Shown: positions 1 through 64,000 of the stretch, one piece after another | Position numbering within the stretch: the stretch's first letter is position 1 | Layout of the letters: the number at the start of each line of letters is the position of its first letter | Assembly (NCBI GenBank): GCA_000091205.1 | Contig: AP006495.2 | Length of the DNA stretch: 64,000 nt | Strand: one strand, 5' to 3' | Source: Cyanidioschyzon merolae | Taxonomy: Eukaryota | Made by a program: the position numbers and the translations under genes | The notes under the pieces: generated by a model | What the model saw: the letters and a program-made list of their open reading frames with translations, nothing else | What the model was told of the DNA's origin: nothing | The model's database searches: none

Positions 1-1
1 T

Positions 2-598
2 CTAGAAGGTGGAGATTTCTTTCCCGCAGGGGATGATCTGTGTTTCATTGGGATCGGTCTTCGAAGCAACCTGGAGGCCGTGCACTACATGCTGGAACAT
101 GACCTTTTCGGAACGCGTCGCGTCGCTGTGGTGAAGGATATGCTCGATCAGAGCCAAGATCGCATGCATCTGGATTGTGTGTTCAATATCATAGGAAGGA
201 AGACCGTCCTTATGTTGGCCGACATCATCGGGTCGCAGTCACCGATCCGGCGAATGGTGGATGAGTACGCTCGTGAATCCGAACAGGATGCGTATCGCCT
301 CGTACGCAGGGATGTGGAATTCGGAGCATACGTGGAGGATCAAGGATTTGAAATTATTCCGCTGAGTTTGGCGGATCAGATGGCCTACGGCTGCAATGTG
401 CTGAACCTTGGCGCCAGTCACATTGTCTCGGTATGTTCAAGTGCAGCACGCAAAATCGTTGCGGATGATCGCTTTACAGGCAATGTAGAGTACCTGGATT
501 TTTCGCAGTGCACGGCGATGTACGGTGCAGCACACTGCGCAACGCAGATTGTTTATCGCAGTCGAGTACCACCGATCTCCTTGGATCACGAACACTGA
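2..598 (+). CDS. Arginine deiminase-like enzyme (amidinotransferase superfamily), partial: the 5' end lies beyond the window start
   Basis: The frame stays open from nt 2 through the ATG at 80, so the gene continues upstream. The translation contains 'GGDFFPAGDDLCFIGIGLRSNLEAV' (the GGD...IGxxxRS motif), 'MHLDCVF' (compare ADI 'MHLDTVF') and a C-terminal catalytic Cys in 'GAAHCATQ' (compare ADI 'GGxRCMS'). Confidence 0.6.
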   Translation, partial: LEGGDFFPAGDDLCFIGIGLRSNLEAVHYMLEHDLFGTRRVAVVKDMLDQSQDRMHLDCVFNIIGRKTVLMLADIIGSQSPIRRMVDEYARESEQDAYRLVRRDVEFGAYVEDQGFEIIPLSLADQMAYGCNVLNLGASHIVSVCSSAARKIVADDRFTGNVEYLDFSQCTAMYGAAHCATQIVYRSRVPPISLDHEH

Positions 599-1342
599 AA
601 TGCGAGCGCTATTCGGTGCTTTCCCGAAGACCGGAGAAGCATGGGTTGCGCTGATAGTTTGGTACGTGGTATTCCGTGAAGATGGCGGGAATTCAGAGCT
701 CATGGTTACAAACGTCCGACTTGTACCAACTACCGCAGTCAGGAGCCGCGTCGCCAGGTCCAAGACATAAACGCGATCGGACACGCACCAGGATTCGCGT
801 GTTCTTCGATCATCTTTTGCATTGTGTTGCAGTAGCGTGAGTTTGCAACATGCGTCCTGTTTCGGGTCTAAGTAACGAGACGGTTCGCTTCCACGGAAAC
901 GCGGGTGACGCAAGCCGTGCGTTTTTCTGTGCGCACGTAGAGATCACACCTCAGCCAGATGAGCATTGCCGGGAAAGTCTGGCAGAAAAATTCACCCGAT
1001 CCCTGAAACTGAGCCTGGTGGCGCTTTGCAAGCGTGCATGCGAAGCACCCGCCTTGTGTTGCTGTACATCGAGCAAGGTCGCCATGTGCCGTGGCAATGC
1101 ACAGGCCTATTTCGGCCGCACTGGTGGTTGCTGGATCCGCATGTCGTATCTCTGGACCCATGAATGTGTGGATGCAGCGAATGCACCTCGATGAGCGAGG
1201 AATCCATGGCAAGAGCCATGAGGCAGTGTCGCGCCCCCTGCCCAGATGACGAGGAGCGCAGGGCACTAGCGCCAGCTGGGCACGCTCTATCCCTCTGGGA
1301 CGCGCTTCTGCGCAGCTTTGAACCAAGCTGTACGGATACTAT

Positions 1343-1834
1343 TCATGAAGAATCATCGCGCGTTTCGTTTTCTGGTGAAACGGTCGGCGGCAGGGCGCCA
1401 ACGTGGCCGTACGGCACCGGTGGCCAACGCGGCGGATCGTAGCCAGAGCCTCCAAGCGGGTTACAGCGTAGGATGCGCCACATCGCCAGCAAAATACCCC
1501 GCACAACACCAAACTCTTCTAATGACTGTACAGCGTAGTCACTACAGCTTGGTACGAAACGGCAAGCAGGTCCTAGGACAGGTGAAATACAGCGCTTGTA
1601 CAGCCGCAGACCGCCTACGAGTGTTTTGCGAACGGGCGCCAAGGCATCACGTTGCCGACTCGAGAGATTCACTCGTTGCTGAAAAGGTTGTTTTGCCCTT
1701 CGGAGAGCTGCAAACCGGTTATGACGCTCTATTTGCGTCGTAGCCCCAGGTGACAAAAACATGCTTCTCGAGAACAGCATGTCCAGACTAGATTCTAGAG
1801 GGTTACGGCTTCGCGTCCTCAAGGCGCAGTGCAT
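1343..1834 (-). CDS. YidD / membrane protein insertion efficiency factor homologue (UPF0161); bacterial-type, probably organelle-targeted
   Basis: The ORF 1343..1897 contains '[44 protein letters not shown]', which matches the YidD consensus C-F-PSCS-YA...G...G..L...RI-RC-P-GYDP. The start is uncertain; I placed it at the internal Met at 1834 because the first Met overlaps the tRNA at 1890. Confidence 0.55.
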
Positions 1835-1889
1835 CACACCACCATGAACCTCTTTATATTCTGAAATTGGCGCCTCTAGGCTACTCAAC

Positions 1890-1983
1890 GGCGGCATGGG
1901 CTATGGCGTTATTGGCGCTCGCTCCGGTGGTATGCTGTGGACTTTGGGTGTCTGCGACTCGGGTTCGATTCCCGATGCTGCCC
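1890..1983 (+). tRNA. tRNA-Pro (anticodon UGG) gene carrying a roughly 22-nt insertion (putative non-canonical intron) in the D-loop
   Basis: Acceptor GGCGGCA (1890-1896) pairs with TGCTGCC (1976-1982) using one G-U pair. U8-G9 follow, then D-stem GGCT/TGCT. The D-loop is 30 nt and ends in GGTGGTA. Anticodon stem TGGAC/GTCTG flanks the loop TTTGGGT (U33, anticodon TGG, G37). T-arm is TCGGG-TTCGATT-CCCGA. The discriminator C is followed by TTTT, a Pol III terminator. Total length is 94 nt against a canonical 72-73. Confidence 0.6.
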
Positions 1984-2717
1984 TTTTGATCTACCCTTAC
2001 TTGGACCACGCATCCGTCCTTGAGCACCCCACACCCCATATGTTTTTGGTGCAAGTTTTCTCGGTTTTATTCGAATACCCCCGGGAACGCGAGCAGTTCG
2101 CGGCGTGCAAGCACACCGGGGCTTCGCGGACGCCCTACCGTTGAACCGCAAGCCTGTCGCCAGTTCCGCAGTCGCAACCCGGCGCTCTGCAGCAAGTCGG
2201 GCGCGCTTCCGCTGCCTACGCGTCACGCAAGTCGGTGTAGTCTCTCCAGGTTCAGCGACGCGAGGCCTCCGGTCAAGGATGGATGCACGTACGTACGCAC
2301 GCTCGCACGTGCGCACGAAGCGAGAGAAAGGAAACGCGTACCAGCCGCGTTCGCTCGAAAGACTGCTCCAGTGCAAGTCCCTCGTAGACCTATAACCTGA
2401 AACTGGTGCGGCAACGAACTGCGAGCGCTCTCATAAAAGGCACGTGCAAAGCATTTACCAGATACATGGAGCGGCTCAGTGTGAGCCCAGGCGTGCCAAG
2501 GAAACCCCAAACCCACTAGAATCACGATGACTTGCGCAGTTGCCGAGCAAGATTTGTGCACTCGAACTTCATCCAGACGCTCGAGTAGTGCGCTCCAGAC
2601 ACCACTGCAAGAGTGCCAATAGGCACCGATGTTTGCGTCAGCACCGCTGTGTGCTCGCCTTCGAGGCTCAGTAGCAAGCATTCGCTGGGCGCGTTGCCAG
2701 TACCGCCCTGCTTGAGT

Positions 2718-5700
2718 CTATGAAAGCGCAGCGTTCGTGCTAGGCAACAAGCGCCCTACCTGCAACACCTCCGTGTTGTACGAACCGCACTGAGGGCATT
2801 TGTTATAAAGGAAATGGAACTCGACGAGACTGCGTGCGCTGCAATCATTACAGAAAATACGCGCTGGGATGCCGCGATACTCGGGTGGCATCGGCTCGTC
2901 ACGCAAGCGCGCCGCAAAGTACGCAGACATGTCTGCAAGCGACTTTTTGCAGAGCGGACATCGATAGTCCGCAGCAGCGTAGCGGCGATAGCAGCTTGCG
3001 TGCATCAGGTGCCCACAACGCAAAAACTTAATCGGATTCGTAGATGTAAAGAGGTACTCGCCGCACACGGGGCAGTCCGATTCGAGACTGTGCTCCATAC
3101 AGCGATGACTCTTCGCACTGGCCGTGGACATGCACGCATTGCACTTCATACAATGGAAATAGTCAATACCAAGACCTTTGCCGACGCGGCAGACATTACA
3201 GTAGCCACAATGATAGATATCCCGATTGGGCGCATCGTCGTAGAGCTTGCAAATGAGACAAACGTAGTGCGCGAAACGTTCCCCACAGGAACTGCATACC
3301 TCCGCAGGCGCCTGCTCCGTCAGGCACCGCATACAGAGAATTCGTTCCACTGCGTAGCGGTCCATGACGTGGTCATTCACTTCATCGTGACAAAGTCGAC
3401 ACGTGTAGTAGACCTGGCAGCAGGGCGCAAGCAGTCGACATGCCCGCGCATAGTGTCGACAACCGAGCTGGCCCGGCGAGGAGTCCGTCTTGCTACCCGG
3501 CCGGTACATGCGGCAGATGCCGCGGCCCTGTGGATCCGTTGACGCACGGGGACTGCTGTTGTTGTTGTTGTTGGTGGTGTTGGTGTTCTTGATCAGCGCT
3601 TCCGCATCACCCCAGGTGCAGCTACGTGCACTGGACGATGAGGATGCGGCATGTTCCGCAGGCGGCTGCAGCTTTCGACGACGCCACTGCGAGATCATGA
3701 CGTTCTGCATCAACATGGTGCGTTCTCGCTCGGACAGCGTCTCATCCCGGGCAATAGATCGAATCGCTCGCTCGACATCTCCCATGGCGCGGCGAATGTA
3801 GCCTTCAGCGGCAGCCTCGTATTTTGCGGAATCCATGTCGCGTCCATGCGCTGGGGTTGCAACAATACTCGCGTTCCCTCCCGGCCCCGTTGCATCAGCT
3901 TGCCGCGTCCCGCCGACAAGTTCATCGAAACCTTTGAACCACGTCCGCAACCACTGTGCGAACATGGTCGAGCGCGTAATTGTCAGAATATGCTGCATCA
4001 TGTTGGCGCTCTCGTGTCGACTGAGAACGCGCACCAGCCAGGGCAACAGCTCCTGCATCCGCGATGCCGGTATCTGGCCAAAAACCTGGCCAACAATCTG
4101 CGTCTGCTCATCTGCTGAGAACTTTTCCGCCAGAATTGGCCAAAGAACGACCTCCTCTCGTTCGAGATGATGCATGAGGTCAACCCGCAGCGCACGAACA
4201 ATGCCGCGCAGTTTCCGTATGAGCGAGCGTGTCTCCGCAGCAGTTCCGGCGCACTGAATATCCAACAGCGTTTGCAACAAGCGCCGAAAGAGCTCCTGTT
4301 CACAATGGTGGTCCGTTTCGTACTCCTCAACGATGCCGTGCACGCGCTCCGCGAGAGCGGGTAACACCACCCGATCCTCCGCATTGGAGTGATCTCTGAC
4401 CATGCGCTCGAGAAAGGCAAAACGCTCCCGCAGCGTCGTTAAATGTCGCGGATTCAGGGATTCTGGGTCTAGTTTGAGCGCCGCGTCCGCAAGTGCCTGC
4501 AGATCAACTCGAATCGCTTTGTGAACCCGCATGATCTCGGCAAGTGGTCCGGAATAGAGTCCACTCTCGGACTCTATTCCGGAGTGATTGCGTATCTCTG
4601 GAACACGGCGTGCAAGCTCGTACCAGTTTCTACCATCCAAAACACCCATGTGCACGGATTTCGCCACGGACTCGATGAGTCGTGCAAACTCCTGCCGAGA
4701 CATCGAGCGGAGAAGATTTCTAACCAAGGTCTCCTGTTCGGCGATCGAGAGTGACCCCAGGAGCCACGGCATCATGACGCGAAGGGCGTCTTCCGGGATT
4801 TTCCGTCGAACCTCGCGCACGAGACGATCCTGCTCGAGAACCGGGTAGTGTCCTTCCAGACGCGGCAGCAGGCGTGATTCCTCACTCGCCATATGTCGAA
4901 GTAGATGCCCACAGAGACTGCGAACGCGGGAGCGCAGTTTCGACATAAGCGGCGGACGCTGCTCCGCCGACGCAGCGCAGAGCTTCTCCACATCGCAGAG
5001 AAGCTCGTAGAATATGGAATCTTCTGTATGATGATCTCCGTGAATAAATTCAGCGAATTCTCGGTCTCCTTTGCGTAACTCTGGTAAAAAAACTGCGTCC
5101 TCACTCTGGGAATGTGCTGCATGCATCAGACGGAGAAAGCGCACCTGTTTGGCGAACGAACGAAGTTGCAACTCATCTGACGGGTCGACGTCGTCGATGG
5201 CCTGCTGCAAGTCTTCCAGCGCATGCCGAAACGCCATATGAATATGACGAATTTCCATCAGTGGTCGTAGTTGCGATTCCGCAGCCTCGGTGAGACCAGG
5301 AACGTGTTCGCTCAGCTCTTGAAACTCCTCCGGCGACATATCCTGGGCAACGTGGCCCGCTACGCTTGCAAACTGCTCAACAGATGCATACTGCTTCAGC
5401 AGCACGAGAAAGTAACTGCGCTCTGCCGTGGATGTAAGCTCCCGCAGTGATTTGAGCACCAATCGCGTCTGCGTCTCTTCAGGCATGGCAAAGATGATCT
5501 TGACCAGCAGCTGGCCCTGCTCGTCGGGCGTCAGGCATGAACTATCCCAGATATAGGGTGTCATTGCCTCTTCCTCTGCGTCGAGGTGGAGAAACACAGC
5601 GTCCCGAAGTTGTTCCCACTCGGCTCGCGACGGCCAAGTATCCGCGGCTTTCAAGTGTCGCTCGAGAGCCTCCATTTTTTCGTGTAACTCCATAAAAACT

Positions 5701-6074
5701 GCTGAATTGTGGCACGCTGCACCCTCGTTTTGCTCCAGGATGCGGCAACCCTTTCGAACGAGCACTGGAAGAAGTACGTCGTCTTCGGACGAGCAGTGGT
5801 GTCTCAGAATGTGACGCAGCGACTCGAGTTGCGCAGCAAGTTCCTCGCGTTCGTGCTCAATCACCGAACCGCCCGGTGGAACACTCTCGAGGAGTTCCAA
5901 AAGCTGCTCCAGGTCGTGCCGGATCGCTCGGTGAAAGTGAAACAAGTGCAGCAGTGGAGGCGCCTTGAATTGGGCACTACCGTTTTGACGGCTGCGTTTC
6001 GGTGGCAAGCCGTCACCCGAAGACCCGCCAGCTGCAACTTTTGCGTCTGAATGTGGCCTCCGTTTCGAGGGCAT
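2718..6074 (-). CDS. Hemerythrin-domain / CHY zinc-finger / RING-H2 E3 ubiquitin ligase (BRUTUS/HRZ-like iron-sensing architecture), 1118 aa
   Basis: The N-terminal and middle regions contain repeated hemerythrin-type His/Glu motifs (HxxxE, for example 'HFHRAIRHDLEQL' and 'HIHMAFRHALEDL'). The C-terminus carries a Cys/His-rich CHY and CTCHY zinc finger, a RING-H2 ('CPVCGEYLFTSTNPIKFLRCGHLMHASCYRRY...CPLC') and a zinc ribbon. The ORF is uninterrupted. Confidence 0.8.
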   Translation of the reverse strand: MPSKRRPHSDAKVAAGGSSGDGLPPKRSRQNGSAQFKAPPLLHLFHFHRAIRHDLEQLLELLESVPPGGSVIEHEREELAAQLESLRHILRHHCSSEDDVLLPVLVRKGCRILEQNEGAACHNSAVFMELHEKMEALERHLKAADTWPSRAEWEQLRDAVFLHLDAEEEAMTPYIWDSSCLTPDEQGQLLVKIIFAMPEETQTRLVLKSLRELTSTAERSYFLVLLKQYASVEQFASVAGHVAQDMSPEEFQELSEHVPGLTEAAESQLRPLMEIRHIHMAFRHALEDLQQAIDDVDPSDELQLRSFAKQVRFLRLMHAAHSQSEDAVFLPELRKGDREFAEFIHGDHHTEDSIFYELLCDVEKLCAASAEQRPPLMSKLRSRVRSLCGHLLRHMASEESRLLPRLEGHYPVLEQDRLVREVRRKIPEDALRVMMPWLLGSLSIAEQETLVRNLLRSMSRQEFARLIESVAKSVHMGVLDGRNWYELARRVPEIRNHSGIESESGLYSGPLAEIMRVHKAIRVDLQALADAALKLDPESLNPRHLTTLRERFAFLERMVRDHSNAEDRVVLPALAERVHGIVEEYETDHHCEQELFRRLLQTLLDIQCAGTAAETRSLIRKLRGIVRALRVDLMHHLEREEVVLWPILAEKFSADEQTQIVGQVFGQIPASRMQELLPWLVRVLSRHESANMMQHILTITRSTMFAQWLRTWFKGFDELVGGTRQADATGPGGNASIVATPAHGRDMDSAKYEAAAEGYIRRAMGDVERAIRSIARDETLSERERTMLMQNVMISQWRRRKLQPPAEHAASSSSSARSCTWGDAEALIKNTNTTNNNNNSSPRASTDPQGRGICRMYRPGSKTDSSPGQLGCRHYARACRLLAPCCQVYYTCRLCHDEVNDHVMDRYAVERILCMRCLTEQAPAEVCSSCGERFAHYVCLICKLYDDAPNRDIYHCGYCNVCRVGKGLGIDYFHCMKCNACMSTASAKSHRCMEHSLESDCPVCGEYLFTSTNPIKFLRCGHLMHASCYRRYAAADYRCPLCKKSLADMSAYFAARLRDEPMPPEYRGIPARIFCNDCSARSLVEFHFLYNKCPQCGSYNTEVLQVGRLLPSTNAALS
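3556..3588. repeat. (GTT)n/(TTG)n trinucleotide repeat inside the coding sequence (encodes a poly-Asn/Thr tract of the E3 ligase on the minus strand)
   Basis: The repeat is visible as 'ctgttgttgttgttgttggtggtgttggtgtt'. Confidence 0.9.
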
Positions 6075-9000
6075 CGCTCAGCTTGCCTTGGTGGAGCCCG
6101 GTTCCACTCCAGTCAGTTCGGCAGTGCTGGGCAGGGCTCAAAGCGCGTCTTGTGTTAGTGCTGCACTCGCCTCTGGTGACGCACGTCGCGAATACGTGGG
6201 AGCTACGTTCCCGACACTGCGGCCTGGAAGACCCAGAAATGAACGGATTCGCACGGCTGCGAGACACGATCTCGCTGTCGCCTGTTGTTAGGTTCCGGTT
6301 GGACGCTGAGCAGTGAATACTGGAACACACAGGTGCCAGCACGCCTTTTTTGCTTTCTTTCGTTTTCCTGGTAGGTATTCAACGAAAGGATGCGTCCTGG
6401 AGCATGGAGAAATGTTGTGCACAGACGGAATACTGCCACTGCTGGTATAGGGAACGGCGAGCTTTGTTGTGTGCAAGTCATTCTTTCTGGTGTCAGCAGG
6501 TGGATGAAGCACCCTTCTCGTAGTCTTTACTCGGAACCTTGTGTAACTAGAGAGAAATTCTCAGACTCTATCTACAAGACTGGCTCCTTTTCAAGCCGTT
6601 CCACTCTGTACGCTCTGTGGGATAGACGATCGAAGAATCCAGAGGGCAAGAAGTTTCTCTGCCGTTGCGAGCTGCGGTAATGAATGGACGAGGATAGACA
6701 CAGAAGGAAGCGCTCCGCTATGCGAGGACTTGTTCCGCTAAATACAACACACTCTCGATTTCGTAGTGAAACGCCTACGCTTTGTGCTGGAGCGATAGGT
6801 GTCCGTCTCACTTTATGAGACGTTATAGGGGAAAAATAGCAGACTTCTATAAGAGTACCCTGATAGGGGTAGATGGCTGTTTGTGGGGAACAAACAGGCG
6901 AGCGTAACGGCAACATCAGCCCTGTCGGCAACTCAATGACATGGTCGCCTGCGAACCGCCAAAAGGTCACGATCATTCAGCACCTCATGCTGCGGTGAAG
7001 ACCGTTGCAACCTCTTCCCATATTCTTCTATTCTCTTCTGAGGCAACATCGCATTCCATTCCTCAAAAGCGGTCAAGAAGCATGCAGTTGAGACTGGGGT
7101 TGCGCTGTTTATCGTGCAAGCGCGCGCTCTCTCTGGATGAATCCAGTCGATGGCGTCTCTTCCGTTGTCAATGTCTTTTTGAACGCGCACTTGTCTAGGA
7201 ACGAATCGCCCGCATCCGTGAAGCCGAGGCTCTACGAAAAGTCGCCCTCTACCGTTACCAGCCTTGAACTGCAGCGATTTTTCTCTGCTCGAGCGCAGGT
7301 TGGGGCGGAAATTCGCGCGTCCTTCCGTGGCGTGCTCGCTAAGGAGAAGGTGACGAAGACATCCCCGATAAATCGTAGGTCCCGGAATCGCATACGCACG
7401 ATTCAGTGCCATCGTCTACCCCGTGCGTCTCAGTCCTAGAGCGAAAACGGATATACAGTACAATGACTACACCAACGTCGCCCTGTCAAGTGAAGGAGCA
7501 ACGCGAGGAAACCACCAGACAAGAAATAGGGTGAGCTCCCCGAGGAGAGGGCGAGAAGCGGCAGAAAGGAGCAACTACCGAAGCAGAAGGATCCGTCAGC
7601 AACGGTTTTCAAGGTCTCCCTACGAAAACTTGTTCACGGGGATGAGCTTCCAAAAAGTGGGATGCAGGACGTCATGAACGGTCGCCTAGATTCCCTCGCC
7701 TCGACGCACCTTGGCAGGTAACTTTGCGTAAGATGTTTCAAGTCAGTTTGTCAGCTGTTAACATTGCTCCAGAATTTTCCGACCAAATATTTCTGATGCA
7801 GCATAAATGATACTCGAGACAGACTATGTATTGCGCCCTGAGCGTCGGATCAGAGACTTGTGTGCAAATGCTTCCCAGAATATCTCGACGAGTTGCCGCG
7901 TTACTCCGCGATCAGAGCATCCACAGCGTACGTACCGAAAACTATCAAACCAATCTCCTCGGAAACCGTACACGGGTCCGTGTCGAGCGCTCCATGAGGA
8001 GCACCCTTTGGATATTGTACCTTCACTGTTCTGGTCCAGAAAAGTAGAGCCTGATGAATGTTATGCTTCGTAGGTCGTGAGAGGTACATGACCAGCTCGC
8101 GGCCAGTTTGTAAGAAATGACGCAACGAGATCGACGCTCGCTGCTCATCCTCCCAAGGCCATGGTGTTTTCCTCGATTATGGACCAACAGACATCGCGTC
8201 CAAGTGATATCTGAAACGTGATGCATGCCTTGCTTGCAGTTTACACTTCGAACTCTTCGTGAACAGGGCCGTCCAGCGCAAATCACACTGGCTCCCGGAA
8301 TCTGGTCAAAGTCGCCGCCTAAAGCATCTGTTCGATGTAGTCCCCGTATCGTCAGATCCAGGTTCATGATATGACGATAGGCTGAATGGTTTACTGTTCG
8401 ACGTGGTCCCCCTAGTGAGCTGCGGCTGATCTCTGCGGACAGTAACGAGGCAGTCGAAAATTTTCACGAAAAGCATTCGCGATGCTCGTTCAAGGACTCT
8501 CGTTTACTGGGAGGATACGAAAAGGTTTACCGGTACAGCAGACATCGACGGTTCAGCAGTCTATGCGTACTTCGTGAAACGAGAACCTGGGCGGAGAAAC
8601 GAGACTTCGTCTCTAGCTTTCAAGGTAGAAGAAGGGAAAGACTTGTTAGTGAGCGTGGGTTTCGGGTTGAAGAACATCATAGCCGCCGCTGTCCCTGTAA
8701 CCACAGGGGATATAGCCAAGGACCTCAAAAGGAAAACACAGGCAACTGGTCATCTATTCGGGGGATCGGTATTATCGAGACTCGGGCATGGCAGACGCCA
8801 GGGCCCATCTCGGCGATCTGAGAACTGTATCCAGCAGATGCGAATGTTTTGTACGCTTCATCCAGAGAGCGTACACAGACGCCGAAATAGCTCATGCGGA
8901 CGGTCTTTGGCAAGCGTATATGAGACTGCACTCGGGTAGCTAACGATCTGCGTTCGACGGAGGCAAGAAGCGTGCATTTGCCAATCTGCTGGATGCATTG

Positions 9001-10765
9001 GAAAATTGGAACGAGCGCAAAGTCGTGTCGTTTGCCACTGATGGTAACCTATCCCAGTGGACGTGCTGAGGTGCGCGAATGCTGCACGCCGCTTCCTTCG
9101 ACGAGGGCGTACATGGAATGCAGGCATCGATCCTGCACGAATACCGTCGATTAGGTCAGGTCGAAATGAACGAATCACGAGCATGTGCGCATGCTGAAAC
9201 CAGCAGAGAAGAGGAGCGTGAAACACAGACCAGAGCATGAGATGGTATACGGCACCCAGACGGAACGTAAGATGATGAAGTAATCGAATGGAAGAGGCTT
9301 GCAGTAGTATGATCCCAATGGCTCATATGCCAGCAGGCGCTGTCGGCTTCGACATTTGAACGCCTCGATCAACATCCGGATATGTGTACTGGTTCTGGCC
9401 CGTCCACTGACTCTGTGTCAAATGAAGTGTCGATGTGATACTTTCGTATCCTGAATGGGCATTGTGCTGAAACGCATAAGACGTGCGATGAAATCAAGAC
9501 TAGGAGAGAGGGGCATCGGATTCTCGCCCCAACCAAAGCCGCTGGAATGGTGCAGTTCTGGAATCCAACGAGCCTGAAGCGTCGCATATGTGCACCGGCA
9601 ACTGTTGTCTTCGGTTCTGGTGAACAATAATGGTGTTGGGGTATTTGCTATCATTGAGTACACTGCCGAAATTGGTGTACAATGGTTGCAAACCAAGTTC
9701 ATGAACACTTGTAGATGCGTTTTAGTCGGTTGGCGGGCGTCAAATCATCGAGCTCAAGTCGATTTGCCAGTGACCGGAATAGACCGCGCCCGTACCCCGA
9801 CCCGGTGCAGAGCGTATGAACTTAGGTAGCCGCAACCGCAGCTGCACCTACCCCAGTCGCGGAGCGCTGTCGGAGACGTTTAGAGCACAGACGCTATCAA
9901 GCTTGCAGCCACATTCAGTACAAGAAGCGCGCCGCTTGTCGACACCGGGCCCACGTTCGACTGCGGCATATGCAATACAAGTTGTACTTCACGCTGATCG
10001 CACGCCCAACCGGGGGGAACTGTGGCGCCTCACGACCAGTGACGCACACCAGGATATCGAGAGGTGTACGTGTGTAGCCTCTTCTCTGGTCTATGCGGTA
10101 ACGCGGGACTATATATGGATATTGCGCCAGCGGCTTTGAGTTGCATTGCGGCATGGAATGCAGTGCGCGTTGGTGTCACCCCATGCTCACGGTAAGCCTG
10201 GAGCAGAGAGCACTCGGCTTGTAACCTCTGCAACACGAAACACTGTTTCTTCGATGGTCCTACGCGAATCCGAGCAACGCCCTGGTTCGCTTTCTGAACG
10301 CCAGCTGTGGCTCGCTGTCGCGGTTGTACCGCGGTCGGAGCGTATCCGTTTACGCATGAGCGCATGAGCCTGCGCATGCAGCGTTCTGCTCGGCCAGCAG
10401 TTCCATATGCAATTCCAAAGCGCATCCTTTTTGTATTTGCCGGGCGCATGGCATGCCTTTCGGCCGGTGTGGCACGGACGTGGTGAGCTCCCGGGTAGGA
10501 CGCATCAAACCTGCGAAATGACAACGTATTTGCATCTTTCTATGCAAGCGCACCTCATCCGGCACGACCGCCGCAGCACCTGCCACGGATCATGGCAACT
10601 TGTCCGGTGTACTGCAATCTCTATTCAACTGGCATTCGGCGGCTTCAACGGTAACGCATGTGAAGCATGCCCAACTATCTGCCGCATCACACCTTTGAGG
10701 CAAGACCGTTGTCGCGTTTTATCACCGATACCACGCATGCAAAGCGTATAAGGTCCGGTGTGTGC

Positions 10766-11551
10766 TCAGGAGGCTGGCGCTTCGCCCAGAGTCCCTTTCC
10801 CGTAGCCCCGGACGCGGTTCGTCTTCCGTGTCGAGCCAGGTACGAGCTCAGCGCAGGCTCCCCGATACTCGTAGAACTCCCTCAGAATAACGCAGGCAGA
10901 TTCCGCATCAATTTGTCGTTCGATGCGTCTGCGAGAGCGGATAGCGTTCGCCTCGAGAACGGCTCGCGCCTCTTGTGTGGAGAAGCACTCGTCCCACAAG
11001 TACACAGGGAGCACAGTTGCCTTTGCCAGTTTCTCCGCAAAAACCCTTGTCTCTCGACTCTGATCACTTTCGAGGCCATCACTATGAAGAGGTAGTCCAA
11101 CGACAATCTGATCGACGGCTTCTTGCAGCGCCAGGTCCAGCACGTCTTCAATGAGTCGGTCAGGCACCGTGGATTTCCTACCTTGACCACGATTTCTATT
11201 GCCCTCTATTTTCACCTTATTTTGAGGTCCAGTGGCTACTCGGTGCGCATTCGGTAAACATCCGAGTGGCCGTGGCGCAAAGCCCACCGAAACCGCTACT
11301 CCGACCCGCCGGAAGCCATAGTCGATGCCTAACGAGCGACGGCCTATTTGGGCAATGTTCTCAGCAGAGAGAAGTATGGCCCCTGGAATAAAACAAAAGC
11401 AATAGGACATCCGACGTGGCATAGACTGAAGCATACTGGAGCAGCAGCTGCAGCTGCTCCTGTCCGTGTGAACAAGCACTGCCTGTAAGCGAATCTGGGA
11501 ACACTGCTTAGACCACTTGGGGACGCAAGTTGCGGTACCTGGCCCGGGCAA
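10766..11551 (-). CDS. YqgF/RuvC-like Holliday-junction-resolvase family protein (putative pre-16S rRNA nuclease); bacterial-type with an N-terminal extension
   Basis: 'SLGIDYGFRRVGVAVS' matches the YqgF N-terminal motif. 'IVVGLPLHSDG' and 'REFYEYRG' are typical of YqgF/RNase H-like proteins. About 70 aa precede the domain, which is consistent with a targeting peptide, so the start is uncertain. Confidence 0.6.
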   Translation of the reverse strand: MPGPGTATCVPKWSKQCSQIRLQAVLVHTDRSSCSCCSSMLQSMPRRMSYCFCFIPGAILLSAENIAQIGRRSLGIDYGFRRVGVAVSVGFAPRPLGCLPNAHRVATGPQNKVKIEGNRNRGQGRKSTVPDRLIEDVLDLALQEAVDQIVVGLPLHSDGLESDQSRETRVFAEKLAKATVLPVYLWDECFSTQEARAVLEANAIRSRRRIERQIDAESACVILREFYEYRGACAELVPGSTRKTNRVRGYGKGTLGEAPAS

Positions 11552-11962
11552 GGCACCAGGCGTGCGCGATGTCCCATTTGTTAGTTATATACTATGAAGT
11601 GCAGATATTGAATTGTTATACGTCAATCATACTAAACTATCCATAAAAGACTCGAATTACGAAGCCGGTTGGCTGATCCTCAGTTCGTCGAGAACAGGAC
11701 GTGTGCGTCACGTCCGCAACGACTCTATACAAAACACTGTTAGCTTTGGTTTAGCGGATACGATCTGTTGTCGTCCAGTGATCGGGATGTGGGCAAGTAC
11801 CAGTGTATGACCTATATCCAAGTTCAATGAAAACCGATCGGGTCCAATTATCGATTTCGGGCGTGCAGCCGAAAGTTTTGGACTCTTCCCACGATCATCA
11901 ACACTACCATTTGTACGCTTTCTCGGCAGAAGATTCCGTTTTCTGTCGCTTTTGTTCGGATT

Positions 11963-12620
11963 TTAAGGTACTGGTCTCTGTCTTCTCTCCAGCTCCCTTG
12001 GCTGTAGTCGAAGGATGTTGATTGCAGCGTCAAGATCCCTAGGTCGCAGCATTCTGCAGCTGTCGAAGAAATCCATAGACAGACGGTCGGCGCGATCGAC
12101 GCTTCGCTGCACTTTTTTCATCTTCTTTGTACGTCCCTGAGGGGTGCATCCACCGCAGCCGTGACAATTGACCATCGCCAGGTGTTTCCATAAGCCTACG
12201 AAACCGAACGCGCTGGGCGCTGCCCTGTGTCGCGTCGAGATTTGCTTCATCGCTCCATCCACGCCCTTGGCGGATCCGGAAGGCTCGCCTCAATATCCTC
12301 CTTTGCTTCCGCTTCCGATGCCGTAACCTTAAACCACGGGCTTTATCTGGGCGATCCCTCGGAGAAGAAGCCGTGCTCGGCGCATGCAAGCGAGCGCTAT
12401 CCCACTCGGTGGTGACTCCATGGCGCGCAACGCCATCCATGATGGAATGAGCATCTGCAGGAAAATCCAGGCTGGAAAAGCCGCCGACAAGTCTCAGGTC
12501 GCCTACACTCCTTTGCGGCAAACCGGTGACGGTCGCTCCGCTGAAAGCGAGCCGGCGTGATGCCTGAGGCCCCAGCCGCCTCCCTGCAGAAGCAGACGAT
12601 ACACGAGCCTCTGGAAGCAT
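11963..12620 (-). pseudogene. Decayed TnpB/Fanzor-like (OMEGA RuvC nuclease) gene relic: the C-terminal zinc finger and RuvC-III motif are intact, the upstream part is frameshifted
   Basis: ORF 11963..12262 encodes '...NCHGCGGCT...DSCRM...RPRDLDAAINIL', a CxxC zinc finger followed by the (D/H)RDxNAAxNI RuvC-III signature of TnpB/Cas12. A possible RuvC-I-like 'SVGDLRLVGG' lies about 155 aa upstream in another frame (ORF 12039..12620). There is no continuous ORF. Confidence 0.4.
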
Positions 12621-14052
12621 ACCCCGTGTGCGGGATCATGCTGATGTCCATGCGGATTCGTCGATGGCCCGAAAGCGAGGAGGAATTGTGTTTCGGGCAG
12701 AATCGTTTATTTGACGTCAGCTGCTCAGTGGATATGCGGGATGAGCTCGCGATCCATTCGTCAAGAGACGACGTGGCGTTATTGGCTCGTAAATCCGGAC
12801 GCGCCCACGAGTTTGCTTGCAACTGGATGATCGAAGCATCGGAGCGCGCTCCATTGGAGGAAAACGAGGGGATTGGAGGCTTCTCCACATGCACTGATGA
12901 ATTAGCATCGGTTACGCTACGAGCCGTTGTTCGAGGCCGTCGCGAATGCTCTCCGTTCCGCAAGCGTAGCGAATTCTCGCGGCAAAGCGTCGCCCGAGCT
13001 ACCCCCAGACATACAACTGAGCACCCGAAAAGGACGGATGAAATCAAAAGTGCACATTGCTGCACTTCGAATCTCGATGCTGGCATCTAAAAATCGCTCC
13101 GAAAAATCGAAAAGCAGGAATAGAGCAGGTACTGAAACGTTGCATTTTCATCTGGTACTCGTGCAGTCGATACACACGCGATATTCACGATGCGCTCCAC
13201 GCCAGGATTCGACGCCACATCAGCGAGCGCGTCTTCGGCTTGTGGAACACGCACACAATGAACATTCAACGAAGGTCTCGTCCACGGTTTCCGACACCAG
13301 TCGCGCATTCCAATGAAATCTGCCCCGACTCGTCGACCTCAGTCCAGAGCCGGACCGCTGCATCCGGTGCAAAACCAAATGCCCGCAATAGGCTCGCTGC
13401 CCCCGCAGCGTCACGACACCAGACGACTCTCGCTCAAGCAACACGCTCCTGAGGCACGGGTCGTCCACTTTTCCACAGAAAACGTGAGCAGGCACCTGCG
13501 TGATCGCCAGCGTTCGCGCATCCGCAGAAATCCACCTGAATCCATCGATCACCTACTGAACGAAAGTATCGTAGCGCTTCTCTTCAAGTTCAACATGATC
13601 CTACGACGCCTGCAAAGCCAAACTGCTTATCCCGACACGCACCAGCAATCGAGCTGCAGAGGCACCCCATGAGACGCCCCAGGTCTTGATCGTGGCAGGC
13701 TACACCAAAACCTTGCGCCTGCATCGAGGTGTGTTTCTGTACTGCGTCGCGCCGTCGCTGCGTCGCCAACGGTCGACGCCGCCGGCGATGCTGCCGCTGC
13801 TGCGCCTGCGGCTGCTGATAAAGCTACTACTGCTTACCATCTCTTTCTGTTGTTGCTCGTGCCAAGCATACTACTTCGGGTGTGTCGTCAACGACAACGG
13901 CTGCATTCTAGGCCAGTTTCGAGTTTCCGAGCGTCAGGTTCCGTATAGCGCTTGGATTCTGCCTCGGCGTCGACGCGGGGCGTTGCCGCGAATCTCTCCC
14001 CAACGCGGCGTCAGTGCTTCCAGGCGGGTGTGCAGACGAACAGTGCGAAATC

Positions 14053-15828
14053 ATGTGCGGTATTTTCGCTATTATCGGGAATACGACGCGTTCGGAACAG
14101 GAGCTTGCTCAATTGACCTGCAAATGTACTGAGAAACTCCGACACCGAGGTCCCGACGAGTTCACCACAGAGGTCTACGGTGGCGGTTGGGCTGCCTTTG
14201 GCTTTGCGCGGCTGGCCATAAACGATCCAGCGCACGGACACCAACCGATGCGCAATGACCTCTCCACAGTTTTTGCGATAACAAATGGTGAAATCTACAA
14301 TCACGAAGAAATTCGACGTGACGCTTTGGGAAACCGCCCACTACACTCACACTCTGACTGTGAAGTCATTATCCCGCTGTACGAGAAGTTGCTGGGGGAG
14401 AACGCCGAACAAGCGACCTCGCGAACTGGTCCGGCGCTGGTTGAGCGGCTCTTGCTTCCTGCCAAGACCCTCTATGATATGCTTCGTGGCGTCTTCGCCA
14501 GTGTCTTGGTGGACCTCGAACGTGGCGTTTACGTTGCGGCACGCGACCCGGTTGGGGTTCGCGGAATGTTCGTAGGCGCCTCTGCAGATGGCGCGGTATG
14601 GATTGCCTCCGAGGCAAAGGCTCTCGTTGAGCACTGCGATCGTGTGGAAGCATTCAAGCCGGGAACGCTGATTGTTGGCGTTCGAGGTCAGGAGCGTGCC
14701 ACCGCTTTCACGTTTGAGCCGTGGTATGTGCCGCGCTTCCTCGCGGATGACTCGTGGACGCCAACTGCGCCAGCGAATCTGCAGCTACTCCATGATGCTT
14801 TTGTGGTGGCTGTTCGACGTCGCTTAATGGCGGACGTTCCTGTTGGGGTCTTCATCAGCGGCGGCCTGGATTCGAGTCTCGTTGCTGCGGTTGCGAAGCG
14901 CTATTTGGCTCCGGACTATGTTTTCCACTCTTTTGCATGCGGTCTGGCGGGCTCACCTGATTTGGCGGCTGCTCGCCGGGTTGCAGAGTTCTTGAAGACA
15001 GAGCACCATGAGCTCATCTTCACGGTGGAAGAGGGAATCGCCGCTCTGGATCGGGTCATATATCACTTGGAAACGTACGATGTGACGACAGTGCGAGCAT
15101 CAACGCCGATGTACCTGCTCTCCAAGCTCGTCAAGCAGTACGTGAAAGTGATTCTGAGTGGTGAGGGTGCCGATGAAGTGCTCGGTGGATACCTGTACTT
15201 CCATAACGCGCCCTCTGCGGCCGAATTCCAACGCGAGACTGTGCGCAGACTGCGTCTGCTTTACACCGCCGACGTACTTCGAGGCGACCGCAGTACAGCG
15301 GCGCATTGTCTAGAGCTTCGAGTTCCATTCCTGGATCGCGATTATCTCGATGTGGCAATGACAATCGATCCGCAAGAGAAAATGTGCGTTCCAGGAAAGA
15401 GAATGGAAAAATGGATCATGAGAGCCGCCTTCGATGAACATCTTGGTCCGGCACGAACGCGCTACCTTCCGGACGATATTCTTTGGCGACAGAAGGAGCA
15501 ATTCAGTGATGGTGTCGGTTACAATTGGATAGACGGCCTTAAGGCGTTCTGCGAGAGCCACGTTTCCGATGACGAGCTCCACAATGCAGCAGCGCGCTTC
15601 ACATACGATCCACCGACAACAAAAGAAGCGTACTACTATCGAATGATTTTCGAGAAACATTACGGTTCGTATCCATCAGCGCAAAGCCTGCGCTCATGCG
15701 TCCACAAATGGATTCCGCTTTGGTCGGAATCGACGGATCCAAGCGGCCGTGCTCAACGAGTACATCTCGCGAACGCTCGCCAGGAAAACCACTTGAAAGC
15801 GCCACAGAAACAGGAGCGAGCGAACTGA
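14053..15828 (+). CDS. ASN: Asparagine synthetase (glutamine-hydrolysing)
   Basis: The N-terminal 'MCGIFAI' carries the catalytic Cys2 of class II glutamine amidotransferases. 'SGGLDSS' is the PP-loop ATP pyrophosphatase motif, and the C-terminal region matches AsnB. The start was moved to the ATG at 14053 so that Cys follows Met directly. Confidence 0.9.
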   Translation: MCGIFAIIGNTTRSEQELAQLTCKCTEKLRHRGPDEFTTEVYGGGWAAFGFARLAINDPAHGHQPMRNDLSTVFAITNGEIYNHEEIRRDALGNRPLHSHSDCEVIIPLYEKLLGENAEQATSRTGPALVERLLLPAKTLYDMLRGVFASVLVDLERGVYVAARDPVGVRGMFVGASADGAVWIASEAKALVEHCDRVEAFKPGTLIVGVRGQERATAFTFEPWYVPRFLADDSWTPTAPANLQLLHDAFVVAVRRRLMADVPVGVFISGGLDSSLVAAVAKRYLAPDYVFHSFACGLAGSPDLAAARRVAEFLKTEHHELIFTVEEGIAALDRVIYHLETYDVTTVRASTPMYLLSKLVKQYVKVILSGEGADEVLGGYLYFHNAPSAAEFQRETVRRLRLLYTADVLRGDRSTAAHCLELRVPFLDRDYLDVAMTIDPQEKMCVPGKRMEKWIMRAAFDEHLGPARTRYLPDDILWRQKEQFSDGVGYNWIDGLKAFCESHVSDDELHNAAARFTYDPPTTKEAYYYRMIFEKHYGSYPSAQSLRSCVHKWIPLWSESTDPSGRAQRVHLANARQENHLKAPQKQERAN

Positions 15829-16491
15829 GCGAGAACGATGGAGTGCTGCCTGCTGCCACCGTTCACAGCAGTTGGCGCTCGATCGGTGAAACCGCAGGAC
15901 AACGAGCTGCCTACGTTGTGGACGCTCAGCGATCTCGAACTCGTCGTGAGATGCTGCGGGAAGGCGCTCCTTGACGAGAGGCATCTGGCATGATGTCCTA
16001 ATATCTGTCGTTGATACATGGGGCATCAACTTTACGAAAAAGAATCGGTTCTAAACAAGATCTGGGATACATGCAGCGCCGGGCGCGGAGCAACAATCTC
16101 TCTAGGCAAGGTTTGGCTACTGGTCTACATCGCGCCAGCACCGATACATGCGCTCGTCATTGCGTACAGTGCATACTATCGCGGAAAAGAGATACGACCA
16201 GGCCTGATAGCTGGCGTTCTCAACGATTCCGAGGCGTGTCGAGCGGTCCACGTATTGAAGAGGAGAGGATGCGGGTTCAGGAAGGCAGCGGCCGCGTGGG
16301 CTTACCGCTATCAGCGTCTTCAAGGGTGAAACGCAGAAACCCGAACCCGCAAGCGGTCCCCGCGGAACTATTTCAGAGCGCACCATATATTCCCCCACGA
16401 TAATCTCTCATCGAATACTTGGAATGCATCAGGGATGCGGTGCTGTTCCGGGGGGCGGAAAGCGCATCCTCCGCGAGGCCTCGCGACCAAC

Positions 16492-17088
16492 CTATCGCGT
16501 GGTGTAATGGTTGCGCAGAAACTCTGCTAGCCTCGAAGCAGCTCGGAAACGATGCGAAATCGCATTCTTCTCGCCTTCACTCATTTCAGCATACGTTTTC
16601 TCGTGTCCATCGGGTTGAAATATGGGATCCCAACCAAAGTTACGTTTCCCGCGAGGCACCACAATTCGCCCCAGCGTCTGGCCGGTGAACAGGTGCGGCT
16701 CCGCGTCGGCGTCTACGGCGAGCGCAAAGATACACTGCGCTGTTGCACGTTTATCGTCCCAGGCAGCGAGCAACTTTTCCATGCCTTCCGGCCCCAGGTT
16801 ACGCAAAAAGTACTTGACGTACGGACCAGGGAGTCCACCGAACGCGTGGTAACACAACTGCGTGTCTTCGACGAGGGCGGGTCCCTGGATCGCACGTGCA
16901 GCGTATCGACACTTTTCGCGCGCAATATCCTCGGCTTCACCTTGAATCTCAGGAAGGTCGATGTGTCGCGCCTCGATCGTCACTTCCATACCGACGAGGT
17001 CACGCAGAATCGCCCGCAGTTCAGCGAGTTTCTTCTCGTTACTGGTAACGAACGTCAGCGGCTTGTGTTGCGATAACCCCGTCAACAT
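16492..17088 (-). CDS. ITPA: Inosine triphosphate pyrophosphatase (Ham1/ITPA family)
   Basis: '[18 protein letters not shown]', '[11 protein letters not shown]...TYAEM' and '[10 protein letters not shown]' are Ham1 signatures. The start was set to the internal ATG (17088), which gives about 198 aa. Confidence 0.85.
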
Positions 17089-18625
17089 AGCGGTCCGCGT
17101 AGACACTGCTCTAAAGCGACCTCGACTATGGCAACAGCAGTACCGTCCAGCGGAAACGTGTCGATGTCTACACCCGAGTACCGATAGCCCGACGGAAAAG
17201 CACACCAGGTGTCGCTGTCGCTGCATGGTAGCGTTCGGAGAGGCGACGCGTAGGCGCGCTTCCCGCTCGCCGCAGCGTCCGATGCATCGACAATGCGTCG
17301 AGGCATACCTGATCCGTTTCAACGATTACGTACTGTAGCATCATCAACTGGGACGTTGCTTGATGTTTTCTGACATTCCGTCCACGTTTGTGGTCGTGCA
17401 TGTCATGGTGCGGGTGCTAAGGTCACGAATTGACTCCCTCGAATAGAGATCGCGTAATCTTTTGGAGTATGGAAGGCGAGGTGTGGCGACGCTGCGGACG
17501 CGAAATCCTGATTCTCTTTATCATTGTTATCATCTAGAGAGGCTCTCGGTGCGTCCAGAAATCCCTAGTGAGATCGATGGATCTCGTATCGTATGATTCG
17601 ATGGTGACACCTCGACAGGATCCTGAGTCGTTTCACAAGACTTGCCCGAAAAGGTTATCGGCGCGTCCGAAAAATGCCCATCAGACTGAGCTTGTACGAG
17701 CCAGTCAAGTGCCGAGCAAACAGAAACGAACCGGCAGCCAGCGACTCGATACCAATTTCGTTCCAGCTTCACGGTGAACATTGAACGGGGGCAAACGTCT
17801 CCGTATTTTCGAACGTTGATCCGCATGATGGAAGGTCGCACGACCCGGACGTGTCCGGCGCGCTCGTGCCTCACGCCTCCCTCAGTTACCGGGTGATGTG
17901 GCGACACCTGAGCGACTCATCTGCAACGATGTTTTTGTTTTTAGATGAGAAAGCGGTAGGCTGCATGCTAGGCGTTGCCCTGGTTGCAGTACGCTCCTAG
18001 CAGATCGCTTCGCGCTACCGCAAGCAGTGCGTCTCTCTCCGCAGCTTGCTGGCTCCCAGTATCATAAAGAGTCCCGATTCCGTATTGAATAAAAGACACT
18101 TCGAGCCAACGTCTTCTCAGTCGTATGCCAATCCCGTTCTATGCTCGTGCTGCACCCGCACCAGCTGTACAGGGTTTATTCAGGGGACAGCAAGGCAGGT
18201 ACTCGCTGCGCGATAGAACGCACGAAACGACCAGTACAACCTATATCACATATAGGTTATGGAACTTGAGCGTATGGCACAGCATGATGGACAATTCCAT
18301 GAACCCTACTATCCATTCCGTGTCTGGGTTCCGTGGTCAATGGAAACATTTCGTCAAACAAGAAAATCAGACTGATATCTCGTACAATGAAGTACCTCAG
18401 TGGCGCGCGCTGCTTCGTTTCAGACTTGGCAGGCAGGTTCTGCACACGGACGCTCATTGGCTCGATTTCGCGCCCACTGCGGACAGAAAGACTGGTGTGG
18501 ACCTTGCGGAGCGTGGAGGCGTCTTCCGGTCAACTGTCGTCTCTTGGTTGGTCTCTGTGAGCCGCTGTGCACTTAGGAGGCTCTGGTCCGACGCAACAAT
18601 CTTCAAGGGTAAAGGCCAACTACGG

Positions 18626-19459
18626 ATGCAACCGCGGCTTCCAAGGCCTGCTCGGGCCGTTTTAGACACTTTTGCCAAGTGCGACTTCGCAGACTGGCTC
18701 TGCTTGCAACAACACTGGTCTGAACAGAGCACCACCGACAGAGGGCTTGTAGTGCGCTGGCTGGTCGCCGTGGGCGTACTGCTCGCCAGCGTCTTGGTAG
18801 TGCTCTACAATAGTCGCCGGCGGCGGCGTCGACTTCCACTGGTCGTACTCTTGTCGTGTCCAAGCGCTGAAACCGTCGCGAGCGGTGCTGGGAAAACGAC
18901 ACTCTTTTGGCGGCTTTGGAAAGGGCAACTGCCACGTTACGCGCCAGTGCCGTCGCAGCAGCCGAACGAGGCAGTGGTAACGCTGGACGACGGTGTGCGC
19001 TTTCTTCTGGTCGACCTGCCGAGTGATGCACGGGCGCGGGGAACCTGGGGACGGTTCACTTCGTTGGACAAGTTGAACGCTGCCGCCGTCGTCGTCGTTT
19101 ACGTCGTGGACGCGAAAACTGACTCTTTGACCCGAGAAGCGGAATATCTCTTTAGAGATATCGACGTGCGGGCGCTCCTCCAACGTGGCACCACCTGCGT
19201 CGTTCTTGCGAACAAAGCGGACCTCCGCACAGCCATGCCAGCCAAGGTGTTTCTAGCACGATGGATGCGGGAAGTAGAACGACTGGGGCATTCGAGGACG
19301 AATTCGCTGACCCCAGTGCTGGTCGATGAGTCGACCATCGCGCAGATTCCATCGCTCCGACGAGAGCAGCGCCTTATGCTGGTTCATGGAAGTGCCAAAA
19401 CTGGCGACTGTTTACCGAAACTGTACACTGTTATCCGAAGCGCCGTGCGTCACCGCTAG
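18626..19459 (+). CDS. Signal recognition particle receptor beta subunit-like small GTPase
   Basis: An N-terminal transmembrane anchor ('LVVRWLVAVGVLLASVLVVLY') is followed by the P-loop 'SGAGKTTLFWRL' and an Arf-like GTPase core ('VVDAKTD', 'LANKADL'). The start was chosen at the Met before the TM helix; the ORF extends further upstream without a recognisable domain. Confidence 0.6.
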   Translation: MQPRLPRPARAVLDTFAKCDFADWLCLQQHWSEQSTTDRGLVVRWLVAVGVLLASVLVVLYNSRRRRRRLPLVVLLSCPSAETVASGAGKTTLFWRLWKGQLPRYAPVPSQQPNEAVVTLDDGVRFLLVDLPSDARARGTWGRFTSLDKLNAAAVVVVYVVDAKTDSLTREAEYLFRDIDVRALLQRGTTCVVLANKADLRTAMPAKVFLARWMREVERLGHSRTNSLTPVLVDESTIAQIPSLRREQRLMLVHGSAKTGDCLPKLYTVIRSAVRHR

Positions 19460-21993
19460 CGGCACTCGATAACGACACCTGCGGCAAATGCACCCGAGAC
19501 CTCTAGCATGCGCCTGGGAGGCGTATTTGGCCACTTGTTTCGTAGAAGATGGAGACTGAAAATCTAATTGGAGATTCATCGAACAGGGATGGAAGCAAGT
19601 GTAGGCGTTTCGAGGACGCTAGCCTGTTGCGCACATCGATAGCGGTGGCACGAATGAGCGCTGCTCGGAAAGATGCTGCACGAGGCCTGCGTACTCCATG
19701 AGAATATGCATGTAGTAGTTTACATCGGAACCGTTTGGTTTGCTCCATGCCAGAGCTGCTTCTTGAAACAAACTGCATAGTCTAAGGCATGTATAACCGC
19801 TCCAAATGAAACTAGTGCATGATGTCTGGTATGCAAACGCCATTTTCTGCACATCTAACGGAAGCAACGGTGGAGGAATTGTTGGCAAGTTTCGCGCCTG
19901 TGAAGCTAAGCACGACGTGGCGGTCGGATACCTGTGAAAGTTGCGGGTTGCGCATCGTGACAATCGGCAATGCCAGCCGTTTCTACGGGCCAGTCGCATG
20001 TTCTCACTGGCTTCAGCGCTGCTGCAGTCAATGGGCGAACACGAGTCGACGACAACCATATCTGAGCAACGTGGACGCCGCCGCACAAGCTGAGTGCCAT
20101 GTCTTCTCGATTCTGGGCTCAACGGAGCGAACACGTTCCGCGACCATTACGTAAATGAATACCGACGTACAGACGCCTCCTGGCCTGTTTTGACCGGCTG
20201 ACTGCTATCGGTTTCAGTTTATACAGGCACACTTCGAGTCGGAGAGGCAACGCCGCAAAGTCGGCTTGCGTCAGCTCCGCGAGTTCCGTCTTCAGCACCA
20301 CATATCGTCTGCTATAGATGGCGGCGTTAAAGTCTCGGTTCACGAACTCCGTGCGTCAATTGTCGCTAGTTGAACTCACCAATGAAAGGATTCCTCGAAT
20401 TTGTGCCTCCTGTGCAACTACAGTTTCGTCGCGGTCCCGTAGGGCAAACGCTTTTTCTGGCCTGCCTCCCCTCGTCTTCTTCGTCACTCGCTCTTCATCG
20501 CTCCATGATTGGCGAAAAGGATATGTTTTTGATTTTTCTCCGGCAGCCGGCGGCACCGGCCCTCGAGGATCCCCGGATTCCGTGTCCATACCTTTTCCTT
20601 GGATTTTTTAAAATTGAAAATGAACGCACTTGTTTATGCCGTTAGTTAAGAACCCCCCAGCGTGGACAAGAACTTGCAGATGAAAGCGGTCATGTGCCCC
20701 GGTGTATCATCGTGTGCCGAACGCTTCAGCGATTCGCCCAGAGCAGTGATCATTCGTTTCAGGATAGAAAGCGCTCGTTCCATGGTGATGAATCCTGATG
20801 GCTATGGAGATACGATAAAAAGATCTATCCCGATAGGATCCGCAAAAGCTCGAATGCAAGGGGAATGGTGAAATACCGCGTTATCCAGTAGAGGGACGTC
20901 GCCAAGCGTCATGGAAAAGTCTTCAATGATTCGGCAGAGTGGTTGGTACTGTTGAATGAACCTCATGTAGGTGCAAAACTGAGGCCCCCAAATCAATCCA
21001 CTCCATCTAGAACAGATGATCTAGTCGTCCTCTTCGAGTTTGATCGTACATGCAACGGGCGCCCTGCACCGAGAATATCCACATACGCTCGGACCGTATC
21101 ATCCGAAGCACGTCTCATCGACTGAAAAAACAAACCAAAGTCCTTGTGCTTCGTGTTGATCGCTGAGTCCCAGGAACGCTGTCGTTCCGATTTCCGTGGA
21201 AGATGGCGTGCGCGAACTAGAACTTTAGCGACTGTATCGCAGCGGCTTCAGGATTCCACGAAAAAGCTGTTGAGAAACAGAGACGCCCATGCAGACTACC
21301 ATCTTCACCTTTGCCTCCCGTACAGTGTGATCAACGGGTCATTTTCTACCATTGAACGCAAACTGTCATTGAGAATACCGTGTTTTTGGTACAAAGCGCG
21401 CATACTTGTCTCTTTTAGGGCTCCTCAACCATTAGAGAACTCTGATATGACTGACATGCAAGAGGAATGCGGTCCTCCTTGCACCGTTCAGTAAAGAATT
21501 GATCCCACAGGCAATTCCTCTACGATCTATAAAATACATTGCATCGTGATCTCGATCTCATGCTTTATAATGCGAAAAAGCAATCGATTCCACGCTGCGG
21601 GAGTGGAACGGAATTGAGTTGAACGACTGCAATACATGCCATGCGATGTAAACCTGAAAGAGAAAACATCGCCTGTCTATGGTATATATAGAAGAACACA
21701 TATCCCAAGATATTTACAGGGAGCATGAAGCTTGGCAAGTCAAACACGAGCGCGCAGTCGCTACAGGCAGAGCGGACACGCGCACACATGCACCCGTCCG
21801 CCAGACGTGAGCTGTAGTTGCCGTCCCAGACGCTCTCTGGCCGCCTCTTACACGCACCTACAGTCTTGTTCGCTGCAAGGGAACTAGACGCGCTGCCAGC
21901 ACTACCGTAGAAGGCAGGATTCACCACCGCTTCACTTGGATGATGCGACGAAACGTCTCCACCGCGCGCCGTCACGCTTACGCAAGCTCCTGC

Positions 21994-22278
21994 TCAGCTG
22001 ACCCGGTTTCCTTGGTTCCGCCGGACGACCTCTTTCAGGCCTTCACGAAAGTCCTGCATCCACCTTGACCAGTGTACCGTTCTTTCTCGAACGCGCTCTA
22101 GGAGCTCCGTCGAAGTCTCCGCCCGGAGCGGCAGTGAGCGCGAACGTTCCGCCAGCTCTCGAAACGTGGTATGCGTCCGCAGCGCAAACCGCTGGAACAG
22201 CGCGCTATTTGCAAGGCCTTTGACCACGACTTCGTTCGCTAGCCAGTGGGCAATCCGTGCAATGATATCACCGCGCAT
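21994..22278 (-). CDS. Hypothetical small helical protein (94 aa) of unknown family
   Basis: The composition is protein-like ('MRGDIIARIAHWLANEVVVKGLANSALFQRF...WSRWMQDFREGLKEV') and it is the only coding-looking ORF in a 6-kb gap. I cannot assign a family from the sequence. Confidence 0.25.
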   Translation of the reverse strand: MRGDIIARIAHWLANEVVVKGLANSALFQRFALRTHTTFRELAERSRSLPLRAETSTELLERVRERTVHWSRWMQDFREGLKEVVRRNQGNRVS

Positions 22279-25200
22279 CTGGCCCAGTGCTTTCCCTTCT
22301 GGTCAGTACGAGTCGTTTTTCGAACGGGACGCAGCACAGTACTGCACAACGCCAAGCATGCCACGCGTGTCGATTCGCTTCGGTGCGCGCACCATCGCAC
22401 ACGCAGCTGTCGCCGGAGCTGTCCGTCGCGTGGCGCGCTACAATGAGCGCAGTGTGGCGGTAACGACTGCGTCGCAGGGAGCACCCTCCTCAAGGGGCCA
22501 CGGCACTGCTGCGTTCGCTGACTCTGCCCATGATTGCCAGCGGGATGACTCGTTTCGGGGTCAGCAGAGGCTGCAGGTATCCGGAGTTGACTGGTGGTCG
22601 CTTTTCTGGTCTTTGGGGAGCGATTGCGTATCCCGAGGGGATTTTGTTTGGAGATGTCGATCTGACGTTGGAAAAAGTAAAGTTTTCATTTTAGACTCGG
22701 TATCACGACTATCACTGGACTAATGAAGCGCCATTTGGAAGAAAAGCATCATCTTGGGAATCGTACGACGTGATAGCGGCTCCTGGGCGCGTTGCGATGT
22801 GTTTTCTGGTCACTGGTGGCGCTGGCGCTTTCGATTCGTTTTGGGAAGGTTTTCTGAAACTGGACAAAAAGGACAGAATACTTGCTAGAACGAATACGTG
22901 TCTACGCGCGACTGGAAGACTGATCCGGAGCTTTTCGAACCTTGTTGTGTCTACACGGGTGCACGAGTCGCTTTCCTGGTTGCCGGCAATATTTCGTACC
23001 CAGGTCAGTCTGGGTCGATCCACCAGCGATGCACTTGTGCGATTGCGAGCGCTGTTGCCGGCGATAGGGGATCCGACTCGCGGCACAGGGCGCTCGGTCG
23101 GATATCCTAGATTCCTGAAAAAAAATCGTCAAAGTAAGAAAGGATGCATCCGGCAGGCGTTGCGCGCCACGTGGCATACATGCGGATCGACGAGTTCCGG
23201 ATACTACACGAGACGTACAGCGCCAAGTACGGCGTTCTGAATGGCAAACACGACATCGGGCAGGTGTAGTGATGGTGATCCTGTTGTGGTTGTTGTTGTC
23301 GGCGAAAATGGAGGTGTTACGAATGGTACATGTAATGATAGCGGAACCCTGAAACCGTTACCAGCGGGGTAGCGTCCTTTGCGTCTCGCGGGCCGATAAC
23401 GACATCGAGCTGGTGTGGTGCTGATGATTGCCCATGTTGGTGATGATGTTCATCATGGTTAGGCCCGTAAGCTTCTACCAGCGGTTGGACGTCGTGTGTA
23501 ATTGTCACAGGCAGCGTTCACCATTCCTTGTGGAAAGCGAGCAAGCTCTTTTTAGACTCACCGACGCTGTACCAGGATACGAAACAGCGTGCGGTGCAGG
23601 TGCAGCATAAATCGCGGAAGACGCATCCCGCACGTGACTGGACGCATGCGTGACGGCGGCTGAAAAGGTACAGGAGCTCGGGTTGGAGGAACGCCTCCCT
23701 CGCACACTCATAGAACATCGTGCAACTGGCCGTGTTCATTATAAGAATTGCGTGCACTGCAGTGCAAATGCGAGCGACGTTGTTTGCAGTGTCAAGTGCA
23801 GATGCCGACGCTGCCGTCTTTTAGGGCACAAGCTCGATGAGTCGTACGAGGTGTCAGGAGCTGTGCCATTACTGCCTTCAACAAGGTTGACCCTGGGATG
23901 CGCCCAATTGGAGGACGCTGCTGTCGACCTGGATTCCACACGCGTGTCGGAAGAGAATGGAACGCGTGCACTTTGCTCATTCAGATGTAGCAACCAGAAT
24001 CTGGCTGGCGTCCGACCGTCATCGAAACCAGCCATCATGCGTCCTTCCCGCAGCTTCTTCTTTTTCCTTTCGTTGATCACCGGCATTAAATATACCGGTC
24101 ACGCTTGTCCTTCCATCACCGCTGTCGACAGTTTACGAATTTGATAGCAACATCAAAGTTCTGGTTTAGCCGCTTACGGCTGTTTTCTATGCGTTTGATC
24201 GGCAGGCGGCACTCGCAATCGACACTTCGCATGCCAGTGTCATCTGCTTTGCACAAGGCCAAGGAATACCCTTTTTTAGCCGAGACACTTGTTTGTGACC
24301 AGATGTTACCACGTATCCACCAGATTCCTCCTATGAGATCAGAACCGTGGATTCATGGCCGGCTGCATGCCCTGGACGGGTGCAGAGGACTCCCCTCGAT
24401 GACCTTTTCTGTCCCCACATTCATCGCCATACCCGAAGATCACCGGCTCCTTCAGAGCGGTGCCCTCGACGAGTATTCTGTCTGCTGCGTACGCAAGCGT
24501 ATGCGGTTCCTTTCGACAGAGGGTCTGTGGAACGCGATCTTTTGCATGATGAAGCAGGTACCAGGAGCGGAATCGAGGCTGGATGACAAGTCGAGAAATT
24601 TTGGATCCGTCAACGCTCGCTTCGGGCACAACGGTGAAGCGCGCCTCACCAGAAAATTGATCCCTGCAATGGCTCGAGTCCGAGTCTGGGACCTGTTTCT
24701 GTGAAAGCAGAAGAGACGGTAGCCTATGCGAGCATATCCTGAGAGTGCTCGCTCACTGCCGCTGTTGAACGTCGGATCTTCGATTCTCACAGAGAAAGGA
24801 TTATTTGACTTGCGAAAGGATTCTGTTGTATGAGATGGAGCGTGCAGTGAACTTTGGACATGAGCCTGTGATCAAGTGATCAAGGAACGACGTCGTTTTA
24901 TTGTCCTCGTTCATCCAATCCTGCGAATGGCTGCGCGTGTACGAGTTGCCTCGAAACAACAGTATCGAAAACACAAAGCGTGTGTGATTTGTGCACGCCA
25001 CACGTTGGAAAAACCGCTTGGGGCTCTGACGTTTCAGTAAGATCATGATATCGTTTATTTTCCAAACCCTGATTCCAATGCCGTAACGCATTCCAGATGC
25101 AACGCGTCGTAGAAACCACCCAGAAAAGGCAAGCGAACACCATAAACGACGTGTGAATCCGTACACCCATTTGCTGCACTAGGAATACCGAAGCTGTTCG

Positions 25201-25747
25201 TCTACAACGAGTTCGAGGAAAATTCGAAAAACGCGAACAGAGCGAGGAGTCTAGTGTTGTGTTTTATCTGTCAGGCGTAGAGCATTAGTGTCTCCAGCGA
25301 GCCGCAGCGATCCAGAGCGCAGACTAGGCTATAGCGGGTCGCCTCAAAGGTTTTTGATGACAACGAGGACAATGCTTTGTGTGCCCGAGCGCCCAACATG
25401 ACTCGCCATTCCGAACCGGGATCCCATTCTACCCCAGCCAAAAACATCGTGTCGTCGGGCGCGGTCCCGTAGTGTCGCATTGGCGAGAGCGGGTGACTCG
25501 ACTTACGAGTCCGCCAGTTTGCCATTGTGCAGCAAGTGCATACTGAGGTTCAGCGACGCAACTTTTCCGGTGACGCTTGCCTCCACTGATGTCATTGCCG
25601 CAGTGACCGCTGCCTTCAGGGTTCTCGACGCAGTCGCGATGTCGACGGTCCGCTGTGCACCCAGTGCACCCTGACTCTCACCGTCCTGTCTGCGAGTTCG
25701 GGCTCCAATACCCATCGACGGGTTTGTAGCAGCAGCAGCAGCATAGG

Positions 25748-28700
25748 TCAATAAGTAGATATACCGTTCGGTGTGGAAGGCGACAGCGGCCGCTCCGGTA
25801 CCACACCCAGCGTACGTTTCCAGTTGGCAATGGTCTCGTCCAGTTCTTTCACCGCGCGCTGAAGCGCTGTCACCAAACGATATTCCCCACAGATTAGGAG
25901 GCACTCTGCGATTTCCTGGACAGTCTCCCGGAGAGCTGGTGTTGGCTCCAGCCGCCGCAGATATTCGACCAAGAACAATTCTTCGTGGGGATCACCCGGT
26001 TTGATTTTCCGTTTGGTTTTCTTGCGGGTCTTGGCGGTTGCTTTGCCTGCGGCAGACCGCTCAGAGGCCGCCATACCCGAATGTATGTTGCTGCTATTGC
26101 TGCTGCTGCTGCTGCTGCTTTTGCTCCGAGCTGAATGCGTGCCAAAAGTGAATGTCGACATGCTCGCAATCTCCGAAGCGATCGCATCGACTTCGCTGTC
26201 CGTATCAGCACCCGTTACCACGTTCGGATTCTTGAAATCGCCTGTGGAACGCAACTGTAGCTGTTGACGGTGTTCGCGGACTAGCTGCAAACGCACAGCT
26301 CGCTCGTGGTATTTCGCAGCACTCGTGCGTATTTCGGTCGTACGCTCTTCCGCAGCGCTTATCACCGCCGGACGGAGTCGTTCTCGCAGCCAGTCGCCCC
26401 GGCCTTGGGTTGTGAGTAGGCGCAACGCAGCCTGGAAGCGATGAGCATCTAAAAGAAGCTGCAGCGCTTCTTCGGGTTGCGCGAGCGGCGATCCGGCGAG
26501 AATTTGAGCAGCGACCTCCCACTGACACTGATTGCACAATGTCTCCACGAGGCGCCGCAAAAACGATACAAAATCATGCTCATTCCCTATGAGGTGATCC
26601 TTCTGAAGGTATGCGGCGATAGCCAACGGGGCCTGCCCGCCTGCGAGGTAGGCTTCAGCCGCCTGCTCCAGAGCGCCATGCATAGCGTAGAGGTGTGCGG
26701 CTTGGAGATGCGCGCCCTTGTTCTCGAGTCGAGTGGCCCAGCGCAAAGCCAGCTCATGCCACAAGCCTTGCGTCAGAGACTCGTGTTCGATTTTCTCCAC
26801 CTCAATATATGCCTCGTGATGCAGGTCGAACTGTTCCACCAAACGACAAATTTTTTCATCAACCTGCGGACCCAACACCTTTCGAGCTTCCAGCAAGTGA
26901 CCCAGTGCCGCTCGTGGTCGCGTCAGAAACATGTCGATCTCGTAGCGTCGGAGCGCCTCGGGTGTCACTTGCCGCAGCGATTCCAAGAACGGCTCGTGCA
27001 GATTGCGGTCCATGCGCCCTGCGACAGCTATCTTTGCTGCCAAGTCCAAATCGTAGATACCGAGTGCTGCTCGGTATAACTCCTGAATTGGCTTGCGCGC
27101 AATCGTGCTTATGTATCGCAAGGATTCCGCCGAGAATCGCTTGCTTACAAGTTTCAGGGCAGCGTCGATATCCGCCTGTGGCCGCTGCGTAATATATGCC
27201 GTCAAAATAGCCTGGAAAAATCGTTCGGGATCCACGGCATGCATCTGGGCAACGAAGCCGGCAACCAGGTGCCGATAGACGTCCTCCTTTTCATTCAGAG
27301 ACACAATGAGCTGCGTCAGGATCTCCGCAACATGTGCCTCGCTCCATGCATTCAGGATCTGTTGCAGAAACCAGTCCGTATCATCTGCCAATCGCTTCGG
27401 GCCGTAAGCCTCTACAACGAATCGCGGCTCTATGCAGTGTTTGCGAGCGAGCTGCAGCAGAGCGATCATGTCCGGCTTCTGGTTTGCGTCCAGCGCGCTA
27501 CGCAGCACCCGACGGATCTTCCGCTCCACACATATCTTCGGGGTGATCGTCTCCAGATTGCCGCGTGGTGCTTCGATCACGAGCCGCAAGGCGTCTCCGA
27601 GTGCCGCAACCAGGATCGCTCCTCGATCCACAACACGCTCGGACTCGGTGCGGTATCGCCGTTCGGCAGCAGCGTCAAGTTCGATACCCAGCTCGTGATA
27701 GCGAAGCGAGCCGGACGGTGTCGTCCAGAATATCAGATTCTCTGAAGACACCACCGCAACAGACAAACAATCAGTGCTGATCGTCCGTGCTGGCTCAGTG
27801 GAAGACTCGTTGCTCGGTTGCCACTGGAGCAGCCGCGACCGCCTCCGGTACAGCAGCCGGCCTCCAGCAAGCGAAATCGATCGAATCGGATGAATCATGA
27901 ACATACCGAGTTCAGGATTCCACACGAGCTCGTCCCTCGCGGGTACCTGCTTCGCGGCGGCATCCGCAACGGCGGGTATCGGAGCCTGCACCGCGACCAA
28001 TGCGCCATCCCTGCGGAGCCAGTACCACCGGCCCAAACTGCTGATGGCGAAAAGACTGTCCTTTTCCCAGAGTACGTATTGAATCGTGTCGTCCGCCTCG
28101 TTCGCAGGGATGCATGCATCGAACGCATAAAGAGGTGGCGGTAGCACACAGCGCCGTAGAGGCGTCAGTAGCACACGATGACCATCGATGACTGCGAGGG
28201 TGTCGTCGCGCTCAGCGTTCAACGAAATGGTCCACTGCAGCCTGTACAAGCGAAGCATTCGTTCATGCGGGGATGCCCATGTGCCACTGTACACGTAGAG
28301 TAGCAGTGGATCCGTAAAATCAAACGCCATCCATACATGGTCGTTGTCGGCGAAATCCGAGGACCCCAGCTCCAACCTATATTTGAGGTACCAATGATAG
28401 TTCCGGAAGCTGTACAGATCAATGCGTTTCCGGGAGCACGAGTCTGGTGCGTCGGTAGCCAAGTTCGTATATCCAATGGCGAGCAGCATGTCGTTGGCAT
28501 TCCAGCTGAGGCCCCAGATGCGGCGCTTGCTCGTCAGCTTACGGTGCATGTCCATACGGGTATGGCGCAAACCGTTCCTTTCGAAGAAGACCACGTCGCC
28601 ATCTCGCGTTGCGACTGTGAGCATGCCACCCGGCCTTTGCTCCCAACAGAGCACCAAGTCGAGTGCCGGCGGCGTCCGTTGTGCATCGGTAGGTTTCGCA

Positions 28701-29347
28701 ACCAGGGGCTCGGTATGTGCTGTGGCCTCTCGTCGGAGTGATGGGGAGCGAAAGATATCCACATGAACTCTCTGATCTTGTCCAGGATAACTAACTGCGA
28801 ACAAGTTGCCATCAGATCGCCATGCAACTCGGATGATGTGCGAATCCTCCGCCGTCGGCCACGACAAACCAGGCGATAGAGGTTCAGACAGCGTGCCCCG
28901 CTCTATGACATTCAATTCTGCGTCCATAAGAAGCAGCTCTCCTCGCGTGGAGACCAGCACAACGACGTCCTGGGAAGGTGACGCCTCAACGGCGAGGAGG
29001 CCTTCGGGTACGAGCCCGACCGGCTCGTTCTCGGCGATCAGGTGCCCTGAAGTCAGCGCCGCGACGAACTGGGCCAGAGCGGTGCTCCAGAAAATACCCA
29101 ATAATGACGCGTTCTGCACATCAGTACTCAGAGGGAGATCTCGTGAAGATCTCGTGCCCGACAGTACGTGGAGCTCGCAGAGCGCAACACGCAGTCGCTC
29201 AGCGTCAAGTACCGCAGCAGTCACGCAGGGCTCGGAGGCTCGTCGCAACAGTCGCCAACACTGGTTCTGGTGCTTACCTCGTGCAGAGCATTGAATCGAG
29301 TCTCGCAACTCTATGAGATCGACCTCCTCCACGCCAAGGTTCTCCAT
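25748..29347 (-). CDS. ELP1: Elongator complex subunit 1 (ELP1/IKI3 family), 1199 aa
   Basis: The size and architecture fit: a WD/beta-propeller-like N-terminal half, a TPR-like C-terminal half and a basic patch 'KTRKKTKRKIKPGDPHEELFLVEYLRRLEP' near the C-terminus, as in IKI3/ELP1. The ORF is continuous. Confidence 0.75.
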   Translation of the reverse strand: MENLGVEEVDLIELRDSIQCSARGKHQNQCWRLLRRASEPCVTAAVLDAERLRVALCELHVLSGTRSSRDLPLSTDVQNASLLGIFWSTALAQFVAALTSGHLIAENEPVGLVPEGLLAVEASPSQDVVVLVSTRGELLLMDAELNVIERGTLSEPLSPGLSWPTAEDSHIIRVAWRSDGNLFAVSYPGQDQRVHVDIFRSPSLRREATAHTEPLVAKPTDAQRTPPALDLVLCWEQRPGGMLTVATRDGDVVFFERNGLRHTRMDMHRKLTSKRRIWGLSWNANDMLLAIGYTNLATDAPDSCSRKRIDLYSFRNYHWYLKYRLELGSSDFADNDHVWMAFDFTDPLLLYVYSGTWASPHERMLRLYRLQWTISLNAERDDTLAVIDGHRVLLTPLRRCVLPPPLYAFDACIPANEADDTIQYVLWEKDSLFAISSLGRWYWLRRDGALVAVQAPIPAVADAAAKQVPARDELVWNPELGMFMIHPIRSISLAGGRLLYRRRSRLLQWQPSNESSTEPARTISTDCLSVAVVSSENLIFWTTPSGSLRYHELGIELDAAAERRYRTESERVVDRGAILVAALGDALRLVIEAPRGNLETITPKICVERKIRRVLRSALDANQKPDMIALLQLARKHCIEPRFVVEAYGPKRLADDTDWFLQQILNAWSEAHVAEILTQLIVSLNEKEDVYRHLVAGFVAQMHAVDPERFFQAILTAYITQRPQADIDAALKLVSKRFSAESLRYISTIARKPIQELYRAALGIYDLDLAAKIAVAGRMDRNLHEPFLESLRQVTPEALRRYEIDMFLTRPRAALGHLLEARKVLGPQVDEKICRLVEQFDLHHEAYIEVEKIEHESLTQGLWHELALRWATRLENKGAHLQAAHLYAMHGALEQAAEAYLAGGQAPLAIAAYLQKDHLIGNEHDFVSFLRRLVETLCNQCQWEVAAQILAGSPLAQPEEALQLLLDAHRFQAALRLLTTQGRGDWLRERLRPAVISAAEERTTEIRTSAAKYHERAVRLQLVREHRQQLQLRSTGDFKNPNVVTGADTDSEVDAIASEIASMSTFTFGTHSARSKSSSSSSSNSSNIHSGMAASERSAAGKATAKTRKKTKRKIKPGDPHEELFLVEYLRRLEPTPALRETVQEIAECLLICGEYRLVTALQRAVKELDETIANWKRTLGVVPERPLSPSTPNGISTY
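26089..26127. repeat. (GCT)n trinucleotide repeat within ELP1 coding sequence (poly-Ser tract 'SSSSSSSNSSN')
   Basis: The repeat is visible as 'tgctgctattgctgctgctgctgctgctgcttttgct'. Confidence 0.9.
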
Positions 29348-29616
29348 TGCCTCGGATGCATTTCAGAACAGCGCAAAAGGGAGCAGAGCGAAGCGTCTGT
29401 GCTTCGACACATGGCCATCATGAAAATGAGACATAAATAATTTTTTTGGTAAAATATTATCCTAGAGGGCCAATCGGCTCGCGTCTTTCCTGGCACGTTG
29501 TCCTCGCTGGCGTTCCGCAGTGCGCTGGCCCGTTTCCATGTGCGGGTGTTTCGTTCGTCGACACCAAACCGGGGGCACTAGCGGACACGGGCGCCCGCTC
29601 AAAAGCTTGCTTCAAT

Positions 29617-30984
29617 ATGCCGAGCAAACGAAAGCAACCGACAGCGAAGCAAACGGTGAAAACCGAACCAGCAGGTAGCTCGCAGGTCTCTGCAAGCTTT
29701 AAGGCTGAGCCCGAGTCGAAGACCCCTCCGCCCGAAGAAGAAGAAGAGGATTTTCGAGTGGAGCCCTCGTGTGAGGTTCCACGTGCGCGGAACCCCATCC
29801 AACCCGACTATCCCGGTGCGTACACCATGTCGTCAGAGGACATCATCGGAACCGACTCCCATCTTGCGTACGTTTCACGCTGGCATCGCATGCGCGAGGA
29901 AGAGCGCCGTGGCTCAGTTTGCTTTCGAGTCGTGACAAACGACGGCTCCCGACCGGCGCTTGTACAGTTACTAGGTCTTAAGAATGTGTTCGTTCGGCAG
30001 CTGCCGAATATGCCGCGACCCTACGTCGTGCGCCTTGTTTTCGATCGGAAGCACGAGTCGCTGATCATGATCAAAAAACTGCCCTCCGGCGAGGAGGTGG
30101 TCATGGGTGGCTGTTGCTACCGTCCGTTCTCCGAGCAGCGTTTTGCTGAGATCGCATTTCTTGCCATCTCCCACAGCGAGCAGGTCCGCGGTTACGGCAC
30201 ACGGCTCATGGCACATACAAAGGAACGCGCAAAGGCGCTCCAACTCACGCATTTGCTCACCTGTGCAGATAACAACGCCGTGGCTTATTTTAAGAAGCAG
30301 GGCTTTAGTAAGATCATAACGCTACCGCCTGAACGTTGGCAAGGCTATATCAAGGACTACGAAGGCATCGTGCTGATGGAGTGCGCTCTGAACTACAAGG
30401 TCGATTACTTGAACATTCCGCCCTTGTTGAAAGCACAAAAACTATGCCTCTTGGAGAAGCTGCGCGAGGTATCCCGCTCGCATATCGTCTACCCAGGGAT
30501 TGATGTGAAAAAGATGAAAGGCATTCGAATCGAGGATATACCCGGGCTGCAGCACGTCGACCTGGATCGAGTACCACCGCCAACCGCAGCCCACGGGACC
30601 CGCTCTGGCGTTAGCAGCGCGAAACCGCTCACGGCTGCTGCAGCAATCGCTCGGGAACGCGACCCAGTGCAGTTAGCGGCACTGCAGAAGGAATTGCAAC
30701 AGGTTTTGAACCAGATCAAATCGCACTCGAGTGCGTGGCCGTTTCTGGAGCCGGTGGATCCCCAGGAAACCGGTGCGTACAACTACTACGAAATCATTAA
30801 GAACCCAATGGATTTGCGTACGATTCAAGAGCGCCTGGACTCTGGCTGGTATTATGTGAATCGCGATATTTTTCTCGCTGACCTGAATCGAATGGTGAAA
30901 AACGCTATTGACTACAATGGGCCTGGTCATTATATCAGCGAATTGGCTCTTTCGCTCAAGCGCTTCTATTCGAGCAAACTTTAA
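29617..30984 (+). CDS. GCN5: Histone acetyltransferase GCN5 (GNAT acetyltransferase domain plus C-terminal bromodomain)
   Basis: The GNAT core is 'FAEIAFLAISHSEQVRGYGTRLMAHTKE...AYFKKQGF'. The bromodomain is 'WPFLEPVD...YNYYEIIKNPMDLRTIQERL...YYVNRDIFLADLNRMVKNAIDYNGP'. The start was set at the ATG at 29617 ('MPSKRKQ'). Confidence 0.9.
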   Translation: MPSKRKQPTAKQTVKTEPAGSSQVSASFKAEPESKTPPPEEEEEDFRVEPSCEVPRARNPIQPDYPGAYTMSSEDIIGTDSHLAYVSRWHRMREEERRGSVCFRVVTNDGSRPALVQLLGLKNVFVRQLPNMPRPYVVRLVFDRKHESLIMIKKLPSGEEVVMGGCCYRPFSEQRFAEIAFLAISHSEQVRGYGTRLMAHTKERAKALQLTHLLTCADNNAVAYFKKQGFSKIITLPPERWQGYIKDYEGIVLMECALNYKVDYLNIPPLLKAQKLCLLEKLREVSRSHIVYPGIDVKKMKGIRIEDIPGLQHVDLDRVPPPTAAHGTRSGVSSAKPLTAAAAIARERDPVQLAALQKELQQVLNQIKSHSSAWPFLEPVDPQETGAYNYYEIIKNPMDLRTIQERLDSGWYYVNRDIFLADLNRMVKNAIDYNGPGHYISELALSLKRFYSSKL

Positions 30985-31401
30985 ACAGTCTGTTCTGCAT
31001 GGCGGTGCGCTGGCGTTCGCTATGGTATGGTTCAGGTCGGAAACGCTGCACAGTTCAGCGCAGAACGTTGATAACGGGTGCTGCACTGGCGGAGGCGCAT
31101 GCCCGATGACATTGGCATGAGCCTTGGTAGCGTGATGCCGCAGGTGCGGTGCAACAGGTTATCAATGTGCAGGTAGGAAACGTGGGAAAACGCGCACCTC
31201 TTTCGAAACGATTGAAACATCGGCAAGTGGACTCCAGTGCATGATACGCGCTCGCAACTGCGTTGGCGACTTTCGATACCCAGCGCAGAATTTCCTCTTT
31301 GATCTGAACGCATCTCTACTGCACCGTAAACGCCTTTCCTTTTGCTGCGCTATCGGTTGCGAGAAACTGGCTACACAAGCGTTCGGCTAGGATCCGTCAT
31401 T

Positions 31402-31422
31402 CACACACACACACACACACAC
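31402..31422. repeat. (CA)10 dinucleotide microsatellite
   Basis: The run 'cacacacacacacacacacac' is visible directly. Confidence 0.95.
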
Positions 31423-32184
31423 CGTATGGTCTTCAGGCGGTCTTCTTAGTGTTGTCGCTGCGCCTCACTGGGCGGTCTCGCGACAGGCGATCGCGTTTAT
31501 CCCGGGTGGAAACGTATCACAACAGACTTCGGCTCGAAGCCTGATCCTGAAGAGCGCCGGTCGACTCAGTGTTTCCACGATGTCGCGGCTCTGTCAGGCG
31601 CTACCCAAGACTCTTTGGGGCCATTCACGGCGCTGGGGGATTTTGCCGCCAGGAATGCTCACCGGGGCCCCAGTAGCGGCAGTTGCATGACTTGCATTCA
31701 AAAACAGTAGTAGTAGCAGCGGCATCATCGGCTTGCGCTCCGCCATCGGCACAATGGCTGAAAGCGGCTGAACACGATCACCGTACCCAAAGAGCTATCA
31801 TAGAACCACCCGAATACTCACGGACAACTTTGCGCGCGTGAGACTCGAGTGCAGACCTGACGCTGAGCTTTAAGCTTTACAAAACAGACCTAGCAGTAGG
31901 CATGCGCGAACCTGGCCGCGGATGATCCCATCGGACGCTTGACCAGCAGAAACGGCGCCTCAGAGGAGCAATAGGAGTTGTTGATGCAGTGCAAGCACAC
32001 GTGCTGGCAGGAACTGGAATGCCCAATATCGTTCCCTTCACGGTAACGCCACAACAAGGCACTGTACCATGGATACTAATCCCAATTGACGGTGTCTATA
32101 TCCTCAATGCAATCGAAGAGTAGCGCGCGCTCACCATAACATCGAGTGTCGCTTCCCAGTGTATCTGTCCGCGCCTGCGGAGCA

Positions 32185-33087
32185 TTACGCGGATCCATGA
32201 TCCTCGCTTTTCGAGTTTTGCACGGTTTCTGTGTCATCCATCCGCGGAACCGCTTCTGGCGATGCGATCTTTCCGATCCAGCAGGCACCCTTGCCACCAG
32301 TGACGCGTCGATACTCCGCGTGACGGATCACAAACTCCGCAAAACTGCTCACCGAAGCGATGCTATTCGCCTCGGACATGCCAAAGAGAACACAGGCGAG
32401 GTTGGCCATGTCCAGGGGCCCCCGCATCTGCATCGGTGACTCTGCACCGGATACCAAAACACAACGCGACCCACGGTTCGTTCTTTGACACACCGTACGG
32501 CTGTTCTGAAGCGCATATCGTCGCGCAACCTGGTCGCGCGTCAGCAGCGACGCTAGACTTAACTCGAATAGAATACCGCGCTTGGCACATGCATGCACTT
32601 GCGTGCGTTTCAGTTGAAAACTAGCTCGCGTGGCTGATGGGAAACTGATCAGATCAATACAATCCAGTAACATAGCCTGCTGTAGCAACTTCTCTTCCGA
32701 TACCTCTACAGCGAGGATATCATAGCTCAGCAGCGACTCGTTCGCTGCGTTGAACACATAGAGATCCGCTGCCTCCTGGACGCGCACGGTCAGGCGGTGA
32801 AGCACCCGAAACGCAGGTCGAAACGACGGCGTCAAGACCGTGTTCACTGGTGACGTTGCGTCAAGTGGAGCTTGCGTTCCTGCTAGCTCCGGGTCCACGA
32901 CGACCAGCGCCCGAGTGCTGCAGGCGTGCCCGGGTTCCAAACGACCCGAGACTGTCGTGTTCAGGGCAATGCCTCGATAGCCACTTTCCTTCGCAGCGGT
33001 TATGAGGGCTCGAACATCGCCTACTGTTGTGTGCCCGTGCCGTACATTCACAGCCAGGTCCCAGAAGGCGCCACGAACCATCAGCAA
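32185..33087 (-). CDS. RPP30: RNase P/MRP protein subunit p30 (Rpp30/Rpp1, PHP-like TIM barrel)
   Basis: 'SYDILAVEVSEEKLLQQAMLLDCIDLISF' corresponds to Rpp30 'LYDVVAVFP...LDVDLVCI'. 'RGILFELSLA' and 'RCVLVSGAESPMQMRGPLDMANLACVLFGMSE' correspond to 'RGLAFELVYS' and 'NVIISSAAERPLEIRGPYDVANLGLLFGLSE'. Confidence 0.8.
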   Translation of the reverse strand: MLMVRGAFWDLAVNVRHGHTTVGDVRALITAAKESGYRGIALNTTVSGRLEPGHACSTRALVVVDPELAGTQAPLDATSPVNTVLTPSFRPAFRVLHRLTVRVQEAADLYVFNAANESLLSYDILAVEVSEEKLLQQAMLLDCIDLISFPSATRASFQLKRTQVHACAKRGILFELSLASLLTRDQVARRYALQNSRTVCQRTNRGSRCVLVSGAESPMQMRGPLDMANLACVLFGMSEANSIASVSSFAEFVIRHAEYRRVTGGKGACWIGKIASPEAVPRMDDTETVQNSKSEDHGSA

Positions 33088-33420
33088 AGCGCTATCTACA
33101 TGGGCATGGTGCGTATGCTAGCAGGACGCTTGTGAGCGCACTTGCAAAAAGCTGCTTGTGGGAACTATTTTTTTTGATACATATATTGACATAGATGCAG
33201 CGATGCGCTCGCGCGTGTGCAAGGCGTCCCGCTTCATACGCTCGCTTCTGGTACCGGTTGTTGCTGCTGGACTCGACAGAGCACACGTTTCTGTCGGGTC
33301 GGGCGACAGCCTGGTCGCCAACACGAGTCTCCAAGCTTTGTTCGCTAATCCCGATAGGGTTCCGGTGTGCATTAGAGGCTGGTGTAAGAGAGCAAAACTG
33401 CGGAAACAAACCCGGAGCGT

Positions 33421-34833
33421 ATGCGAGTCTTGGAGCGATTATTTTGGCGGTCTGAGCGAGCGGGGCGACCGCAGGGTTCGTCCCTGGACCAAGTGCCCGG
33501 AAACGAGTCTCAAGCGTTAGGGGACCTGTCTGGGGAACTGGAACACCCCAGGTCAGGGTTTCGAGACGAGCTCGCGGTTCGAGATTCCACACATGCCCAC
33601 AGCGACAACAGTGGCGGCACCGGCACCGATCGTGCTATACCAGCGTTGTCGAAAAGACTCAGTGGTGGTGGTGCTTCCGGCGAAAGCACCACCATGGTGC
33701 GTGCTTTTCCTGAGCACCAACGTCTGAAAGCATTCCAGGAGCTCGAGTGCCTTGCCTTTGACGAGAAAGGCAACTTTGAGAGGCGAGCGGTCTCCCGACT
33801 GGAGCTCCTTCGAGCAGCGCGCTCTGTCCAGTCTGCCCTGATCGACTATCCGCCGTTGCTCAGCGATTCGGGCGATGACCTCAGCCAGGAACAAATAGCG
33901 AAACTGATGAAACGTCGCCAAAAGCGGATACATGAATATAGACAGAACTTTCTGCAGATTCGGGATCTGCGTCAGATTGATCCGAGTTTCGCCTCGAAGA
34001 CAGCGCTTTGGGTACGTCAGAACGTACTTATTATCAGCTTGTTGCATATTCGGGCACTAATTTTTGCAGATCGTCTTCTGCTTTTCGACCCGGACGCACC
34101 GGAAGTGCAAGAGACCTCGTTGGTGATTCGAGAACGGCTGCGCTCGGTGCCGGTCGATCGTGATGTCTACGCGCCGTTCGAGTTCCGTGCGCTGGAGGCT
34201 TGCTTCATATGCGTTTGTAACGCCCTGGAGCGAGAGCTCGGTGCGTTTGAGCCTTACTTGATGCAGCTTTTGGAAGATCTCTCTCGAGAGTCTACCATGC
34301 AGAAGATTGAATCACTGCGAATGCTCAAACTACGCTTGAACGGATTTCTAGCGAAAGCACAGGATATTCGTCAGACGCTCAAGTCGGTACTGGATGAAGA
34401 TGAAGATATGGCCCGACTCTATTTGACTGAGCTCCGAAAGCAGCATGGCAAACCGCGTACGACTGAGGATCACGAAGCTGCCGAGCAGCTACTCGAGTCG
34501 TATTTGCAGTTGGTGGACCACGTTCACAACCGAGCTGAGCTCCTCGACGCAGCCACAAGCGATACGGAGGATCTCCTGAGTATCCAGTTGGACGCGATGC
34601 GGAATCGACTGCTTGTTCTCGATATGTCGATTAGTGTGGTCACGGGCGCCTTCAGCTGGGCGGATGTCGTCATCGGGCTTTTTCACATGAATTTGCAGCT
34701 TCCAATCTATGGGGAGAACGGCGGTAGTGTCGGCTGGTTTATCGGTGTAGTTTTTGTGATGCTCGCCTGGGCACTCCTGCTTGTGGCCATCATGTTCACT
34801 TGGATTCGACGCTCGGGTCTTTGGCATGCGTAA
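33421..34833 (+). CDS. CorA/MRS2-like Mg2+ transporter family protein with a variant selectivity motif (HMN in place of GMN)
   Basis: A long coiled-coil soluble domain is followed by two C-terminal TM helices that flank 'GLFHMNLQLP' (compare Mrs2 'GIFGMNL'). The HMN tripeptide is encoded at 34684-34692. Confidence 0.55.
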   Translation: MRVLERLFWRSERAGRPQGSSLDQVPGNESQALGDLSGELEHPRSGFRDELAVRDSTHAHSDNSGGTGTDRAIPALSKRLSGGGASGESTTMVRAFPEHQRLKAFQELECLAFDEKGNFERRAVSRLELLRAARSVQSALIDYPPLLSDSGDDLSQEQIAKLMKRRQKRIHEYRQNFLQIRDLRQIDPSFASKTALWVRQNVLIISLLHIRALIFADRLLLFDPDAPEVQETSLVIRERLRSVPVDRDVYAPFEFRALEACFICVCNALERELGAFEPYLMQLLEDLSRESTMQKIESLRMLKLRLNGFLAKAQDIRQTLKSVLDEDEDMARLYLTELRKQHGKPRTTEDHEAAEQLLESYLQLVDHVHNRAELLDAATSDTEDLLSIQLDAMRNRLLVLDMSISVVTGAFSWADVVIGLFHMNLQLPIYGENGGSVGWFIGVVFVMLAWALLLVAIMFTWIRRSGLWHA

Positions 34834-35755
34834 CGTTTGGAGTGTTCGAACAAAACTGCGGATCCTGCACAAGCCGGAACGCTGGCTAGTATGTTGCGTG
34901 AACGCCGCGAGAGAGATGGACGGTATCCGTGCGCTTTGGACCATACGCATGGACATGGGTCAGACTGCTTCGCCCGAGGAACCTTGAAACCGATGAGGCC
35001 TGACCAGCTGCGCATTTCAGCAGCAACTCGGCGAGTCTGTCGAGACACAACAGAGACCAGGTTCGGAGACCGCTTTCGATCTTGAATGGATCATCGTCTT
35101 GGCGATACGCTTTCCACCCAGATGGCGTTGACCAAAGCACTGATAAACCTTTGTCTTTCGAGAGCGAATCACGCGGAACTTTGTTCCTTCATAATATCCC
35201 CCGAATGAGCAAACGTGAATAGGCTTGCAGAGGCTGAGGAGCACTCGTTCATGCACAACATGGATCCGTCAACTGATAGACCGATCTGATCCTTTTGAGG
35301 AAAAACATGTTCAGCGCATGGAAGATATCCGGCGAACGTTTACGGCGGCTATTGCCTGCTTCTATATGATGGTAAGCAGTCAATAGCCGTGAATATATTC
35401 TTCTGACAATCATATGTTTTGTATTGTCTTCTTCATACTACACTGGGCATTGAAACTCACGCCGTGCTTTCCCCGGGCGCTGCTGGAGAGCACTTTCGGA
35501 ATCATGAAGCCGGCTTCGGCCAGCGCACCAGTCTGGGACATAGTGGATGAAGTGGCTTGCTCAGAAACACTCCGTCGTCGTCCTCCATTGCTGGTCACAG
35601 ACGTCGCCAATGAGGAGCAGGTTCTGCAGCGCCGAAACAACGCCCAAAGCGCCGCTCTATTCTAAACACCTCTGCCCTGAGCGAGGCGACAATTGCTTTC
35701 CATAGATGCGAATTATAGATAGAAGTACCGAGTAACGGAATGTTCTTATCCATCG

Positions 35756-36504
35756 AATAGCCAGGAAAAACTGTACATGGTGAATTGGTGTGGTGCTCGG
35801 GTCTTGCAGTATTGCTGAACCGTTCTGTATCAGCGTGTGAGCAGAGGCGGGAATCCGATTCTCCCTCTTGAACAGTGATGTTTCTCCATTGCATATAGAT
35901 TCCGTTTCCAGCACCAGGGCCTCACTGGGTGCCAGAGGATTCCCTCAGAACTTCGCTCGACACCAAGCCGGTGGACGCGATGGCAACAAGCGCCCGTCCC
36001 GGATGTTCAGCGAGGCGATCATTCGTAGGTGCAGAGTGTCCTTGAGCGCATTCTTGCCGGGGGAATCATGCTACAGCATGCCTCCGATCTTCGATAGCTC
36101 CGCAATCTGAAATTTGATCAGCTTGCTGTTCGCCATCTCGTGAATCTGGCTCTGTCTCATGCTCTTCTTCTGTATTCGTTTCACTGTGCACCGGTACTGG
36201 CGATGCACGTACATCGTCCTGAACGCATCTATGGGAATCGTGCAGCATCGATTCGTGCACTTGCTTGGTGCTGTCGCTGAGGGCACAGGATTAGACTCTT
36301 GGGGTGGTACACAGCCCCCGTAGACATAGGCTACCACAACGCGACGAGAGTAATCGGTCATTTCCTTGCTGGGAGCCCCCAGAGGGCTTTGGTGAATGCA
36401 CGCATCTTGCCTCTGTAGAACCGGAGCCCGTCGGGGGCGTCAGTGCAGTCGCATGTGCTGCTCATACAGGTCCTTCGCATGAGCCATGTGGACGCCTTCG
36501 TACT
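35756..36504. repeat. Dispersed repeat, copy A (about 749 bp); direct repeat of 50031..50779 at roughly 98.5% identity
   Basis: Aligning the two copies base by base starts at 'aatagccaggaaaaactgtacatggtgaatt' and ends at 'gccatgtggacgccttcgtact'. There are about 11 mismatches. The flanking sequences are unrelated and I see no target-site duplication. Confidence 0.9.
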
Positions 36505-38309
36505 TTCTCTACGTGAAGCATACAAAGCTCCTGCCTCTGATCGAGACGGTGCTCAGAGGGCCATGATGGATCCTGGCACCCCCATTCGTGTCCTTGACAT
36601 GTCCCGTTGCCTGCATTATGCTCGACTGCCGATAATAAGGAGCTCTGAAAAAGTTGAGCAGCTTCATCTACTTTTCGTTCAGGTCCTCGGCTGCGTTCTC
36701 TTGATCTAGAGCCCAGTGACCTCCATGATATTCTTAAACATGGGATGCACGCACAGAAGAAAGGTTTTCTCTTTTTCTTTTCTGAACGCTTGAAACGGAG
36801 TCCCGTTGCCTGACGAAGGCCTGGATTCTACCACGTGCATATAGACTACAACGCCGTTGATCTCTCTCGTGTTCAGGAAGATTTTCCGTTCCATCCCGTT
36901 GAGCGAGCAACCCTGAATGAGCTCTGCCAATGCCGCATGCAAACTTGTCTGAATCTTTCATTTTTGCTCGCATAGACCAGCTCTCTCGTCGCCTTGTCCT
37001 TTACATGGCCGGATTGTATGCATCTGGTGACCAGATCCTCTATTTGTTTGTTTTCCTTGGAACCCAGGCACTTTGGGAGAACAGTGGTTATGAATCTGAC
37101 CTCATCTATGAGTGGATCTACTCATCCTCGAGCACCTTTTTGTCTACACCAACGCGAGCACGCCCGCAGACCGAGACGCACCTTTCCGCCTCCTGGACTG
37201 CGCGAGCTGACGGGCATCAGAGCAGCTCAGGCTTCGTGAATGCCGAACAGGATTCGTCGAAGACCGGTGTCGCGGACTCGAACAACTCTTCTATTGATCC
37301 GGGGATGTTAGAATGGCGTTCCACATCAGAGGAAGCGATGTCCTCTTGATTGAACCAAGGGGAGCGTGCTTGCACGAACTGCAGCTCAATTAGAATCTAA
37401 GCTGTGTACTCTTTGATCGCTTTTGAGCGGTCGAAAGTAACGTTGTGTTAGAGCAGGGCAGAGCGATATAGAGAGGCATAGGTATGAAACGTGCTCTGAG
37501 AAAGGATGAGGTATGGATCGGTTCCATCCGATTGGCGATTTGTAGGCGATACACGACTGCATTGTCGCTGGGGCTGAAGCTGTCGTCATGCTCGCTTGTC
37601 GCTTCTTAACGATAAGCGGGTTTTCCTTCCCGGAGTACCCAGGTACAGGTCTAGCATTCCTCTCGCGAAAGAAGTCTCATCGCGTGAGAGGAGCATTCGT
37701 CGCTCCTGTAATACGCATTGATGATCCAATACGAAATTGATCACGTGCTGCGCAGGGCACGACAAACTCCCACAGAAGCGCACTTTCATCTCCGTCCATC
37801 TGTTCGTCTTCATCACCAGTCGAATCAAATGTGCGGAAAACTTCACATACCATGGCTTCTCTAATTGTATTGCTTAGAGAATGTATGGAATACAATGGGT
37901 TGACGAGTAGACATTCGCGCGGATAGATTTCATCAATTTCTGTTTCGGGTGCATAACGTTCAGACCGAGGACTACGACAAATGCGGTTCATCCACTTGCT
38001 AACCGTCAACTAACTGACTTGTGCAAAGTAGGCCTATTTTTCCGGCTAGCAATGACAGCACAAGTCTTTCGATGACCTTGCCCCAATGCATCGTATGCAT
38101 TTCTTGTGCTGACTACCTCTGAGAAAACCGAACAGAAACAAAAACGGTGTGCTGTTGCAGGTATCCCTGAATGCACTGCGCTGTGGCTCAGGAGAGGCGG
38201 CGCATGAACGCCAACGCGTAGCAGCGATACGATCCCTTCGAAACCGGAGAGCGTCAAAACGCTTTCGTACTCATTTTTTTCGAGGCACTCTCGTCGGCTT
38301 TCTCCCAGC

Positions 38310-41300
38310 ATGACCGCCTGGAAGCAGCTTGCTGCAGTAGATGTTGGTACGGTACGTCAGAAAGTCACCGTGGAAAAGCATCGCTCCACAACAAGCGGCA
38401 TCACCGTGTACCTGGCTCAGGTGCCGGGGCCACTCGTATGCGGAACGCTCGTTTTCGCCACCGAAGCACACAGCGATGCCGGCGAACCGCACTGCTTGGA
38501 GCACCTTGTCTTTATGGGAAGTGAGTCATATCCTTACAAAGGCGTGTTAGATCTCGTTGCAAATCGCTCGCTCGCCCAGGGAACGAACGCCTGGACGGAG
38601 ACCGATCATACGGCGTTCACCGTGGAGACAGTTGGGGCTCGTGCCTTCCTCCACGTCCTACCTGTGTACCTGGATCACCTGTTTTTTCCTCTACTTCGAG
38701 AGTCCGCGTTTCGGACAGAGGTCTACCACGTGGTTGGCGAAACTTGTGCGGACGCCGGTGTGGTCTACTCCGAAATGGAAGCCCGTGAAAACACTGCAGA
38801 GTCGAAAGGCCTCTTGCGCTGCCTCCGCAGCCTCTACGGCGAGCCTGCTCGTTGCGGATACGCTGCTGAAACAGGAGGCATCCTGGACGAAATACGCCAG
38901 CTTACCAATGAGCGCGTCCGAGCCTACCATCAACAGTTCTATCGTCCGGATAATTTCGCTTTATTCGTATCTGGCGTGGTGGACCGCGATCTCCTCTTCG
39001 CTACGCTATCAAGATTCGAGCAAAGGCTCGTCAGCGTATTCACAGCGACGCATAGACGACCGTGGTCGGAAAGGGTGCCGCCAGCGCCCCGCTTTGGCCT
39101 CGTGCGGGAGCGGGTGCTCTTTCCTGCCGAACGAGCTGACTGTCCAGACGAGGCCACCGATGACACCGGTATCGTCTTTATCGGATGGAGAGGTCCGCCC
39201 ATCCATGACCTGGTCATGCGTACCGCGATCGAGGTCATGAACGACTACTTGAGCGAGTCGGGGAACGCACCGCTTCAGGAAGCATTGGTGGAGTGCAGCG
39301 ATGCCTTCTGTAACGATGTTTCCTTCATGCAGATGGATTTTCGGATCACTGCCAACATCCTTCAGGTGGAAAACGTTCCAATGCATCGATTGGATGATGT
39401 CTTTGATCGTGTTATGGGGATTCTGGAGGTCACCCACGAGCAGGGCATCGATGTGAACGGACGTTTGCGTACCATCATCGAGCGCCGGCGCCGGCAGTTC
39501 TTTGCCGCCCTGGAGGACGGAGCGAACGATGCGATCCTATCATTGCTTATCCCGGAGTTTTTATACAACGATCAGGATGATCAGGGGTATTTTCGACAGG
39601 CACTCGACATGCCAGGGGTGCTGGCGCACTTGGCTGCTCTCGATGAGTCATTTTGGCGAGAGCACATCCTGCGGCGTTGGTACCTACCTGGGGATGGGGA
39701 TCACGGGGCCTCGCTGGTCAGCTGCATTGTCTGCCAACCAAGCAAAGATGAGGCAAATCGTTTGCGCACAGAGGCTGCACTACGTATCCAAGAGCGTCTG
39801 GAACGCTTGAGTGCTGCCGAGCGCGTCGCCCTGGGTCAGCGGCTGCAAGAGTCCGTGGCGGAGCACCAGGTGTCTATCCCGGAGAGCTTAGTCCCGGTGT
39901 GCTCTGGGTTGCTTGACCCTGCGAGCATCTCTCGTTTTCGGGTGGAAACGATTCGTATCGATGATGTGGGCAGCGGCGTGCGACTGCAAATTGACGACGT
40001 CGATTCCGAGTTTGTGCGGTTAACAGCGCTGTTGGATACTCGGGGCCTGAGCGGGCGTCAGCGGCTTCTCTTGCCACTGTTTTTGGAGACGCTCTTTAAC
40101 ACTCGCGTCGGAGAGCGCGATCATCGTGCGGTACGGGATGCGCTGTTGGCGGATACCGTGGATTACGGGTGCGCAATAGGACTCTCGAAAGAAGGTGGCG
40201 ACGCTGGTGCTGGCTTCGCCATTGGTGCGTTCTCCCAGCTGATTTCCGTAACCATCAAATCGGAACGAGCGCTCTACGAAACCTGTGTGCACTGGCTCTA
40301 CGATATTCTGTATCGCTCTCAACTGGAAACCAATCGAGTGCGTATCGCTGCACAGAAACTATTGAACGACGTAGCGCAGCACCGTCGTGACGGCTCCGCA
40401 CTCGTGGCATGGCTCTCGAACGAGGTCCTCTACGGGGCGAACGACGAGGCCAATATTCCAGCGATGGCACCCTTTCGCCAGCGCCACTTGTTGCGACAGG
40501 TTTTGAAGCTGCTGGGTGAAAATCGCAACGATCGTGATGAGGATGAACACGACGACGACGATGAACACGACGGCGATATGAAGTACGACGACTGCGGCGA
40601 AGCGCACAGCTTTGACGCTCCCGAACGCGTCATTCCGTCTACGCTGCACCACCGGGCAGATGAAATGCCGTCGAGAGTCTGGACGGCGAACGCGCTCGCC
40701 ACGGATGCTTCTGCTTCTCCGGACTGGTCAAGGACGACGGGCACAAGCCAGCGATATTCGATGACAGCGCTGCTTGATGAGCTGGAGGCGCTGCGAAGAA
40801 GCCTCACAAGTCCCGGCAAGGTGTTCTTGCATGCCGTTTTACATTGCGATGAGCGTTTAGATGCCCTGTTAGAGCCGTGGAAGCAGACGTTTGGTGTTAT
40901 CAGCGGGATGCTCCCGAACGGCAACGGCCCGCTACCAGCTCATCCACAACTCGTTCAGTTTTCGCACGAGGTGCGCCCCAGTGCATCAGTGCCGCGCCGC
41001 TGCATCGTCGCCGGTGTCGACGGTGTCGATTCGTGTTACGCAAAACTCATCTCCGATGGACCGAAGAGCTTTCTGGACCCGGATTATCCGCTCTATTTGG
41101 TTTTGTTTGAACTGCTCGATGCACTCGAGGGACCGCTCTGGCGTGATATCCGGGGCGCTGGCCTCGCCTACGGATACAATCTCGGGTGTACGCCCGAGTC
41201 GGGGACGGTGTCTCTGAGCTTGTACCGCTCGACTGCTTTCGAGGGCGCCTTGTCTGCGGCGTTGGGCGTATTAGAGCGGTTTCATCAGCAACCTCAGGAG

Positions 41301-41657
41301 CTAATCGATGAAAACACCGTTGCATCGGCGTGCTCAGGCGTCTTGTGCACGCTGCTGAACCAGGAGAGCACAGTCGAGGCTGCGGCTTTCCAGCGACTAT
41401 GCAACAGTTGTCGCGGTTTCGAAGGTGACTATACCGGCGAGCTTCTGGCCAAGGTTATTAACGTGACGCCCGCGAAGCTTACCGAGTTTGCAACTCGGGT
41501 CTTGGCGGCTTTTCGCCTCGAGCATTGCCTTGTGACGGTTGTAACGAATCCCGCCAAGGCTCCTGCTGCCATGGAGGTGCTCCAGTCCAGAGGTGCGTTG
41601 CGCACTACCTGCGTCGATTCACTGGATGATTTTTTTGCATTGGAGAAAACAGTGTAA
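38310..41657 (+). CDS. M16 (pitrilysin/insulinase) family zinc metallopeptidase, 1115 aa
   Basis: 'HCLEHLVFMGSESYPYKG' is the inverted HxxEH zinc-binding motif of M16 peptidases. The size and an acidic low-complexity insert ('DEDEHDDDDEHDGD') fit the long eukaryotic M16C-type enzymes. Confidence 0.8.
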   Translation: MTAWKQLAAVDVGTVRQKVTVEKHRSTTSGITVYLAQVPGPLVCGTLVFATEAHSDAGEPHCLEHLVFMGSESYPYKGVLDLVANRSLAQGTNAWTETDHTAFTVETVGARAFLHVLPVYLDHLFFPLLRESAFRTEVYHVVGETCADAGVVYSEMEARENTAESKGLLRCLRSLYGEPARCGYAAETGGILDEIRQLTNERVRAYHQQFYRPDNFALFVSGVVDRDLLFATLSRFEQRLVSVFTATHRRPWSERVPPAPRFGLVRERVLFPAERADCPDEATDDTGIVFIGWRGPPIHDLVMRTAIEVMNDYLSESGNAPLQEALVECSDAFCNDVSFMQMDFRITANILQVENVPMHRLDDVFDRVMGILEVTHEQGIDVNGRLRTIIERRRRQFFAALEDGANDAILSLLIPEFLYNDQDDQGYFRQALDMPGVLAHLAALDESFWREHILRRWYLPGDGDHGASLVSCIVCQPSKDEANRLRTEAALRIQERLERLSAAERVALGQRLQESVAEHQVSIPESLVPVCSGLLDPASISRFRVETIRIDDVGSGVRLQIDDVDSEFVRLTALLDTRGLSGRQRLLLPLFLETLFNTRVGERDHRAVRDALLADTVDYGCAIGLSKEGGDAGAGFAIGAFSQLISVTIKSERALYETCVHWLYDILYRSQLETNRVRIAAQKLLNDVAQHRRDGSALVAWLSNEVLYGANDEANIPAMAPFRQRHLLRQVLKLLGENRNDRDEDEHDDDDEHDGDMKYDDCGEAHSFDAPERVIPSTLHHRADEMPSRVWTANALATDASASPDWSRTTGTSQRYSMTALLDELEALRRSLTSPGKVFLHAVLHCDERLDALLEPWKQTFGVISGMLPNGNGPLPAHPQLVQFSHEVRPSASVPRRCIVAGVDGVDSCYAKLISDGPKSFLDPDYPLYLVLFELLDALEGPLWRDIRGAGLAYGYNLGCTPESGTVSLSLYRSTAFEGALSAALGVLERFHQQPQELIDENTVASACSGVLCTLLNQESTVEAAAFQRLCNSCRGFEGDYTGELLAKVINVTPAKLTEFATRVLAAFRLEHCLVTVVTNPAKAPAAMEVLQSRGALRTTCVDSLDDFFALEKTV

Positions 41658-41963
41658 ACTTGCGGTCGAAGTGCTGATACGAAAGAAACGCGCTTCTCTT
41701 CAAGGCGCGGTGGTCTACAGCACGCGCCATGCGAATGGCACCTGCAAGACCCAAGTACACCTGCGATGCGACTTTGGTGCAATTAGCCGGAACGTTTGTC
41801 GCGAAAGCACTCCTGCTACTGCTCCTGGCTCTCTGCTTCCGCCAGCAATGTCCGTGTGTCGTGCGTCTTTCTCAAACGTTGCGGAGGCATCTAATGAACA
41901 GCCCTGTCTCGCGTGTATGGCCACCTTCACATCTGTGCGGAGCGCATTCCGTCGACAACGATT

Positions 41964-42635
41964 TCACGGCTGCAAACGCGTCATGCGCCATTGCATATCA
42001 TGGTCACTCGATTTCGAGTCCCTTTCGAAAAGCAGTCGATCGTGCAAACGGTTCGCGCGACCTTTCCAGAACTCCAAACGCAAAGCGTGAAGCCGATACC
42101 CGCCCCAATGTGGCGGTCGCGGTACTTCTCCATTCGCAAAGCGCTCCTCTACTTGGGCTGCTTGTCGCTCCAACGCTTCACGACTCGTAATTGGCCGAGA
42201 CTGCGCCGAGGCCCATGCACCCAGTCGCGAACCCAGAGGTCTCGATGCGAAATACGCATCCGAATCGGCAGTGGAGAGTCTCTCTACACTGCCTTCGACT
42301 CGGACGGAACGCTCTAGCTCCGGCCACCAGAATACGAGCGCTGCGCGAGGATTCCGGTCGAGTTCTTGCGCTTTCCTAGACTCGTAATTCGTATACCATG
42401 TGAACGTGGCTCTCTCGAGGTCGAGACCCTTGAGCAGAACCATTCGTGCAGCTGGAACCCCGTCAGGAGTCGCCGTTGCTAGCGTCATCGCGTTCGGCTC
42501 ATAACTCTTAACCCGAATCGCTTCATCAAACCACTTTTGGAACAGATGCATCGGCGAGCCTGCTGCACGAGCCTCCTCTTCGGTAAGCGGTGTATTCGAG
42601 TACTGTACTCGCAGTTTCGCGACCTCGTCGGTCAT
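41964..42635 (-). CDS. PNPO: Pyridoxamine 5'-phosphate oxidase
   Basis: The FMN-binding split-barrel region ('RMVLLKGLD...FTWYTNYESRKAQEL') and the C-terminal 'HWGGYRLHALRLEFWKGRANRLHDRLLFER' match PdxH/PNPO. The start was set at an internal ATG (42635); the upstream in-frame extension may instead be a targeting peptide. Confidence 0.8.
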   Translation of the reverse strand: MTDEVAKLRVQYSNTPLTEEEARAAGSPMHLFQKWFDEAIRVKSYEPNAMTLATATPDGVPAARMVLLKGLDLERATFTWYTNYESRKAQELDRNPRAALVFWWPELERSVRVEGSVERLSTADSDAYFASRPLGSRLGAWASAQSRPITSREALERQAAQVEERFANGEVPRPPHWGGYRLHALRLEFWKGRANRLHDRLLFERDSKSSDHDMQWRMTRLQP

Positions 42636-45600
42636 GGTAGCTCTCCAGCGCAAACTATGTGCCGTCCAACGAGCCAGGCGGGTACGCGTTTGTACTGTGT
42701 TGACGCACCTGCAAAACATCAAGCCTACGCCGCGCCTGAGTGCCTCCTGCAGCACTGGAGCGCCCTCTCTACAACGTGGCGTTTGACCACAGCGACGCCG
42801 CCCAGAGTCAGCGGAACGCACGTACGCCTCCTTCGTTGCTCGCTACGTGAAGAACCTGTGGCACCTCGAAGGGTACTGGAAACCGTCCTTCGACGAGTAC
42901 CTGGTTAGCAAGTTCTTGGCCTGCACATAAATCCCGTGTTTCCCACGGGTTGCTCTAGCGACTCGCAACGTGAAACTGTGACACTGATGCTGCAAATGCG
43001 TGTGCGGATCACGCACGCTGTCCCAAGTGCACGCATGCGCGTGCTGGACACGTGTGCATGATCGCCGCGTTGCACCTGCTTTTCTTCTCGATCTATCTAC
43101 CCATTTCGGTATAAAGTGCAAGGGCTCCACTTTGATGATGCAGAGGTGCACGTTTCAAGTTTAGGGATGTTCCTGTTGTGACTAACGCAGGCCTTTGTTG
43201 GCTTCTTCTTTGACAGTTTTCTTTTCAGTTTTTGCATCTCGGGCTTTGAATACACCGATCCCTCCTGTCTCCTTGTTACGGTTTCAGAAGTCGAAGGATG
43301 TTGATGGGAGCCTAAAAATGCTGTCCTCACAACTGCCGGCTATTGTTCAAGAATTCCGTGCACATGCAAACAATGCAACAGACGCTTCTCTTGCTTATAT
43401 CATCTTCTTCGTATGCGGCATCGGTGCGCACTTCGTAACGGTAACACTTGACTGTGGTCAGGTTCTCTCATGTATCCACCACATTCCGCCTTCGAGCTCA
43501 GCCCTGTGCCCCTTCAGCGCTTGATTCATCGCTCAGTATACGCCCTTAACTGATGCAGTAGGCTTGACTTGATGCCGTTCTCCGTTTCCGTATACGTCGC
43601 CGTACGCCGCGATCACGGGCTTCCTCTGAGCGATGCGACCGACGAGGACGCTGTGGGCTGAACACGCTAGCGCAAGTCGTCCCAGTCCATACAGGATTCG
43701 AGGAGTGCAATGTTTTCCGTGATGAAATGAGAATGGAAGGGAAAATCGAGGCTATTGCAAAGGTCGAGAAATCTCGATCCACGAACGCTCCGATCGTGGA
43801 AAGCGGTGGCGCACGCTCCGCTAGCGGCGATCGCTCTAATGACTGACGTCTGAACCCGAGACCCTTTTCTGCGCAAGCAGCAGAGACAGGAGCCTCTACC
43901 AGCATATCTTGTGAGAGGCATGGTGCTGCTGGTGTGGAATGCAGGGTCATCGATTGGGACAATGAGAGGAGAGTTTTTTTCTTTCGAGCAGGATCGATCA
44001 CTGGACGTGACAAGTTCAGGGAGCGTTCGGCACTAGCCTATGCGCAAGTCGTCAAGCGACGACGGAGAGTACTTTTCATCGTCTAGCCAGCCGGCGAATT
44101 CCTGCGTCCACTATTTTCCTTTAAACGGAATGTAGAAACCTTGAGGAACGCATGATTTGCGCATGATACTTGTGAGGAAAGGAACGGACTGGAGGCTAGT
44201 GCGAACGAATTGTATCATAATTTTATTTATTATACGAACTCTTGCTTGAGTGCATCGCGAATGATCCTGAATCCGGTGATATAAAGAGTTCTTTCAGCAT
44301 AGCGTTGAGAAAGCCACATCGAATACCTGGCTGCGAATCCTAAAACCATGTATGCATGAACGATGCTCGTTGCTACACTTCGACAGCTGAGGCCAGGCAT
44401 CTAAGAAAGGATCGGAAGAAATTCCAAGGCAGGAACACGGCAAGCAGTACGACGTCCCGTGTTAATCGGACAGGCGTATAGGCTCGATGCATTTCAGCGG
44501 ATATTCACCAGCGATAGGACTACTGCAGATAACCAGCGAAGAAACGCCACTGTTCCACAAGATTCATGTATGGTGTAGGATCAACGCTCCTTATGAAATG
44601 TCCTCCCGCGGTGCAACTGCTGATGATCACCAGAGAAGAACGCTCTCCGTAACTCCACGGAAACTTCCAAGCATCAGCAAGAGCCGTTCAGTGTTTGCGG
44701 CAGGTTCAAGACTTTGCTCGAGCAACTTGTCGGGTGCCGAGCCCAGCCTGCTGTCCGTACAGACATAGGACGGGATTGTGGTCCCTCTGCTATGATCGCC
44801 TTAACAACTGCCTCTCATCGTTCCGAATAAAAGGCACCTAGATCCGCAGATAGAAACTTGTATTTACGCTTGTTTCGCCCAATCTAGACGTTGCAACCGA
44901 CTGCACCAAGCTCTTCGTCTTGAAATCCCTCGAGCCGTCCATTTCATTATCGCATGATTCATTAGTGCGCAACTCGTCGCTTAGAGCATGCCGTGTGTAC
45001 CAGACGATCCATTCGCCGAAAATCGAGCGCCAAACCAAGCATTTACCGCTGACAACGACTCGCTCCATACACGCCGACGAGCCGTGCTGCACAGCTGTTG
45101 GTAGTGACCCGTCCAGCAAGATAACCACTCGGACGAAGGTTATCAGGACGACGATCTATATGGTCATTCGTCCCCGACCTGAAAAACACCGAGACATGTG
45201 CACCACCATGCGCTATCGAAGCACCGAAATAAAACAAGTTTCCTCTCCAGTGAGGACGCCTACCGCGAGCTCATAATCTCGACCACCGCCATCAGAACTT
45301 GCATGACCACGCCCTTCATCCTGAGGCATACCGCCCAGGGAATCCTTATGGTCTCGCTGACGCGAACACGCCAGCGTCGGTGCCACAGGACTGCACGCGA
45401 AACGGAACGAAGCGGACACGTGGTTGCTAGTCCCACGGCGCCAACGTACCCTTCAAATCACTTGGCTATCACTTCCTGCCGGATGTGTCCATGTCCTCCG
45501 TCTCTACCGCAACAGGTGCGCCAGTGTTGTGCTTGTCATGCATATTCATATCCAAGTACGCGCGCATGTCCTCGATCGAGTCGCGACCTGGAGCACCAGC

Positions 45601-47695
45601 GGAGCCAACGGTCGAAGAGCGCGGCGTCCGCGTTGGCGTCGGCGCACACTCTTCCCGTTTCGGACACCCCTCCCTGAGCCAGTCAAAAAAGGCTCCAGGT
45701 CCGACTTCATAGTGCCCATCACGCATCTTAAACCGTGTCACGAGACACATACTGAACACAGATACAAGCGCCAACGCCAAACTTGAACGTGTTGGTTGCT
45801 CGCTGATCGCAGGCGCCGCCACGTCAGTTGTGGCTGCGGCGGCGGCGCCGCCCCGACGGGCTACCCCCTCCAACGGCGATCTCATCGATAGGACGTACGA
45901 AACGACCAGAATATCCGAGATGAAGTATAGGTAATGTAACTTGGGAGTAGGGTGTTTGATGGATACCTCACCGCGCACTGAAAACACACACACAAAAAAA
46001 GTAAGAAAAGAAAAATGCGCATAATCGGAGAACGCTGGCCTATGGAAACGGTTTGTCTATGGAAAAAAGAAAGAAAAACGGCGATCTCAGTGCGCAGCGC
46101 CCGGATGCCGTTGCACGGCGTTGCGGCCCCGAGCGCAGACAAGTAGGTGTTGGTGCGAGAGTCTGGGGCAGACTCGACATTCAGCGTACATGTATGTGGA
46201 TTCTTGGATTGGACAGAGATCGCTGACGGAGATACTGAGATGATCTTGTTCGGTATGTAAATCTCGTGGCATTTGTTGGTGAAGTGTAGGCAATTTTCAG
46301 TTTACCAGGAACTGTGCTTCGGGAGTCATCAGGGTCGATCGCATAACTCGATATCCGTAGACTGTGTTCGAAGTATTGTGGAGGCTGTCTGATTTTGACG
46401 GGAGCAGCATGGACCGCAAGTCTGCGCTCTATGCGTAAAATTCTATTGGCAGGAGCTCGGGAAGGAGCAAGAAACATCGCTTGACGCTCTCGAGTCGCGC
46501 ATACAAATCCGGAATCAGTGGAGCCTCGCCCCGTCACTAATGCTTGGCGGTCTCTTGCTTGGTTACCGACCGTCGTCGCACAAGCAATGAAATCGAGTCA
46601 GCGTCTCCAGTTCTATCGTAGAGAAGATGCAGCATAGCTGCGCTCTTTGCTAAGGGGGCAATCCATCGTAGACCGGGGCGCTCAACATCTGCAGGTGCTT
46701 GATCGATCACTCCCGGTGGAGGAGAATGTCGAGACTTTCGAAATATCGAGCGGGCACGGCACAGGCAATGTCTCGTGCTCTCCTGGGACCCGCTTGAATT
46801 TGTTTCCGTGCTTCAGCTTGATGTAATGAGCGACACGAGAGTCGAGGTTCATCTAGATTTGATTCGTGTCCATCGTGCTGGAAAGGCCCCGAGCATCTGC
46901 GTCAAGCCGAAGAAACCCGCCTTCATTCACCTTTACGGATCTTGTCCTTTGGTATGTCCTATCGTTCTTCCGGGTCAGAGATGATCGAATTCATTAGTGC
47001 TCGGCATGAGACTCGAGCCGATGGTGTTCTCCATGTCGTAACGGTTCCTCGCGGTACAGGCGATCTCGCAAGCGTAGAAAAGATCGTATCAAGGAACGAG
47101 CGCGCGCTTATGGCCTCTTCGCTCATCCATGCTTTCGCCTTTTTGTACCAAAGTCCTTTCGGTGTCTATACGAAATGAAACAAACGATAAAGTGAACTGG
47201 GTCAAGAGTCGCGAGAGAGATTCCTTAGAACGTGGACCTTCCCGAGGGCGCTGGCTTCCCCTCGCGTTCAGTCGCCCTTGAAGACTCCATAAGCGAGACG
47301 ACGGACTTTATCTATTCGCGATGACGAACTTGGCGGAGAGAGGTCAGTTTAAATTTGGTGACGATGAATTGCGCTTGGGCCATTTCTTCGGGCTCGTCGT
47401 CTCCTCTCTCTCTCACCCGAAGCATCGTGCAGCACATTTCCTCTGAATTCCAGAGCATGTGCTACCCTTATACCGATGGAATCATTTTTCTCTCCTGGTG
47501 AAGCGCACCCTCAACCGCTAATTCGCTCAAGAGATCCGAAAATTCGATACACCTTTTCGTTGCTACAGGGCGAATGCACCAGTTTGAAACATGCACGACT
47601 GGGTTCCTGCATGCCCAAGTGCCATCTCGCCACCACGCTCAGGCGCTAAGGTCGCGCTGGCGTGTGTATAGCGCCCCTCGTATCGGTAAGCAAGT

Positions 47696-48139
47696 ATGTA
47701 CGTGGCGCTTATCGCACAGTGGCAGCGACGAATACTCGTGGACACAGCACTTCGGAGAATGTCGTCTTGTACACTGGGGACACCTCGAAGAGACGTATCT
47801 CGTGAAGCCCGTTGTGTGCCGTGCGAGGGCATCGGGTCGGCGCTCAGCGCTGAGCAAGTGGCGGAGTTGGTCGCCACCAAGACACCCCAGTGGACGACAA
47901 CTCCTGACACAAAACGTCTGCATCGCACTTGGGTTCGTCCAAACTTTAAAGATGCTATGGAATTTTTGAACCGTATAGCGGATGTTGCGGAAAAGGAAGG
48001 ACACCACCCGGACCTGCACCTCACGAACTGGAACCGTGTTCGCGTGGAGCTCTGGACGCACGCTCTGGGCGGTCTCACCGAGAACGACTTTATATTGGCT
48101 ATGAAAGTCGATGAGATAGCAGAGCAAGGTCAAAAGTAG
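47696..48139 (+). CDS. PCBD: Pterin-4a-carbinolamine dehydratase (PCD/DCoH)
   Basis: 'EGHHPDLHLTNWNRVRVELWTHALGGLTENDFILA' contains the PCD signature [EQ]-x-HHP. The N-terminal extension suggests organelle targeting. The long antisense ORF 47639..48271 is treated as spurious. Confidence 0.75.
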   Translation: MYVALIAQWQRRILVDTALRRMSSCTLGTPRRDVSREARCVPCEGIGSALSAEQVAELVATKTPQWTTTPDTKRLHRTWVRPNFKDAMEFLNRIADVAEKEGHHPDLHLTNWNRVRVELWTHALGGLTENDFILAMKVDEIAEQGQK

Positions 48140-48603
48140 GCCATGATTTGGAGCAAGAGCTATTGCGAGGGTGCGGAAGCGACCGGAGTTGTTTACGTTG
48201 CGGCGCTCGATGAGGGCGATGAAACTGGAGTTTCCGCTCGCGTTGACGTAGTAAGGTCGAGGAGCGCGCACCAGTTGGCTTCGGGCGCGCTTTCATGGCG
48301 GGGTTTCCCAGCGCTCGCAGGCGATCGTCCGGTGCCTGGTAACGTACCGCTTTTGCAGACGTCGTTGGCCCGGCGAGCTGCAGGCTTCAATGGACCGCGA
48401 TGGTCATCGCAACCAGGCCGCAAGATACACACTAATGGGAACCACAGTTTACGAATTGACCTCAAGGGGGATTCCTGCGTCACCTGATCAAGCTAGAGAG
48501 ATCTTTCCTACGATCAAATGGGCCCCAGAGGAGCTCCTTTCCTTCATAGCTTGCGCTTGTAGCGTCTTTTTGCAGCCATACTAAACGAACCTTTGAGGGA
48601 AAC

Positions 48604-49734
48604 TTATGCCGGAATTCCACCAGGCGGATCCCATTTTGAACCAAGCTCGCTTAGTTTCTTGTGGGCATTTGCATAGTCCTCGAAGAACTTGGCCTCATCG
48701 GTGGCATAGATCTTCACGTACTTGTTGAATTCCGGATCTTCGACGAGAGCCTTGTCTGTGACGAGCTTCAGAAGCTCCGGATCAGCATTCGGATCCATGA
48801 GCACCTTGAAGTACATGTTGTTGAACTGGAGCCAGTCCGGTGTCCAGGAGCTGCCTCCCTTGGTCACACCGCTCACTGCGCGCGTATACTTGGTGCCCTC
48901 CTCACCGGCGCCGAAGCCACTTCGGAACTTGTACGCGCGTCCAATGGTATGGCCACCGCTCAGTGCAACGATCTCCTGGTCATTGAAACCCATCCGATAG
49001 AAAACCCTACGCAAATGCGCGGCAGCGTCCTCCTTGTCGGGCGCGGGCTCGTTAGGATTCTCACCCTCGGCCTTGTGGAACGGTGGACCGCCCGCCGGGA
49101 GTCGACCCTCTGGTGGCACCTCATTCTCCGACTGGGCATCGACACGGCCGAAACGGAACGGAATCTTGGGCCCGCCTGCAACCTCGATCGACAGAACACT
49201 TGCGTACTGAATAAGATCAGCCCATCCTACGTTTGGGTACTTCTCTTTGATTGGTTTCAACAGGTTCAGAGCGCCCGGGAGACCAACATTGCCGCCATGC
49301 TGGAGTTCCTTATTGAAACGAATAGAGCCGTTCGCACCGCCCGTTCCCAGGCGTGCGTCGTAGTCTCCCGAGTCGTGCCACGCCAAGCGTACCAGGATCG
49401 GCATCGCTTTGGTACGCTTGATCATTTCAACAAGATCGTTCCGAACAGAAGTCATCGTCTGTGTGTCGATTGCCATGGTCACAAGCCTTCGCGTCGGTGC
49501 CTGGGTGTTGAGTCTCAAAACTGCCGCGCCGCGGTACGCTTCACGTTGCACAAAATAAGAACTGAATCGAACTTTGTTCGCAGAACGCACTGAAACACTG
49601 CTGATTCTTCTAACCTGAATAGAGCGCAACGAAGGAAAACTTACAGCGTTTGAAAAAGCAATCTGTCCTGAATTCATCGAGCTACGGATACCACTGTACC
49701 CGTTACGTAAAAGTGAGCACGACAGGATACGCAT
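48604..49734 (-). CDS. APX: Class I heme peroxidase (ascorbate peroxidase / cytochrome c peroxidase family) with an N-terminal presequence
   Basis: 'LAWHDSGDYD' contains the distal His, and 'ALSGGHTIGRAY' contains the proximal His. The similarity to APX/CCP runs through to the C-terminus. About 90 aa of Ser/Arg-rich N-terminal extension precede the domain. Confidence 0.8.
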   Translation of the reverse strand: MRILSCSLLRNGYSGIRSSMNSGQIAFSNAVSFPSLRSIQVRRISSVSVRSANKVRFSSYFVQREAYRGAAVLRLNTQAPTRRLVTMAIDTQTMTSVRNDLVEMIKRTKAMPILVRLAWHDSGDYDARLGTGGANGSIRFNKELQHGGNVGLPGALNLLKPIKEKYPNVGWADLIQYASVLSIEVAGGPKIPFRFGRVDAQSENEVPPEGRLPAGGPPFHKAEGENPNEPAPDKEDAAAHLRRVFYRMGFNDQEIVALSGGHTIGRAYKFRSGFGAGEEGTKYTRAVSGVTKGGSSWTPDWLQFNNMYFKVLMDPNADPELLKLVTDKALVEDPEFNKYVKIYATDEAKFFEDYANAHKKLSELGSKWDPPGGIPA

Positions 49735-50030
49735 GAAGTGTAGCTCGCGATGTCGCGATGCCGCCCTGCCGAAGCGTTCGGAAGGCGGCGGGATCGCTGT
49801 GCTCGCGCATCTGCAGCCATTGGTGCAACGCGTACGCCGCGATGCACGCGCCAGGTACAGGTGTGCGCTGGCGATCGGCGCGCATCCGCTGGCGTGATCA
49901 GATTCGTCTCGAGGCTGATCGCCGCGCTGTGCCGCATCGCCGCTGGGGTATGTTGTGAAGCGCGCGCGCTCTGTACCCCGCTTATGAATGCGCGATCATA
50001 TCGCATGCTGGATCATCTTTCTTGTCGACC

Positions 50031-50779
50031 AATAGCCAGGAAAAACTGTACATGGTGAATTGATGTGGTGCTCGGGTCTTGCAGTATTGCTGAACCGTTC
50101 TGTATCAGCGAGTGAGCAGAGGCGGGAATCCGATTCTCCCTCTTGAACAGTGATGTTTCTCCATTGCATATAGGTTCCGTTTCCAGCACCAGGGCCTCAC
50201 TGGGTGCCAGAGGATTCCCTCAGAACTTCGCTCGACACCAAGCCGGTGGACGCGATGGCAACAAGCGTCCGTCCCGGATGTTCAGCGAGGCGATCATTCG
50301 TAGGTGCAGAGTGTCCTTGCGCGCATTCTTGCCGGGGGAATCATGCTACAGCATGCCTCCGATCTTCGATAGCTCCGCAATCTGAAATTTGATCAGCTTG
50401 CTGTTCGCCATCTCGTGAATCTGGCTCTGTCTCATGCTCTTCTTCTGTATTCGTTTCACTGTGCACCGGTCCTGGCGATGCACGTACATCGTCCTGAACG
50501 CATCTATGGGAATCGTGCAGCATCGATTCCTGCACTTGCTTGGTGCTGTCGCTGAGGGCACAGGATTAGACTCTTGGGGTGGTACACAGCCGCCGTAGAC
50601 ATAGGCTACCACAACGCGACGAGAGTAATCGGTCATTTCCTTGCTGGGAGCCCCCAGAGGGCTTTGGTGAAAGCACGCATCTTGCCTCTGTAGAACCGGA
50701 GCCCGTCAGGGGCGTCAGTGCAGTCGCATGTGCTGCTCATACAGGTCCTTCGCATGAGCCATGTGGACGCCTTCGTACT
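50031..50779. repeat. Dispersed repeat, copy B (direct repeat of 35756..36504)
   Basis: See copy A. The offset is 14275 bp. This copy lies in the 5' flank of the peroxidase gene. Confidence 0.9.
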
Positions 50780-53364
50780 ACATGGAGCTTACATCATGTC
50801 CCGCCAGTTCCATTCTTCTGTGTCAGAATTGCTAGGGCACGACGGGTACGATCCAAAGAGGGTGCGTCCCAGGAAGCGCTCGGCATTGACCCGCGGGAGG
50901 TATTTGAGGTTGTTTTCAATTTATCATTGACGCTCGCGGCTTACATTTGGTGATCGCTGACGTTGCTCGGCGTTGTGCCAAACTATACAGGGAAGCCTGT
51001 ATAAAGATTTCGGATCAAAAGATCAGTCCGTCAGACGTCTTCTATCCCGATCATCTGTTGTCCTGCGTTGCGAAGGTGAGATCGAAAGATATCCAGAGAA
51101 ATATGGATAGATGGCAGCGCTGCGTCCGGATTTCATGCGATCAGTTGCTTGACGATGTGGGCCAAAGCGAGAGAAGCAGGCGAGCGTTCCTCAAATGAGA
51201 AGCCACGCGATCTTTCCTAGCGTCCATCAGCTCGCGTAAGAAAGGTGAACCCGCAGATGCGTTTTCGTAGGGAGGCCATGCCAACGGTTTCAGGTTGATC
51301 TCTCAGCCCCGATAGGTTTTCTTTCTGGTTCCTCGTCGTCCTGCGTTCTGTACAAAGTTGCTGCTTTTGCCCCATGAGTCCTGCACCTTCTACTTCTCCG
51401 CGTTCGCCCATACTTGGTGGAGAATCATGAACGTATACCCATACTCCATAACCGTTCGTTTTTCTTGGGATTCTGATGCGCCGTAAGGGCGGAATCATTG
51501 AAGCGCCACTGCTCTATTGATGTATTTACGGTCCCGTAACTACTTTTTCGTGATCCCCGTTCCGACCGTGTCCATAAACCGCAGCGCGCTTGTCCTCTGC
51601 CTCGCGCATACGACGAGCAACACTGCAGATCCGGGCTGGTCAGGGCAGGGAACAACTCGACCAAGAAGGATGCCATGGATGTGTTCGAGTCGTCCGTTGA
51701 TCCGTAAGCGTCGAAACGGTCTCTGACAACAGAGAAGACGCCTGCGACTCGATTCAACCCAGGAGCATACACTGGCACCGAGAGCACTTCAACTCGAACC
51801 GCAACTGCATGCACCGTTCCCGCTTGTGTGAGTGATAGAAAGCGGCGTTATGTAAGAGCAGGCGAGAGGCGTATGGAAGGAAAAGTCCTGAAGTGCTTCG
51901 ACGAAGCGTGAGGTGATGAACGATCTTACCCGATTGGCGATTTGGCGGCAACTATACGATAGCTACGACGCTATGACTGTTTTTTTAGTTACGGTCGCTC
52001 GTTTCACCTCTGCAAACAGCGGTTTGTTCCTTGTTGAGAACACGTGCACAAGTCTGCGATTTCCCTGGGACGAGGTCCCTTCGAGTGAGACGGAGAACCG
52101 TCTCAGATATAGGAAGCATTCGCGTTTCTGTACGAAATCGATGGCGTGCTTTTCAGCACGGGACCGTCCCGTACGGAAGCACGCTCTTTCATCATGTCCA
52201 TGTGTTTCTCTCGATAAGCATTGGTATCAGCGGTGTGGAAACTCCACACGCTTTGGCTTCTTTGGAAGAAGTTCGTTGAGAATGTTTGGAGTGAATTGGG
52301 TTGACGAGGAGACAGGCGCGAAAATAGAGTTTCATAGGTTCTGTGTTTTGGGTACACGACGCGTAGGATAGAGGACTACCAGGAAGGTGGTTCCTCCACC
52401 TGCTCATCGTTCAATGAAAGACTCGCACATGTAAGACCTTTTTTCGCAATCTAGCAGTCGCAGCATCAATTAGCTCCAAGACCTTCCTCCGATCTACACG
52501 ATGCATTGTTTTTGTGAAACATGCTCGGGTGATACAGAAACATACACAAAATGGACGTCATTGTATATGCGTCCCCGAAGGCACTGCTCGATTCGGAGCA
52601 TACCAGAAGCGTGTCGTTCTACCAGAATCGACTCGGCCATATGGAGGTTTCCTCTGAACACTCCATATATTACAGCATTGGCCTTGGATCAATACAGTCG
52701 ATGCTGCGGCTAGCGCGCATACACGCTGCAACCTTCGCTCGCGAACAGCGTTGCGACCGATCCACCGTCGGTATCATCGCATGCACGCAAACCGATTGGC
52801 TTTGAATGGAATACACTACGAGAGACTGAACTGACTCGCCTGGATGTGCAAACGCTTCTGGTTAGCGGCGCTCCGACTTGCCCAGGAATGTGTGGTCTTA
52901 TCGAAACTTTGTCGCCTGAGAGCACTGCAGGACCCGGAGAAAGCGCTTCAATCGATTCAATTTTTTATTCATTGACAGAACGTTTCCTTAGGCCAGCGTT
53001 CTCCGATTATGCGCATTTTTCTTCTCTTACTTTTTTTGTGTTTTTTCAGTGCGAGGTGTGGTATCCATCAGCTCCCTACCTCCATGTTACATTACCTATA
53101 CTTCTTCTCGGATATTCTGGTCGTTTCATACGTCCTATCGAGTGTGTGCCTAGTGCCTGCCGAAAGCGACCGCACCGGCGCCTAAAGCGCCGGTGCGTCA
53201 ATCGATGCAATACTGGCATTCGCGCCCTGGCCCCGATCGATGACCCGAAGATCCGCCGCCCGCGACATCCGGACGCACCCGCTATCGGTGCGCGCATGCA
53301 TCATCGGCGCATATCGAGACGTGAACCCTATATATATCAATTCTAGTGCCTAACTGAACGAAAC

Positions 53365-53465
53365 GGGGTGCTGGTCTATCGTTACAGGGGATCTGGTGGT
53401 ATGATTTGCCGTTAGGGAATTCTCCAACATCGGCAAGGTCCCGGGTTCAATTCCCGGGCACCCCC
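53365..53465 (+). tRNA. tRNA-Pro (anticodon AGG) gene with two insertions: about 17 nt in the D-loop and a canonical 12-nt intron between positions 37 and 38
   Basis: Acceptor GGGGTGC (53365-71) pairs perfectly with GCACCCC (53458-64). U8-G9 follow, then D-stem GTCT/TGAT. The D-loop is 24 nt and ends in GGTGGTA. Anticodon stem TGCCG/CGGCA flanks the loop TT-AGG-G, then the intron AATTCTCCAACA, then T38. Variable loop is AGGTC. T-arm is CCGGG-TTCAATT-CCCGG. The discriminator C is followed by A then TTTTT, a Pol III terminator. Apart from the insertions it is strongly similar to metazoan tRNA-Pro. Confidence 0.6.
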
Positions 53466-53957
53466 ATTTTTGCCCGTCTTGAACAAGTCGGTCTTAATAT
53501 CGATACGCGACCTCCTTGAGCTTGTCCCGAAGCGTGCGTCTGAGAACCGTGCTTCTGCTGCTGCACGAGTGCTGCGCACAACGGAGCTGTGCATCTGGGC
53601 TGCTGCTGTGCGCGTGCATCGCTCCTGAAAAGCTGCTTGACTGGGCGCCTTGAACAGGCGACTCTAGACTCGCGGGTCAGCGCGAAGCCGGAGGACCAAG
53701 GAATCTGGTGCGGGACGCGCCGCTGCTGGAAAGCGACGCTGCAGTCCTGCGCCGAACGCGTGCGGAACACTGGTCGTTGTTCACGTGGTCGTCCCGTCGC
53801 GAGGAGCGCGCGCTGAAGTTTGATTTGACGCCACCGCACGGCAAACGCCGTTTCGGCTCGACCTAGCTTAGATCGTAGACGGGGCAGCGCCGGCATTGAG
53901 CCCCCGGAACTGACGCAAGGTGCAAAGAACCGAGTCGTCCGAGTTGACGTCAGTCCA

Positions 53958-56090
53958 GTGTCTGCAACTGGCGAGTCTTGTGCGACTTACTCGCAACGCT
54001 CTCCAAAGATGCCCTCGCTGGTTTCTATTCCTGAACCGCAACGCACTGGGAGTGAAGCTTCGGATAAGGCGTGGTCCGCAACGAGCTCCCTGGTGGACTA
54101 CGTTTGTCGTCTGGATGAACGCAGCATCGACATGCTATTCACGGCCTGCGATTTGACGGTGTTCGGAATCCTCCGGGCTTTGCCTCCGCTTGCGAAAATT
54201 ATCTTGTTCCGTTTTCTCGCACTGAGCGACTATGTGCAAGAAATACCTGCACATATTGTGACTGCCTGGATCGCGGACCCTCGCACCGAGGAGCGCAACG
54301 ACCCCGTCTGGGGCCATACATCGAGAACTAGTGCCAAATCAACGTCTGCCTTCCCCGACTCGGAGCGCGAACGAAACCTAATCGTATCCCGTATCCTGCA
54401 CGTCCTTACCAGGCTGCGTTTTCTGCGCCGAACGGTGCAGGAGCAACCATCGAACGGCACATCCCAGGAGCTCGTGACCTATGCCTTACCACCAGCAATC
54501 CGTGAACATCTCCTGAGGTACCTCTGGGCAACCACAAATTCGCAAGAGAATCTCGAGGGGGCATGCACGCCCCGGAGAAGCAGTGCCAGCTCTGTTGATG
54601 CCTCAACACGCGCATCATGGATTCGCCTTCTCGAGCCGTTTCAGCGCATAGCGAACGCCAGCGATGGTCGAATACCAACAAGGCTCACAGCACCGCAACT
54701 CCGAGAGTACACTCGTCATGCATGGGAGCACGTTTTACACTTTGTGATTGGCATCCCCGTGGCGGAGCCTGAAATCAGGCAACCCACGGGTCCTGAACAC
54801 ACTCCAGAACACGTCATGGAGCCGCCGTCTGACGAAGTCATCGAAGCACTGCTGAGTTTGGGAGTCAGCGAGCAAGTCGGCTCCGATGGGATGCGCATCA
54901 CTGAACGAGGTTTCTCGTACCTTCTCCTCGATATTCATGCACAGTTGTGGGCCCTGCTCGAAGCATACATGGAAAACTGGGATGAAGCGCGTGGTGATCG
55001 TCTCGAACTCTTCGATCTGTTGTTCCGTCTGGGTTTCTCTGTGCCCGGACACATCTACGATGGCGGCGATCCGAGCCTGTCCGCAGCACAGTGCCGAATG
55101 CTCGGCTTTCTTGCGGAAATCGGCCTCGTATACCTCATGGAAACAGAGCAAAGCAGACAAGATGGCGACAACGATGAACAGCTCGTGATTCGCAGGCGCC
55201 GCCCGGGCCGGCCCCTGTACCTGCACGCCACGTCAACGAAAGACAGTCGTCGCAGCCCGGATGGACAGGCACGCTTCACATCGTCGCCGCTGCAACCACT
55301 TGGCAGCCTGATGGATGCCAACGACCGGGTGGCAACCAACATCAGTGCGGCTGTGCCCGGGAAAAACGATTTGACCTTCGATCGTCGGGTGGCTGCGCTC
55401 TTGAAGAAGCACTCGTCCAGGGTGCTGTTTTCGCCAACTCCGCTGGGTACACAGCTCATGATGGGGCCCGCCCTCGATCCTGTGGTCGCTCGTGAGCAGC
55501 CTGATGCAGTGCCCCGGCATGCTGAGATCCTCATCGAATCCGAACCTGTACTTGCAACTCCATCTGCAGGCAGGAGACCAAGCTTGGGGCGGTCCATCCT
55601 GAGCGGATCGCCATTCCAAATCATTGTGGAGACGAACTTCCGCCTATATGCCTATGCTGCTTCCTCGTTCCAGGTGGCATTGCTTTCGCTCTTCACGCGG
55701 ATCCTCTATCGCATGCCGGGCGTTGCCATTGGGGTCATCACGCGAGACTCAGTGCGACGCGCTCTCAAGTGCGGCATCACCGCCAAACAGCTGCTGCACT
55801 TTCTAGGTATCCATTCCATGGAGGGCAAAAGCGTCCCTTTTAACGTGCATGACCAAATCCTGCTCTGGGAATTGGAGCGCAAACGGATCCAGGCGTATCC
55901 TGGGGTCCTCCTGGAGGGCTTCGAGCCCACCTCCGACGGTCGCGCCTTTTTCGACCAACTCCAGGAGTACACGGTAGAACTTGGAGCCCAACAGTGGTGT
56001 GATCGAGTGCGCCAGTTGTTGGTTGCAGACGCGTCGTCCTTTGAAAGGCTACGAGAGTGGATTCGGAGGCAGGCGCAGACGCTTTCTTGA
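53958..56090 (+). CDS. TFB2: General transcription factor IIH subunit p52 (TFB2/GTF2H4)
   Basis: 'ILRALPPLAKIILFRFLAL' matches yeast Tfb2 'ILPPLAKFFIMAMVF'. 'WEHVLHFVIGIPVAEPE', 'ITERGFSYLLLDIHAQLWALL' and 'IIVETNFRLYAYAASSFQVALLSLF...GVITRDSVRRALKCGITAKQLLHFL' all have Tfb2 counterparts. Confidence 0.85.
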   Translation: MSATGESCATYSQRSPKMPSLVSIPEPQRTGSEASDKAWSATSSLVDYVCRLDERSIDMLFTACDLTVFGILRALPPLAKIILFRFLALSDYVQEIPAHIVTAWIADPRTEERNDPVWGHTSRTSAKSTSAFPDSERERNLIVSRILHVLTRLRFLRRTVQEQPSNGTSQELVTYALPPAIREHLLRYLWATTNSQENLEGACTPRRSSASSVDASTRASWIRLLEPFQRIANASDGRIPTRLTAPQLREYTRHAWEHVLHFVIGIPVAEPEIRQPTGPEHTPEHVMEPPSDEVIEALLSLGVSEQVGSDGMRITERGFSYLLLDIHAQLWALLEAYMENWDEARGDRLELFDLLFRLGFSVPGHIYDGGDPSLSAAQCRMLGFLAEIGLVYLMETEQSRQDGDNDEQLVIRRRRPGRPLYLHATSTKDSRRSPDGQARFTSSPLQPLGSLMDANDRVATNISAAVPGKNDLTFDRRVAALLKKHSSRVLFSPTPLGTQLMMGPALDPVVAREQPDAVPRHAEILIESEPVLATPSAGRRPSLGRSILSGSPFQIIVETNFRLYAYAASSFQVALLSLFTRILYRMPGVAIGVITRDSVRRALKCGITAKQLLHFLGIHSMEGKSVPFNVHDQILLWELERKRIQAYPGVLLEGFEPTSDGRAFFDQLQEYTVELGAQQWCDRVRQLLVADASSFERLREWIRRQAQTLS

Positions 56091-56321
56091 AACAGCGTCT
56101 TTCGGCTGCCGATTATTTGATCCGCGCCTCTGTTCCTGCCTGGTGCAAGCAGGTCGACGTAACCGACTGGATGCACAGATGCGGAACCCAGCGAGCGACG
56201 CGGGTGTCTTGCAGCGCCCGGCCGTTGCTCAGACAAGATGATCGGCAGCGGGGCGTACTCGAGCGCCAGTGTACAGCTATTGCAAGCGCAGGTTCTGCGG
56301 GAAAGTATGGGTCATGGCGGG

Positions 56322-56523
56322 CGGTACCTGGACGCAGAGCGCTGACTGAAGGTCATTTTCTGTGTTGCCGATATCCTCCCGCGCACTCGGGATGCTCCTG
56401 TCAGTGTCGAGGTTCACTGGTGGAACCTGGATGTCGAACGCTGAATGAAGGGCGTTCTCCCAGTTGCCGATATCCTATCGCGCGCACTCGGGACTCTCTT
56501 GTCAGTGTTAATGTTCTGTCGAG
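56322..56523. repeat. Imperfect tandem repeat with a period of about 99 bp (about 2.2 copies)
   Basis: 'gctgactgaaggtcattttctgtgttgccgatatcctcccgcgcactcgggatgctcctgtcagtgtcgaggttc...' repeats as 'gctgaatgaagggcgttctcccagttgccgatatcctatcgcgcgcactcgggactctcttgtcagtgttaatgttc...'. A partial copy ends just upstream. Confidence 0.8.
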
Positions 56524-57064
56524 AAAAACGTCGCGAGTGCAGTGCTTGAACTCAGCAATCCTTGGTGTGGCCTTGTCTTGGATGCACACGGTTAGCGCAG
56601 CCTGCGTCGCGCCTCCTATCTCCAGTACTTAGCGTACGGGCGCAGTCTGCATGATCGTTGAACAGTTGTGCTCGGCGTAATGTCGTCGCCGCAGAAATAC
56701 ACGCGGTACAGCGGGTCTGATTCGTAGAACATAGGCCGCAGAAGAATCGCCTGCAGGAGGTCAAGCATCCAGCGTTTCGTCTCATGAAATCACCGATCGG
56801 TTGACTCGTGACCCCTTCGGGCTTCCTGTGATCCGGTGCTGGTACTATGACGGAACGTGTGCGGAAGCGGTGACGCTGAGGCCTCGACAACCCCAAGCGT
56901 CTGTGTACCCGGGCGAGTCGGGCAAGTTCCATCAAGCAAGTATCATGATAATAGAGTTGCACGGGCACGCTCCAGTGCCGCCGCTTCCGTTGCGCGAAAC
57001 ATCAGCCTATATCCATGTAAGCATATCATCGAACGGCTCCATCCGGCTAACTCGTATGTACTCT

Positions 57065-57745
57065 CTAAACATAAGGTATCGTTTTACGGTTGTCAACACC
57101 AGGCTGTGCGGGCTTGTTCTTCGACTGCTTCGTTTCCCCGTCCGGTATCTGCGGCTTGAAGCGCGCTGGCCGCCAATATCCCCGGAACTCCGTGGCCAGC
57201 AGTTGACAGAGGTTGATGGCAGCGTCCAAGTCCCGATGATATTGCTTTACGCTGTTTCCAACGTATGTCATGCACACGGGATAGTCACGCGCTACGCTGG
57301 GCTTGACATTTTCACCATTTTGTTTGTGTAAAGCATTGGTGCGCCCGTCGCAGTGGTTGCACTTGACACTGGCCAGGTGTTCTCGCGTGTCGACCACAGC
57401 GCTCCCGGCGAGCGGCGCCTTGTCGTGCTTCAATACAAGCTTCATTGCCTGGAAGATACCCATAAAGGTACAGAGGGCTCCTGCGGATGACTTCTTCCGT
57501 TTCTGTGCCAAGAGTCCTGACGTGTGACCATGAGGTTTTTCTCCGCGTTCCGATCGGCGAGTTCCGTGCCCGCTGCGTATGTAACTGGACGATGTTCCGT
57601 TCTACAAAGGATTCGTGGAGCGCGGTTTCGTCCATGATGAAATTAGCACGCTATGGAGAATCCAGACTGGGATACAAGTCGAGATATCTCGATCCGTCTA
57701 CGCTCGCCCTGGGGCTAGCGGCAACTCATGATCGAGTCCAATGCC
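57065..57745 (-). pseudogene. Decayed TnpB/Fanzor-like (OMEGA RuvC nuclease) gene relic: zinc finger and RuvC-III are intact but no continuous ORF exists (a stop and a frameshift lie upstream)
   Basis: The frame of ORF 57065..57511 has no ATG; the ORF track started it at a TTG. It encodes '...KLVLKHDKAPLAGSAVVDTREHLASVKCNHCDG...HRDLDAAINLCQ', which aligns with TnpB '...LEYKAKWYG..VVxVDRxFPSSKxCSxCG...DRDLNAAINI'. A candidate RuvC-II ('SFVERNIV') lies in a second frame and a RuvC-I-like 'WGIGLDH' about 175 aa upstream in a third frame. Confidence 0.45.
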
Positions 57746-58799
57746 CCACTTTCCATGCAAACAGAAGCGAAAATGGAGCCCCAGAACGCATATCCCACGA
57801 GAGGTATCCCGCTTCTGTCGGATATCGTTTCTTTGCTGTTTACAAAGAGAGTAGATTTTGTGTTTCGAACGGAATCGAACAATTTTGCGTGAGCGATTCC
57901 AAGTACTTTTGGTATGAGCTCGTGAACAAGTCGTCAAAGGACGATGACGACGATCTTTTCTTGTCGTGGATCCAGCAGCGCGAAGCGTTGCGTGCACGAG
58001 TTGCGTCGGGACCGGAAGATCGAAACCTTGAAGAATGCGAGATTTGAGCATGCTCCACGGAAGCAATGGAGAAGCGCGGAGGCTGGTTCGTATGAAATGG
58101 ATAACGGTTTCAGATATCTTACGAACCCGTGTCGGATGACTTTGCAAATCATCTTGATTCCGGTGACGAAACGAATTCCATAGCCAAAGCATCGAAGGAG
58201 ATTCTCCGAGACCATGCCCAGAAATCCCAAAACTCCGTATGAATCCAAACGCCCCTCTTTCTGCACCTGGAATCTCGAGGCTATGCGTCTAAACAAGCTC
58301 GCAAACAATCGCAAGGCAGGGGCAGATCTAACACTTCATAATTCCATTTTTATCTGGCACGGATCATGTGCGCATGAAACCTGGAATCACGCCATGGTCG
58401 ACAGACGGCACGTTCGTCGTCTCCTAGAGAGCGGCTCGTTCACCATAGTGCTTGTCGAAGACCGCTGTTATTTGGATGAGAAGCGCGTCCAGTAACGCTT
58501 TGCGCAGATGCTATGACGCTGGGCACCTGCACAGCATCAAGAAACTATTCTGTGCATATCGTCCCAGTCGCTGTGAATGCTCGATGCGCACTATCCGTCG
58601 TGAGATATGCGTGAAAAAAGGGACCTCGAGGGAAGCGCAACGATCCGTTATCGGGTACGTTGCTGTGTACTTTGGGTCCGCCAAGGCATGCACCAGCATC
58701 CGCAGTGCCCCGTACAACTGCGATGCCTCTCATGGGAGAGTGATGCGTCTGCCGCGGCTCGCCTGCAAACAGGTTGCCGCAAAGTCATTTTGACCCTCC

Positions 58800-60125
58800 T
58801 CAGTCTCGGTAGATGATGGCGTCGCGGCCGGGTCCGACGCCAATGAACCGCACTGGAACGCCAACCAGCTCTTCGATGCGCTTGACATAGGCCTGGGCGT
58901 TTCGTGGCAAGTCGGCAAAGTCGCGTATCTCAGAAAGCGATTGCTCGTGCCAGCCGGGCATCTGCTCGTATTCGACTTCGCATTCAGCGAGCTCTCGCAG
59001 CGAGGCTGGCATGCCCTGCAATTTTTTTCCGCGATACCAGTACTGGACACCGATCTGGATCTCATGAAAACAACTGAGCACATCGAGTTTCGTTAAACAG
59101 AGCGCCGTGAAACCATTCAAGCGGCAAGTATAACGCAGGAGGAAGGTGTCAAGCCAACCGCAGCGGCGCGGTCGCTGCGTCGTCGTCCCGTACTCTTGAC
59201 CAAGCTGTTGAAGCTGAATTCCGCGGGCGTCCAGTAACTCCGTTGGAAATGGCCCAGCACCGACCCGCGTCGTGTACGCTTTCACAACGCCAATGACCTG
59301 CCGAATGTATGCGAGAGGAATCCCGAGGCCGGTCAGGCAGCCGCCGATCGTGCAGTTGCTCGAGGTCACATAGGGATACGTACCAAAATCGATATCCAAC
59401 ATTGCAGCGTTTGCCCCCTCAACGAGTATCGAGTGTTGGCCATTTGCGAGCATGTCGTAGAGCAAAGTAAACGAGTCTCCGATCATCGGCTCAAGACGTC
59501 GCGCGTACTCGTAGTAACGAGCCACTTCAGCGCGAACATCGTAGTGTTTAAGCGCCTGCTCCGCTGCCGAGCCGAAACGCTTTCGCAAGTCTTCCACTGC
59601 CGATTGTATGTGAGCCTCAAATTCGATACCTCGAAATTCCCGAAGGTCTGCGATTCGCAGGTTTCTGCGATATGCTTTGTCCGCATAACAGGGACCTATT
59701 CCGCGTCGGGTCGTGCCTATACTGCCACCGGCAGTTCCCGCTCGCTCCGTCTCTAGCAGACCATCTGCAATCTGATGGTAATCAAAGAGGATGTGCGCTC
59801 GATCGCTAACGCAAACTCTAGCGGAGACGTTCGGTACGCCCTGCTTCTCTAATTGGTCGATTTCCGCGAACAGGGTCGGCAAGTGCACCACCACTCCGTT
59901 TCCAATGACCACGAGGACTTTGGGGTTTAATATCCCGCTTGGCAACAAATGCAAAGCGTACTTGGTACCATTCACGACGATGGTATGTCCGGCGTTGCTG
60001 CCTCCCTGACAACGGGCGACAACGTCAGCGCGCTGGGCCAGAAGGTCCACCAGTTTGCCCTTGCCCTCGTCGCCCCACTGTGCCCCGAGCACGACGGTGG
60101 CGCCACCTGGTAAATCCGAAGCCAT
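58800..60125 (-). CDS. ADSS: Adenylosuccinate synthetase
   Basis: '[16 protein letters not shown]' is the P-loop, '[13 protein letters not shown]' follows, and the C-terminal 'GVGPGRD' is present. The start was set at the ATG at 60125 ('[24 protein letters not shown]'). Confidence 0.9.
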
Positions 60126-60571
60126 TCGACCACGCGCTTGGGCATGCACAGAGCCAGGAGACCTGGACCACACGGGTGCTCCCTGGCGTAAAGTCGAAAC
60201 ACAGATATTGTGTCACTGGTACGAGGCCGTAGCTTATATGTCGCTGGGTATGCTTCGGAAGCCGGCGGCTGCGTGTCGCGTTGGACGTCGTTGTTCATCA
60301 TGGACAATATTGGTCAATACGGCCGTTGAAGGAGCGGCTTTCCCATACGCGAAATACGCCTCTATACCCATTGTATGCAGCATTCAAATCATGAATAAAA
60401 CTAGCCAATACGCTCACTGGATGAGCGGCCTGTCAATGGACGATACGCGCCAATACGCCTACGGAATGCACATGGTCAATTAGGAACAGAACTAGATCAT
60501 ACGCCCATGCAAAGAGCGATGCAGAACTGGCGCCACGACGATGCGACGGATCCGCCGCCCAAGCGTCCAAC

Positions 60572-61321
60572 CTAGGGCAGGTGCGACTGTGCCCTCGAGC
60601 ATCGAGCCGGCCTACTTCGCCCGTGGCAACTCTCAAACGGGATTTCAAACCGATTATACCGCTGATTCCTGTTGCTATCGCACATTCGGGAACCACTGTC
60701 AGGATCATGAATCATGCATGAAAATATTGCGCTGGATCCGAACCGGCAGGGAAGCCCTGCATGAGCTTTTCCGCAGTCTCTGCATCTACATGCCCGAAAG
60801 GCACCTTGGACGAAGGAATCGGGAGAGCTCCTTGCCAGTATGCGCCTTTCGGGAACGTTCGTTCGCAGGTACCACGGCCTGCGTGTGCGCCTCATGATCC
60901 TGTCTGTGGTGAATGCCTGCGCTTGGACCCGCATCCGCAGTTGCCGAGACCATTGCGTTCGTCCATGCACGCATCGAACTGGCATCGCTTTCACTGGACG
61001 ATGGACAGGCAGTACGTTCCAGTGAACGACATGCTCAATGATGATTGCGATCGGGTGCACGCGGCGCGCCAACGGCACATCTCCATACACACCCCATCGA
61101 GTGCCGAGCCCGGCGAGCGCACTCGCGATCATACCAGTAACGTCAGGCGCTGCGGCAGCGAAACGACGCCCCAGGTCGTGACTTGGCGCACGCCCTGGTG
61201 CGTGCGTCACCCGTAGCGGCGCTATTCGTGTGTCATCGTAGGCGCTTACGGTAGGCTTGGCATTCCCAGTATCATAGAAACGAACCACTAAAACCGAAAA
61301 ACGGAATACGTAGTGCTTCAT
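60572..61321 (-). CDS. Hypothetical ORF (249 aa) with a hydrophobic N-terminus; could be spurious in GC-rich DNA
   Basis: There is only an open frame beginning 'MKHYVFRFSVLVVRFY'. I find no recognisable domain. Confidence 0.15.
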   Translation of the reverse strand: MKHYVFRFSVLVVRFYDTGNAKPTVSAYDDTRIAPLRVTHAPGRAPSHDLGRRFAAAAPDVTGMIASALAGLGTRWGVYGDVPLARRVHPIAIIIEHVVHWNVLPVHRPVKAMPVRCVHGRTQWSRQLRMRVQAQAFTTDRIMRRTRRPWYLRTNVPERRILARSSPDSFVQGAFRACRCRDCGKAHAGLPCRFGSSAIFSCMIHDPDSGSRMCDSNRNQRYNRFEIPFESCHGRSRPARCSRAQSHLP

Positions 61322-62094
61322 GGATCTTGAACGAGCTGAAATGCAGAACCATGGTTGCTTCCTCGAATGCGTATCGTGATCGTGGCAACAGGGATCCTCG
61401 GTTCATGCGAGAACGTTCCTGCAGCGACCGAAAAACTCCGGGACACTGCTCGGTGCACCGTGCAGTGTTCCGACTGCAGCGCCTGCGCTCCTGCCGGAAG
61501 CAAGCCTGGGTGCTGGTGTTTGCCGGAATCCCGAGCTCGAATACGGCACGACGGATGCTTCCCCTGATGCCAATAGCCATCGGGTACCTGAGGATCCCTG
61601 GTTCGATACAACGATAACATTTCATTCGAGAAAACTTGAGCGCCTGGCGCACACTGGCACTCTGCCTGGCGGGATCCGCACGACAAGCGGAGCAACTGTA
61701 TCGGTGCTGGAAGCGCCCATCGACCCGGCATGATCCCAAGCCGGTGACTTTGCAAGCGGACGAGCTGCTTCGCTCAGGCCTGCAAGATTGGAAACCATGC
61801 AGCCGCGGACATAGAACGTTGATAGGCATTCAGTCGCCCCGGTCCGAGGTTGATCTACTAAAAACTCGTTTCCTCATCAAAGAAATCACCCAAATATATT
61901 CCTTGACGCGTGGACGTTTCGGTTTCCGACGGATACGCTACACTGGAGACAAGCGTTCGACCGATGGGTCCCGCAGGCGCGCCACCGGTATCGCCGCCTC
62001 CAGCGCTCAGCAGCAGCGCTGCACTAGAAGCAGAGCTGCAGAGCGACAGCATCGCTCTGTTTGCGCTTTTCCTGTAGCGTGCTCGTCGTCCGGT

Positions 62095-62487
62095 ATGAAC
62101 CGAAACGATCAAGCAGTCGCACAAGTGGCAGCACTCAAAAACCTAATCGAACAAGTACGAAGTAAAGAGGATCAATGGACAAAGCAAGTTGCACGAAAAC
62201 GGTCGTTGTTGGCACAGCTACAAGAGAACGAGTTCGTGCGAGAGGAGCTGACGCTCGTCGAGCGCGACCCCGGTGCGCGACTCTACAAACTCCACGGCCC
62301 GTGTCTTTTACCAAAGCGGCGAGCCGACGTTGCTGACAACGTGAAGCAACGCCAGGACCTGTTGCTCGGCGAGATAAGACGGGTAGATGGCGTGATCTCG
62401 AACCTTGAGCGCGAACTGCAGGAACTGCAGCAACGCTTGCGGGAAGCCCAGCGTCAGCTGACCACGCCAGCGACAACAACAGCCTAA
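62095..62487 (+). CDS. Prefoldin beta-type subunit (PFD1-like)
   Basis: 'LAQLQENEFVREELTLVERDPGARLYKLHGPCLLPKRRADVADNVKQRQDLLLGEI' matches prefoldin-1 '...NNIVKEELALLDGSN.VFKLLGPVLVKQELGEA...'. The start was set at the ATG at 62095, which gives about 130 aa. Confidence 0.65.
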   Translation: MNRNDQAVAQVAALKNLIEQVRSKEDQWTKQVARKRSLLAQLQENEFVREELTLVERDPGARLYKLHGPCLLPKRRADVADNVKQRQDLLLGEIRRVDGVISNLERELQELQQRLREAQRQLTTPATTTA

Positions 62488-64000
62488 GTTTTGCCCAGTC
62501 GATCCCGGGGGAAGTGAGGTACACGCTTGTTTTACGTCGCCTGGGTACTACCTGGGGTACTGTCACCAGCGGCGGTGACGGTTAGTGCGCTCGCTGCGAA
62601 GCGCTCTTCGTTGTGCAAGGCCCATGTGCCGTAGTCGGTACTTGAGCTATGCGGAGCTCACATGCTCCAATGCCCCCGTATCGATTCCATGTCGTCTACA
62701 GAGCCGAATGCCTATCGCGTATTCCCAGGGAGAGCAAGTCCACCGAGGCATGCCCCCTCGTTTTCTGCGATGTATCGACCTGGGGATCCGTTGCCTTCCT
62801 TCAGACTCCGCGTGCTCATGTTCAAAAACAGCACGTACGGAGCATGGTGACACCAGCAGCTGTGCCTCTGCGACGTATTCAGGGCTCGAGGACGACTGAG
62901 CACCGCGGTTGCGTGCATCAACAGGATGCACACGATATTCGCGGGGAGGACGCATCCAGTCCCATGCACCCCATGAACAGCTGCCACGACAGCTGCAATC
63001 CAAGTCATCAGTGTCGTCCAGATAGGTTTCCATTCAGCGCTGTGAGTGGAGGATGCATGGAAGCGCGCCCTGTTTCTCGCTGGCGTGCAAGCGGCCTATG
63101 CACGACAACTGCAGCACGTGTCGATAAGGTTACAGGGGTACAAGCGCTTTCGCTCGCAAAGCGCCGGTCTCCAGTGGGCGTCTGTTTTCTTTTTTGGTCG
63201 ACGTAACATTCATACTGACCGAGGATGCCCGTCTACTGGATGATTACCGGTATGCAGGAAAGCATACCGCGTTACTGTCACGTTCTTTTTTATCGACGGA
63301 AAGCGTACACTGACCAGGGATCCTCGTCTTCCCGATATTTATCGGTACCTGATTCCCGTTGGAATTTCGTGCCACGGTTGCCGCACTCTCTGCTGCAGAG
63401 CGAAAGGAAAGCACGGCGTTTCGCTTCCACAAGACTGTACACGACGCGAATCGATGTACTCGCAAAACTTGCACGATAAACAGACGCCAGCTTATTTCAA
63501 GTTGTACAACGGTGCTCTCTAGTACGTCTCCAGTACTGGATACAGATTTGCATTCTCGTGTACGTCCGGGAGCACAGGAGAGATCAAGTCGCTCTGCTGC
63601 AAAATGCGACAGAGCTCTACGAGCGTTCGCGGCCGCTGCGACCCCAGTAGTTGCCGCAGCAATCCGAGTTTTCCTTCAGCTGCGCCTGCAATCACAACGA
63701 GATCTAGTTTTTCACAAACGGAATCGTCCCAACGTCTCTGTGAGGCACGATCTAGATAGATATTCGACGCCGTCGTGTTCCATACAGTCTCGGGCGATGC
63801 ACCATCGCTCGGTTTTGCATAGAGACCCAACATGACCAGCGGCGGCAGGTTTGTATGTGCAGCAGCTGAAGAACGGATGCGCTGGATCAGGCCTTCGAGG
63901 CGCGTAAACCAGCCATCCGGAAACGCTAGCGCATACTCGGCAAAGAGAGGTCGCTGGTGCTGTAGGAATATGAGAATCTTCTCCGATGCAATCGGAGTCG

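Follow-up and report, generated by a model that had tools for sequence, protein, structure and literature searches.

Positions 1890–1983 (plus strand) of the 64-kb stretch of DNA analysed here (the window) very probably constitute a functional nuclear tRNA-Pro(UGG) gene of Cyanidioschyzon merolae 10D, split between tRNA positions 14 and 15 by a 23-nt, protein-spliced intron of the bulge-helix-bulge (BHB) type. The insert is a real ectopic tRNA intron, of a kind already published; transcription of the gene and removal of the intron in vivo we infer from the exon versus intron conservation described below and from RT-PCR of other genes. The open reading frames at 1343–1897 and 2718–6074 (both minus strand) exactly match BAM81000.1 and BAM81001.1 of strain 10D, and the window has a G+C content of 53–56% throughout and long, intron-less open reading frames. 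The gene, its signals and the elements of its predicted junction fold are as follows.

1852–1865, plus strand: TATA-like promoter block CTTTATATTCTGAA, with the TATA core TTTATATT at 1853–1860 (−37 to −30 from the mature 5′ end).
1890–1903, plus strand: exon 1 (acceptor 5′ strand, T8, G9, D-stem GGCT, A14).
1904–1926, plus strand: ectopic D-loop intron TGGCGTTATTGGCGCTCGCTCCG, 23 nt, between tRNA positions 14 and 15, a diverged insert.
1927–1983, plus strand: exon 2 (GTGGTA, D-stem 3′ strand, anticodon arm, variable loop, T arm with a B-box match, acceptor 3′ strand, C1983).
1984–1987, plus strand: T4 stretch, putative RNA polymerase III (Pol III) terminator.
1898–1901, plus strand: helix H, 5′ strand (G9 G10 G11 C12), followed by the 5′ splice bulge T13 A14/T1904.
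1921–1924, plus strand: helix H, 3′ strand (GCTC), followed by the 3′ splice bulge C1925 G1926/G1927.
1905–1919, plus strand: intron hairpin h′ (1905–1910 with 1914–1919) of the minimum-energy fold.

A parse by hand shows the acceptor, anticodon and T arms to be intact and the D-loop to be enlarged. The acceptor stem (GGCGGCA, 1890–1896, with TGCTGCC, 1976–1982) has 7 bp including one G·T pair, and T8 and G9 lead into the D-stem (GGCT, 1899–1902, with TGCT, 1933–1936), the strands of which lie 30 nt apart (1903–1932) rather than the usual 7–8. The anticodon arm (1938–1954; TGGAC/TTTGGGT/GTCTG) presents T33, the anticodon TGG at 1945–1947 and G37, and is separated by the variable loop CGAC from a perfect T arm (1959–1975; TCGGG/TTCGATT/CCCGA) containing the B box at 1962–1972. 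The discriminator is C1983, with TTTT directly 3′ to it. The hallmarks of a tRNA-Pro are therefore all found here: an NGG anticodon, U33 and G37 in the loop TTTGGGT (1943–1949), a 7-bp acceptor and the T-loop TTCGATT with its B box. This parse bears out the complete cloverleaf, T4 stretch and 30-nt D-loop described in the first-pass annotation.

Standard tools overlook the gene: default ARAGORN reported 0 tRNAs in the whole 64-kb window, and Rfam had no match at its gathering score. In E-value mode, the Rfam tRNA model scored 24.7 bits (cut-off 29) in a misalignment to 1926–1983 that misused GGTGGTA as an acceptor strand; over the whole window, this mode returned no tRNA-like match. With introns allowed, ARAGORN placed a tRNA-Pro(tgg) precisely at [1890,1983] and recovered a second gene at [53365,53465], with the introns wrongly located and the second gene mislabelled as Trp. 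Once 1904–1926 was removed in silico, default ARAGORN called a 71-nt tRNA-Pro(tgg), and the second gene without both of its introns was called as a 72-nt tRNA-Pro(agg). Nearly any deletion of at least 16 nt in the D region yielded a tRNA-Pro in a deletion scan, so that the position of the intron cannot be read from ARAGORN. Two matches to the B-box pattern GGTTCRANTCC are present in the 64 kb, only at these two Pro loci, with 0.18 expected; judged by this count and by exons that are 100% identical in another genus (see below), the tRNA-Pro(UGG) locus is beyond chance. An ectopic tRNA intron that default ARAGORN and Rfam both miss was recognised here from raw sequence alone, and the result is chiefly of value as a check; through the same blind spot, no more than 30 tRNA genes were listed when C. 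merolae was first annotated.

The second gene is a tRNA-Pro(AGG), which lies on the same strand 51 kb away and has two introns.

53329–53342, plus strand: TATA-like block TATATATATCAATT upstream of tRNA-Pro(AGG), about −36 to −23, conserved in both orthologs (L086, L087).
53365–53465, plus strand: tRNA-Pro(AGG), companion gene, its exons identical in two Cyanidiococcus-like genomes.
53365–53378, 53396–53417 and 53430–53465, plus strand: exons 1, 2 and 3 of tRNA-Pro(AGG).
53379–53395, plus strand: D-loop intron of tRNA-Pro(AGG), 17 nt, position 14/15.
53418–53429, plus strand: canonical 37/38 intron of tRNA-Pro(AGG), 12 nt.
53467–53471, plus strand: T5 stretch of tRNA-Pro(AGG).

In both genes the split falls between A14 and G15, so that the first-pass annotation was right to place the two insertions at the same position; it had also called the two inserts unrelated, which is true at the level of sequence, where they have only structurally constrained positions in common. 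The pentamer CGTTA, present in both C. merolae introns, is probably a chance match: the orthologs do not have it, and by a rough hand estimate about one in four pairs of sequences of these lengths would share some 5-mer. The C73 discriminator and the D-arm of the AGG gene (GGTCTAGTGGTATGAT) presumably resemble those of yeast and human tRNA-Pro. In a Cyanidiococcus-like relative, the Pro pair again occupies one strand of one contig (Ga0531430_00185; L081 and L087), about 35 kb apart, a linkage that is notable given only 43 tRNA genes in 16.5 Mb. As for the canonical intron of the AGG gene, it ends CCAACA/T in all three genomes (53396–53430 of the window and its equivalents in L086 and L087), and in its central helix TTAG/CCAA a single mismatch sets A34 against C; speculatively, were A34 converted to inosine before splicing, an I34–C pair would complete the 4-bp helix.

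Relatives of the locus were sought through its neighbours. Besides 76 bacterial YidD loci, a metagenome scan with the YidD-like protein encoded next to the tRNA gene recovered four nearly identical strains of C. merolae. Gene and insert are unchanged in two of the C. merolae contigs, L003 and L004, which were assembled independently; the intron being identical among strains, they are uninformative about exon versus intron divergence. One of them (L004, Ga0080006_1187790) reads GGA for GGG in the T-stem of the UGG gene (alignment column 128), which would break the universally conserved G53–C61 pair; a rare variant or a misread base may explain it. More distant relatives were reached via homologues of the neighbouring zinc-finger protein, 73% identical in one case (P0026) and 58% identical in Cyanidium caldarium. 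The 73% relative (L081–L084), which is Cyanidiococcus-like, keeps the order zinc-finger gene, tRNA, YidD, and its UGG ortholog lies at 10100–10192 of L081, minus strand. In Cy. caldarium (L085, JANCYW010000007.1), synteny is broken and no tRNA was found beside the zinc-finger gene; this gene is directly followed by an F-box kinase gene, in an interval without YidD and tRNA-Pro(UGG) genes, and the latter must therefore sit elsewhere in that genome. AGG orthologs were reached via the Tfb2 gene adjoining the AGG locus, at 3266–3368 of L086 (Cyanidiococcus yangmingshanensis) and 3290–3391 of L087 (on the JGI contig that also holds L081).

Conservation separates the exons sharply from the insert. 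Exons 1 and 2 of the UGG gene are identical to those of the ortholog (14/14 and 57/57 nt), whereas the insert matches at 15/23 positions with a 1-nt indel, and the flanks are 60% (5′) and 53% (3′) identical. Similarly, all three AGG exons are identical across the three genomes, while the AGG inserts vary in both sequence and length (17, 19 and 19 nt for the D-loop insert; 12, 12 and 11 nt for the 37/38 insert). At the 5′ boundary, the first variable base follows A14 (C in L087, T in the others); at the 3′ boundary, the last variable base precedes GTGGTA (T in the AGG ortholog of L086, G in the others). These limits define the UGG intron as 1904–1926 (23 nt), between positions 14 and 15, and leave GTGGTA as the conserved start of the 3′ exon and AGTGGTA (7 nt) as the mature D-loop. 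The T that L086 has in place of G before GTGGTA rules out an insert of 22 nt that would leave 8 nt, AGGTGGTA, as the D-loop. The insertion of about 22 nt ahead of GGTGGTA that had been proposed thus stands as an insertion, but its size and boundary were one base off. The conservation boundaries match the cleavage sites predicted for a BHB motif to the base; with exons invariant and the insert diverged, the earlier view of the insert as a real ectopic intron and the gene as no pseudogene has held up.

The YidD-like gene deserves mention here as a neighbour that annotation brings into contact with the tRNA gene.

1343–1897, minus strand: YidD-like CDS (BAM81000.1), the first 8 bases of which overlap the tRNA gene; a neighbour, not part of it.

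The head-to-head arrangement noted in the first pass follows the annotation, but the overlap itself probably reflects an over-extended CDS annotation. The annotated ATG at 1897 is tRNA positions 6–8 seen from the opposite strand, and the initial 'MPP' is a backward reading of the acceptor stem. Codons 1–21 (1835–1897, minus strand), which also span the TATA block of the tRNA gene, are the only part of the protein that varies among strains; other gene calls begin at M22 or M46, and in the relative the YidD open reading frame starts 243 nt from the tRNA. On the other side, the product of 2718–6074 (minus strand) is 1118 aa long and combines hemerythrin, CHY zinc-finger and RING domains in a way that we take to resemble BRUTUS-like iron-sensing E3 ligases; its label in metagenome pipelines, 'iron-sulfur cluster repair protein YtfE (RIC family)', suits the hemerythrin part only.

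Canonical 37/38 introns are cut within 3-nt bulges, on the 3′ side of the middle base, and their base −3 pairs with the exon base located 5 nt ahead of the 5′ cut. Likewise, positions 9–12 pair at 4/4 positions with intron bases −6 to −3 in each of the five distinct Pro D-loop intron sequences, forming helix H (strands given 5′ to 3′).

C. merolae UGG: GGGC (positions 9–12) and GCTC (intron −6 to −3).
Relative UGG: GGGC and GCCC.
C. merolae AGG: GGTC and GATC.
L086 AGG: GGTC and GACT.
L087 AGG: GGTC and GATC.

The substitutions in helix H all keep pairing, with G·T and G–C interchanged three times; in the UGG ortholog, GCCC at the equivalent of 1921–1924 turns a G·T pair into G–C. In the AGG genes, T replaces G at position 11; opposite it the intron has A in place of T or C, and position 24, with which it pairs in the D-stem, is likewise A rather than C. 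Both splice sites then lie in 3-nt bulges, T13 A14/N and N N/G15. The hairpin that follows in the intron occurs at the same place in the UGG ortholog with a different sequence (GACGG/CCGUU). In strict register, h′ has 2 bp in the UGG gene and 1–4 bp across the sequences, and a better UGG hairpin of 4–6 bp leaves one unpaired C between h′ and H. The outer helix h has 0 bp in all five sequences, which thus fall short of the strict archaeal hBHBh′ motif with at least 2 bp in both h and h′. As predicted from sequence and folding, the UGG junction is a relaxed BHB motif of HBh′-like form. Consistent with this, the unconstrained minimum-energy folds of both UGG precursors (−35.4 kcal/mol in C. merolae and −37.9 kcal/mol in the relative) contain H, a 3-nt bulge and the intron hairpin, together with the acceptor stacked on H and the anticodon and T arms; the minimum-energy folds of the AGG precursors are not all of this type.

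Such geometry can arise by chance. A full H formed at the fixed site in 4–8% of trials with shuffled introns, and a brute-force BHB scan listed 33–34 candidates with a full H per locus (33 at UGG), several of which outscored the true site yet gave nonsense tRNAs; the scan rule of at least 2 bp in h and h′ even filtered out the true AGG site. The structural case therefore rests on conservation, that is, on the coincidence of boundaries with predicted cuts and on the pair-preserving substitutions, and not on the motif by itself.

These data also bear on whether the insert might be retained, to give a mature tRNA with an enlarged 30-nt D-loop or an extra hairpin. That the insert is predicted to fold into a small hairpin would suit such a molecule, but we consider this very unlikely. 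Sequence and length of the insert drift between genera while every exon base is fixed, which places the insert outside the selected mature molecule. The D-stem strand sequestered in the precursor fold would, moreover, prevent formation of the D-arm and the contacts of G18/G19 with the T-loop, and other C. merolae D-arm introns are removed according to RT-PCR data of Soma et al. (2013; Sci Rep 3:2321, PMC3728597). Splicing of the 23-nt intron thus remains the preferred reading.

Signals expected of an expressed gene surround both Pro loci, each of which has a TATA-like box near −30. The ortholog preserves the block upstream of the UGG gene, CTTTATAT[T/A]CTGAA (about −38 to −25), in a 5′ flank that is otherwise only about 60% alike. 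At least four Ts occur within 3 nt of the discriminator in all six genes compared. The A-box-like TGGGCTA/GTGG of the UGG gene is cut by the intron after A14. Between TATA block and mature 5′ end (1866–1889 and 53343–53364), the two C. merolae Pro genes both have TCTAG...CT[C/G]AAC, which their orthologs do not have and which is probably a chance or lineage-specific likeness.

A decaying tRNA pseudogene hit by an insertion might look much like this locus to default tRNA finders and to Rfam, which reject it, but conservation makes decay most improbable, with exons identical at 71/71 positions across genera against 53–60% for the flanks, promoter block and terminator conserved, and the same architecture in a second Pro isoacceptor. 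In addition, the minimal set of 43 genes, essentially one per anticodon (Soma et al. 2013), makes this gene most likely the sole decoder of its kind. We found nothing in favour of an assembly or sequencing artefact, which is hardly conceivable given the identical insert in L003 and L004 and a diverged insert at the same site in four further assemblies (six independent assemblies in total); the first-pass annotation had already argued against it. We give equally little credence to a self-splicing intron of group I or II, or to the footprint of a mobile element, since, although group I introns are possible in organellar and bacterial tRNA genes, 17–23 nt is far too short for a ribozyme, the geometry fits a protein endonuclease, Rfam had no match, and neither target-site duplication nor terminal repeats are visible in the sequence.

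We therefore return to a spliced tRNA intron and propose the following course of events. Pol III would start at the upstream TATA-like element near −35 and stop at T4, the internal A box being split by the intron and C. merolae having no recognisable TFIIIC. The precursor would form its acceptor, anticodon and T arms, and G9–C12 would pair with intron bases −6 to −3 (GCUC) instead of with the D-stem, so placing U13 A14/U and C G/G15 in two 3-nt bulges, 4 bp apart, beside the intron hairpin. This predicted folding step is supported by sequence, energy and covariation. Because helix H takes the 5′ strand of the D-stem, the D-arm of the precursor could not be folded. The tRNA-splicing endonuclease would cut both bulges and a ligase would join the exons, as suggested by the literature on other C. 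merolae tRNAs; catalysis would fall to Sen2/Sen34, and the Sen54 'ruler' may go unused because the D-arm is unformed. Only after splicing could the D-stem pair (G10·U25, G11–C24, C12–G23), and the product would be a 71-nt tRNA with the D-loop AGUGGUA, its ends then trimmed and CCA added.

The comparison between genera tempts one to go further, and we tentatively suggest, as a possibility that the present evidence leaves short of even probability, that the 14/15 intron is old and fixed in position, present in both Pro isoacceptors since before the split of Cyanidioschyzon and Cyanidiococcus, with selection acting on the fold that sequesters the D-stem and splicing obligatory for folding of the D-arm. 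The present data would be a first small example of compensatory evolution of such introns across genera, and intron gain and loss would become datable across Cyanidiophyceae. The phenomenon itself is already known for the C. merolae genome, and the only increment here is the cross-genus comparison, in which intron position, 4-bp helix and splice bulges are conserved between genera and intron sequence is not; as far as we searched the literature, we found no description of cross-genus compensatory evolution of ectopic eukaryotic tRNA introns. Two wider points, that the eukaryotic tRNA-splicing endonuclease can act on a precursor with an unfolded D-arm and that Pol III works without an intact A box, were likewise already made by Soma et al. 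(2013).

According to that study (PMC3728597), 27 of the 43 nuclear tRNA genes of C. merolae 10D have ectopic or multiple introns, so that the systematic, genome-wide feature suspected at first sight is well founded. The introns number 42 in total, are 11–69 nt long and lie at 37/38 (17), in the D-loop (14), in the D-stem (5) or at other sites in the variable region or T arm, with strict or relaxed BHB motifs (hBH/HBh′) at their junctions; they were described there as dissimilar in sequence to the introns of Archaea. The genes have T-stretches and, upstream, TATA-like elements, the latter proposed to be TFIIIC-independent Pol III promoters. The splicing experiments, by RT-PCR, covered Asn, Phe, Ile and Gly(CCC) and showed ordered splicing; Pro was not among them and is not mentioned in the text of the paper. 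With the 43 genes described as a sufficient anticodon repertoire in which Gly(CCC) alone is duplicated, 1890–1983 would be the Pro(UGG) gene of that set. PlantRNA 2.0 and later reviews carry annotations of the non-canonical introns of C. merolae.

How, then, does the UGG gene compare with known systems? It shares with the ectopic-intron genes of Soma et al. (2013) the organism, a short D-loop intron at a site other than 37/38 whose removal leaves a standard cloverleaf, a relaxed BHB motif, a TATA-like element and a T-stretch, and it shows no difference in kind from them. The Archaea (Crenarchaeota/Thermoproteales, with a BHB-recognising EndA) offer the likeness of a D-arm that is one among many intron sites, of two 3-nt bulges 4 bp apart and of several introns per gene, with three in tRNA-Pro(UGG) of Pyrobaculum islandicum; in contrast, the C. 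merolae gene is eukaryotic and nuclear, with a Pol III-type T-stretch terminator, unencoded CCA and a Sen-type endonuclease. Within the red lineage, Chondrus crispus (D-loop and T-loop introns; PlantRNA 2.0) and the Guillardia theta nucleomorph also have non-canonical introns with an insertion point common to several genes, and in C. crispus splicing has been validated by RT-PCR. However, the D-loop introns of C. crispus lie at 20/21 rather than at 14/15 as in the C. merolae Pro genes, and most introns of G. theta form no BHB. Finally, canonical 37/38 introns, of which the companion AGG gene has one, share the enzyme family and the geometry rule, but they are recognised by their distance from a mature domain that is already folded (D-arm plus acceptor, measured through Sen54), whereas the D-arm of the UGG precursor would be unfoldable before cleavage. 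This agrees with the suggestion of Soma et al. (2013) that cleavage of D-arm introns falls to a Sen2/Sen34 form of the enzyme, independent of measuring by Sen54.

Follow-up and report, generated by a model that had tools for sequence, protein, structure and literature searches.

Positions 11815-13163 (minus strand) of the analysed 64,000-nucleotide stretch of Cyanidioschyzon merolae contig AP006495.2 (hereafter the window) very probably hold a dead, internally deleted, non-autonomous copy of a Tc1/mariner-IS630 transposon with a Fanzor1 tail. The family to which this locus (copy A) belongs has demonstrable homology between its members, common termini, a composite domain content, a mapped deletion junction and a neutral mode of decay. 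The locus, preliminarily described as a second relic of a TnpB/Fanzor-like gene, is very probably not a second TnpB gene with an omegaRNA but the deletion-derived remnant of a mariner element in which a Fanzor1 gene was formerly a passenger.

Genomic Context and Motifs of the Locus

Eight housekeeping ORFs of the window are exact matches to strain 10D proteins in the series BAM81001-BAM81017. No annotated gene covers copy A, which is flanked by the YqgF/RuvX-like gene BAM81003 (CDS 10769..11434, minus strand) on one side and the asparagine synthase gene BAM81004 (14053..15825, plus strand) on the other; its ORFs are not found in the NCBI proteome of strain 10D. The motifs that drew attention to the locus are present. 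A 99-aa ORF (11963..12262, minus strand) reads ...VNCHGCGG...RPRDLDAAINILRL (also excerpted as ...VNCHGCGG...RPRDLDAAINIL) and combines zinc finger residues with the RuvC-III motif PRDLDAAINIL (12011..12043, minus strand), the span from CHGCGG to RDLDAAINIL covering 12011-12190 of the minus strand. In the consensus of 16 copies the RuvC-III motif is NRDLDAAINIL, and in the intact relative P0116 it is NRDFNAAINIL. The preliminary description had noted the same RuvC-III variant some 45 kb away, and it is indeed there, at about 57.2 kb: the back-translated pattern of RDLDAAIN has exactly two matches in the 64-kb window, minus-strand sequences at 12017-12040 and 57212-57235; the expectation from 100 shuffles is zero.

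Repeat Family and Its Copies

The suggestion that the two relics point to a resident element family proved to be right, and the window contains four copies. At the nucleotide level, the homology between the 12-kb and 57-kb loci extends far beyond the short motif, over about 1,390 colinear columns with 57% identity, and the alignment has a bit score of 205 versus at most 27 for 20 shuffles. Matches occur in all three reading frames, which indicates homology of the two loci at the DNA level and not conserved coding. Used as queries against the window, either locus retrieved two more copies, and the family profile put the total at exactly four, each full length and on the minus strand, with no fragments besides. 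Copy A (11815..13163, including the flanking dinucleotides; nhmmer family model positions 2-1380) is a complete but decayed non-autonomous mariner and Fanzor1 element of about 1.38 kb. Copy B (57010..58365) is the 57-kb relic, and copies C (43098..44478) and D (23939..25279) are likewise full length. Pairwise identity of the four copies is 56-61%, in a star-like pattern.

Additional copies were gathered by profile searches of ORFs in the protein database and then by a metagenome scan; the 148-aa ORF of copy B, used as the query for homologues, had returned its own orthologue only. Metagenome contigs of Cyanidioschyzon-type genomes provided 12 further copies, bringing the number of independent copies to 16, all of them full length and with the same ends. 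The consensus of these 16 copies is 1,376 bp long, and copy A is about 75% identical to it. The shared strand (four of four window copies) and the full length of all 16 are slightly odd for old relics of a DNA transposon. The family is apparently undescribed in the literature searched.

Terminal Inverted Repeats and Flanking Dinucleotides

Copy ends were mapped on alignments of eight and 16 copies, and the search for shared termini revealed terminal inverted repeats (TIRs) that are common to the copies and present in the family consensus. In the 16-copy consensus they are 25 bp long, and the 5' end, TA|CACCCGTGTCAGATGAAAATGGAAC, matches the reverse complement of the 3' end, TA|CACCCATGTCAGAATAAAATGGAAC, at 24 of 27 positions. 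With eight copies, the TIR score is 20, compared with 10 ± 1.6 (maximum 16) in 500 shuffles. In copy A, the 5' TIR with its flanking dinucleotide, CA instead of the consensus TA, occupies 13138..13163, and the 3' TIR with its flanking TA occupies 11815..11840 (TIR 11840-11817, TA 11816-11815), in minus-strand orientation. Nine of the 16 copies have TA as the 3' flanking dinucleotide, and a single mutation separates the dinucleotide from TA in the seven others. The 5' flank is poorly kept, with TA in just three of 16, and a TA within the TIR is indistinguishable from a TSD. The same TIR is found in two intact relatives, L026 and L027, which have TA at both ends.

Transposase-Derived 5' Part

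The 5' two-thirds of the consensus encode a mariner/IS630-type transposase in one frame. The corresponding part of copy A (12420..13086, minus strand), identified by matches of the consensus peptide, contains two HTH motifs followed by the DDE domain as far as its second catalytic Asp, and is frameshifted. The consensus peptide matches Pfam DDE_3 with E=1.7e-10 (41.3 bits, gathering cutoff 28.6) and three HTH families with E values from 4.6e-4 to 0.01, including HTH_33 (E=4.6e-4) and HTH_Tnp_Tc3_2 (E=1.2e-3). The NCBIfam IS630 transposase model is matched with E=1.4e-18 over profile positions 20-238 of 299, at a score of 67 bits, which is under the equivalog cutoff of 100 bits. In BLASTP, the peptide aligns to the mariner transposase of PUl-1, an element that carries a Fanzor, with E=1e-5. 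DDE_3 was found by Pfam only with the reconstructed consensus and was detected in no single copy or metagenome ORF; a PDB search with the transposase profile gave no meaningful match.

The first catalytic Asp motif (D1; 12649..12668, minus strand) reads AIDESA in copy A and IDETAF in the consensus, aligned to ALDEAAF of PUl-1. The second (D2; 12420..12443, minus strand; consensus nt 796-819) reads IMDGVARH in copy A and IMDNIAFH in the consensus. Both are kept in the consensus, and an internal deletion has eliminated the third catalytic residue.

This part of the element also accounts for the sequence 'VGDLRL', which had been considered a possible frameshifted RuvC-I motif. The peptide SVGDLRLVGG is encoded at 12477-12512 of the minus strand, about 155 codons upstream and in a different frame. 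Its full form, RSVGDLRLVGGF, corresponds to the transposase motif GSVDGSKFLDLF of the consensus, stands opposite GSVDSLRFHAFL of PUl-1 and falls inside the DDE_3 match. It is therefore the GSVDxxxFxxFL motif located between D1 and D2 of IS630/mariner transposases, and not a RuvC-I.

Fanzor1-Derived 3' Part

The remaining part of copy A (11870..12411, minus strand, with the stop-equivalent at 11870) derives from the C-terminal ~180 codons of Fanzor1 only. The Fanzor frame of the consensus reads YRMEQRAL...PVIVGYGTGRGNGGGHRGEPSAPVKGMYRAMK...WEHLTTVKCHRCE...CMKC...NRDLDAAINILRLL and contains the C-terminal third of a Fanzor1 protein: the glycine strand, the alternative Glu, the C4 zinc finger and RuvC-III. 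A custom Fanzor1 HMM, built from 12 published proteins and extending from RuvC-I to the C-terminus, matches the consensus with E=2.4e-16, but only at HMM positions 128-268 of 275. A TnpB-family match was obtained as well, since the consensus hits PF07282 with E=2.4e-6 and 28.0 bits, above the cutoff of 26.3; an intact relative scores just 24.4 bits on the same model.

In single copies the signal is fainter. When 1,639 six-frame pieces of the window were ranked by a shorter HMM of the Fanzor1 C-terminus, likewise derived from published proteins, the ORF of copy B (57068..57601, minus strand) came first (E=2.7e-7) and the ORF of copy A fourth (E=7e-4). The single ORFs of copies A and B are sub-threshold on PF07282 (E=0.15 and 0.0085, respectively) and gave nothing in an NCBIfam search, and a PDB sequence search with the Fanzor part of the consensus found no meaningful match. 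A consensus rebuilt from relics of about 57% identity thus recovers domain calls that are missed in single copies.

Two published signatures can be compared with this part. In Fanzor proteins RuvC-II is rearranged: Gly or Pro replaces the canonical Glu, and an alternative Glu follows some 45 residues later (PMC10530073). The consensus has this arrangement (PVIVGYGTG ... WEHLTTVKC), as has copy B with REHLASVKC; in copy A the alternative Glu is changed to Lys (WKHLAMVNC). The segment carrying this position and the first CxxC of the zinc finger lies at 12149..12190 (minus strand) and reads WKHLAMVNCHGCGG in copy A, compared with WEHLTTVKCHRCE...CMKC in the consensus. Bao and Jurka (2013; PMC3627910) described the motif [TS][TS]-x-x-C4 zinc finger followed by RD within 5-50 residues, and the consensus contains it as TTVKCHRCE...CMKC...NRDLDAAINIL. 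Copy A retains only the first CxxC of the zinc finger and the RD motif.

The RuvC-I aspartate (GxDPG) was not found in the family consensus, the region upstream of the Fanzor part being transposase. Since Fanzor homology begins only downstream of 'VGDLRL', RuvC-I was lost by deletion and not by frameshift. The relic is Fanzor1-derived in its C-terminal part, as the HMM and PF07282 matches demonstrate, while the rest is transposase and the locus is not an IS200/605-type TnpB element.

Deletion Junction and Intact Relatives

The junction between the two parts is located at about 12411-12420 in copy A, right after the D2 motif. In the consensus, homology to intact Fanzor1 genes, in both DNA and protein, starts at nt 828, which is 9 nt past D2, and the transposase and Fanzor1 remnants are in different frames.

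A search with a stitched consensus led to two long proteins encoded on JGI metagenome contigs, P0116 (551 aa) and P0118 (712 aa). Both are genuine Fanzor1 proteins that contain RuvC-I (GLDPGR in P0116, which matches the Fanzor1 HMM with E=1e-28), and they are 45-55% identical in amino acids, and 64-65% identical in DNA over 260 nt, to the C-terminal part of the family consensus. Several contigs encode, upstream of a same-strand Fanzor1 gene, a transposase with 39-42% identity to the consensus (E values 1e-48 to 1e-53), and in L021 the 3' TIR of the family follows the Fanzor1 stop codon. L026 and L027 are complete 3.6-kb elements in differing flanks, with TIRs TA|CAACCGTGAAAATTAAAATGGAACAC, such a transposase and a Fanzor1 gene downstream of it. 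Compared with L026, the C. merolae family has no equivalent of roughly positions 790-2955 (about 2.2 kb), a segment that comprises the transposase C-terminus, the spacer and the N-terminal two-thirds of Fanzor.

It is very likely that the family descends from a parent of about 3.6 kb with the layout TIR, mariner-type transposase, Fanzor1, TIR. In this reading, an internal deletion cost the transposase its last third, with the third catalytic residue, and Fanzor1 its first two-thirds, with the WED/REC regions and RuvC-I, and joined the two remnants out of frame. Internal deletion is the textbook origin of non-autonomous DNA transposons. The 1.38-kb derivative, which retained both 25-bp TIRs, would then have been amplified by cut-and-paste into TA sites with a transposase presumably supplied in trans by full-length elements. 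The copies have since diverged by neutral drift until about 75% identical to the ancestor, and copy A now codes for nothing functional. The 'TnpB-like' motifs are a fossil Fanzor1 C-terminus.

The full-length parent was not found in Cyanidioschyzon-type contigs, and the known parents come from environmental contigs; a scan of IMG/VR with P0116 revealed no relative. The parent presumably originated outside the alga. The context of L020 and L021 (Peptidase_S74, ATG8, UvrD and RNA ligase) hints faintly at a giant-virus origin of these two contigs. One could tentatively consider the family a fossil of a mariner and Fanzor1 invasion of the Cyanidioschyzon lineage, with intact TIR-sharing relatives existing elsewhere, in possibly viral hosts, and with horizontal transfer involved, a scenario we regard as possible but somewhat less than even in its chances.

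The intact relatives also bear on the question of whether copies A-D could be members of CMe-1A, the single Fanzor1 family reported from C. merolae, which is 3,169 bp long, has about 150 copies and lacks TIRs (Bao and Jurka 2013; PMC3627910). CMe-1A, or TE-N2_CMe, is the element that Nozaki et al. 2007 reported as a 3.2-kb repeat with 253 copies. It resides in the same genome, with copies elsewhere in the window, belongs to the same protein superfamily, has a Fanzor1-type C-terminus (RDFNAAINI in CMe-1, RDLDAAINI here) and is similarly old, at about 80% identity to its own consensus. However, the CMe-1A consensus DNA and the CMe-1 protein, taken from the supplement of Bao and Jurka (2013; PMC3627910), matched seven other sites in the window and none of copies A-D, even in tblastn at E<=10, and the best BLASTP alignment to CMe-1 spans only 33 residues (E=5e-4). 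Moreover, CMe-1A is a 3.2-kb element without TIRs or a transposase part, has no DNA homology to copies A-D and represents a different Fanzor1 lineage, whereas the A-D family is far nearer to P0116 and P0118, at 45-50% amino-acid identity. The probability that copies A-D belong to CMe-1A is thus close to nil.

AT-Rich Island and the Search for a Guide RNA

The sequence 3' of the zinc finger ORF (11585-11960) had been noted as conspicuously AT-rich, and it is: its GC content is 0.444, while the whole window averages 0.547 (sd 0.036 among segments of 376 nt), which places it in the lowest 0.26% and among the three lowest-GC spots in the 64 kb. The proposal that a transposon end or an omegaRNA scaffold would be found there holds for the transposon end, represented by the 3' TIR. 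The element's share of the island, 11815-11960, consists of a Lys/Arg-rich tail, a UTR of about 25 nt and the A/T-rich TIR. The homology of the family stops at this TIR (11815), so the rest of the island, 11585..11814 (GC 0.435), is unrelated flank, a unique spacer upstream of BAM81003. The island combines the 3' end of the element with the neighbour's upstream spacer.

No signal of a structured RNA was obtained. RNA fold z-scores are non-significant for the 3' region of copy A (0.01), for 11585-11814 (0.57), for the corresponding region of the 57-kb relic, copy B (1.45), and for the 3' end of the consensus (-0.87), and Rfam gave no match over the whole 64-kb window. Intact relatives have an invariant TACGCC after the stop codon and an invariant terminal GGTGTA, which could pair. 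RNAalifold applied to the 3' ends of nine relatives found one invariant 6-7 bp stem and no covariation, and the TACGCC/GGTGTA pairing, the only one predicted, is uninformative on structure because both motifs are invariant. Fanzor guide RNAs originate from the 3' noncoding region and overlap the right TIR (PMC10530073). The expectation of an omegaRNA is reasonable for the ancestor and unsupported in the relic.

These data make it very unlikely that the locus is the relic of a whole TnpB/Fanzor gene, from RuvC-I to RuvC-III, with an omegaRNA or a transposon end filling 11585-11960. Its C-terminal Fanzor motifs are genuine, and the 3' TIR at 11815-11840 occupies the place where a guide RNA would overlap the element's end. 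Nevertheless, the supposed RuvC-I belongs to the DDE_3/IS630 match, the Fanzor homology has the narrow HMM range given above, the segment 11585-11814 is beyond the homology of the family, and the folding and Rfam results are negative.

Decay, Strain Comparison and Sequence Exchange

Mismatches among the copies are evenly spread over the three codon phases, giving no signal of coding constraint; each window copy has stops in every frame, and all copies have frameshifts. The star-like identities of 56-61%, the lack of a codon-phase bias and the stops in all frames fit neutral decay from a single burst. Over 20.6 kb, the window and contig L022 of a related strain share 99.26% identity. In this comparison copy A has diverged by 1.41%, flanking coding sequences by 0.24-0.75% and spacers by 0.85-2.47%. 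Copy A is unconstrained, and the copies have decayed neutrally.

Some traits of the family could be expected of functional sequences, either a domesticated chimeric HTH-DDE/Fanzor protein or a family of noncoding RNA genes of constant length: all 16 copies have kept their full length and contain few large indels, the four window copies are on one strand, the consensus has long open frames, and other C. merolae repeats are transcribed (Nozaki et al.). Codon periodicity is absent, however; stops occur in all frames of all copies, the two halves are out of frame even in the consensus, the between-strain divergence is at the level of spacers, and there is no structure signal. A function of this kind is extremely improbable. 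For the biology of C. merolae, copy A, read as a dead deletion derivative, is inert intergenic DNA, an ordinary genomic fossil and no working RNA-guided system.

A related strain contains a partial twin of copy A, designated A', which is 98.8% identical to it; part of copy A is therefore not ancient. Segmental duplication was considered as the source of the near-identical tracts and rejected, the flanks having no similarity. Patchy conversion may take place between 'dead' copies, involving A with A' and the sites at 35.7 kb and 50.0 kb; the members of both pairs are spaced about 14.26-14.28 kb apart.

Significance and Comparison with Known Systems

Nozaki et al. 2007 reported 0.7% transposons and 5% repeat in the C. 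merolae genome, with eight class II elements. The present family adds a second Fanzor1 lineage and a class II family with TIRs and TA flanks to a genome reported with one Fanzor family and these eight elements. About a quarter of the 64-kb window consists of old relics of the A-D family and of the CMe-1-like family, and the 'transposon-poor' genome of C. merolae may be built in substantial part from unrecognised ancient transposons.

Bacterial IS630 elements resemble the family in the match to the IS630 model and DDE_3 and in the probable insertion at TA, but the family resides in a eukaryote, carries a Fanzor passenger and does not reach the equivalog cutoff. In the TnpB elements of the IS200/IS605 and IS607 groups, the zinc-ribbon/RuvC-III region (PF07282) is homologous to the Fanzor C-terminus of the family; unlike them, the family has no TnpA, no subterminal hairpin ends and no omegaRNA signal, and possesses TIR/TA termini and a Fanzor-type RuvC-II.

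The closest described analogues are PUl-1, PUl-4 and PGv-1, Tc1/mariner elements with Fanzor1 (PMC3627910). Like the family, they have TA-flanked TIRs and a transposase upstream of a same-strand Fanzor1, and they share with it the Fanzor1 C-terminal signature, namely the YGxW/G strand, PxPVKG, the E-x-x-T-S-x-x-C4 zinc finger and RD-x-N/D-AA-x-N. The family differs from them in its length of 1.38 kb, its internal deletion with the loss of the transposase C-terminus and of the Fanzor RuvC-I, its red algal host, its decay of about 25% and the D that replaces N in RuvC-III (RDLDAAIN); the amino-acid identity to the PUl-1 transposase is just ~22%.

The environmental elements L026 and L027 and the proteins P0116 and P0118 are nearer still. 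They have a near-identical TIR (inner part AAAATGGAAC, outer part GGTGTA) and the same invariant TACGCC after the stop codon. In contrast to the family, they are intact or nearly so, contain RuvC-I and have the extra ~2.2 kb; L020 and L021 are Fanzor-only. The C. merolae lineage is thereby tied to intact 3.6-kb elements, the compact Fanzor1 genes and conserved 3' noncoding motif of which make them testable candidates for RNA-guided nucleases.

Patchy identity between old element copies

A fifth copy of the mariner+Fanzor family, a non-autonomous element with a transposase front and a Fanzor1 C-terminus, was found in a related strain just left of window position 1. This copy, A′, occupies window-equivalent positions -1091..-2420 (metagenome contig L001, 3019-4339, equal to 13226-14546 of contig L014) and is located upstream of an ADI/DDAH-like gene. 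A′ and copy A of the window are 98.8% identical between the 5′ TIR and window position ~11969, with 15 mismatches and no gaps in 1,210 bp, while their last ~160 nt share only ~55-65% identity and include a 19-nt indel. Since each of the two tails is ~70% identical to the family consensus, A and A′ are two old copies homogenised over part of their length. Breaks of several metagenome contigs coincide with the A/A′ repeat.

Two small local features were also noted near family copies. A palindrome with a 7-bp stem (GGACGTG-TGCGT-CACGTCC, 11698-11716) lies in the spacer that separates copy A from the RuvX-like gene, and positions 56320-56516, ~500 bp past the 3′ end of copy B, form a tandem duplication (period ~99 bp, 78% identity).

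The window also contains three copies of an old CMe-1-like repeat, at 6308-9654 (+), 35743-38179 (-) and 49995-52589 (-), preserved over 2.4-3.3 kb and 58-61% identical to each other. The repeat carries a Fanzor1 pseudogene related to CMe-1, the protein of the published C. merolae repeat CMe-1A/TE-N2_CMe (tblastn E=1e-29, 31% identity), and the CMe-1A DNA consensus gives no match to the three copies within the window. The repeat is probably related to CMe-1A but older. Fragments of CMe-1A proper, 70-89% identical to the published consensus, were detected at 17719-18356 (-), 20161-20631 (-), 45885-46075 and 52956-53197, the one at 20.2-20.6 kb being an internally deleted copy.

Patchy near-identity was encountered a second time, between old copies of this other repeat. 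Starting near the element end, 35743-36504 and 50019-50779 are 98.2% identical across 762 bp, and adjoining parts of the 35.7-kb and 50.0-kb copies are just 61% identical; a further paired segment of the same copies comprises 37105-38179 and 51513-52587. The members of the 98.2% pair are in direct orientation with an offset of 14,276 bp, nearly equal to the A′-A offset of 14,257 bp. The near-equal offsets and patchy identity may reflect either gene conversion between neighbours or coincidence.

Relatives in metagenome contigs and the conserved 3′ motif

Fanzor1 loci were also noted on metagenome contigs L020 (5524-5958 and 6001-8139) and L021 (5002-7285). A truncated Fanzor1 fragment of a second lineage (VNRDFNAAKNI; 35% identity to CMe-1) lies directly upstream of the intact Fanzor1 protein P0118 on the same contig. 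Between L020 and L021 the copies are 84.5% identical across 2.1 kb; they have a GC content of 55% and differ in gene context, which includes Peptidase_S74, ATG8, UvrD helicase and RNA ligase. Cyanidiales algae are not known to have ATG genes, so the presence of ATG8 argues against a Cyanidiales host; a large virus is a possible source.

In an alignment of L021 7222-7290, L026 3530-3633 (a parent-type element) and seven other loci, TACGCC after the Fanzor stop codon is invariant among relatives 40-88% identical, and GGTGTA forms the end of the element in every aligned relative. The two motifs are complementary, with the 3′ TIR enclosed between them. In the living lineage, TACGCC...GGTGTA is a candidate feature of a guide RNA or of transposase binding.

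Transposon load

Old transposon relics constitute ~24% of the 64-kb window, a total to which the mariner+Fanzor family contributes ~5.4 kb, the CMe-1-like family ~8.4 kb and CMe-1A fragments ~1.5 kb. In the C. merolae genome paper (Nozaki et al. 2007), transposons are reported to account for 0.7% and a repeat for 5%, and eight class II elements are listed. These eight "bacterial-like transposase" class II elements may represent the least decayed members of the mariner+Fanzor family.

Follow-up and report, generated by a model that had tools for sequence, protein, structure and literature searches.

A 749-bp tract shared by two old, non-coding element copies on chromosome 13 of Cyanidioschyzon merolae 10D has, with a probability we put at about 75%, been homogenized by recurrent interlocus gene conversion between these neighbors. 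The two tracts are direct repeats at 35756–36504 (unit A, plus strand) and 50031–50779 (unit B, plus strand) of the window, the whole 64,000-nt stretch of DNA analyzed here, and differ by 10 substitutions in 10D. Self-BLAST of the window aligned 35743–36504 with 50019–50779 on the same strand at 98.16% identity (762 columns, 13 mismatches, 1 gap, E=0), the sole pair above 90% identity within the 64 kb. A MAFFT alignment and a separate repeat search concurred. Start-to-start distance is 14,275 bp and the gap between the units is 13,526 bp. The same-orientation pair described in an earlier note on this DNA is real (749 bp with 10 mismatches; 98.2% over 762 bp by BLAST).

The block between the units (36505–50030) holds the rest of element A, a family-2 repeat, ORFs without domains, and four genes assigned by Pfam: M16 peptidase (38310–41657, plus), PNPO (41964–42635, minus), pterin-4a dehydratase (PCD; 47696–48139, plus) and ascorbate peroxidase (APX; 48604–49734, minus). 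The M16 protein matches BAM81011.1 of C. merolae 10D exactly. An earlier count of five housekeeping genes was slightly generous, as four carry Pfam domains. Unit B starts 297 bp upstream of the APX ATG (49734, minus strand), in the peroxidase promoter region as had been proposed. Gene order in the block is the same in the sister genus Cyanidiococcus (L011), with the repeats absent from the orthologous sites.

Ten environmental contigs carry unit B at the same position, and 7 of them break off within it; a contig found via a Tfb2 look-up likewise ends at the unit. Five independent environmental assemblies (L040–L044) cover both copies in the same context and another (L045) covers B and extends into A. 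Since the 10D reference is moreover a finished genome (PMC1955436), an assembly artefact, named in the earlier note as what would refute the pair, is excluded.

Neither unit is a free-standing repeat, an LTR or a duplicated gene. Both form the 5′ portion of longer copies, approximately 2.5 kb each, of a dispersed, non-coding element of about 3.4 kb (family 1), three copies of which (A, B and C) lie in the window, their ends being estimates from a five-copy alignment. Element A (~2.46 kb; ~35727–38190, plus strand) was recovered by nhmmer with a copy C query at 35760–36981 and 36989–38188, and stops, at its 3′ end, ~120 bp short of the M16 peptidase ATG. Element B (~2.6 kb; ~49997–52600, plus strand) was recovered at 49989–50794 and 50799–52605. 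The longest copy, C (~3.36 kb; 6300–9659, minus strand), is 57–60% identical to A and B over their full length, the unit included, and has orthologues at 99% identity (L020, L022, L028 and L029). Two further loci were found in C. merolae-like contigs from hot-spring metagenomes: G (L017/L039), an internal-deletion form, and H (L013/L026/L030/L038), of ~0.9 kb. A preference of the element 3′ end for promoters of co-oriented genes was considered and rejected; it fits A and C and is unsupported by G and H.

Colinearity of elements A, B and C extends over 2.4–3.4 kb; they share their ends and differ in their internal deletions. Identity between copies is 55–64% throughout the family, and the 3′ parts of A and B are ~61% (61.5%) identical. 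Compared with copy C, element A lacks Cel 1327–2244. Element B lacks Cel 903–1692, an indel state identical in the environmental copy G, and B and G are colinear over the deletion junction. Cel 904–1276 is present in both A and C and missing from both B and G. A and B thus belong to different indel subfamilies, which excludes that the elements as wholes descend from a recent common ancestor.

Against this background, identity between A and B changes abruptly. Per 100 bp it is 98–100% inside the tract and at most 69% elsewhere in the elements. Around unit A it drops to ~60% within 30 bp leftward and at 36505 rightward. The tract extends from ~30 bp inside the element 5′ end to ~20 bp before the internal deletion breakpoint of B, and at both sharp edges the sequence is still homologous to copy C. 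The 749-bp stretch is therefore not the repeat unit it was first taken for, but a homogenized segment within a ~3.4-kb element, of which the two ~2.5-kb copies are ~61% identical outside it. Both edges fall inside older homology, which a recent duplication alone does not account for; of the two origins offered earlier, recent duplication or ongoing gene conversion, the latter is the better option.

The same observations bear on a more elaborate duplication. It is very improbable that the pair is a composite or LTR-like mobile unit, a recent segmental duplication carrying the 13.5-kb block, or an artefact of assembly. The direct orientation would suit such a unit, as would a circular 14,276-bp contig (L046) that is exactly the block plus one unit, but that circle can be a cycle in a de Bruijn graph. 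The units run on into old homologous sequence on both sides, the block genes keep their order in Cyanidiococcus without the repeats, no gag/pol or transposase domain, TIR, LTR or TSD was found, and both copies occur in normal contexts in at least six independent assemblies and the finished genome.

Searches for TIRs, LTRs and TSDs in A, B and C returned short chance matches only. LTR retrotransposons were tested for and no LTR termini, no TSD at the units and no gag/pol were found, the interior being host genes syntenic with Cyanidiococcus; these termini searches and Pfam agree with the earlier note on all three points, and Nozaki et al. describe a genome without LTR elements (PMC1955436). The test for class II elements or MITEs found no TIR at the ends of A, B or C and no Pfam domain, and that for non-LTR elements or SINEs found no terminal A tail and no reverse transcriptase domain; the copies keep both ends and vary by internal deletions.

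Could the tract instead be functional, as a non-coding RNA, regulatory module or small gene whose two copies stay alike through purifying selection? We consider this quite unlikely. The position of copy B ~300 bp upstream of the peroxidase gene would agree with it, as would a 255-codon open frame in the consensus of the family-1 5′ region. That frame was rejected as coding: its amino-acid composition is odd and unlike that of a real protein, it lies on an A-poor strand, where stops are expected to be less frequent, it contains three stops even in copy C, and it has no homologue at E≤10. Rfam gave no match in the units (whole window at the gathering threshold; 49700–54000 at E≤1), ARAGORN no tRNA in the units, and Pfam no domain in ten ORFs in and around the units or in six frames of copy C. 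Exact-protein look-ups of two element ORFs (139 aa and 104 aa) returned no record, and the element copies carry no gene annotation in the 10D proteome. Mismatches between copies showed no period-3 signal in 25 family-1 and 11 family-2 pairwise alignments. Copy C and the others are ~60% identical over the same segment, and the elements are missing at the syntenic Cyanidiococcus locus. Diversity relative to 10D is ~1–2% in the tract and ~0.7% in the flanks and block, which argues against purifying selection.

Polymorphism shared between the paralogs points to conversion that recurs. Among 32 variable tract sites in 10D and the environmental assemblies, none is a fixed A/B difference and 20 segregate for one identical pair of alleles in A and in B. 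With contigs spanning both copies left out, a more conservative choice, 9 of 27 sites are shared, against ~0.1 expected from the site counts. These data come from metagenome assemblies rather than phased reads, and an assembler can merge the two copies of such a repeat or thread a path wrongly between them. Single assemblies show 0 to 14 differences between A and B, in differing spatial patterns; the near-zero values in L040 (1) and L041 (0) may stem from a repeat edge that was collapsed.

Near-identical tracts would also arise without any conversion if a young mosaic subfamily, in which a still-active ~750-bp 5′ module had been joined to different old 3′ modules, had recently inserted twice. 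Internal indels shared by B and G define subfamilies, so deleted derivatives once propagated. We nevertheless regard this as unlikely: the tract begins ~30 bp inside the 5′ end and ends before the B breakpoint, leaving the element termini old, and the only two near-identical tracts are neighbors 14 kb apart. A scan of the metagenome collection with a 23-mer exact in A, B and C found no third near-identical copy, returning only the A, B and C orthologues and two ~60% copies; in 10D the comparison covered the 64-kb window, and a third donor could in principle lie elsewhere in that genome. Both insertions are common to all environmental strains, and alleles are common to both paralogs.

Our preferred reading is accordingly one of conversion, an ordinary process of copying between neighboring repeats. 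A and B are old, degenerate element copies of different indel subfamilies, 14.3 kb apart in the same orientation and ~61% identical elsewhere. One contiguous block of homology has probably been copied over from one element to the other through non-crossover homologous recombination, and repeated exchange afterwards would have kept the 749-bp tract in concerted evolution. Were crossovers to occur in the tract, the 14.3-kb block with its M16 peptidase, PNPO, PCD and APX genes would be excised or deleted; as the alga is haploid, such products are expected to be purged, so that only conversions persist. We infer the recombination mechanism, its recurrence and the purging of crossover products from these patterns. 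Telling against conversion, the founding event presumably took place between ~60% identical sequences, a poor substrate for homologous recombination, and this very low background identity makes it unusual. C. merolae does have highly efficient homologous recombination, and pop-out between direct repeats has been shown in it experimentally (PMC8504449, PMC13353863), in keeping with the earlier suggestion that such repeats can mediate recombination.

Both recombinant junction types occur in metagenome contigs, as the closed circle L046 and as a deletion junction in L023, and both may be assembly chimeras. It is improbable, in our estimate, that they are real molecules and that the tracts form a natural recombination cassette in wild Cyanidioschyzon, with the 14.3-kb block looping out as an extrachromosomal circle or being amplified in tandem and the reciprocal deletion also arising. 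Such a cassette would imply copy-number variation of an oxidative-stress gene in a genome thought to be extremely static and simple.

C. merolae serves as the "simplest" photosynthetic eukaryote, with a genome often called almost repeat-free, a picture that this locus qualifies. Besides family 1, the window contains four copies of an unrelated dispersed repeat of ~1.4–1.5 kb (family 2). The two families together cover ~22% of the window, so that about one fifth of it consists of old non-coding dispersed families. The earlier suggestion that the units belong to an interspersed family holds; that such families are rare in this genome does not, given these two and a published family of 253 copies (PMC1955436). 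Copies still appear able to exchange sequence by homologous recombination, and would provide substrates from which deletions or circles around essential genes could form. It is exactly at the repeat pair that short-read assemblies break or are wrongly joined. Caution is warranted near family elements in designing homologous-recombination targeting constructs and in interpreting assemblies, although the practical reach is limited. The repeat pair reveals no new kind of system; it is of use as a small, naturally occurring case in which ectopic conversion can be measured, in a haploid alga whose sexual cycle has only recently been described.

Family 1 is probably the published "WSV repeat" (a name used in PMC5405695), a novel interspersed element with 253 copies, ~5% of the genome and an average length of 3.2 kb (Nozaki et al. 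2007, PMC1955436). That repeat is transcribed and often marked by H3K27me3 (PMC1955436, PMC5405695). The two share the genome, intergenic dispersal and the lack of transposase or reverse transcriptase, and the ~3.2-kb average is close to the 3.36 kb of the longest copy here (A, 2.46 kb; B, 2.6 kb). The WSV repeat is defined by a truncated ORF that BLASTX finds weakly similar to WSSV wsv486 (PMC1955436); the family-1 ORFs had no homologue in a comparison that included no WSSV sequence. The two differ in density, which is higher here, at 3 per 64 kb against a published average of ~1 per 65 kb. Family 2 is an alternative candidate for the name. Its consensus ORF has a single weak match, to an unnamed metagenome protein, so that either family may bear the name; repeat coordinates are absent from the supplements of PMC5405695.

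Among transposon classes, the pair resembles LTR and composite transposons in having two direct repeats of comparable size around several kb, and differs in lacking TG..CA termini, TSD, PBS/PPT and gag/pol and in enclosing conserved, syntenic host genes. Internal-deletion derivatives with conserved ends, as in family 1, look like those of class II transposons, although this is not a defining trait. Closer in organism is the direct-repeat pop-out used for marker recycling in C. merolae (PMC8504449; PMC13353863), in which repeats of a few hundred base pairs likewise flank a segment. Deletion and circle are its expected products, and both junction types appear in the metagenome contigs here, where they may be assembler chimeras. 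The natural block differs in holding four genes with housekeeping-type domains, so its deletion is expected to be deleterious.

The closest parallels lie in interlocus (ectopic) conversion and concerted evolution among yeast Ty/delta elements and primate Alu elements and segmental duplications. The C. merolae pair departs from these in its background identity of ~60% and in a recurrence that we infer from metagenome assemblies. It shares with them a near-identical tract of a few hundred base pairs within far more diverged paralogs, sharp tract edges, polymorphisms common to both copies with no fixed paralog differences, and partners that lie close together on one chromosome.

Self-comparison of the window returned a single strong repeat pair, 35743–36504 and 50019–50779, on the same strand and with 98.2% identity over 762 columns. 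Its near-identical core of 749 bp (unit A, 35756–36504; unit B, 50031–50779) contains 10 substitutions. The copies are spaced 14,275 bp start-to-start, with 13,526 bp between them, and the coordinates and figures of the earlier note were correct. MRS2 (33421–34833, +) lies to the left of unit A, which is followed by M16 peptidase (38310–41657, +), PNPO (41964–42635, −), pterin-4a dehydratase (47696–48139, +) and the peroxidase APX (48604–49734, −); unit B and Tfb2 (54009–56090, +) complete the order. The M16 peptidase ORF exactly matches BAM81011.1, on chromosome 13 of the finished C. merolae genome (PMC1955436), and the APX ORF matches the C. merolae 10D chloroplast ascorbate peroxidase at 100% identity.

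More sensitive searches found homology downstream of the units as well (37209–38179 and 51612–52587), at only ~61%. A third, inverted copy, C, was located at ~6300–9659, with 57–60% identity to A and B along the whole length of both, unit included. The 749-bp unit is thus not the repeat unit, as homology extends past it into larger elements, hereafter family 1. Copy C (3.36 kb) was used as nhmmer query, and positions along it serve as element coordinates. Element A aligned over 136–1326 and 2245–3450, and element B over 91–902 and 1693–3465. Two further loci in environmental metagenome contigs were matched, G (L017/L039) over ~100–887 and 1687–3456, and H (L013/L026/L030/L038) over 114–635 and 3074–3472. 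This coverage indicates that both ends are common to all copies and that internal deletions are what differs. One indel state is found in B and G and the other in A and C, indicating that deleted derivatives once propagated. From a five-copy alignment, the element ends were placed at ~35727/38190 (A), 49997/52600 (B) and 9659/6300 (C). An interspersed repeat family, as proposed earlier, is therefore borne out by copies A, B and C and loci G and H. Its supposed rarity in so compact a genome is not, since family 1 and a second family described below together occupy ~22% of the window.

Identity between A and B, calculated per 100 bp, was 98–100% over 35796–36495 and at most 69% everywhere else in the elements. 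The left edge of the tract (35756/50031) lies ~30 bp inside the 5′ end of the element, where the three copies can still be aligned at ~55–60%. The right edge (36504/50779) falls ~20 bp short of the deletion breakpoint of B, and past it A stays colinear with C. The tract thereby coincides almost exactly with the only uninterrupted stretch of A/B homology in the 5′ half. With tract edges internal to old sequence, and with A and B in different indel subfamilies, recent common descent of the elements is excluded and the recent duplication suggested earlier is not supported. The pattern instead points to gene conversion between A and B, in which the tract of one copy would have been replaced by that of the other through homologous replacement. 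Potential donors were sought across the whole metagenome collection with a 23-mer (20 specified bases) that A, B and C share without mismatch. Its hits on C. merolae-like contigs were confined to orthologues of these three copies and to the ~60% loci G and H, with no further near-identical unit.

The locus is present in at least ten environmental contigs that are 98–99% identical to 10D. Of ten contigs retrieved by way of the peroxidase, seven break off within unit B, and three ~14-kb contigs (L047–L049) run from unit to unit. The latter extent is typical of a two-copy repeat and provides independent proof that both copies exist; both are spanned by contigs L040–L044. Polymorphism was tabulated from all sequences that a copy-specific flank ties to A or B, with the two hybrid contigs excluded. 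Within the tract there were 32 variable sites with no fixed A/B difference, and the same two alleles segregated in both paralogs at 20 of them. Contigs spanning both copies might include a collapsed repeat edge; a conservative set that drops them still had 9 shared sites out of 27. Independent evolution would give ~0.1 shared sites by our own calculation from the tabulated counts. The 10 A/B differences in 10D are spread throughout the tract; L040 has one, L041 none, and L042–L044 have 13–14, all inside 36255–36482. Certain sites change together in A and B from strain to strain; at 36464 and 36475, for instance, both copies carry A and T in 10D, and G and C in Ga0080006. Divergence from 10D was ~1–2% in the tract versus ~0.7% in the flanks or the intervening block, as expected if two loci pool variation and opposite to purifying selection. 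These data support recurrent A/B conversion, although they are assemblies and assemblers can mix the two copies. Ongoing conversion, raised in the earlier note, is upheld by the sharp identity step, the lack of fixed differences and the alleles shared between the paralogs. The observation in that note was sound and its interpretation partly so: gene conversion and a repeat family stand, and recent duplication, rarity and the 749 bp as repeat unit do not.

Two contigs carry recombinant junctions. The first and last 141 bases of L046 (ENA ERZ27249350, k141_233982; 14,417 bp) are identical, which makes it a closed circular contig of 14,276 bp. It contains the block and one hybrid unit, in the order APX flank, unit, 3′ part of A. 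The reciprocal, a deletion junction, is found in L023 (JGI20133J14441_1019557; 1,949 bp), which passes from the MRS2-side flank of A through the unit into the 3′ part of B. Treated as leads only, the pair matches both products expected from crossover between direct repeats, and pop-outs between such repeats serve as an experimental tool in C. merolae (PMC8504449, PMC13353863). The contigs may be either genuine structural variants or eccDNA or, equally, repeat-induced assembly chimeras, as a de Bruijn assembler can yield the same junctions at a two-copy repeat. Interest lies mainly in possible real structural variants around APX; for the conversion tract itself the mechanism is ordinary, the genome is well studied and the interest is modest.

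Gene order at the syntenic locus of Cyanidiococcus yangmingshanensis is identical to that of the window. The M16–MRS2 spacer measures 681 bp there versus 3,476 bp in the window, and the Tfb2–APX spacer 1,891 bp versus 4,223 bp. No family-1 element was matched by nhmmer in the syntenic locus. These size gaps are consistent with the insertion of two elements in the Cyanidioschyzon lineage.

Other repeats were also observed in the window. Family 2 comprises four dispersed copies of ~1.4–1.5 kb, all on the + strand (11810–13188, 23935–25290, 42972–44508 and 56864–58362) and 55–63% identical pairwise. It lacks a period-3 signal and is non-coding by that test. The minus strand of its consensus has an open frame of 223 codons, for which one weak homologue turned up in a metagenome (P0155, E=3e-9). 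A ~190-bp repeat occurs at 52956–53141 (+), 45885–46075 (−) and 18207–18374 (−), two copies being inverted and 87–89% identical and the third more diverged. Some blocks of it, such as CTGGTCGTTTCGTACGTCCTATCG, are strongly conserved, and a T-rich run lies in its interior. Rfam gave no match to this repeat; it might represent either a gene for a small RNA or a fragment of a further repeat.

A tRNA-Pro(AGG) gene was located at 53365–53466 (+), with two putative short introns in the D-loop (53379–53395, 17 nt) and the anticodon loop (53419–53430, 12 nt). It is equipped with a T5 terminator and with a TATA-like box some 35 bp upstream. Ectopic-intron and permuted forms exist among C. merolae tRNA genes. 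A default ARAGORN scan of the window reported no tRNA and missed this gene. Removal of both inserts gave a canonical 72-nt tRNA-Pro(agg), and intron-permissive settings on the raw sequence gave an alternative tRNA-Trp model. Exons are conserved in the Cyanidiococcus orthologue (L011, 8728–8886), where intron sequence differs.

The evidence points to family 1 being a dispersed repeat family that is non-coding by now. Pfam domains were absent from all frames of C and from the ORFs of A and B, Rfam and ARAGORN gave no match on the units, and no element ORF was present in the 10D proteome. Period-3 bias of mismatches between copies was absent in 25 of 25 alignments. The ends are without terminal inverted repeats, long terminal direct repeats or a terminal A tail. 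The element's + strand (35700–38200 and 50000–54000) has a marked shortage of A (AT skew −0.08 to −0.11). This makes stop codons less frequent in + frames and leaves copies and consensus with long open frames that are spurious. A 255-codon open frame in the majority consensus of the 5′ region was discounted as a sign of a gene on its non-protein-like composition, the A-poor strand and the absence of a homologue at E≤10.

Elements A and C each have a co-directional gene whose start codon lies 120–225 bp downstream of the element's 3′ end, M16 peptidase at 38310 for A and a 1118-aa minus-strand ORF starting at 6074 for C. This is probably coincidence, as B, G and H do not follow the pattern.

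An interspersed element of C. merolae, later named the 'WSV repeat', is often H3K27me3-marked (PMC5405695). Family 2 could be this published element instead of family 1. Family 1 agrees with it in size and distribution, and A and B are probably members of this already published repeat family.

Follow-up and report, generated by a model that had tools for sequence, protein, structure and literature searches.

The interval from position 53365 to 53465 on the plus strand of the 64-kb stretch of DNA analyzed here (the window) reads as a tRNA-Pro(AGG) gene organized in three exons of 14, 22, and 36 nt with two introns between them. One intron occupies the canonical position 37/38, while the other, best defined as a 17-nt segment between A14 and G15, lies outside it, within the D-loop. 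With a probability of about 0.9, judging from its sequence, we consider this locus to be a functional nuclear gene of Cyanidioschyzon merolae 10D and one of the disrupted tRNA genes of this organism that are processed through bulge-helix-bulge (BHB) motifs. When both segments were excised, ARAGORN recovered from the spliced sequence a clean 72-nt cloverleaf of tRNA-Pro(AGG) (GGGGTGCTGGTCTAGTGGTATGATTTGCCGTTAGGGTCGGCAAGGTCCCGGGTTCAATTCCCGGGCACCCCC). Table 1 shows the coordinates of all elements, together with those of a second interrupted tRNA-Pro gene in the window. A sequence-only reading of this DNA had proposed a tRNA-Pro(AGG) with one canonical and one ectopic intron, both removed in a BHB-dependent manner as in C. 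merolae, and the comparisons described below appear to bear out that interpretation.

The origin of the window was established from its protein-coding content. Five of its six ATG-initiated open reading frames (ORFs) are exactly those of C. merolae 10D proteins BAM81001, BAM81007, BAM81010, BAM81011, and BAM81015, and the sixth, for which an exact match likewise exists in the protein collection, belongs to a protein cluster containing BAM81006. The window has a G+C content of ca. 55% and long uninterrupted ORFs.

Table 1. Features of the tRNA-Pro(AGG) locus and of the companion tRNA-Pro(UGG) gene
Feature	Coordinates	Strand	Description
TATA-like promoter block	53328..53342	+	CTATATATATCAATT; read directly; same in the divergent relative; putative promoter function
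Exon 1	53365..53378	+	tRNA positions 1-14: acceptor 5' strand, U8, G9, D-stem 5' strand GUCU, A14
Intron-1 central helix, exon strand	53373..53376	+	G9 G10 U11 C12; overlaps the D-stem 5' strand
Intron 1 (best-supported extent)	53379..53395	+	17 nt, TCGTTACAGGGGATCTG; D-loop, between positions 14 and 15
Intron-1 central helix, intron strand	53390..53393	+	GAUC; bulge bases UG next, then the 3' cut
Exon 2	53396..53417	+	positions 15-37: GUGGUA of the D-loop, D-stem 3' strand, anticodon stem 5' strand, loop to G37
Anticodon AGG (proline)	53414..53416	+	called by ARAGORN after removal of both introns; tRNA positions 34-36, between U33 and G37
Intron 2	53418..53429	+	12 nt, AATTCTCCAACA; canonical 37/38, directly after position 37
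Exon 3	53430..53465	+	positions 38-73: anticodon stem 3' strand, variable loop AGGUC, T-arm, acceptor 3' strand, discriminator C
T5 run	53467..53471	+	probable RNA polymerase III terminator; one A between the gene and the run
tRNA-Pro(UGG)	1890..1983	+	94 nt; internal control, found through its T-loop
Pro(UGG) D-loop intron	1904-1926	+	23 nt; position 14/15, as in Pro(AGG)

Structure of the spliced tRNA-Pro(AGG)

All the parts that had been named from the letters alone (acceptor, D-stem, anticodon arm, variable loop, T-arm, discriminator, and T-run) were found in place, along with the canonical 12-nt intron at 37/38 (53418-53429). The arms read in the gene are GGGGTGC/GCACCCC for the acceptor, GTCT/TGAT for the D-stem, TGCCG-TTAGGG...T-CGGCA for the anticodon arm, with the loop UUAGGGU composed of 53412-53417 plus 53430, and CCGGG-TTCAATT-CCCGG for the T-arm, followed by the discriminator C at 53465. 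From end to end, the gene is ordered as GGGGTGC TG GTCT A (intron 1) GTGGTA TGAT T TGCCG TTAGGG (intron 2) T CGGCA AGGTC CCGGG TTCAATT CCCGG GCACCCC C. Once spliced, it shows a 7-bp acceptor stem, a D-arm with A14, G18, G19, and A21, a 5-bp anticodon stem, and a 7-nt loop, as in a canonical cloverleaf, and its T-loop matches the GTTCRANYC-type consensus. Two matches to the T-loop consensus GGTTCRANTCC are present in the 64-kb window, against an expectation of 0.18, and both fall in interrupted tRNA-Pro genes; the feature exceeds chance expectation.

We compared the spliced sequence with uninterrupted tRNA-Pro(AGG) genes from metagenomes, to which it was identical at 65/72 (L013) and 57/72 (L011 and L022) positions. 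On L013, the closest of these, no protein gene could be recognized. The close resemblance to metazoan tRNA-Pro that had been suggested is a moderate one, with 54/72 positions shared with a human tRNA-Pro(AGG) sequence, versus 65/72 with the metagenomic L013.

The companion gene tRNA-Pro(UGG)

The second interrupted gene, tRNA-Pro(UGG), served as an internal control. It is devoid of a 37/38 intron, and its spliced product is a clean cloverleaf of 71 nt flanked by TTTATATT at 1853-1860 and by a T4 run at 1984-1987. Its D-loop intron can form a central helix with all four pairs, in the same register as that of Pro(AGG); among shuffled versions of this intron, 8.0% reached a 4/4 helix. Since the two genes are paralogs, the register that they have in common is not fully independent evidence. 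The helix pair at position 11, however, is G:C in Pro(UGG) versus U:A in Pro(AGG), a compensatory change on both sides of a single pair that is informative despite the paralogy. One contig end from the metagenomes (L056; contig Ga0506608_002020 of JGI sample 3300057222) reads as an intron-less Pro(UGG) junction, which, unless it is an artefact of assembly, could be an intron-loss allele or captured spliced RNA.

Boundary of the D-loop intron

Excision of 17 nt leaves the D-loop AGTGGTA in Pro(AGG). The D-arm GGTCTAGTGGTATGAT, in which one G precedes TGG, is common to the uninterrupted metagenomic tRNA-Pro genes L013, L011, L014, L022, L025, and L033, and among the candidate excisions, only the one of 17 nt restores it. 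At the BHB register, the 17-nt intron provides 4/4 central-helix pairs, a value reached by 4.8% of shuffled intron 1 sequences. An unrestricted search for BHB geometry in the precursor returned many chance 4/4 helices that would destroy the tRNA, and such a search was informative only when limited to excisions leaving a legal D-loop. Given that the D-arm of uninterrupted homologs and the BHB register agree, intron 1 is best supported as the 17 nt from 53379 to 53395. The insertion of about 17 nt put forward by the sequence-only reading was therefore correct in size, while the loop that it expected to remain, 'A...GGTGGTA', was one base off.

The same gene could be divided differently at this junction, with an intron 1 of 16 nt (53379-53394) leaving the 8-nt D-loop AGGUGGUA. 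Such a loop, with A14, G18, G19, and A21, makes a legal tRNA that ARAGORN accepts, and the relaxed motifs of C. merolae need not follow the strict rule of 3-nt bulges (PMC3728597). We nevertheless regard this variant as improbable, since its central helix drops to 3/4 pairs versus 4/4, all the uninterrupted tRNA-Pro genes recovered read GGTCTAGTGGTATGAT with one G ahead of TGG, and the Pro(UGG) paralog yields an AGUGGUA loop at its own 4/4 register. The two divisions predict different products, a mature ...UAGGUGG... for the 16-nt intron, with which a mature ...GGUCUAGUGGUAUGAU... would be incompatible.

Bulge-helix-bulge motifs at the two junctions

In a BHB motif, the cut comes after two bulge bases that lie directly 3' of each strand of the 4-bp helix. 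We reconstructed this rule from what is established about canonical introns, namely, their anticodon-intron pair and the bulge of 3 nt at their 3' splice site. The reconstruction validates internally on the 37/38 intron, where the outer helix given by the rule coincides exactly with the anticodon stem (31:39 onward) and intron base -3 becomes the partner of U32.

In intron 1, positions 53373-53376 pair with 53390-53393 as G:C, G:U, U:A, and C:G, a 4/4 central helix with a 5' bulge of UA/U (the slash marks the cut) and a 3' cut after UG. In this strain, the motif has no outer helix (there is a U8.U mismatch) and a single strict inner pair, and the number of outer pairs was zero in all five distinct sequences. 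The predicted energy of the motif was -0.2 kcal/mol, and that of the local minimum-energy fold was -3.7 kcal/mol. In intron 2, the anticodon stem (G31:C39 onward) acts as the outer helix and is followed by the 3-nt bulge CA/U; U32 pairs with A(-3). The central helix of this motif has 3/4 pairs, with an A34.C mismatch, and there is no inner helix, with zero or one inner pairs across the sequences compared. At this intron, the local minimum-energy fold favors a different pairing, between the anticodon and the intron (G36 G37 A with the intron UCC). Intron 2 shows the features expected of a canonical 37/38 intron, namely, the 32:(-3) pair and a 3' splice site in the bulge adjoining the anticodon stem.

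BHB motifs had been anticipated at both junctions. At each of them, a central helix of 4 bp was found in the proper register, the cuts falling two bases 3' of the respective helix strands, although the motif is relaxed rather than strict. The strict hBHBh' structure, with two 3-nt bulges, a 4-bp helix, and flanking helices of at least 2 bp, was found at neither intron 1 nor intron 2; both are of the relaxed BHB type (hBH or HBh'), with marginal energies. Folding of the precursor, which had been proposed as a check, bore this out with qualifications. Locally, a relaxed motif can be formed at each junction, but the minimum-energy fold of the whole precursor contains no BHB, is not better than those of shuffled sequences (z = -1.34), and prefers a different pairing of the D region. 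On thermodynamics alone, the case for BHB motifs is weak, and it is the comparative evidence that carries it.

The position of the intron 1 helix has structural consequences. As it engages G10-C12 from the D-stem 5' strand, the recognition helix and the D-stem are mutually exclusive. Therefore, the enzyme could not locate intron 1 by measuring from the folded mature domain, and the D-arm would fold only after ligation.

Conservation across lineages

A scan of metagenomes with the 22-mer of the T-arm retrieved 45 loci, including four orthologs (L016, L028, L037, and L041). All of these were at least 98 to 99% identical to the window and, for that reason, held no covariation information. The sole difference within the gene was a C>T change at 53385, within the intron 1 loop, seen in L028 as well as in L050 and L051, while three or four differences clustered in the 5' leader at 53350-53358.

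Far more informative was a divergent syntenic relative (L046, L047, and L049, plus L068 from NCBI assembly GCA_041825655.1) with the gene order peroxidase, tRNA, and Tfb2 and an identity to the window of 72 to 81% in coding DNA. The only intergenic block that could be aligned with this relative was 53328-53471, which is delimited precisely by the TATA box at one end and the terminator at the other. Within it, the Pro(AGG) exons were identical (72/72), as they were in every ortholog. The introns of the relative differ in both length and sequence, with intron 1 being CCGCGTCTCTGCGGATCTG (19 nt in the L047-type versus 17 nt in the window) and intron 2 being AAACTCCAACA (11 nt versus 12 nt). Overall, 9 of the 31 aligned intron columns differed, compared to none of the 72 exon columns (Fisher P = 8e-6), and 7 of the 19 columns of intron 1 alone. 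The 3' ends of both introns, GGATCTG and CTCCAACA, were kept, and these correspond to the helix strand plus the bases of the 3' cut. The diverged 5' part of intron 1 in the relative provides a 4-bp inner helix (C:G, G:C, C:G, and G:U) in the strict BHB register (-5.2 kcal/mol). We conclude that strong purifying selection acts on the exons and that the introns drift except for the helix-forming strand and the 3'-cut bases.

This contrast bears on whether the D-loop segment leaves the tRNA at all. If only the 37/38 intron were spliced, the segment would stay in the mature molecule as an oversized D-loop, a scenario to which the thermodynamically marginal BHB-like motif of intron 1 in this strain lends some weight. 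Nevertheless, a segment that changes in length and at 7/19 columns next to exons that remain frozen at 72/72 has the pattern of discarded sequence, and what is conserved of it is precisely the partner strand of G9-C12, whose pairing would, in a retained segment, compete with the D-stem. Moreover, Northern blots and RT-PCR in C. merolae detected mature-size tRNAs lacking the ectopic introns for the other genes tested (PMC3728597). Retention of the segment thus appears very improbable.

Given that the 14/15 intron is common to both tRNA-Pro genes and to the cyanidialean relative, that the exons are frozen, that the bodies of the introns turn over while the helix strand and the 3' cut site are held, and that one helix pair shows a compensatory change between the paralogs, the ectopic tRNA introns of the Cyanidiales might be ancient, passed on by vertical descent, and maintained by selection for their recognition by the endonuclease, rather than recent insertions. 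We offer this generalization tentatively, at somewhat less than even odds.

Putative promoter and terminator

Upstream of the gene, the TATA-like sequence TATATATA is located at 53329-53336, that is, at -36 to -29 from the first tRNA base. No T run inside the gene exceeds three residues, so that Pro(AGG) has a TATA-like element upstream and a T stretch downstream without a terminator between the exons. The divergent relative has a T7 run at the place of the T5 run in the window. Intron 1 splits the internal A-box, a disruption that is probably of no consequence in C. merolae, because the published account of its tRNA genes reports no TFIIIC homologues and describes instead a TATA-like upstream element and a T stretch near most of them (PMC3728597).

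The split A-box, together with the failure of standard tRNA finders and Rfam to detect the gene, could speak for a decaying pseudogene or for a chance tRNA-like sequence that is not expressed. This is scarcely credible, given that the joined exons form a perfect cloverleaf, that they are preserved at 72/72 across a lineage with 72 to 81% coding identity, and that the conserved block coincides with the interval from promoter to terminator. The TATA-like box and the T run also fit the published layout of C. merolae tRNA genes, and with a minimal repertoire of 43 nuclear tRNA genes, a spare copy would be unlikely (PMC3728597).

Performance of standard tRNA searches

No tRNA was reported anywhere in the 64-kb window by ARAGORN under default settings or by Rfam at gathering thresholds. 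A permissive Rfam search of 53250-53600 gave no near-threshold tRNA, the best match of the tRNA clan being tRNA-Sec at 13.3 bits (cutoff, 47); the subthreshold matches in this interval (tRNA-Sec, 13.3 bits, and mascRNA, 18.1 bits) were built on the T-arm and the acceptor. With introns allowed, ARAGORN placed a tRNA-Thr with an absurd 483-nt intron at 1413-1983, over the Pro(UGG) gene, a call that we rejected.

When the 12-nt 37/38 segment was removed, 160 of 203 trial excisions in the D region retained the Pro(AGG) call. The assignment of the anticodon as AGG is robust, and for the same reason, ARAGORN is unable to place the boundary of intron 1. On the raw sequence with introns allowed, this program reported a tRNA-Trp(CCA) with one 24-nt intron, which we rejected with hardly any reservation as a wrong single-intron parse, since the mode permits a single anticodon-loop intron and was the one that produced the 483-nt intron, and since the model disregards the TGCCG/CGGCA arm with its TTAGGG loop and leaves the 72/72 conservation of three exon blocks beside diverged introns hard to explain.

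Proposed processing of the precursor

For the doubly interrupted tRNA-Pro(AGG) gene, we propose the following pathway, by analogy with the published C. merolae system. RNA polymerase III would make one linear precursor, from the TATA-like element to the T run, independently of the split A-box. The cmSen2/cmSen34/cmSen54 endonuclease would then cut each intron two bases 3' of each 4-bp helix strand. At intron 1, this would require the pairing of G9-C12 with the intron GAUC, with the D-stem unfolded at the time of the cut and formed only after ligation. The ectopic D-loop intron would probably be excised before the 37/38 intron, as RT-PCR has shown for tRNA-Phe and tRNA-Ile, and also for tRNA-Gly, in C. 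merolae (PMC3728597). A tRNA ligase would join the Pro(AGG) exons. End trimming, CCA addition, and A34-to-inosine editing, the last of these as expected from general eukaryotic tRNA biology, would finish the molecule.

Comparison with known disrupted tRNA genes

The reference system is C. merolae 10D itself, in which 27 of the 43 nuclear tRNA genes bear introns, 42 in total and from 11 to 69 nt in length (Soma et al. 2013, Sci Rep 3:2321, PMC3728597). These are distributed among position 37/38 (17 introns), the D-loop (14), the D-stem (5), the T-loop (4), the variable arm (1), and the T-stem (1), with nine genes carrying two introns and three genes carrying three, and their exon-intron junctions conform to strict or relaxed BHB motifs (PMC3728597). 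The same account identifies homologues of Sen2, Sen34, and Sen54 but no Sen15, and it states that the anticodon repertoire is sufficient (PMC3728597). Later reviews repeat this description. Within the literature text, we found no explicit mention of the C. merolae tRNA-Pro(AGG), the gene-level lists being placed in figures and supplements.

Pro(AGG) matches this published set in organism and strain, in having its ectopic intron at the commonest ectopic site (the D-loop, 14/42), in being a two-intron gene with lengths (17 and 12 nt) within the range of 11 to 69 nt, and in its relaxed BHB motifs, TATA-like element, and T stretch; compared with what that account describes, nothing in it is different in kind (PMC3728597). 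As the window is C. merolae 10D, the gene belongs to a type of feature that had already been described, and in this very organism. The sequence-only reading had reserved novelty for an origin outside this lineage, a condition that does not hold, the source being the lineage that had been named as the known case (PMC3728597).

Beyond C. merolae, the strict hBHBh' introns of archaea (Crenarchaeota and Nanoarchaeota, with their broad-specificity EndA) use the same 4-bp helix, are cut two bases 3' of it independently of position, and may be several per gene, as in Pro(AGG). The motifs of Pro(AGG), in contrast, are relaxed, with intron 1 lacking an outer helix and intron 2 having a mismatch and no inner helix, and the host is a eukaryote whose enzyme comprises homologues of Sen2, Sen34, and Sen54, with no Sen15 identified in the published account (PMC3728597). 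Intron 2 shares its site, its 32:(-3) pair (U:A), and the placement of its 3' splice site in a bulge of 3 nt with the canonical 37/38 introns processed by the yeast or human TSEN enzyme. The ruler with which TSEN measures from the mature domain would not be able to locate intron 1, where the mature fold would be absent at the cut. Among red-algal-derived genomes, the Guillardia theta nucleomorph and Chondrus crispus have been described as having non-37/38 introns and multi-intron genes (PMC4090602 and PMC13578239), and it is by those descriptions that Pro(AGG) is likened to them.

Implications

Pro(AGG) is a further instance of the phenomenon described in C. merolae 10D in 2013. Its doubly interrupted structure could be recognized by eye in the sequence-only reading, while standard tools, here ARAGORN and Rfam searched at gathering thresholds, overlook every tRNA in the window. 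For the biology of the organism, it illustrates a eukaryotic tRNA endonuclease that recognizes a local BHB-like structure wherever it lies in the cloverleaf, and the transcription of tRNA genes from upstream TATA-like promoters, by which a split A-box is tolerated in C. merolae. The comparison across lineages and between paralogs, which may be unpublished, identifies the intron bases under constraint, those of the helix strand and of the 3' cut site, and yields natural intron variants that could guide in vitro work on the choice of substrates by the three-subunit enzyme of C. merolae.

A second cryptic tRNA-Pro gene

The window carries a second cryptic tRNA gene, tRNA-Pro(UGG), a paralog of tRNA-Pro(AGG) that is likewise interrupted in the D-loop, between tRNA positions 14 and 15, and that lacks an intron at 37/38. 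The gene was detected neither by ARAGORN with default settings nor by Rfam. When run in intron mode, ARAGORN proposed a tRNA-Thr with a 483-nt intron at 1413..1983, which we rejected as a miscall over the tRNA-Pro(UGG) region. The 23-nt intron was retained in 11 other assemblies, among which we found a single polymorphism (G>T at intron position 11). We also located a third T-arm-like hairpin in the window, within an ORF (18125-19459) that encodes a homologue of the signal recognition particle receptor beta. As neither an acceptor stem nor a terminator could be made out around it, this hairpin is probably due to chance.

Features located in the window and in matched loci
Feature	Position	Strand	Remark
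TTTATATT	1853..1860	+	at tRNA-Pro(UGG)
tRNA-Pro(UGG)	1890..1983	+	cryptic; second such gene of the window
Intron of tRNA-Pro(UGG)	1904..1926	+	23 nt, D-loop; same 14/15 position as in tRNA-Pro(AGG)
Anticodon of tRNA-Pro(UGG)	1945..1947	+
T4	1984..1987	+	at tRNA-Pro(UGG)
T-arm-like hairpin	19324..19340	-	CGATG GTCGACT CATCG; third in the window
Small ORF	51913-52371		peroxidase-to-Tfb2 interval
Small ORF	52846-53346		peroxidase-to-Tfb2 interval
CTATATATATCAATT	53328..53342	+	15-nt block upstream of tRNA-Pro(AGG)
Small ORF	53447-53896	-	peroxidase-to-Tfb2 interval
Intron-less junction, L056	about 4285-4288 (locus)	-	contig end
Uninterrupted tRNA-Pro(AGG), L013	about 96-167	+	Ga0182743_1079447

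Intron-less sequences in other assemblies

Only one of the 12 assemblies of the tRNA-Pro(UGG) locus, L056 (JGI Ga0506608_002020), with a flank ca. 99% identical to the window, showed a junction of exons 1 and 2 without the 23-nt intron. In the orientation of the tRNA, this contig starts with GCTA|GTGGTATGCT, so that just four bases precede the junction, and these read GCTA, whereas the corresponding bases in the intron-containing genes are TCCG. The junction could represent an intron-less allele or a spliced RNA that was caught during assembly, or it could be an artefact of the contig end.

For tRNA-Pro(AGG), an uninterrupted copy was found on L013, a 1.25-kb contig with a G+C content of 48 to 53% on which we found no recognisable gene. 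This copy matched the spliced C. merolae sequence at 65 of 72 positions, with the anticodon arm and T-arm almost the same, and might be an intron-free ortholog from another alga.

Flanking regions

In C. merolae 10D, the intergenic interval between the peroxidase and Tfb2 genes, which contains tRNA-Pro(AGG), spans about 4.2 kb (49735..53957), versus only about 1.8 kb in the relative (L047, 8215..10000). The window's interval is thus 2.4 kb longer than its counterpart, and none of its small ORFs had a Pfam match.

Among C. merolae-like contigs, otherwise near-identical, substitutions clustered in the 5' leader of tRNA-Pro(AGG), which separates the TATA-like box from the first tRNA base (substitutions at 53350..53358), with 3 to 4 differences in 40 nt compared to about 1% across the surrounding 800 nt. 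A similar cluster was observed in the leader of tRNA-Pro(UGG) (about 1870-1889).

Farther upstream, the same 15 nt of CTATATATATCAATT were present in C. merolae and in L047 (minus strand, immediately upstream of the tRNA), which belongs to a lineage with 72 to 81% coding identity; the other intergenic DNA was unalignable between the two. The distance from this block to the first tRNA base differed by 3 nt (37 nt in C. merolae versus 40 nt in the relative). This pattern fits a promoter element that is conserved upstream of the gene and that would reach past the TATA core.

Follow-up and report, generated by a model that had tools for sequence, protein, structure and literature searches.

A decayed 1.38-kb non-autonomous transposon joining parts of a Tc1-like transposase gene and a Fanzor1 gene

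Introduction

Fanzor1 genes carried by Tc1/mariner transposons have been described as PUl-1, PGv-1 and SPu-1 (Bao & Jurka, 2013; PMC3627910), and an association of Fanzor1c with Mariner/Tc1 elements has also been reported (Jiang et al., 2023; PMC10530073). Fanzors have glycine or proline at the position of the canonical RuvC-II glutamate, and a conserved alternative glutamate lies about 45 residues downstream (PMC10530073). The Fanzor1 element CMe-1A of Cyanidioschyzon merolae (∼3.2 kb, ∼150 copies, ∼80% identical to their consensus) possesses neither terminal inverted repeats (TIRs) nor a transposase and is unclassified.

In this study, a relic within a 64,000-nucleotide stretch of DNA (the window) was analyzed. 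A sequence-only reading had placed the C-terminal half of a TnpB/Fanzor-like nuclease at 57065-57745, in an otherwise gene-less gap of 2.7 kb. Its remark that Fanzors are only recently described overrated the novelty, because both Cyanidioschyzon Fanzor1 elements and Fanzor1 genes in Tc1/mariner transposons were published in 2013.

Results

Extent, ends and copies of the element

The true repeat unit is larger than the interval originally proposed and occupies 57011-58365 (Table 1). In an nhmmer search with the family DNA profile, the window copy spans model positions 2-1380 of 1381. The model was built from 21 copies, four in the window and 17 others, and the window copy is itself part of the seed alignment; the scores of these 21 copies are therefore partly obtained by construction. 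Apart from copies truncated at a contig end, all copies extend over model positions ∼2-1380, those outside the model-building set among them. All-against-all comparison of the 21 distinct copies places the repeat between about -1150 and +180 relative to the RuvC-III codon, and homology among them ends sharply at both element ends. Four full-length copies occur in the window; identity to the consensus is ∼75% for each, and all contain numerous frameshifts. The family, designated famX, is a 1.38-kb non-autonomous Tc1-like/Fanzor1 deletion-derivative transposon.

Short TIRs of ∼25 bp occur in the family consensus (CATCCGTGTCAGATTAAAATGGAAC ... GTTCCATTTTATTCTGACATGGGTG) and likewise in intact elements. 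The TIRs for which the sequence-only reading advised a search thus exist at the family level, but in the window copy they are degraded: a repeat search within this copy alone detected none, and they emerge only from the 21-copy consensus. The same is true of the TA duplication, which is clear only in the consensus and the intact relatives; the 5' flank of the window copy reads AT (58366-58367) rather than TA, and TA follows the 3' end in about nine of the 21 relic copies, as read from the alignment. A conserved RNA had been anticipated 3' of the gene, at 56650-57065; when this was checked, homology stopped at 57011 and nothing was conserved at 56650-57010.

Table 1. Coordinates of the features of the famX copy and of the strings discussed in the text
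Feature	Position	Strand	Basis or remark
Whole element, full-length decayed copy, 1355 bp (famX)	57011-58365	-	Family DNA profile
5' TIR remnant, GATCCGTGCCAGATAAAAATGGAAT	58341-58365	-	21/25 matches to consensus CATCCGTGTCAGATTAAAATGGAAC by visual count
Pseudogene remnant, N-terminal ∼230 codons of a Tc1-like DDE (DDE_3) transposase	57606-58288	-	
String GIGLD	57745-57731	-	Transposase-derived (copy-to-consensus alignment)
Fanzor1-derived part, last ∼180 codons	57065-57605	-	At least one frameshift near 57465-57480
String VERNIV	57605-57588	-	Fanzor frame here ...RILCRTEH, consensus ILYRMEQRA
NLMVTRQ, remnant of the strand corresponding to RuvC-II	57517-57537	-	Consensus PVIVGYG, frame-shifted here
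148-aa ORF (MAQKRKK...HRDLDAAINL...TIPYV)	57065-57511	-	Zinc-ribbon remnant and RuvC-III motif
Retained alternative catalytic glutamate, E44 in DTREHL	57380-57382	-	Consensus IWEHLTT
First zinc-ribbon CxxC, CNHC	57361-57350	-	Intact
Second zinc-ribbon CxxC, CMTY	57274-57263	-	Degenerate, consensus CMKC
RuvC-III motif HRDLDAAINL	57238-57209	-	Family consensus NRDLNAAINIL
3' untranslated tail including ACGxx box and 3' TIR	57011-57064	-	
3' TIR, GTTCGATGATATGCTTACATGGAT	57011-57035	-	18/25 matches to consensus GTTCCATTTTATTCTGACATGGGTG by visual count
TA abutting the 3' end	57009-57010	.	Putative target-site duplication

The transposase-derived 5' part

The DNA consensus restores two ORF pieces, both of which score above the Pfam cut-offs. 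The translation of the first matches DDE_3 (PF13358; E = 1.2e-10, 41.8 bits, cut-off 28.6 bits) and is 41% identical to an intact 317-aa transposase over aa 1-227 (E = 4e-59). The repaired transposase part of the window copy alone gave no Pfam match; the frame-repaired copy aligns colinearly with the intact 317-aa transposase of contig L059 over aa 13-227 (BLASTP, E = 8e-17). Its start codon is mutated to ACG (58288-58286), and the region of the second catalytic aspartate, FIMDNIAFHKS, reads FIMDETALHES (57641-57609). The intact 317-aa transposase is of the DD34E type, with 34 residues between the second D and E as counted by hand. Transposase matches in the relics never extend beyond aa ∼250; owing to the internal deletion, the relic transposase is without the third catalytic residue.

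Fanzor descent of the 3' part

In the HMM check suggested for the locus, the second restored piece matches PF07282 with 32.3 bits (cut-off 26.3 bits), whereas the single-copy ORF stays below this threshold (E = 0.0085, 16.7 bits). NCBIfam searches with three ORF fragments gave no match. A phmmer search with the ORF against 1.84 billion representatives returned 26 further matches at E<1e-3 (best 1.4e-10), all of which carry the same zinc-ribbon/RDxNAAIN block.

Searches of PDB chains by sequence and profile, using the relic alignment, the ORF of L040 and the intact-family alignment, returned no Fanzor or TnpB match, so that homology had to come from profile-profile and fold comparison. A relic profile (A1) and a profile of intact metagenomic proteins of ∼760 aa (A4) were compared with hhalign. 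A1 matches A4 at 100% (E = 2.9e-40) and published Fanzor1 proteins at 96.4% (E = 1.4e-9); A4 matches published Fanzor1 at 99.8% (E = 1.8e-27), and the frame-repaired Fanzor-derived reading of the window copy matches A4 at 97.3% (E = 2.4e-11). For an AF2 model of the intact protein P0036 (mean pLDDT 68), the six best Foldseek matches in the PDB are all SpuFz or PpFz Fanzor structures (E from 1e-11 to 7e-10), with Cas12f and TnpB structures ranking after them.

The sub-threshold Pfam score of the single copy and the empty PDB searches would suit a chance resemblance of a short peptide containing Cys and RD to the TnpB C-terminus. The probability of this is close to negligible given profile-profile E-values of 1e-9 to 1e-40, a consensus above the Pfam gathering score and a structure search that yields Fanzor structures. 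The C-terminal peptide descends from a Fanzor (eukaryotic TnpB) gene, as the sequence-only reading had recognized; however, only the last third of that gene is present, rather than a C-terminal half, and it is fused to the front of a transposase.

The junction and the shared deletion

The transposase/Fanzor junction was placed to about ±15 bp. For intact Fanzor elements, the match to the family DNA profile begins only at consensus nt ∼787, and the intact-protein profile matches the relics only at positions ∼530-740, with no relic copy matching upstream of profile position ∼527. The retained tail comprises ∼180 codons in the window copy and corresponds to about 215 C-terminal codons in the intact proteins, the latter having an additional insert. 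Six-frame translations searched with the intact-family HMM contained the N-terminal two thirds of Fanzor neither in the window nor in any relic. Because all family copies share the same internal deletion, the window copy never held RuvC-I or these N-terminal two thirds.

These data bear on the earlier interpretation of two strings upstream of the ORF as RuvC-I (GIGLD) and RuvC-II (VERNIV) at the expected spacings. It is highly improbable that a once complete Fanzor gene degenerated at this site and left these motifs in other frames. Both strings do occur upstream of the C-terminal ORF, and the 2.7-kb gap could accommodate a 2.3-kb gene; against this, no match to the intact-family profile was obtained upstream of about 57450, the upstream 0.75 kb is colinear with the DDE transposase at the E-value given above, and all copies have the same chimeric structure. 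Furthermore, RuvC-I in intact relatives of this clade actually reads GLDPGRVNLYT and the RuvC-II position reads PVIIGYG. GIGLD is instead decayed transposase (consensus HGKGSWTRTS, here HGKWGIGLD), and VERNIV arises where DNA of Fanzor origin, located at the deletion junction or immediately beyond it, is read out of frame. Of the two strings, described as off-frame and separated by a stop, VERNIV is indeed outside the ORF frame, with stops between, but GIGLD lies in the ORF's own frame.

Residual motifs of the 148-aa ORF

The nuclease motif D-X(125,275)-[TS][TS]-X-X-C4-X(5,50)-RD was applied, with the RuvC-I aspartate as the first D. Neither the window copy nor any other member of the deletion family has this aspartate. 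The zinc ribbon is complete in the family consensus (TT-AK-CHRC...CMKC), whereas the window copy reads AS-VK-CNHC...CMTY, with three of four cysteines and A replacing T/S; of the zinc finger noted previously, the first CxxC is thus intact and the second degenerate. The RD of RuvC-III (RDxNAAxNI) is retained in HRDLDAAINL, which had been correctly identified, and one population variant of the ORF reads DLDTAINL. In this clade glycine replaces the canonical RuvC-II glutamate, and a compensating glutamate follows ∼45 residues downstream of PVIIGYG (VWEH in the clade, DTREHL in the window copy); the consensus has the rearranged arrangement of Fanzors, PVIVGYG...(42-44 aa)...IWEH.

The window copy cannot be a nuclease because it is without RuvC-I and one zinc ligand, although the alternative Glu and the RuvC-III Asp are kept. 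As judged from its sequence, with RuvC-I missing, RNA-guided DNA cleavage is predicted to be structurally impossible. The ORF is a chance-open stretch of the relic, and the relic itself has no plausible function.

Decay and polymorphism

The window copy is 75.7% identical to the consensus and carries 24 indel events, of which 21 are frameshifting; the earlier description of the copy as decayed rather than active is upheld. Compared with strains of 99.4% identity, polymorphism is 7.4 per kb in the element, against 3.0-3.8 per kb for the coding sequences that flank it, and every population variant of the ORF differs by an amino-acid change.

A domesticated host gene, in which either the 148-aa fragment was kept as a small protein or the element was kept for an RNA that it encodes, is very unlikely. 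The ORF is open over 148 codons, recurs at ∼99% identity in several metagenomic strains and is annotated as a gene by metagenome gene callers; however, the overall divergence of these strains is only ∼0.6%, which makes its conservation uninformative. The three substitutions seen are all non-synonymous, one of them within the RuvC-III motif, a zinc ligand has been lost, stops break the sister copies in the window at the same region, and the polymorphism density of the element is about twice that of neighbouring coding sequences.

Intact relatives

Identical copies of the P0036 gene occur in five or more different flanks, each located 72 bp after a DDE_3 gene that encodes 317 aa. Homology of the P0036 element stops exactly at TA on both sides, and all five intact insertions are TA-flanked. 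P0043, 47% identical to P0036, has the same layout of transposase and Fanzor1, and the right-end signature of famX recurs in intact elements of several subfamilies. These [DD34E transposase + Fanzor1] elements in environmental contigs are evidently still mobile. A scan of IMG/VR for the intact family, testing a giant-virus vehicle, gave no match.

The intact relatives are just 41-45% identical and are located on contigs of other organisms (GC 43-56%). An intact parent of the exact famX family was not found in the same organism, and the deletion scenario consequently rests on architecture and not on a direct ancestor. The expectation of a paralogue elsewhere was borne out by a nearly intact Fanzor of another family, a 772-codon open CMe-1-like ORF on contig L050 of the same metagenome series.

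Discussion

Origin of the element

With homology of both halves, a shared junction, TIRs and TA flanks at the family level, a multi-copy state and decay all directly observed, 57011-58365 is very probably a dead, full-length non-autonomous transposon of ∼1.38 kb, derived by internal deletion from a parent with a transposase and Fanzor1. Judging from the intact relatives, the parent would have been a Tc1-like cut-and-paste transposon of ∼3.5 kb, arranged as TA, a TIR of ∼25 bp, a DD34E transposase (317 aa), 72 bp, Fanzor1 (765 aa), 40 bp including the TIR, and TA. One internal deletion of ∼1.9 kb would have removed the transposase C-terminus and the spacer, along with the first ∼530 codons of Fanzor, while keeping both ends; the third catalytic residue of the transposase, together with REC/WED and RuvC-I of Fanzor, would have been among the regions lost. 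The derivative could then have been moved in trans by a transposase recognizing its TIRs, amplified to many copies in one burst, after which neutral decay would have brought every copy down to about 75% identity with the consensus. The transposition mechanism assumed here, and the function of the parental Fanzor, that of an fRNA-guided nuclease in the service of the transposon, are those expected from knowledge of the family.

A possible guide RNA

The 3' third of the nuclease gene is the usual location of Fanzor/TnpB guide-RNA scaffolds, and guide RNAs of the Fanzor clade extend over the 3' end of the gene together with the right end of the transposon. The retained Fanzor third and right end, whose survival need not then be accidental, could encode an fRNA/ωRNA scaffold, the 1.38-kb elements being 'guide-RNA-only' hitch-hikers served in trans by a Tc1 transposase (through the TIRs) and by an autonomous Fanzor (through the RNA); this is considered unlikely. 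A right-end box is common to several subfamilies. RNAalifold analysis of the 3' 280 nt in five sequences/subfamilies found only a weak consensus structure (-19.9 kcal/mol), for which the covariation term was unfavourable, and Rfam returned no match over 56000-59000 at E≤1. If true, these elements would be a eukaryotic counterpart of bacterial non-autonomous IS200/605 derivatives that bear ωRNA.

Significance

This kind of element is already known, and the finding is sound but ordinary. Its main value is as a correction of annotation: half of the 'gene-less' gap and three further gaps in the window are one old transposon family, and ORFs called as genes by metagenome pipelines, for example 57487-58047 (+) and 12397-13086 (-), are spurious readings of the repeat. 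The family also adds a second, Tc1-borne Fanzor1 lineage for cyanidiophyte-like genomes, beside the published CMe-1A. The intact environmental elements could be searched for compact RNA-guided nucleases, which may come from hot or acidic environments.

Comparison with known systems

The parent of famX would resemble PUl-1, PGv-1 and SPu-1 in its combination of a mariner/Tc1-type transposase with Fanzor1, short TIRs and TA flanks. The window copy differs from these as a deletion derivative, in which the 5' part of the transposase is fused to the 3' third of Fanzor; no description of such a derivative was found in the literature searched. With published Fanzor1 proteins the family shares [TS][TS]-x-x-C4 followed by RD, the RuvC-II glycine and the alternative Glu ∼45 aa downstream, but it forms a separate sequence family of ∼25% identity to them.

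Both famX and CMe-1A belong to the Fanzor1 clade, and both are old, multi-copy and similarly decayed residents of a compact cyanidiophyte-like genome. Membership of the element in the CMe-1A family of C. merolae was considered, since the same kind of host is inferred and CMe-1-like relics accompany famX, both at other sites of the window and on metagenomic contigs that carry it. It was rejected as extremely unlikely: tblastn with the published CMe-1 protein gave four matches in the window (8734-9421, 20164-20589, 35933-36685 and 50208-50768) and missed 57011-58365, and the greater length of CMe-1A without TIRs or transposase contrasts with the 1.38 kb, TIRs, TA flanks and Tc1-like origin of famX. 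CMe-1 and the intact relatives of famX are only ∼25% identical and represent distinct Fanzor lineages. Four famX copies and four CMe-1-type Fanzor1 relics in the window agree with the earlier proposal that such elements colonized this genome, which they did repeatedly.

The closest structural matches of P0036 are SpuFz1 of Spizellomyces punctatus (PDB 8GKH) and PpFz of Parasitella parasitica (Foldseek probability 1.00), at 13-16% identity and with TM-scores of just 0.34-0.48 on a model of medium confidence. The SpuFz element likewise has TIRs and TA duplications; unlike SpuFz1 and PpFz, the window copy keeps only the part after RuvC-II. Bacterial TnpB (IS200/IS605, IS607) and Cas12f are distant homologues, PF07282 (TNB zinc ribbon and RuvC-III) being the sole Pfam match on the Fanzor side; famX differs from these in belonging to a eukaryotic clade, in its rearranged RuvC-II, in its association with a DDE transposase rather than TnpA, and in the far greater size of the intact proteins. 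In its general form, famX is comparable to Ds-type derivatives of Ac and to deleted Tc1/mariner elements, with ends kept, interior lost, presumed mobilization in trans and a single junction, but its retained interior is the 3' third of an RNA-guided nuclease gene.

Locus and repeat family

The window is eukaryotic, with few introns and a GC content of ∼55%, and the element under study lies in the tail-to-tail spacer between the TFIIH Tfb2/p52 and adenylosuccinate synthetase genes (see table). The same locus is carried by three metagenomic contigs (L001–L003; DNA identity to the window part 99.4–99.5%). The top Pfam match of the 148-amino-acid ORF was PF07282 (Cas12f1-like TNB, formerly OrfB_Zn_ribbon; E = 0.0085, 16.7 bits, cut-off 26.3), and NCBIfam gave no match. 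A phmmer search of 1.84 billion representatives returned 26 other proteins at E < 1e-3 (top 1.4e-10), all short ORF fragments with the common block VxDxxEHLTTxKCHxCEGRT...RLCMKCVDNS...RDLNAAINILRLL; PF07282 was matched by five of the 27 fragments (best E = 8e-6). Given this block and these matches, the peptide is real and part of a repeated family. Metagenome callers also report genes on the syntenic contigs at a 191-amino-acid ORF (56057-56632, +) and at a 186-amino-acid ORF (57487-58047, +), the latter almost certainly spurious, as it runs on the other strand wholly within the transposon relic.

Searches with the fragments (tblastn) located four copies in the window, each on the minus strand. 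When 21 distinct copies were compared all against all in translation, they proved to share a sharp-edged repeat unit that runs from about -1150 to +180 relative to the RuvC-III codon, and the MAFFT DNA consensus (columns ∼73% identical to it) recovered two reading frames. The upstream frame (MYSLDIRSAAIRAYGFIRSFRILGRLFGVAPSTLCRW...FVAIDETAF...FIMDNIAFHKS) matched PF13358 (DDE_3; E = 1.2e-10, 41.8 bits) and the downstream frame (...RALACAADRVLAEGIAQKKPVIVGYGTGRGNGGGHRGEPSVPVKGMYRAMKQAF...VVDIWEHLTTAKCHRCEGRTEAVYKEDENGKRSVDRNFRLCMKCVDNSRKQRNRDLNAAINILRLL...) matched PF07282 (32.3 bits), both above cut-off; the TnpB-type Pfam match, a check proposed in the sequence-only reading, passes the cut-off for the consensus, but not for the ORF alone. 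The consensus has inverted repeats at its ends, CATCCGTGTCAGATTAAAATGGAAC and GTTCCATTTTATTCTGACATGGGTG, often adjoined by TA. Metagenomic copies free of contig-end truncation, including non-seed copies, are nearly all full length. All four window copies share one orientation (chance 1 in 8), and in one of them the transposase-derived part is spuriously readable as a 229-amino-acid ORF (12397-13086, -).

Features of the window
Feature	Position	Strand	Remark
TFIIH Tfb2/p52 gene	53958-56090	+	
Adenylosuccinate synthetase (PurA) gene	58800-60173	-	
Full-length family copy	57011-58364	-	nhmmer, family model
Full-length family copy	43099-44476	-	nhmmer; 74-75% identical to consensus
Full-length family copy	23940-25277	-	nhmmer; 74-75% identical to consensus
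Full-length family copy	11816-13161	-	nhmmer; 74-75% identical to consensus
GIGLD string	57745-57731	-	present
VERNIV string	57605-57588	-	present
NLMVTRQ, RuvC-II counterpart	57537-57517	-	consensus PVIVGYG
148-amino-acid ORF	57065-57511	-	
Alternative Glu, E44 in DTREHL	57382-57380	-	retained in copy
CNHC, first Cys pair	57361-57350	-	within 148-amino-acid ORF
CMTY, second Cys pair	57274-57263	-	degenerate
HRDLDAAINL	57238-57209	-	
CMe-1-like relic	8734-9421	+	published CMe-1 protein match
CMe-1-like relic	20164-20589	-	published CMe-1 protein match
CMe-1-like relic	35933-36685	-	published CMe-1 protein match; no surviving long ORF
CMe-1-like relic	50208-50768	-	published CMe-1 protein match

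Identity of the Fanzor portion

A metagenome scan gave 52 loci, nearly all stop-interrupted; the one uninterrupted ORF (P0033, at L040) led to full-length relatives of ∼760 amino acids (P0036–P0049) with the motifs GLDPGRVNLYT (RuvC-I), PVIIGYGTGRGNGGGHKGEPSVPVKAMYRAL, VWEHYTTQKCHRC, RDFRVCEHCS and RNRDFNAAINIL. Using hhalign, the alignment of this intact family matched published Fanzor1 proteins (CMe-1, VCa-1, CRe-1, CRe-4 and CVu-1; Bao & Jurka, 2013, supplement 3) over 368 columns (99.8%, E = 1.8e-27). The relic alignment matched the intact family (100%, E = 2.9e-40) and published Fanzor1 (96.4%, E = 1.4e-9), and the frame-repaired copy at 57011-58365 itself matched the intact family (97.3%, E = 2.4e-11). 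An AlphaFold2 model of the intact relative P0036 (mean pLDDT 68, pTM 0.55) was searched against the PDB: its six best matches are Fanzor structures throughout, from Spizellomyces or Parasitella (E = 1.4e-11 to 6.7e-10), with Cas12f and TnpB structures far below. The earlier assignment of the ORF as Fanzor-derived is therefore genuine. Profile searches among PDB sequences with the relic and intact-family alignments gave no match, and the lineage is thus remote from characterised Fanzors.

In P0033 itself (610 amino acids, L040:4699-6582; loci L038–L040) the Fanzor C-terminal module is complete, with the alternative Glu, the C4 ribbon and RuvC-III, whereas the N-terminal ∼385 residues are of low complexity (poly-Q/G/A), without the DPG RuvC-I motif, and have a domain in common with the adjoining gene L040:2275-2823. 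The protein could be a derivative of chimeric or domesticated nature in another organism.

Parent transposon

The metagenome collection contains 81 contig blocks with the identical P0036 gene. In five different flanks a 317-amino-acid DDE_3 transposase gene precedes it by 72 bp on the same strand, and this layout is repeated at P0043 (47% identical). Homology among the insertions breaks off at TA|CAATCTTGTTATGTATTTTTGCAAC at the left end and, 40 bp past the Fanzor stop codon, at ...GTTGCATTATATGTTAACATAGGTG|TA at the right end. By hand count, 34 residues separate the second Asp from the Glu of the transposase (DD34E, Tc1-like). The transposase consensus of the relics shares 41% identity with it over amino acids 1-227 (E = 4e-59); the similarity ceases directly after MDNIAFHKS, and no relic transposase match extends beyond residue ∼250. 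On the Fanzor side, every relic match to the intact-protein profile is confined to positions ∼530-740, and neither RuvC-I nor the N-terminal two thirds of the protein is ever matched. At the DNA level, intact elements match the relic model solely from consensus nucleotide ∼787 to ∼1046, which places the junction at about 57600-57610. These shared deletion-type matches, together with the intact layout, indicate that the family is most probably a ∼1.9-kb internal-deletion derivative of a ∼3.5-kb transposon carrying a Tc1-like transposase and Fanzor1.

At a single locus, L017 (minus strand), a longer stretch of the Fanzor gene survives (positions 368-646 of the profile), which suggests that relics of the undeleted parent are present in the same community. 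The intact element (317-amino-acid DD34E transposase and 765-amino-acid Fanzor1; L058–L063, e.g. L059:116-3438) is identical in at least five different flanks and, given also the 81 blocks, is probably still mobile. Its contigs are gene-dense (43% GC), with Skp1, DEAD, lipase, DNA_pol_A and ankyrin genes, and L058 bears a second, divergent transposase–Fanzor pair (320 and 803 amino acids) in opposite orientation. An IMG/VR scan for the intact family found no viral relative. Transposase residues 241-298, a C-terminal part absent from the deleted elements, gave a weak tblastn match at ∼51627-51788 (from L001:15676-15837; E = 5e-4), possibly what remains of a further Tc1-like copy.

State of the copy and its right end

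The copy at 57011-58365 is decayed, as had been proposed, with 75.7% identity to the consensus and 24 indels, 21 of them frameshifting. Its frame-repaired upstream part matched the intact transposase (E = 8e-17, amino acids 13-227), while alone it had no Pfam match. Two motif assignments of the sequence-only reading must be abandoned. GIGLD, read as RuvC-I, corresponds to the decayed transposase segment HGKGSWTRTS (HGKWGIGLD in the copy). VERNIV, read as RuvC-II, lies at or just past the junction and is an out-of-frame reading of Fanzor-derived DNA, the proper frame being RAPRILCRTEH (consensus ILYRMEQRA); the true counterpart is NLMVTRQ. In Fanzors, Gly or Pro stands in place of the canonical RuvC-II Glu, whose role passes to an alternative Glu ∼45 residues further on (Jiang et al., 2023; PMC10530073). 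Compared with near-identical strains, the element carries 7.4 polymorphisms per kb and the flanking CDS 3.0-3.8 per kb (small numbers), and all three variant residues in the ORF are amino-acid changes, one within the RuvC-III motif. The copy shows no sign of constraint; it is a dead non-autonomous Tc1-like transposon carrying the last third of a Fanzor1 gene.

Terminal inverted repeats (TIRs), which the sequence-only reading proposed to look for, exist in the family consensus, but a repeat search detects none within the copy alone, where they are degraded (21/25 and 18/25 consensus matches, counted by eye). The same reading proposed to look for a conserved structured RNA at about 56650-57065. 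Family homology stops on the 3' side at 57011, so that 56650-57010 holds nothing conserved, and Rfam gave no match at E ≤ 1 over 56000-59000. Right ends of L059, L065, L066, L067, the second L058 copy and the family consensus were compared: a few bases past the Fanzor stop codon comes a box, (T)ACGCC, then GTTCCATT...CATGGTG|TA, kept across subfamilies only 40-50% identical in protein, on contigs that differ in GC. This conservation fits a putative transposase-binding TIR. Because Fanzor fRNAs have been reported to overlap the TIR (Jiang et al., 2023; PMC10530073), the conserved stretch may belong to an RNA scaffold as well. When five right ends were folded with RNAalifold, the consensus was no more than weak and its covariation term unfavourable. 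That deleted elements persisted as guide-RNA carriers, the sole reading with real novelty, was not supported by these results and has a low probability.

Comparison with known Fanzor elements

The novelty of a Fanzor here had been overrated: Fanzor1 within Tc/mariner elements with TA duplications has been known since Bao & Jurka (2013; PMC3627910), who described a Spizellomyces element with TIRs and TA flanks and CMe-1A, an old family of ∼150 copies in C. merolae; rhodophytes and Mariner/Tc1 associations are also listed for Fanzors (Jiang et al., 2023; PMC10530073). The kind of element is thus known, and no description of this particular deleted family was found in the research papers that were searched. 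Four CMe-1-like relics in the window (28-48% amino-acid identity, E = 1e-15 to 1e-28) bring the Fanzor-derived relics in 64 kb to eight with the four deleted-family copies, in line with the proposed colonisation of this genome. A 762-bp direct duplication (35743-36504 and 50019-50779; 98.2% identity, 14.3 kb apart) takes in two CMe-1-like relics; it is far younger than they are, which points to gene conversion or a segmental duplication. At 88.6% identity, 45885-46068 and 52962-53141 form an inverted repeat pair of 185 bp.

Metagenomic contigs bearing the deleted family also contain CMe-1 matches at 65-80% identity. The intact paralogue that the sequence-only reading thought might exist elsewhere was approached on one of them, contig Ga0080006_1163603, which also bears a deleted-element copy: L050:7970-10285 (minus strand) holds a nearly intact Fanzor1 paralogue. 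Its open frame of 772 codons matches CMe-1 amino acids 133-731 at 74% identity and retains DPG (RuvC-I), DEF (alternative Glu) and RD (RuvC-III), although the N-terminus is frame-shifted. The published CMe-1 protein, which matches elsewhere in the window, has no match at 57011-58365; the element therefore belongs to a Fanzor1 lineage distinct from CMe-1, one that is Tc1-borne and present here in deleted form.
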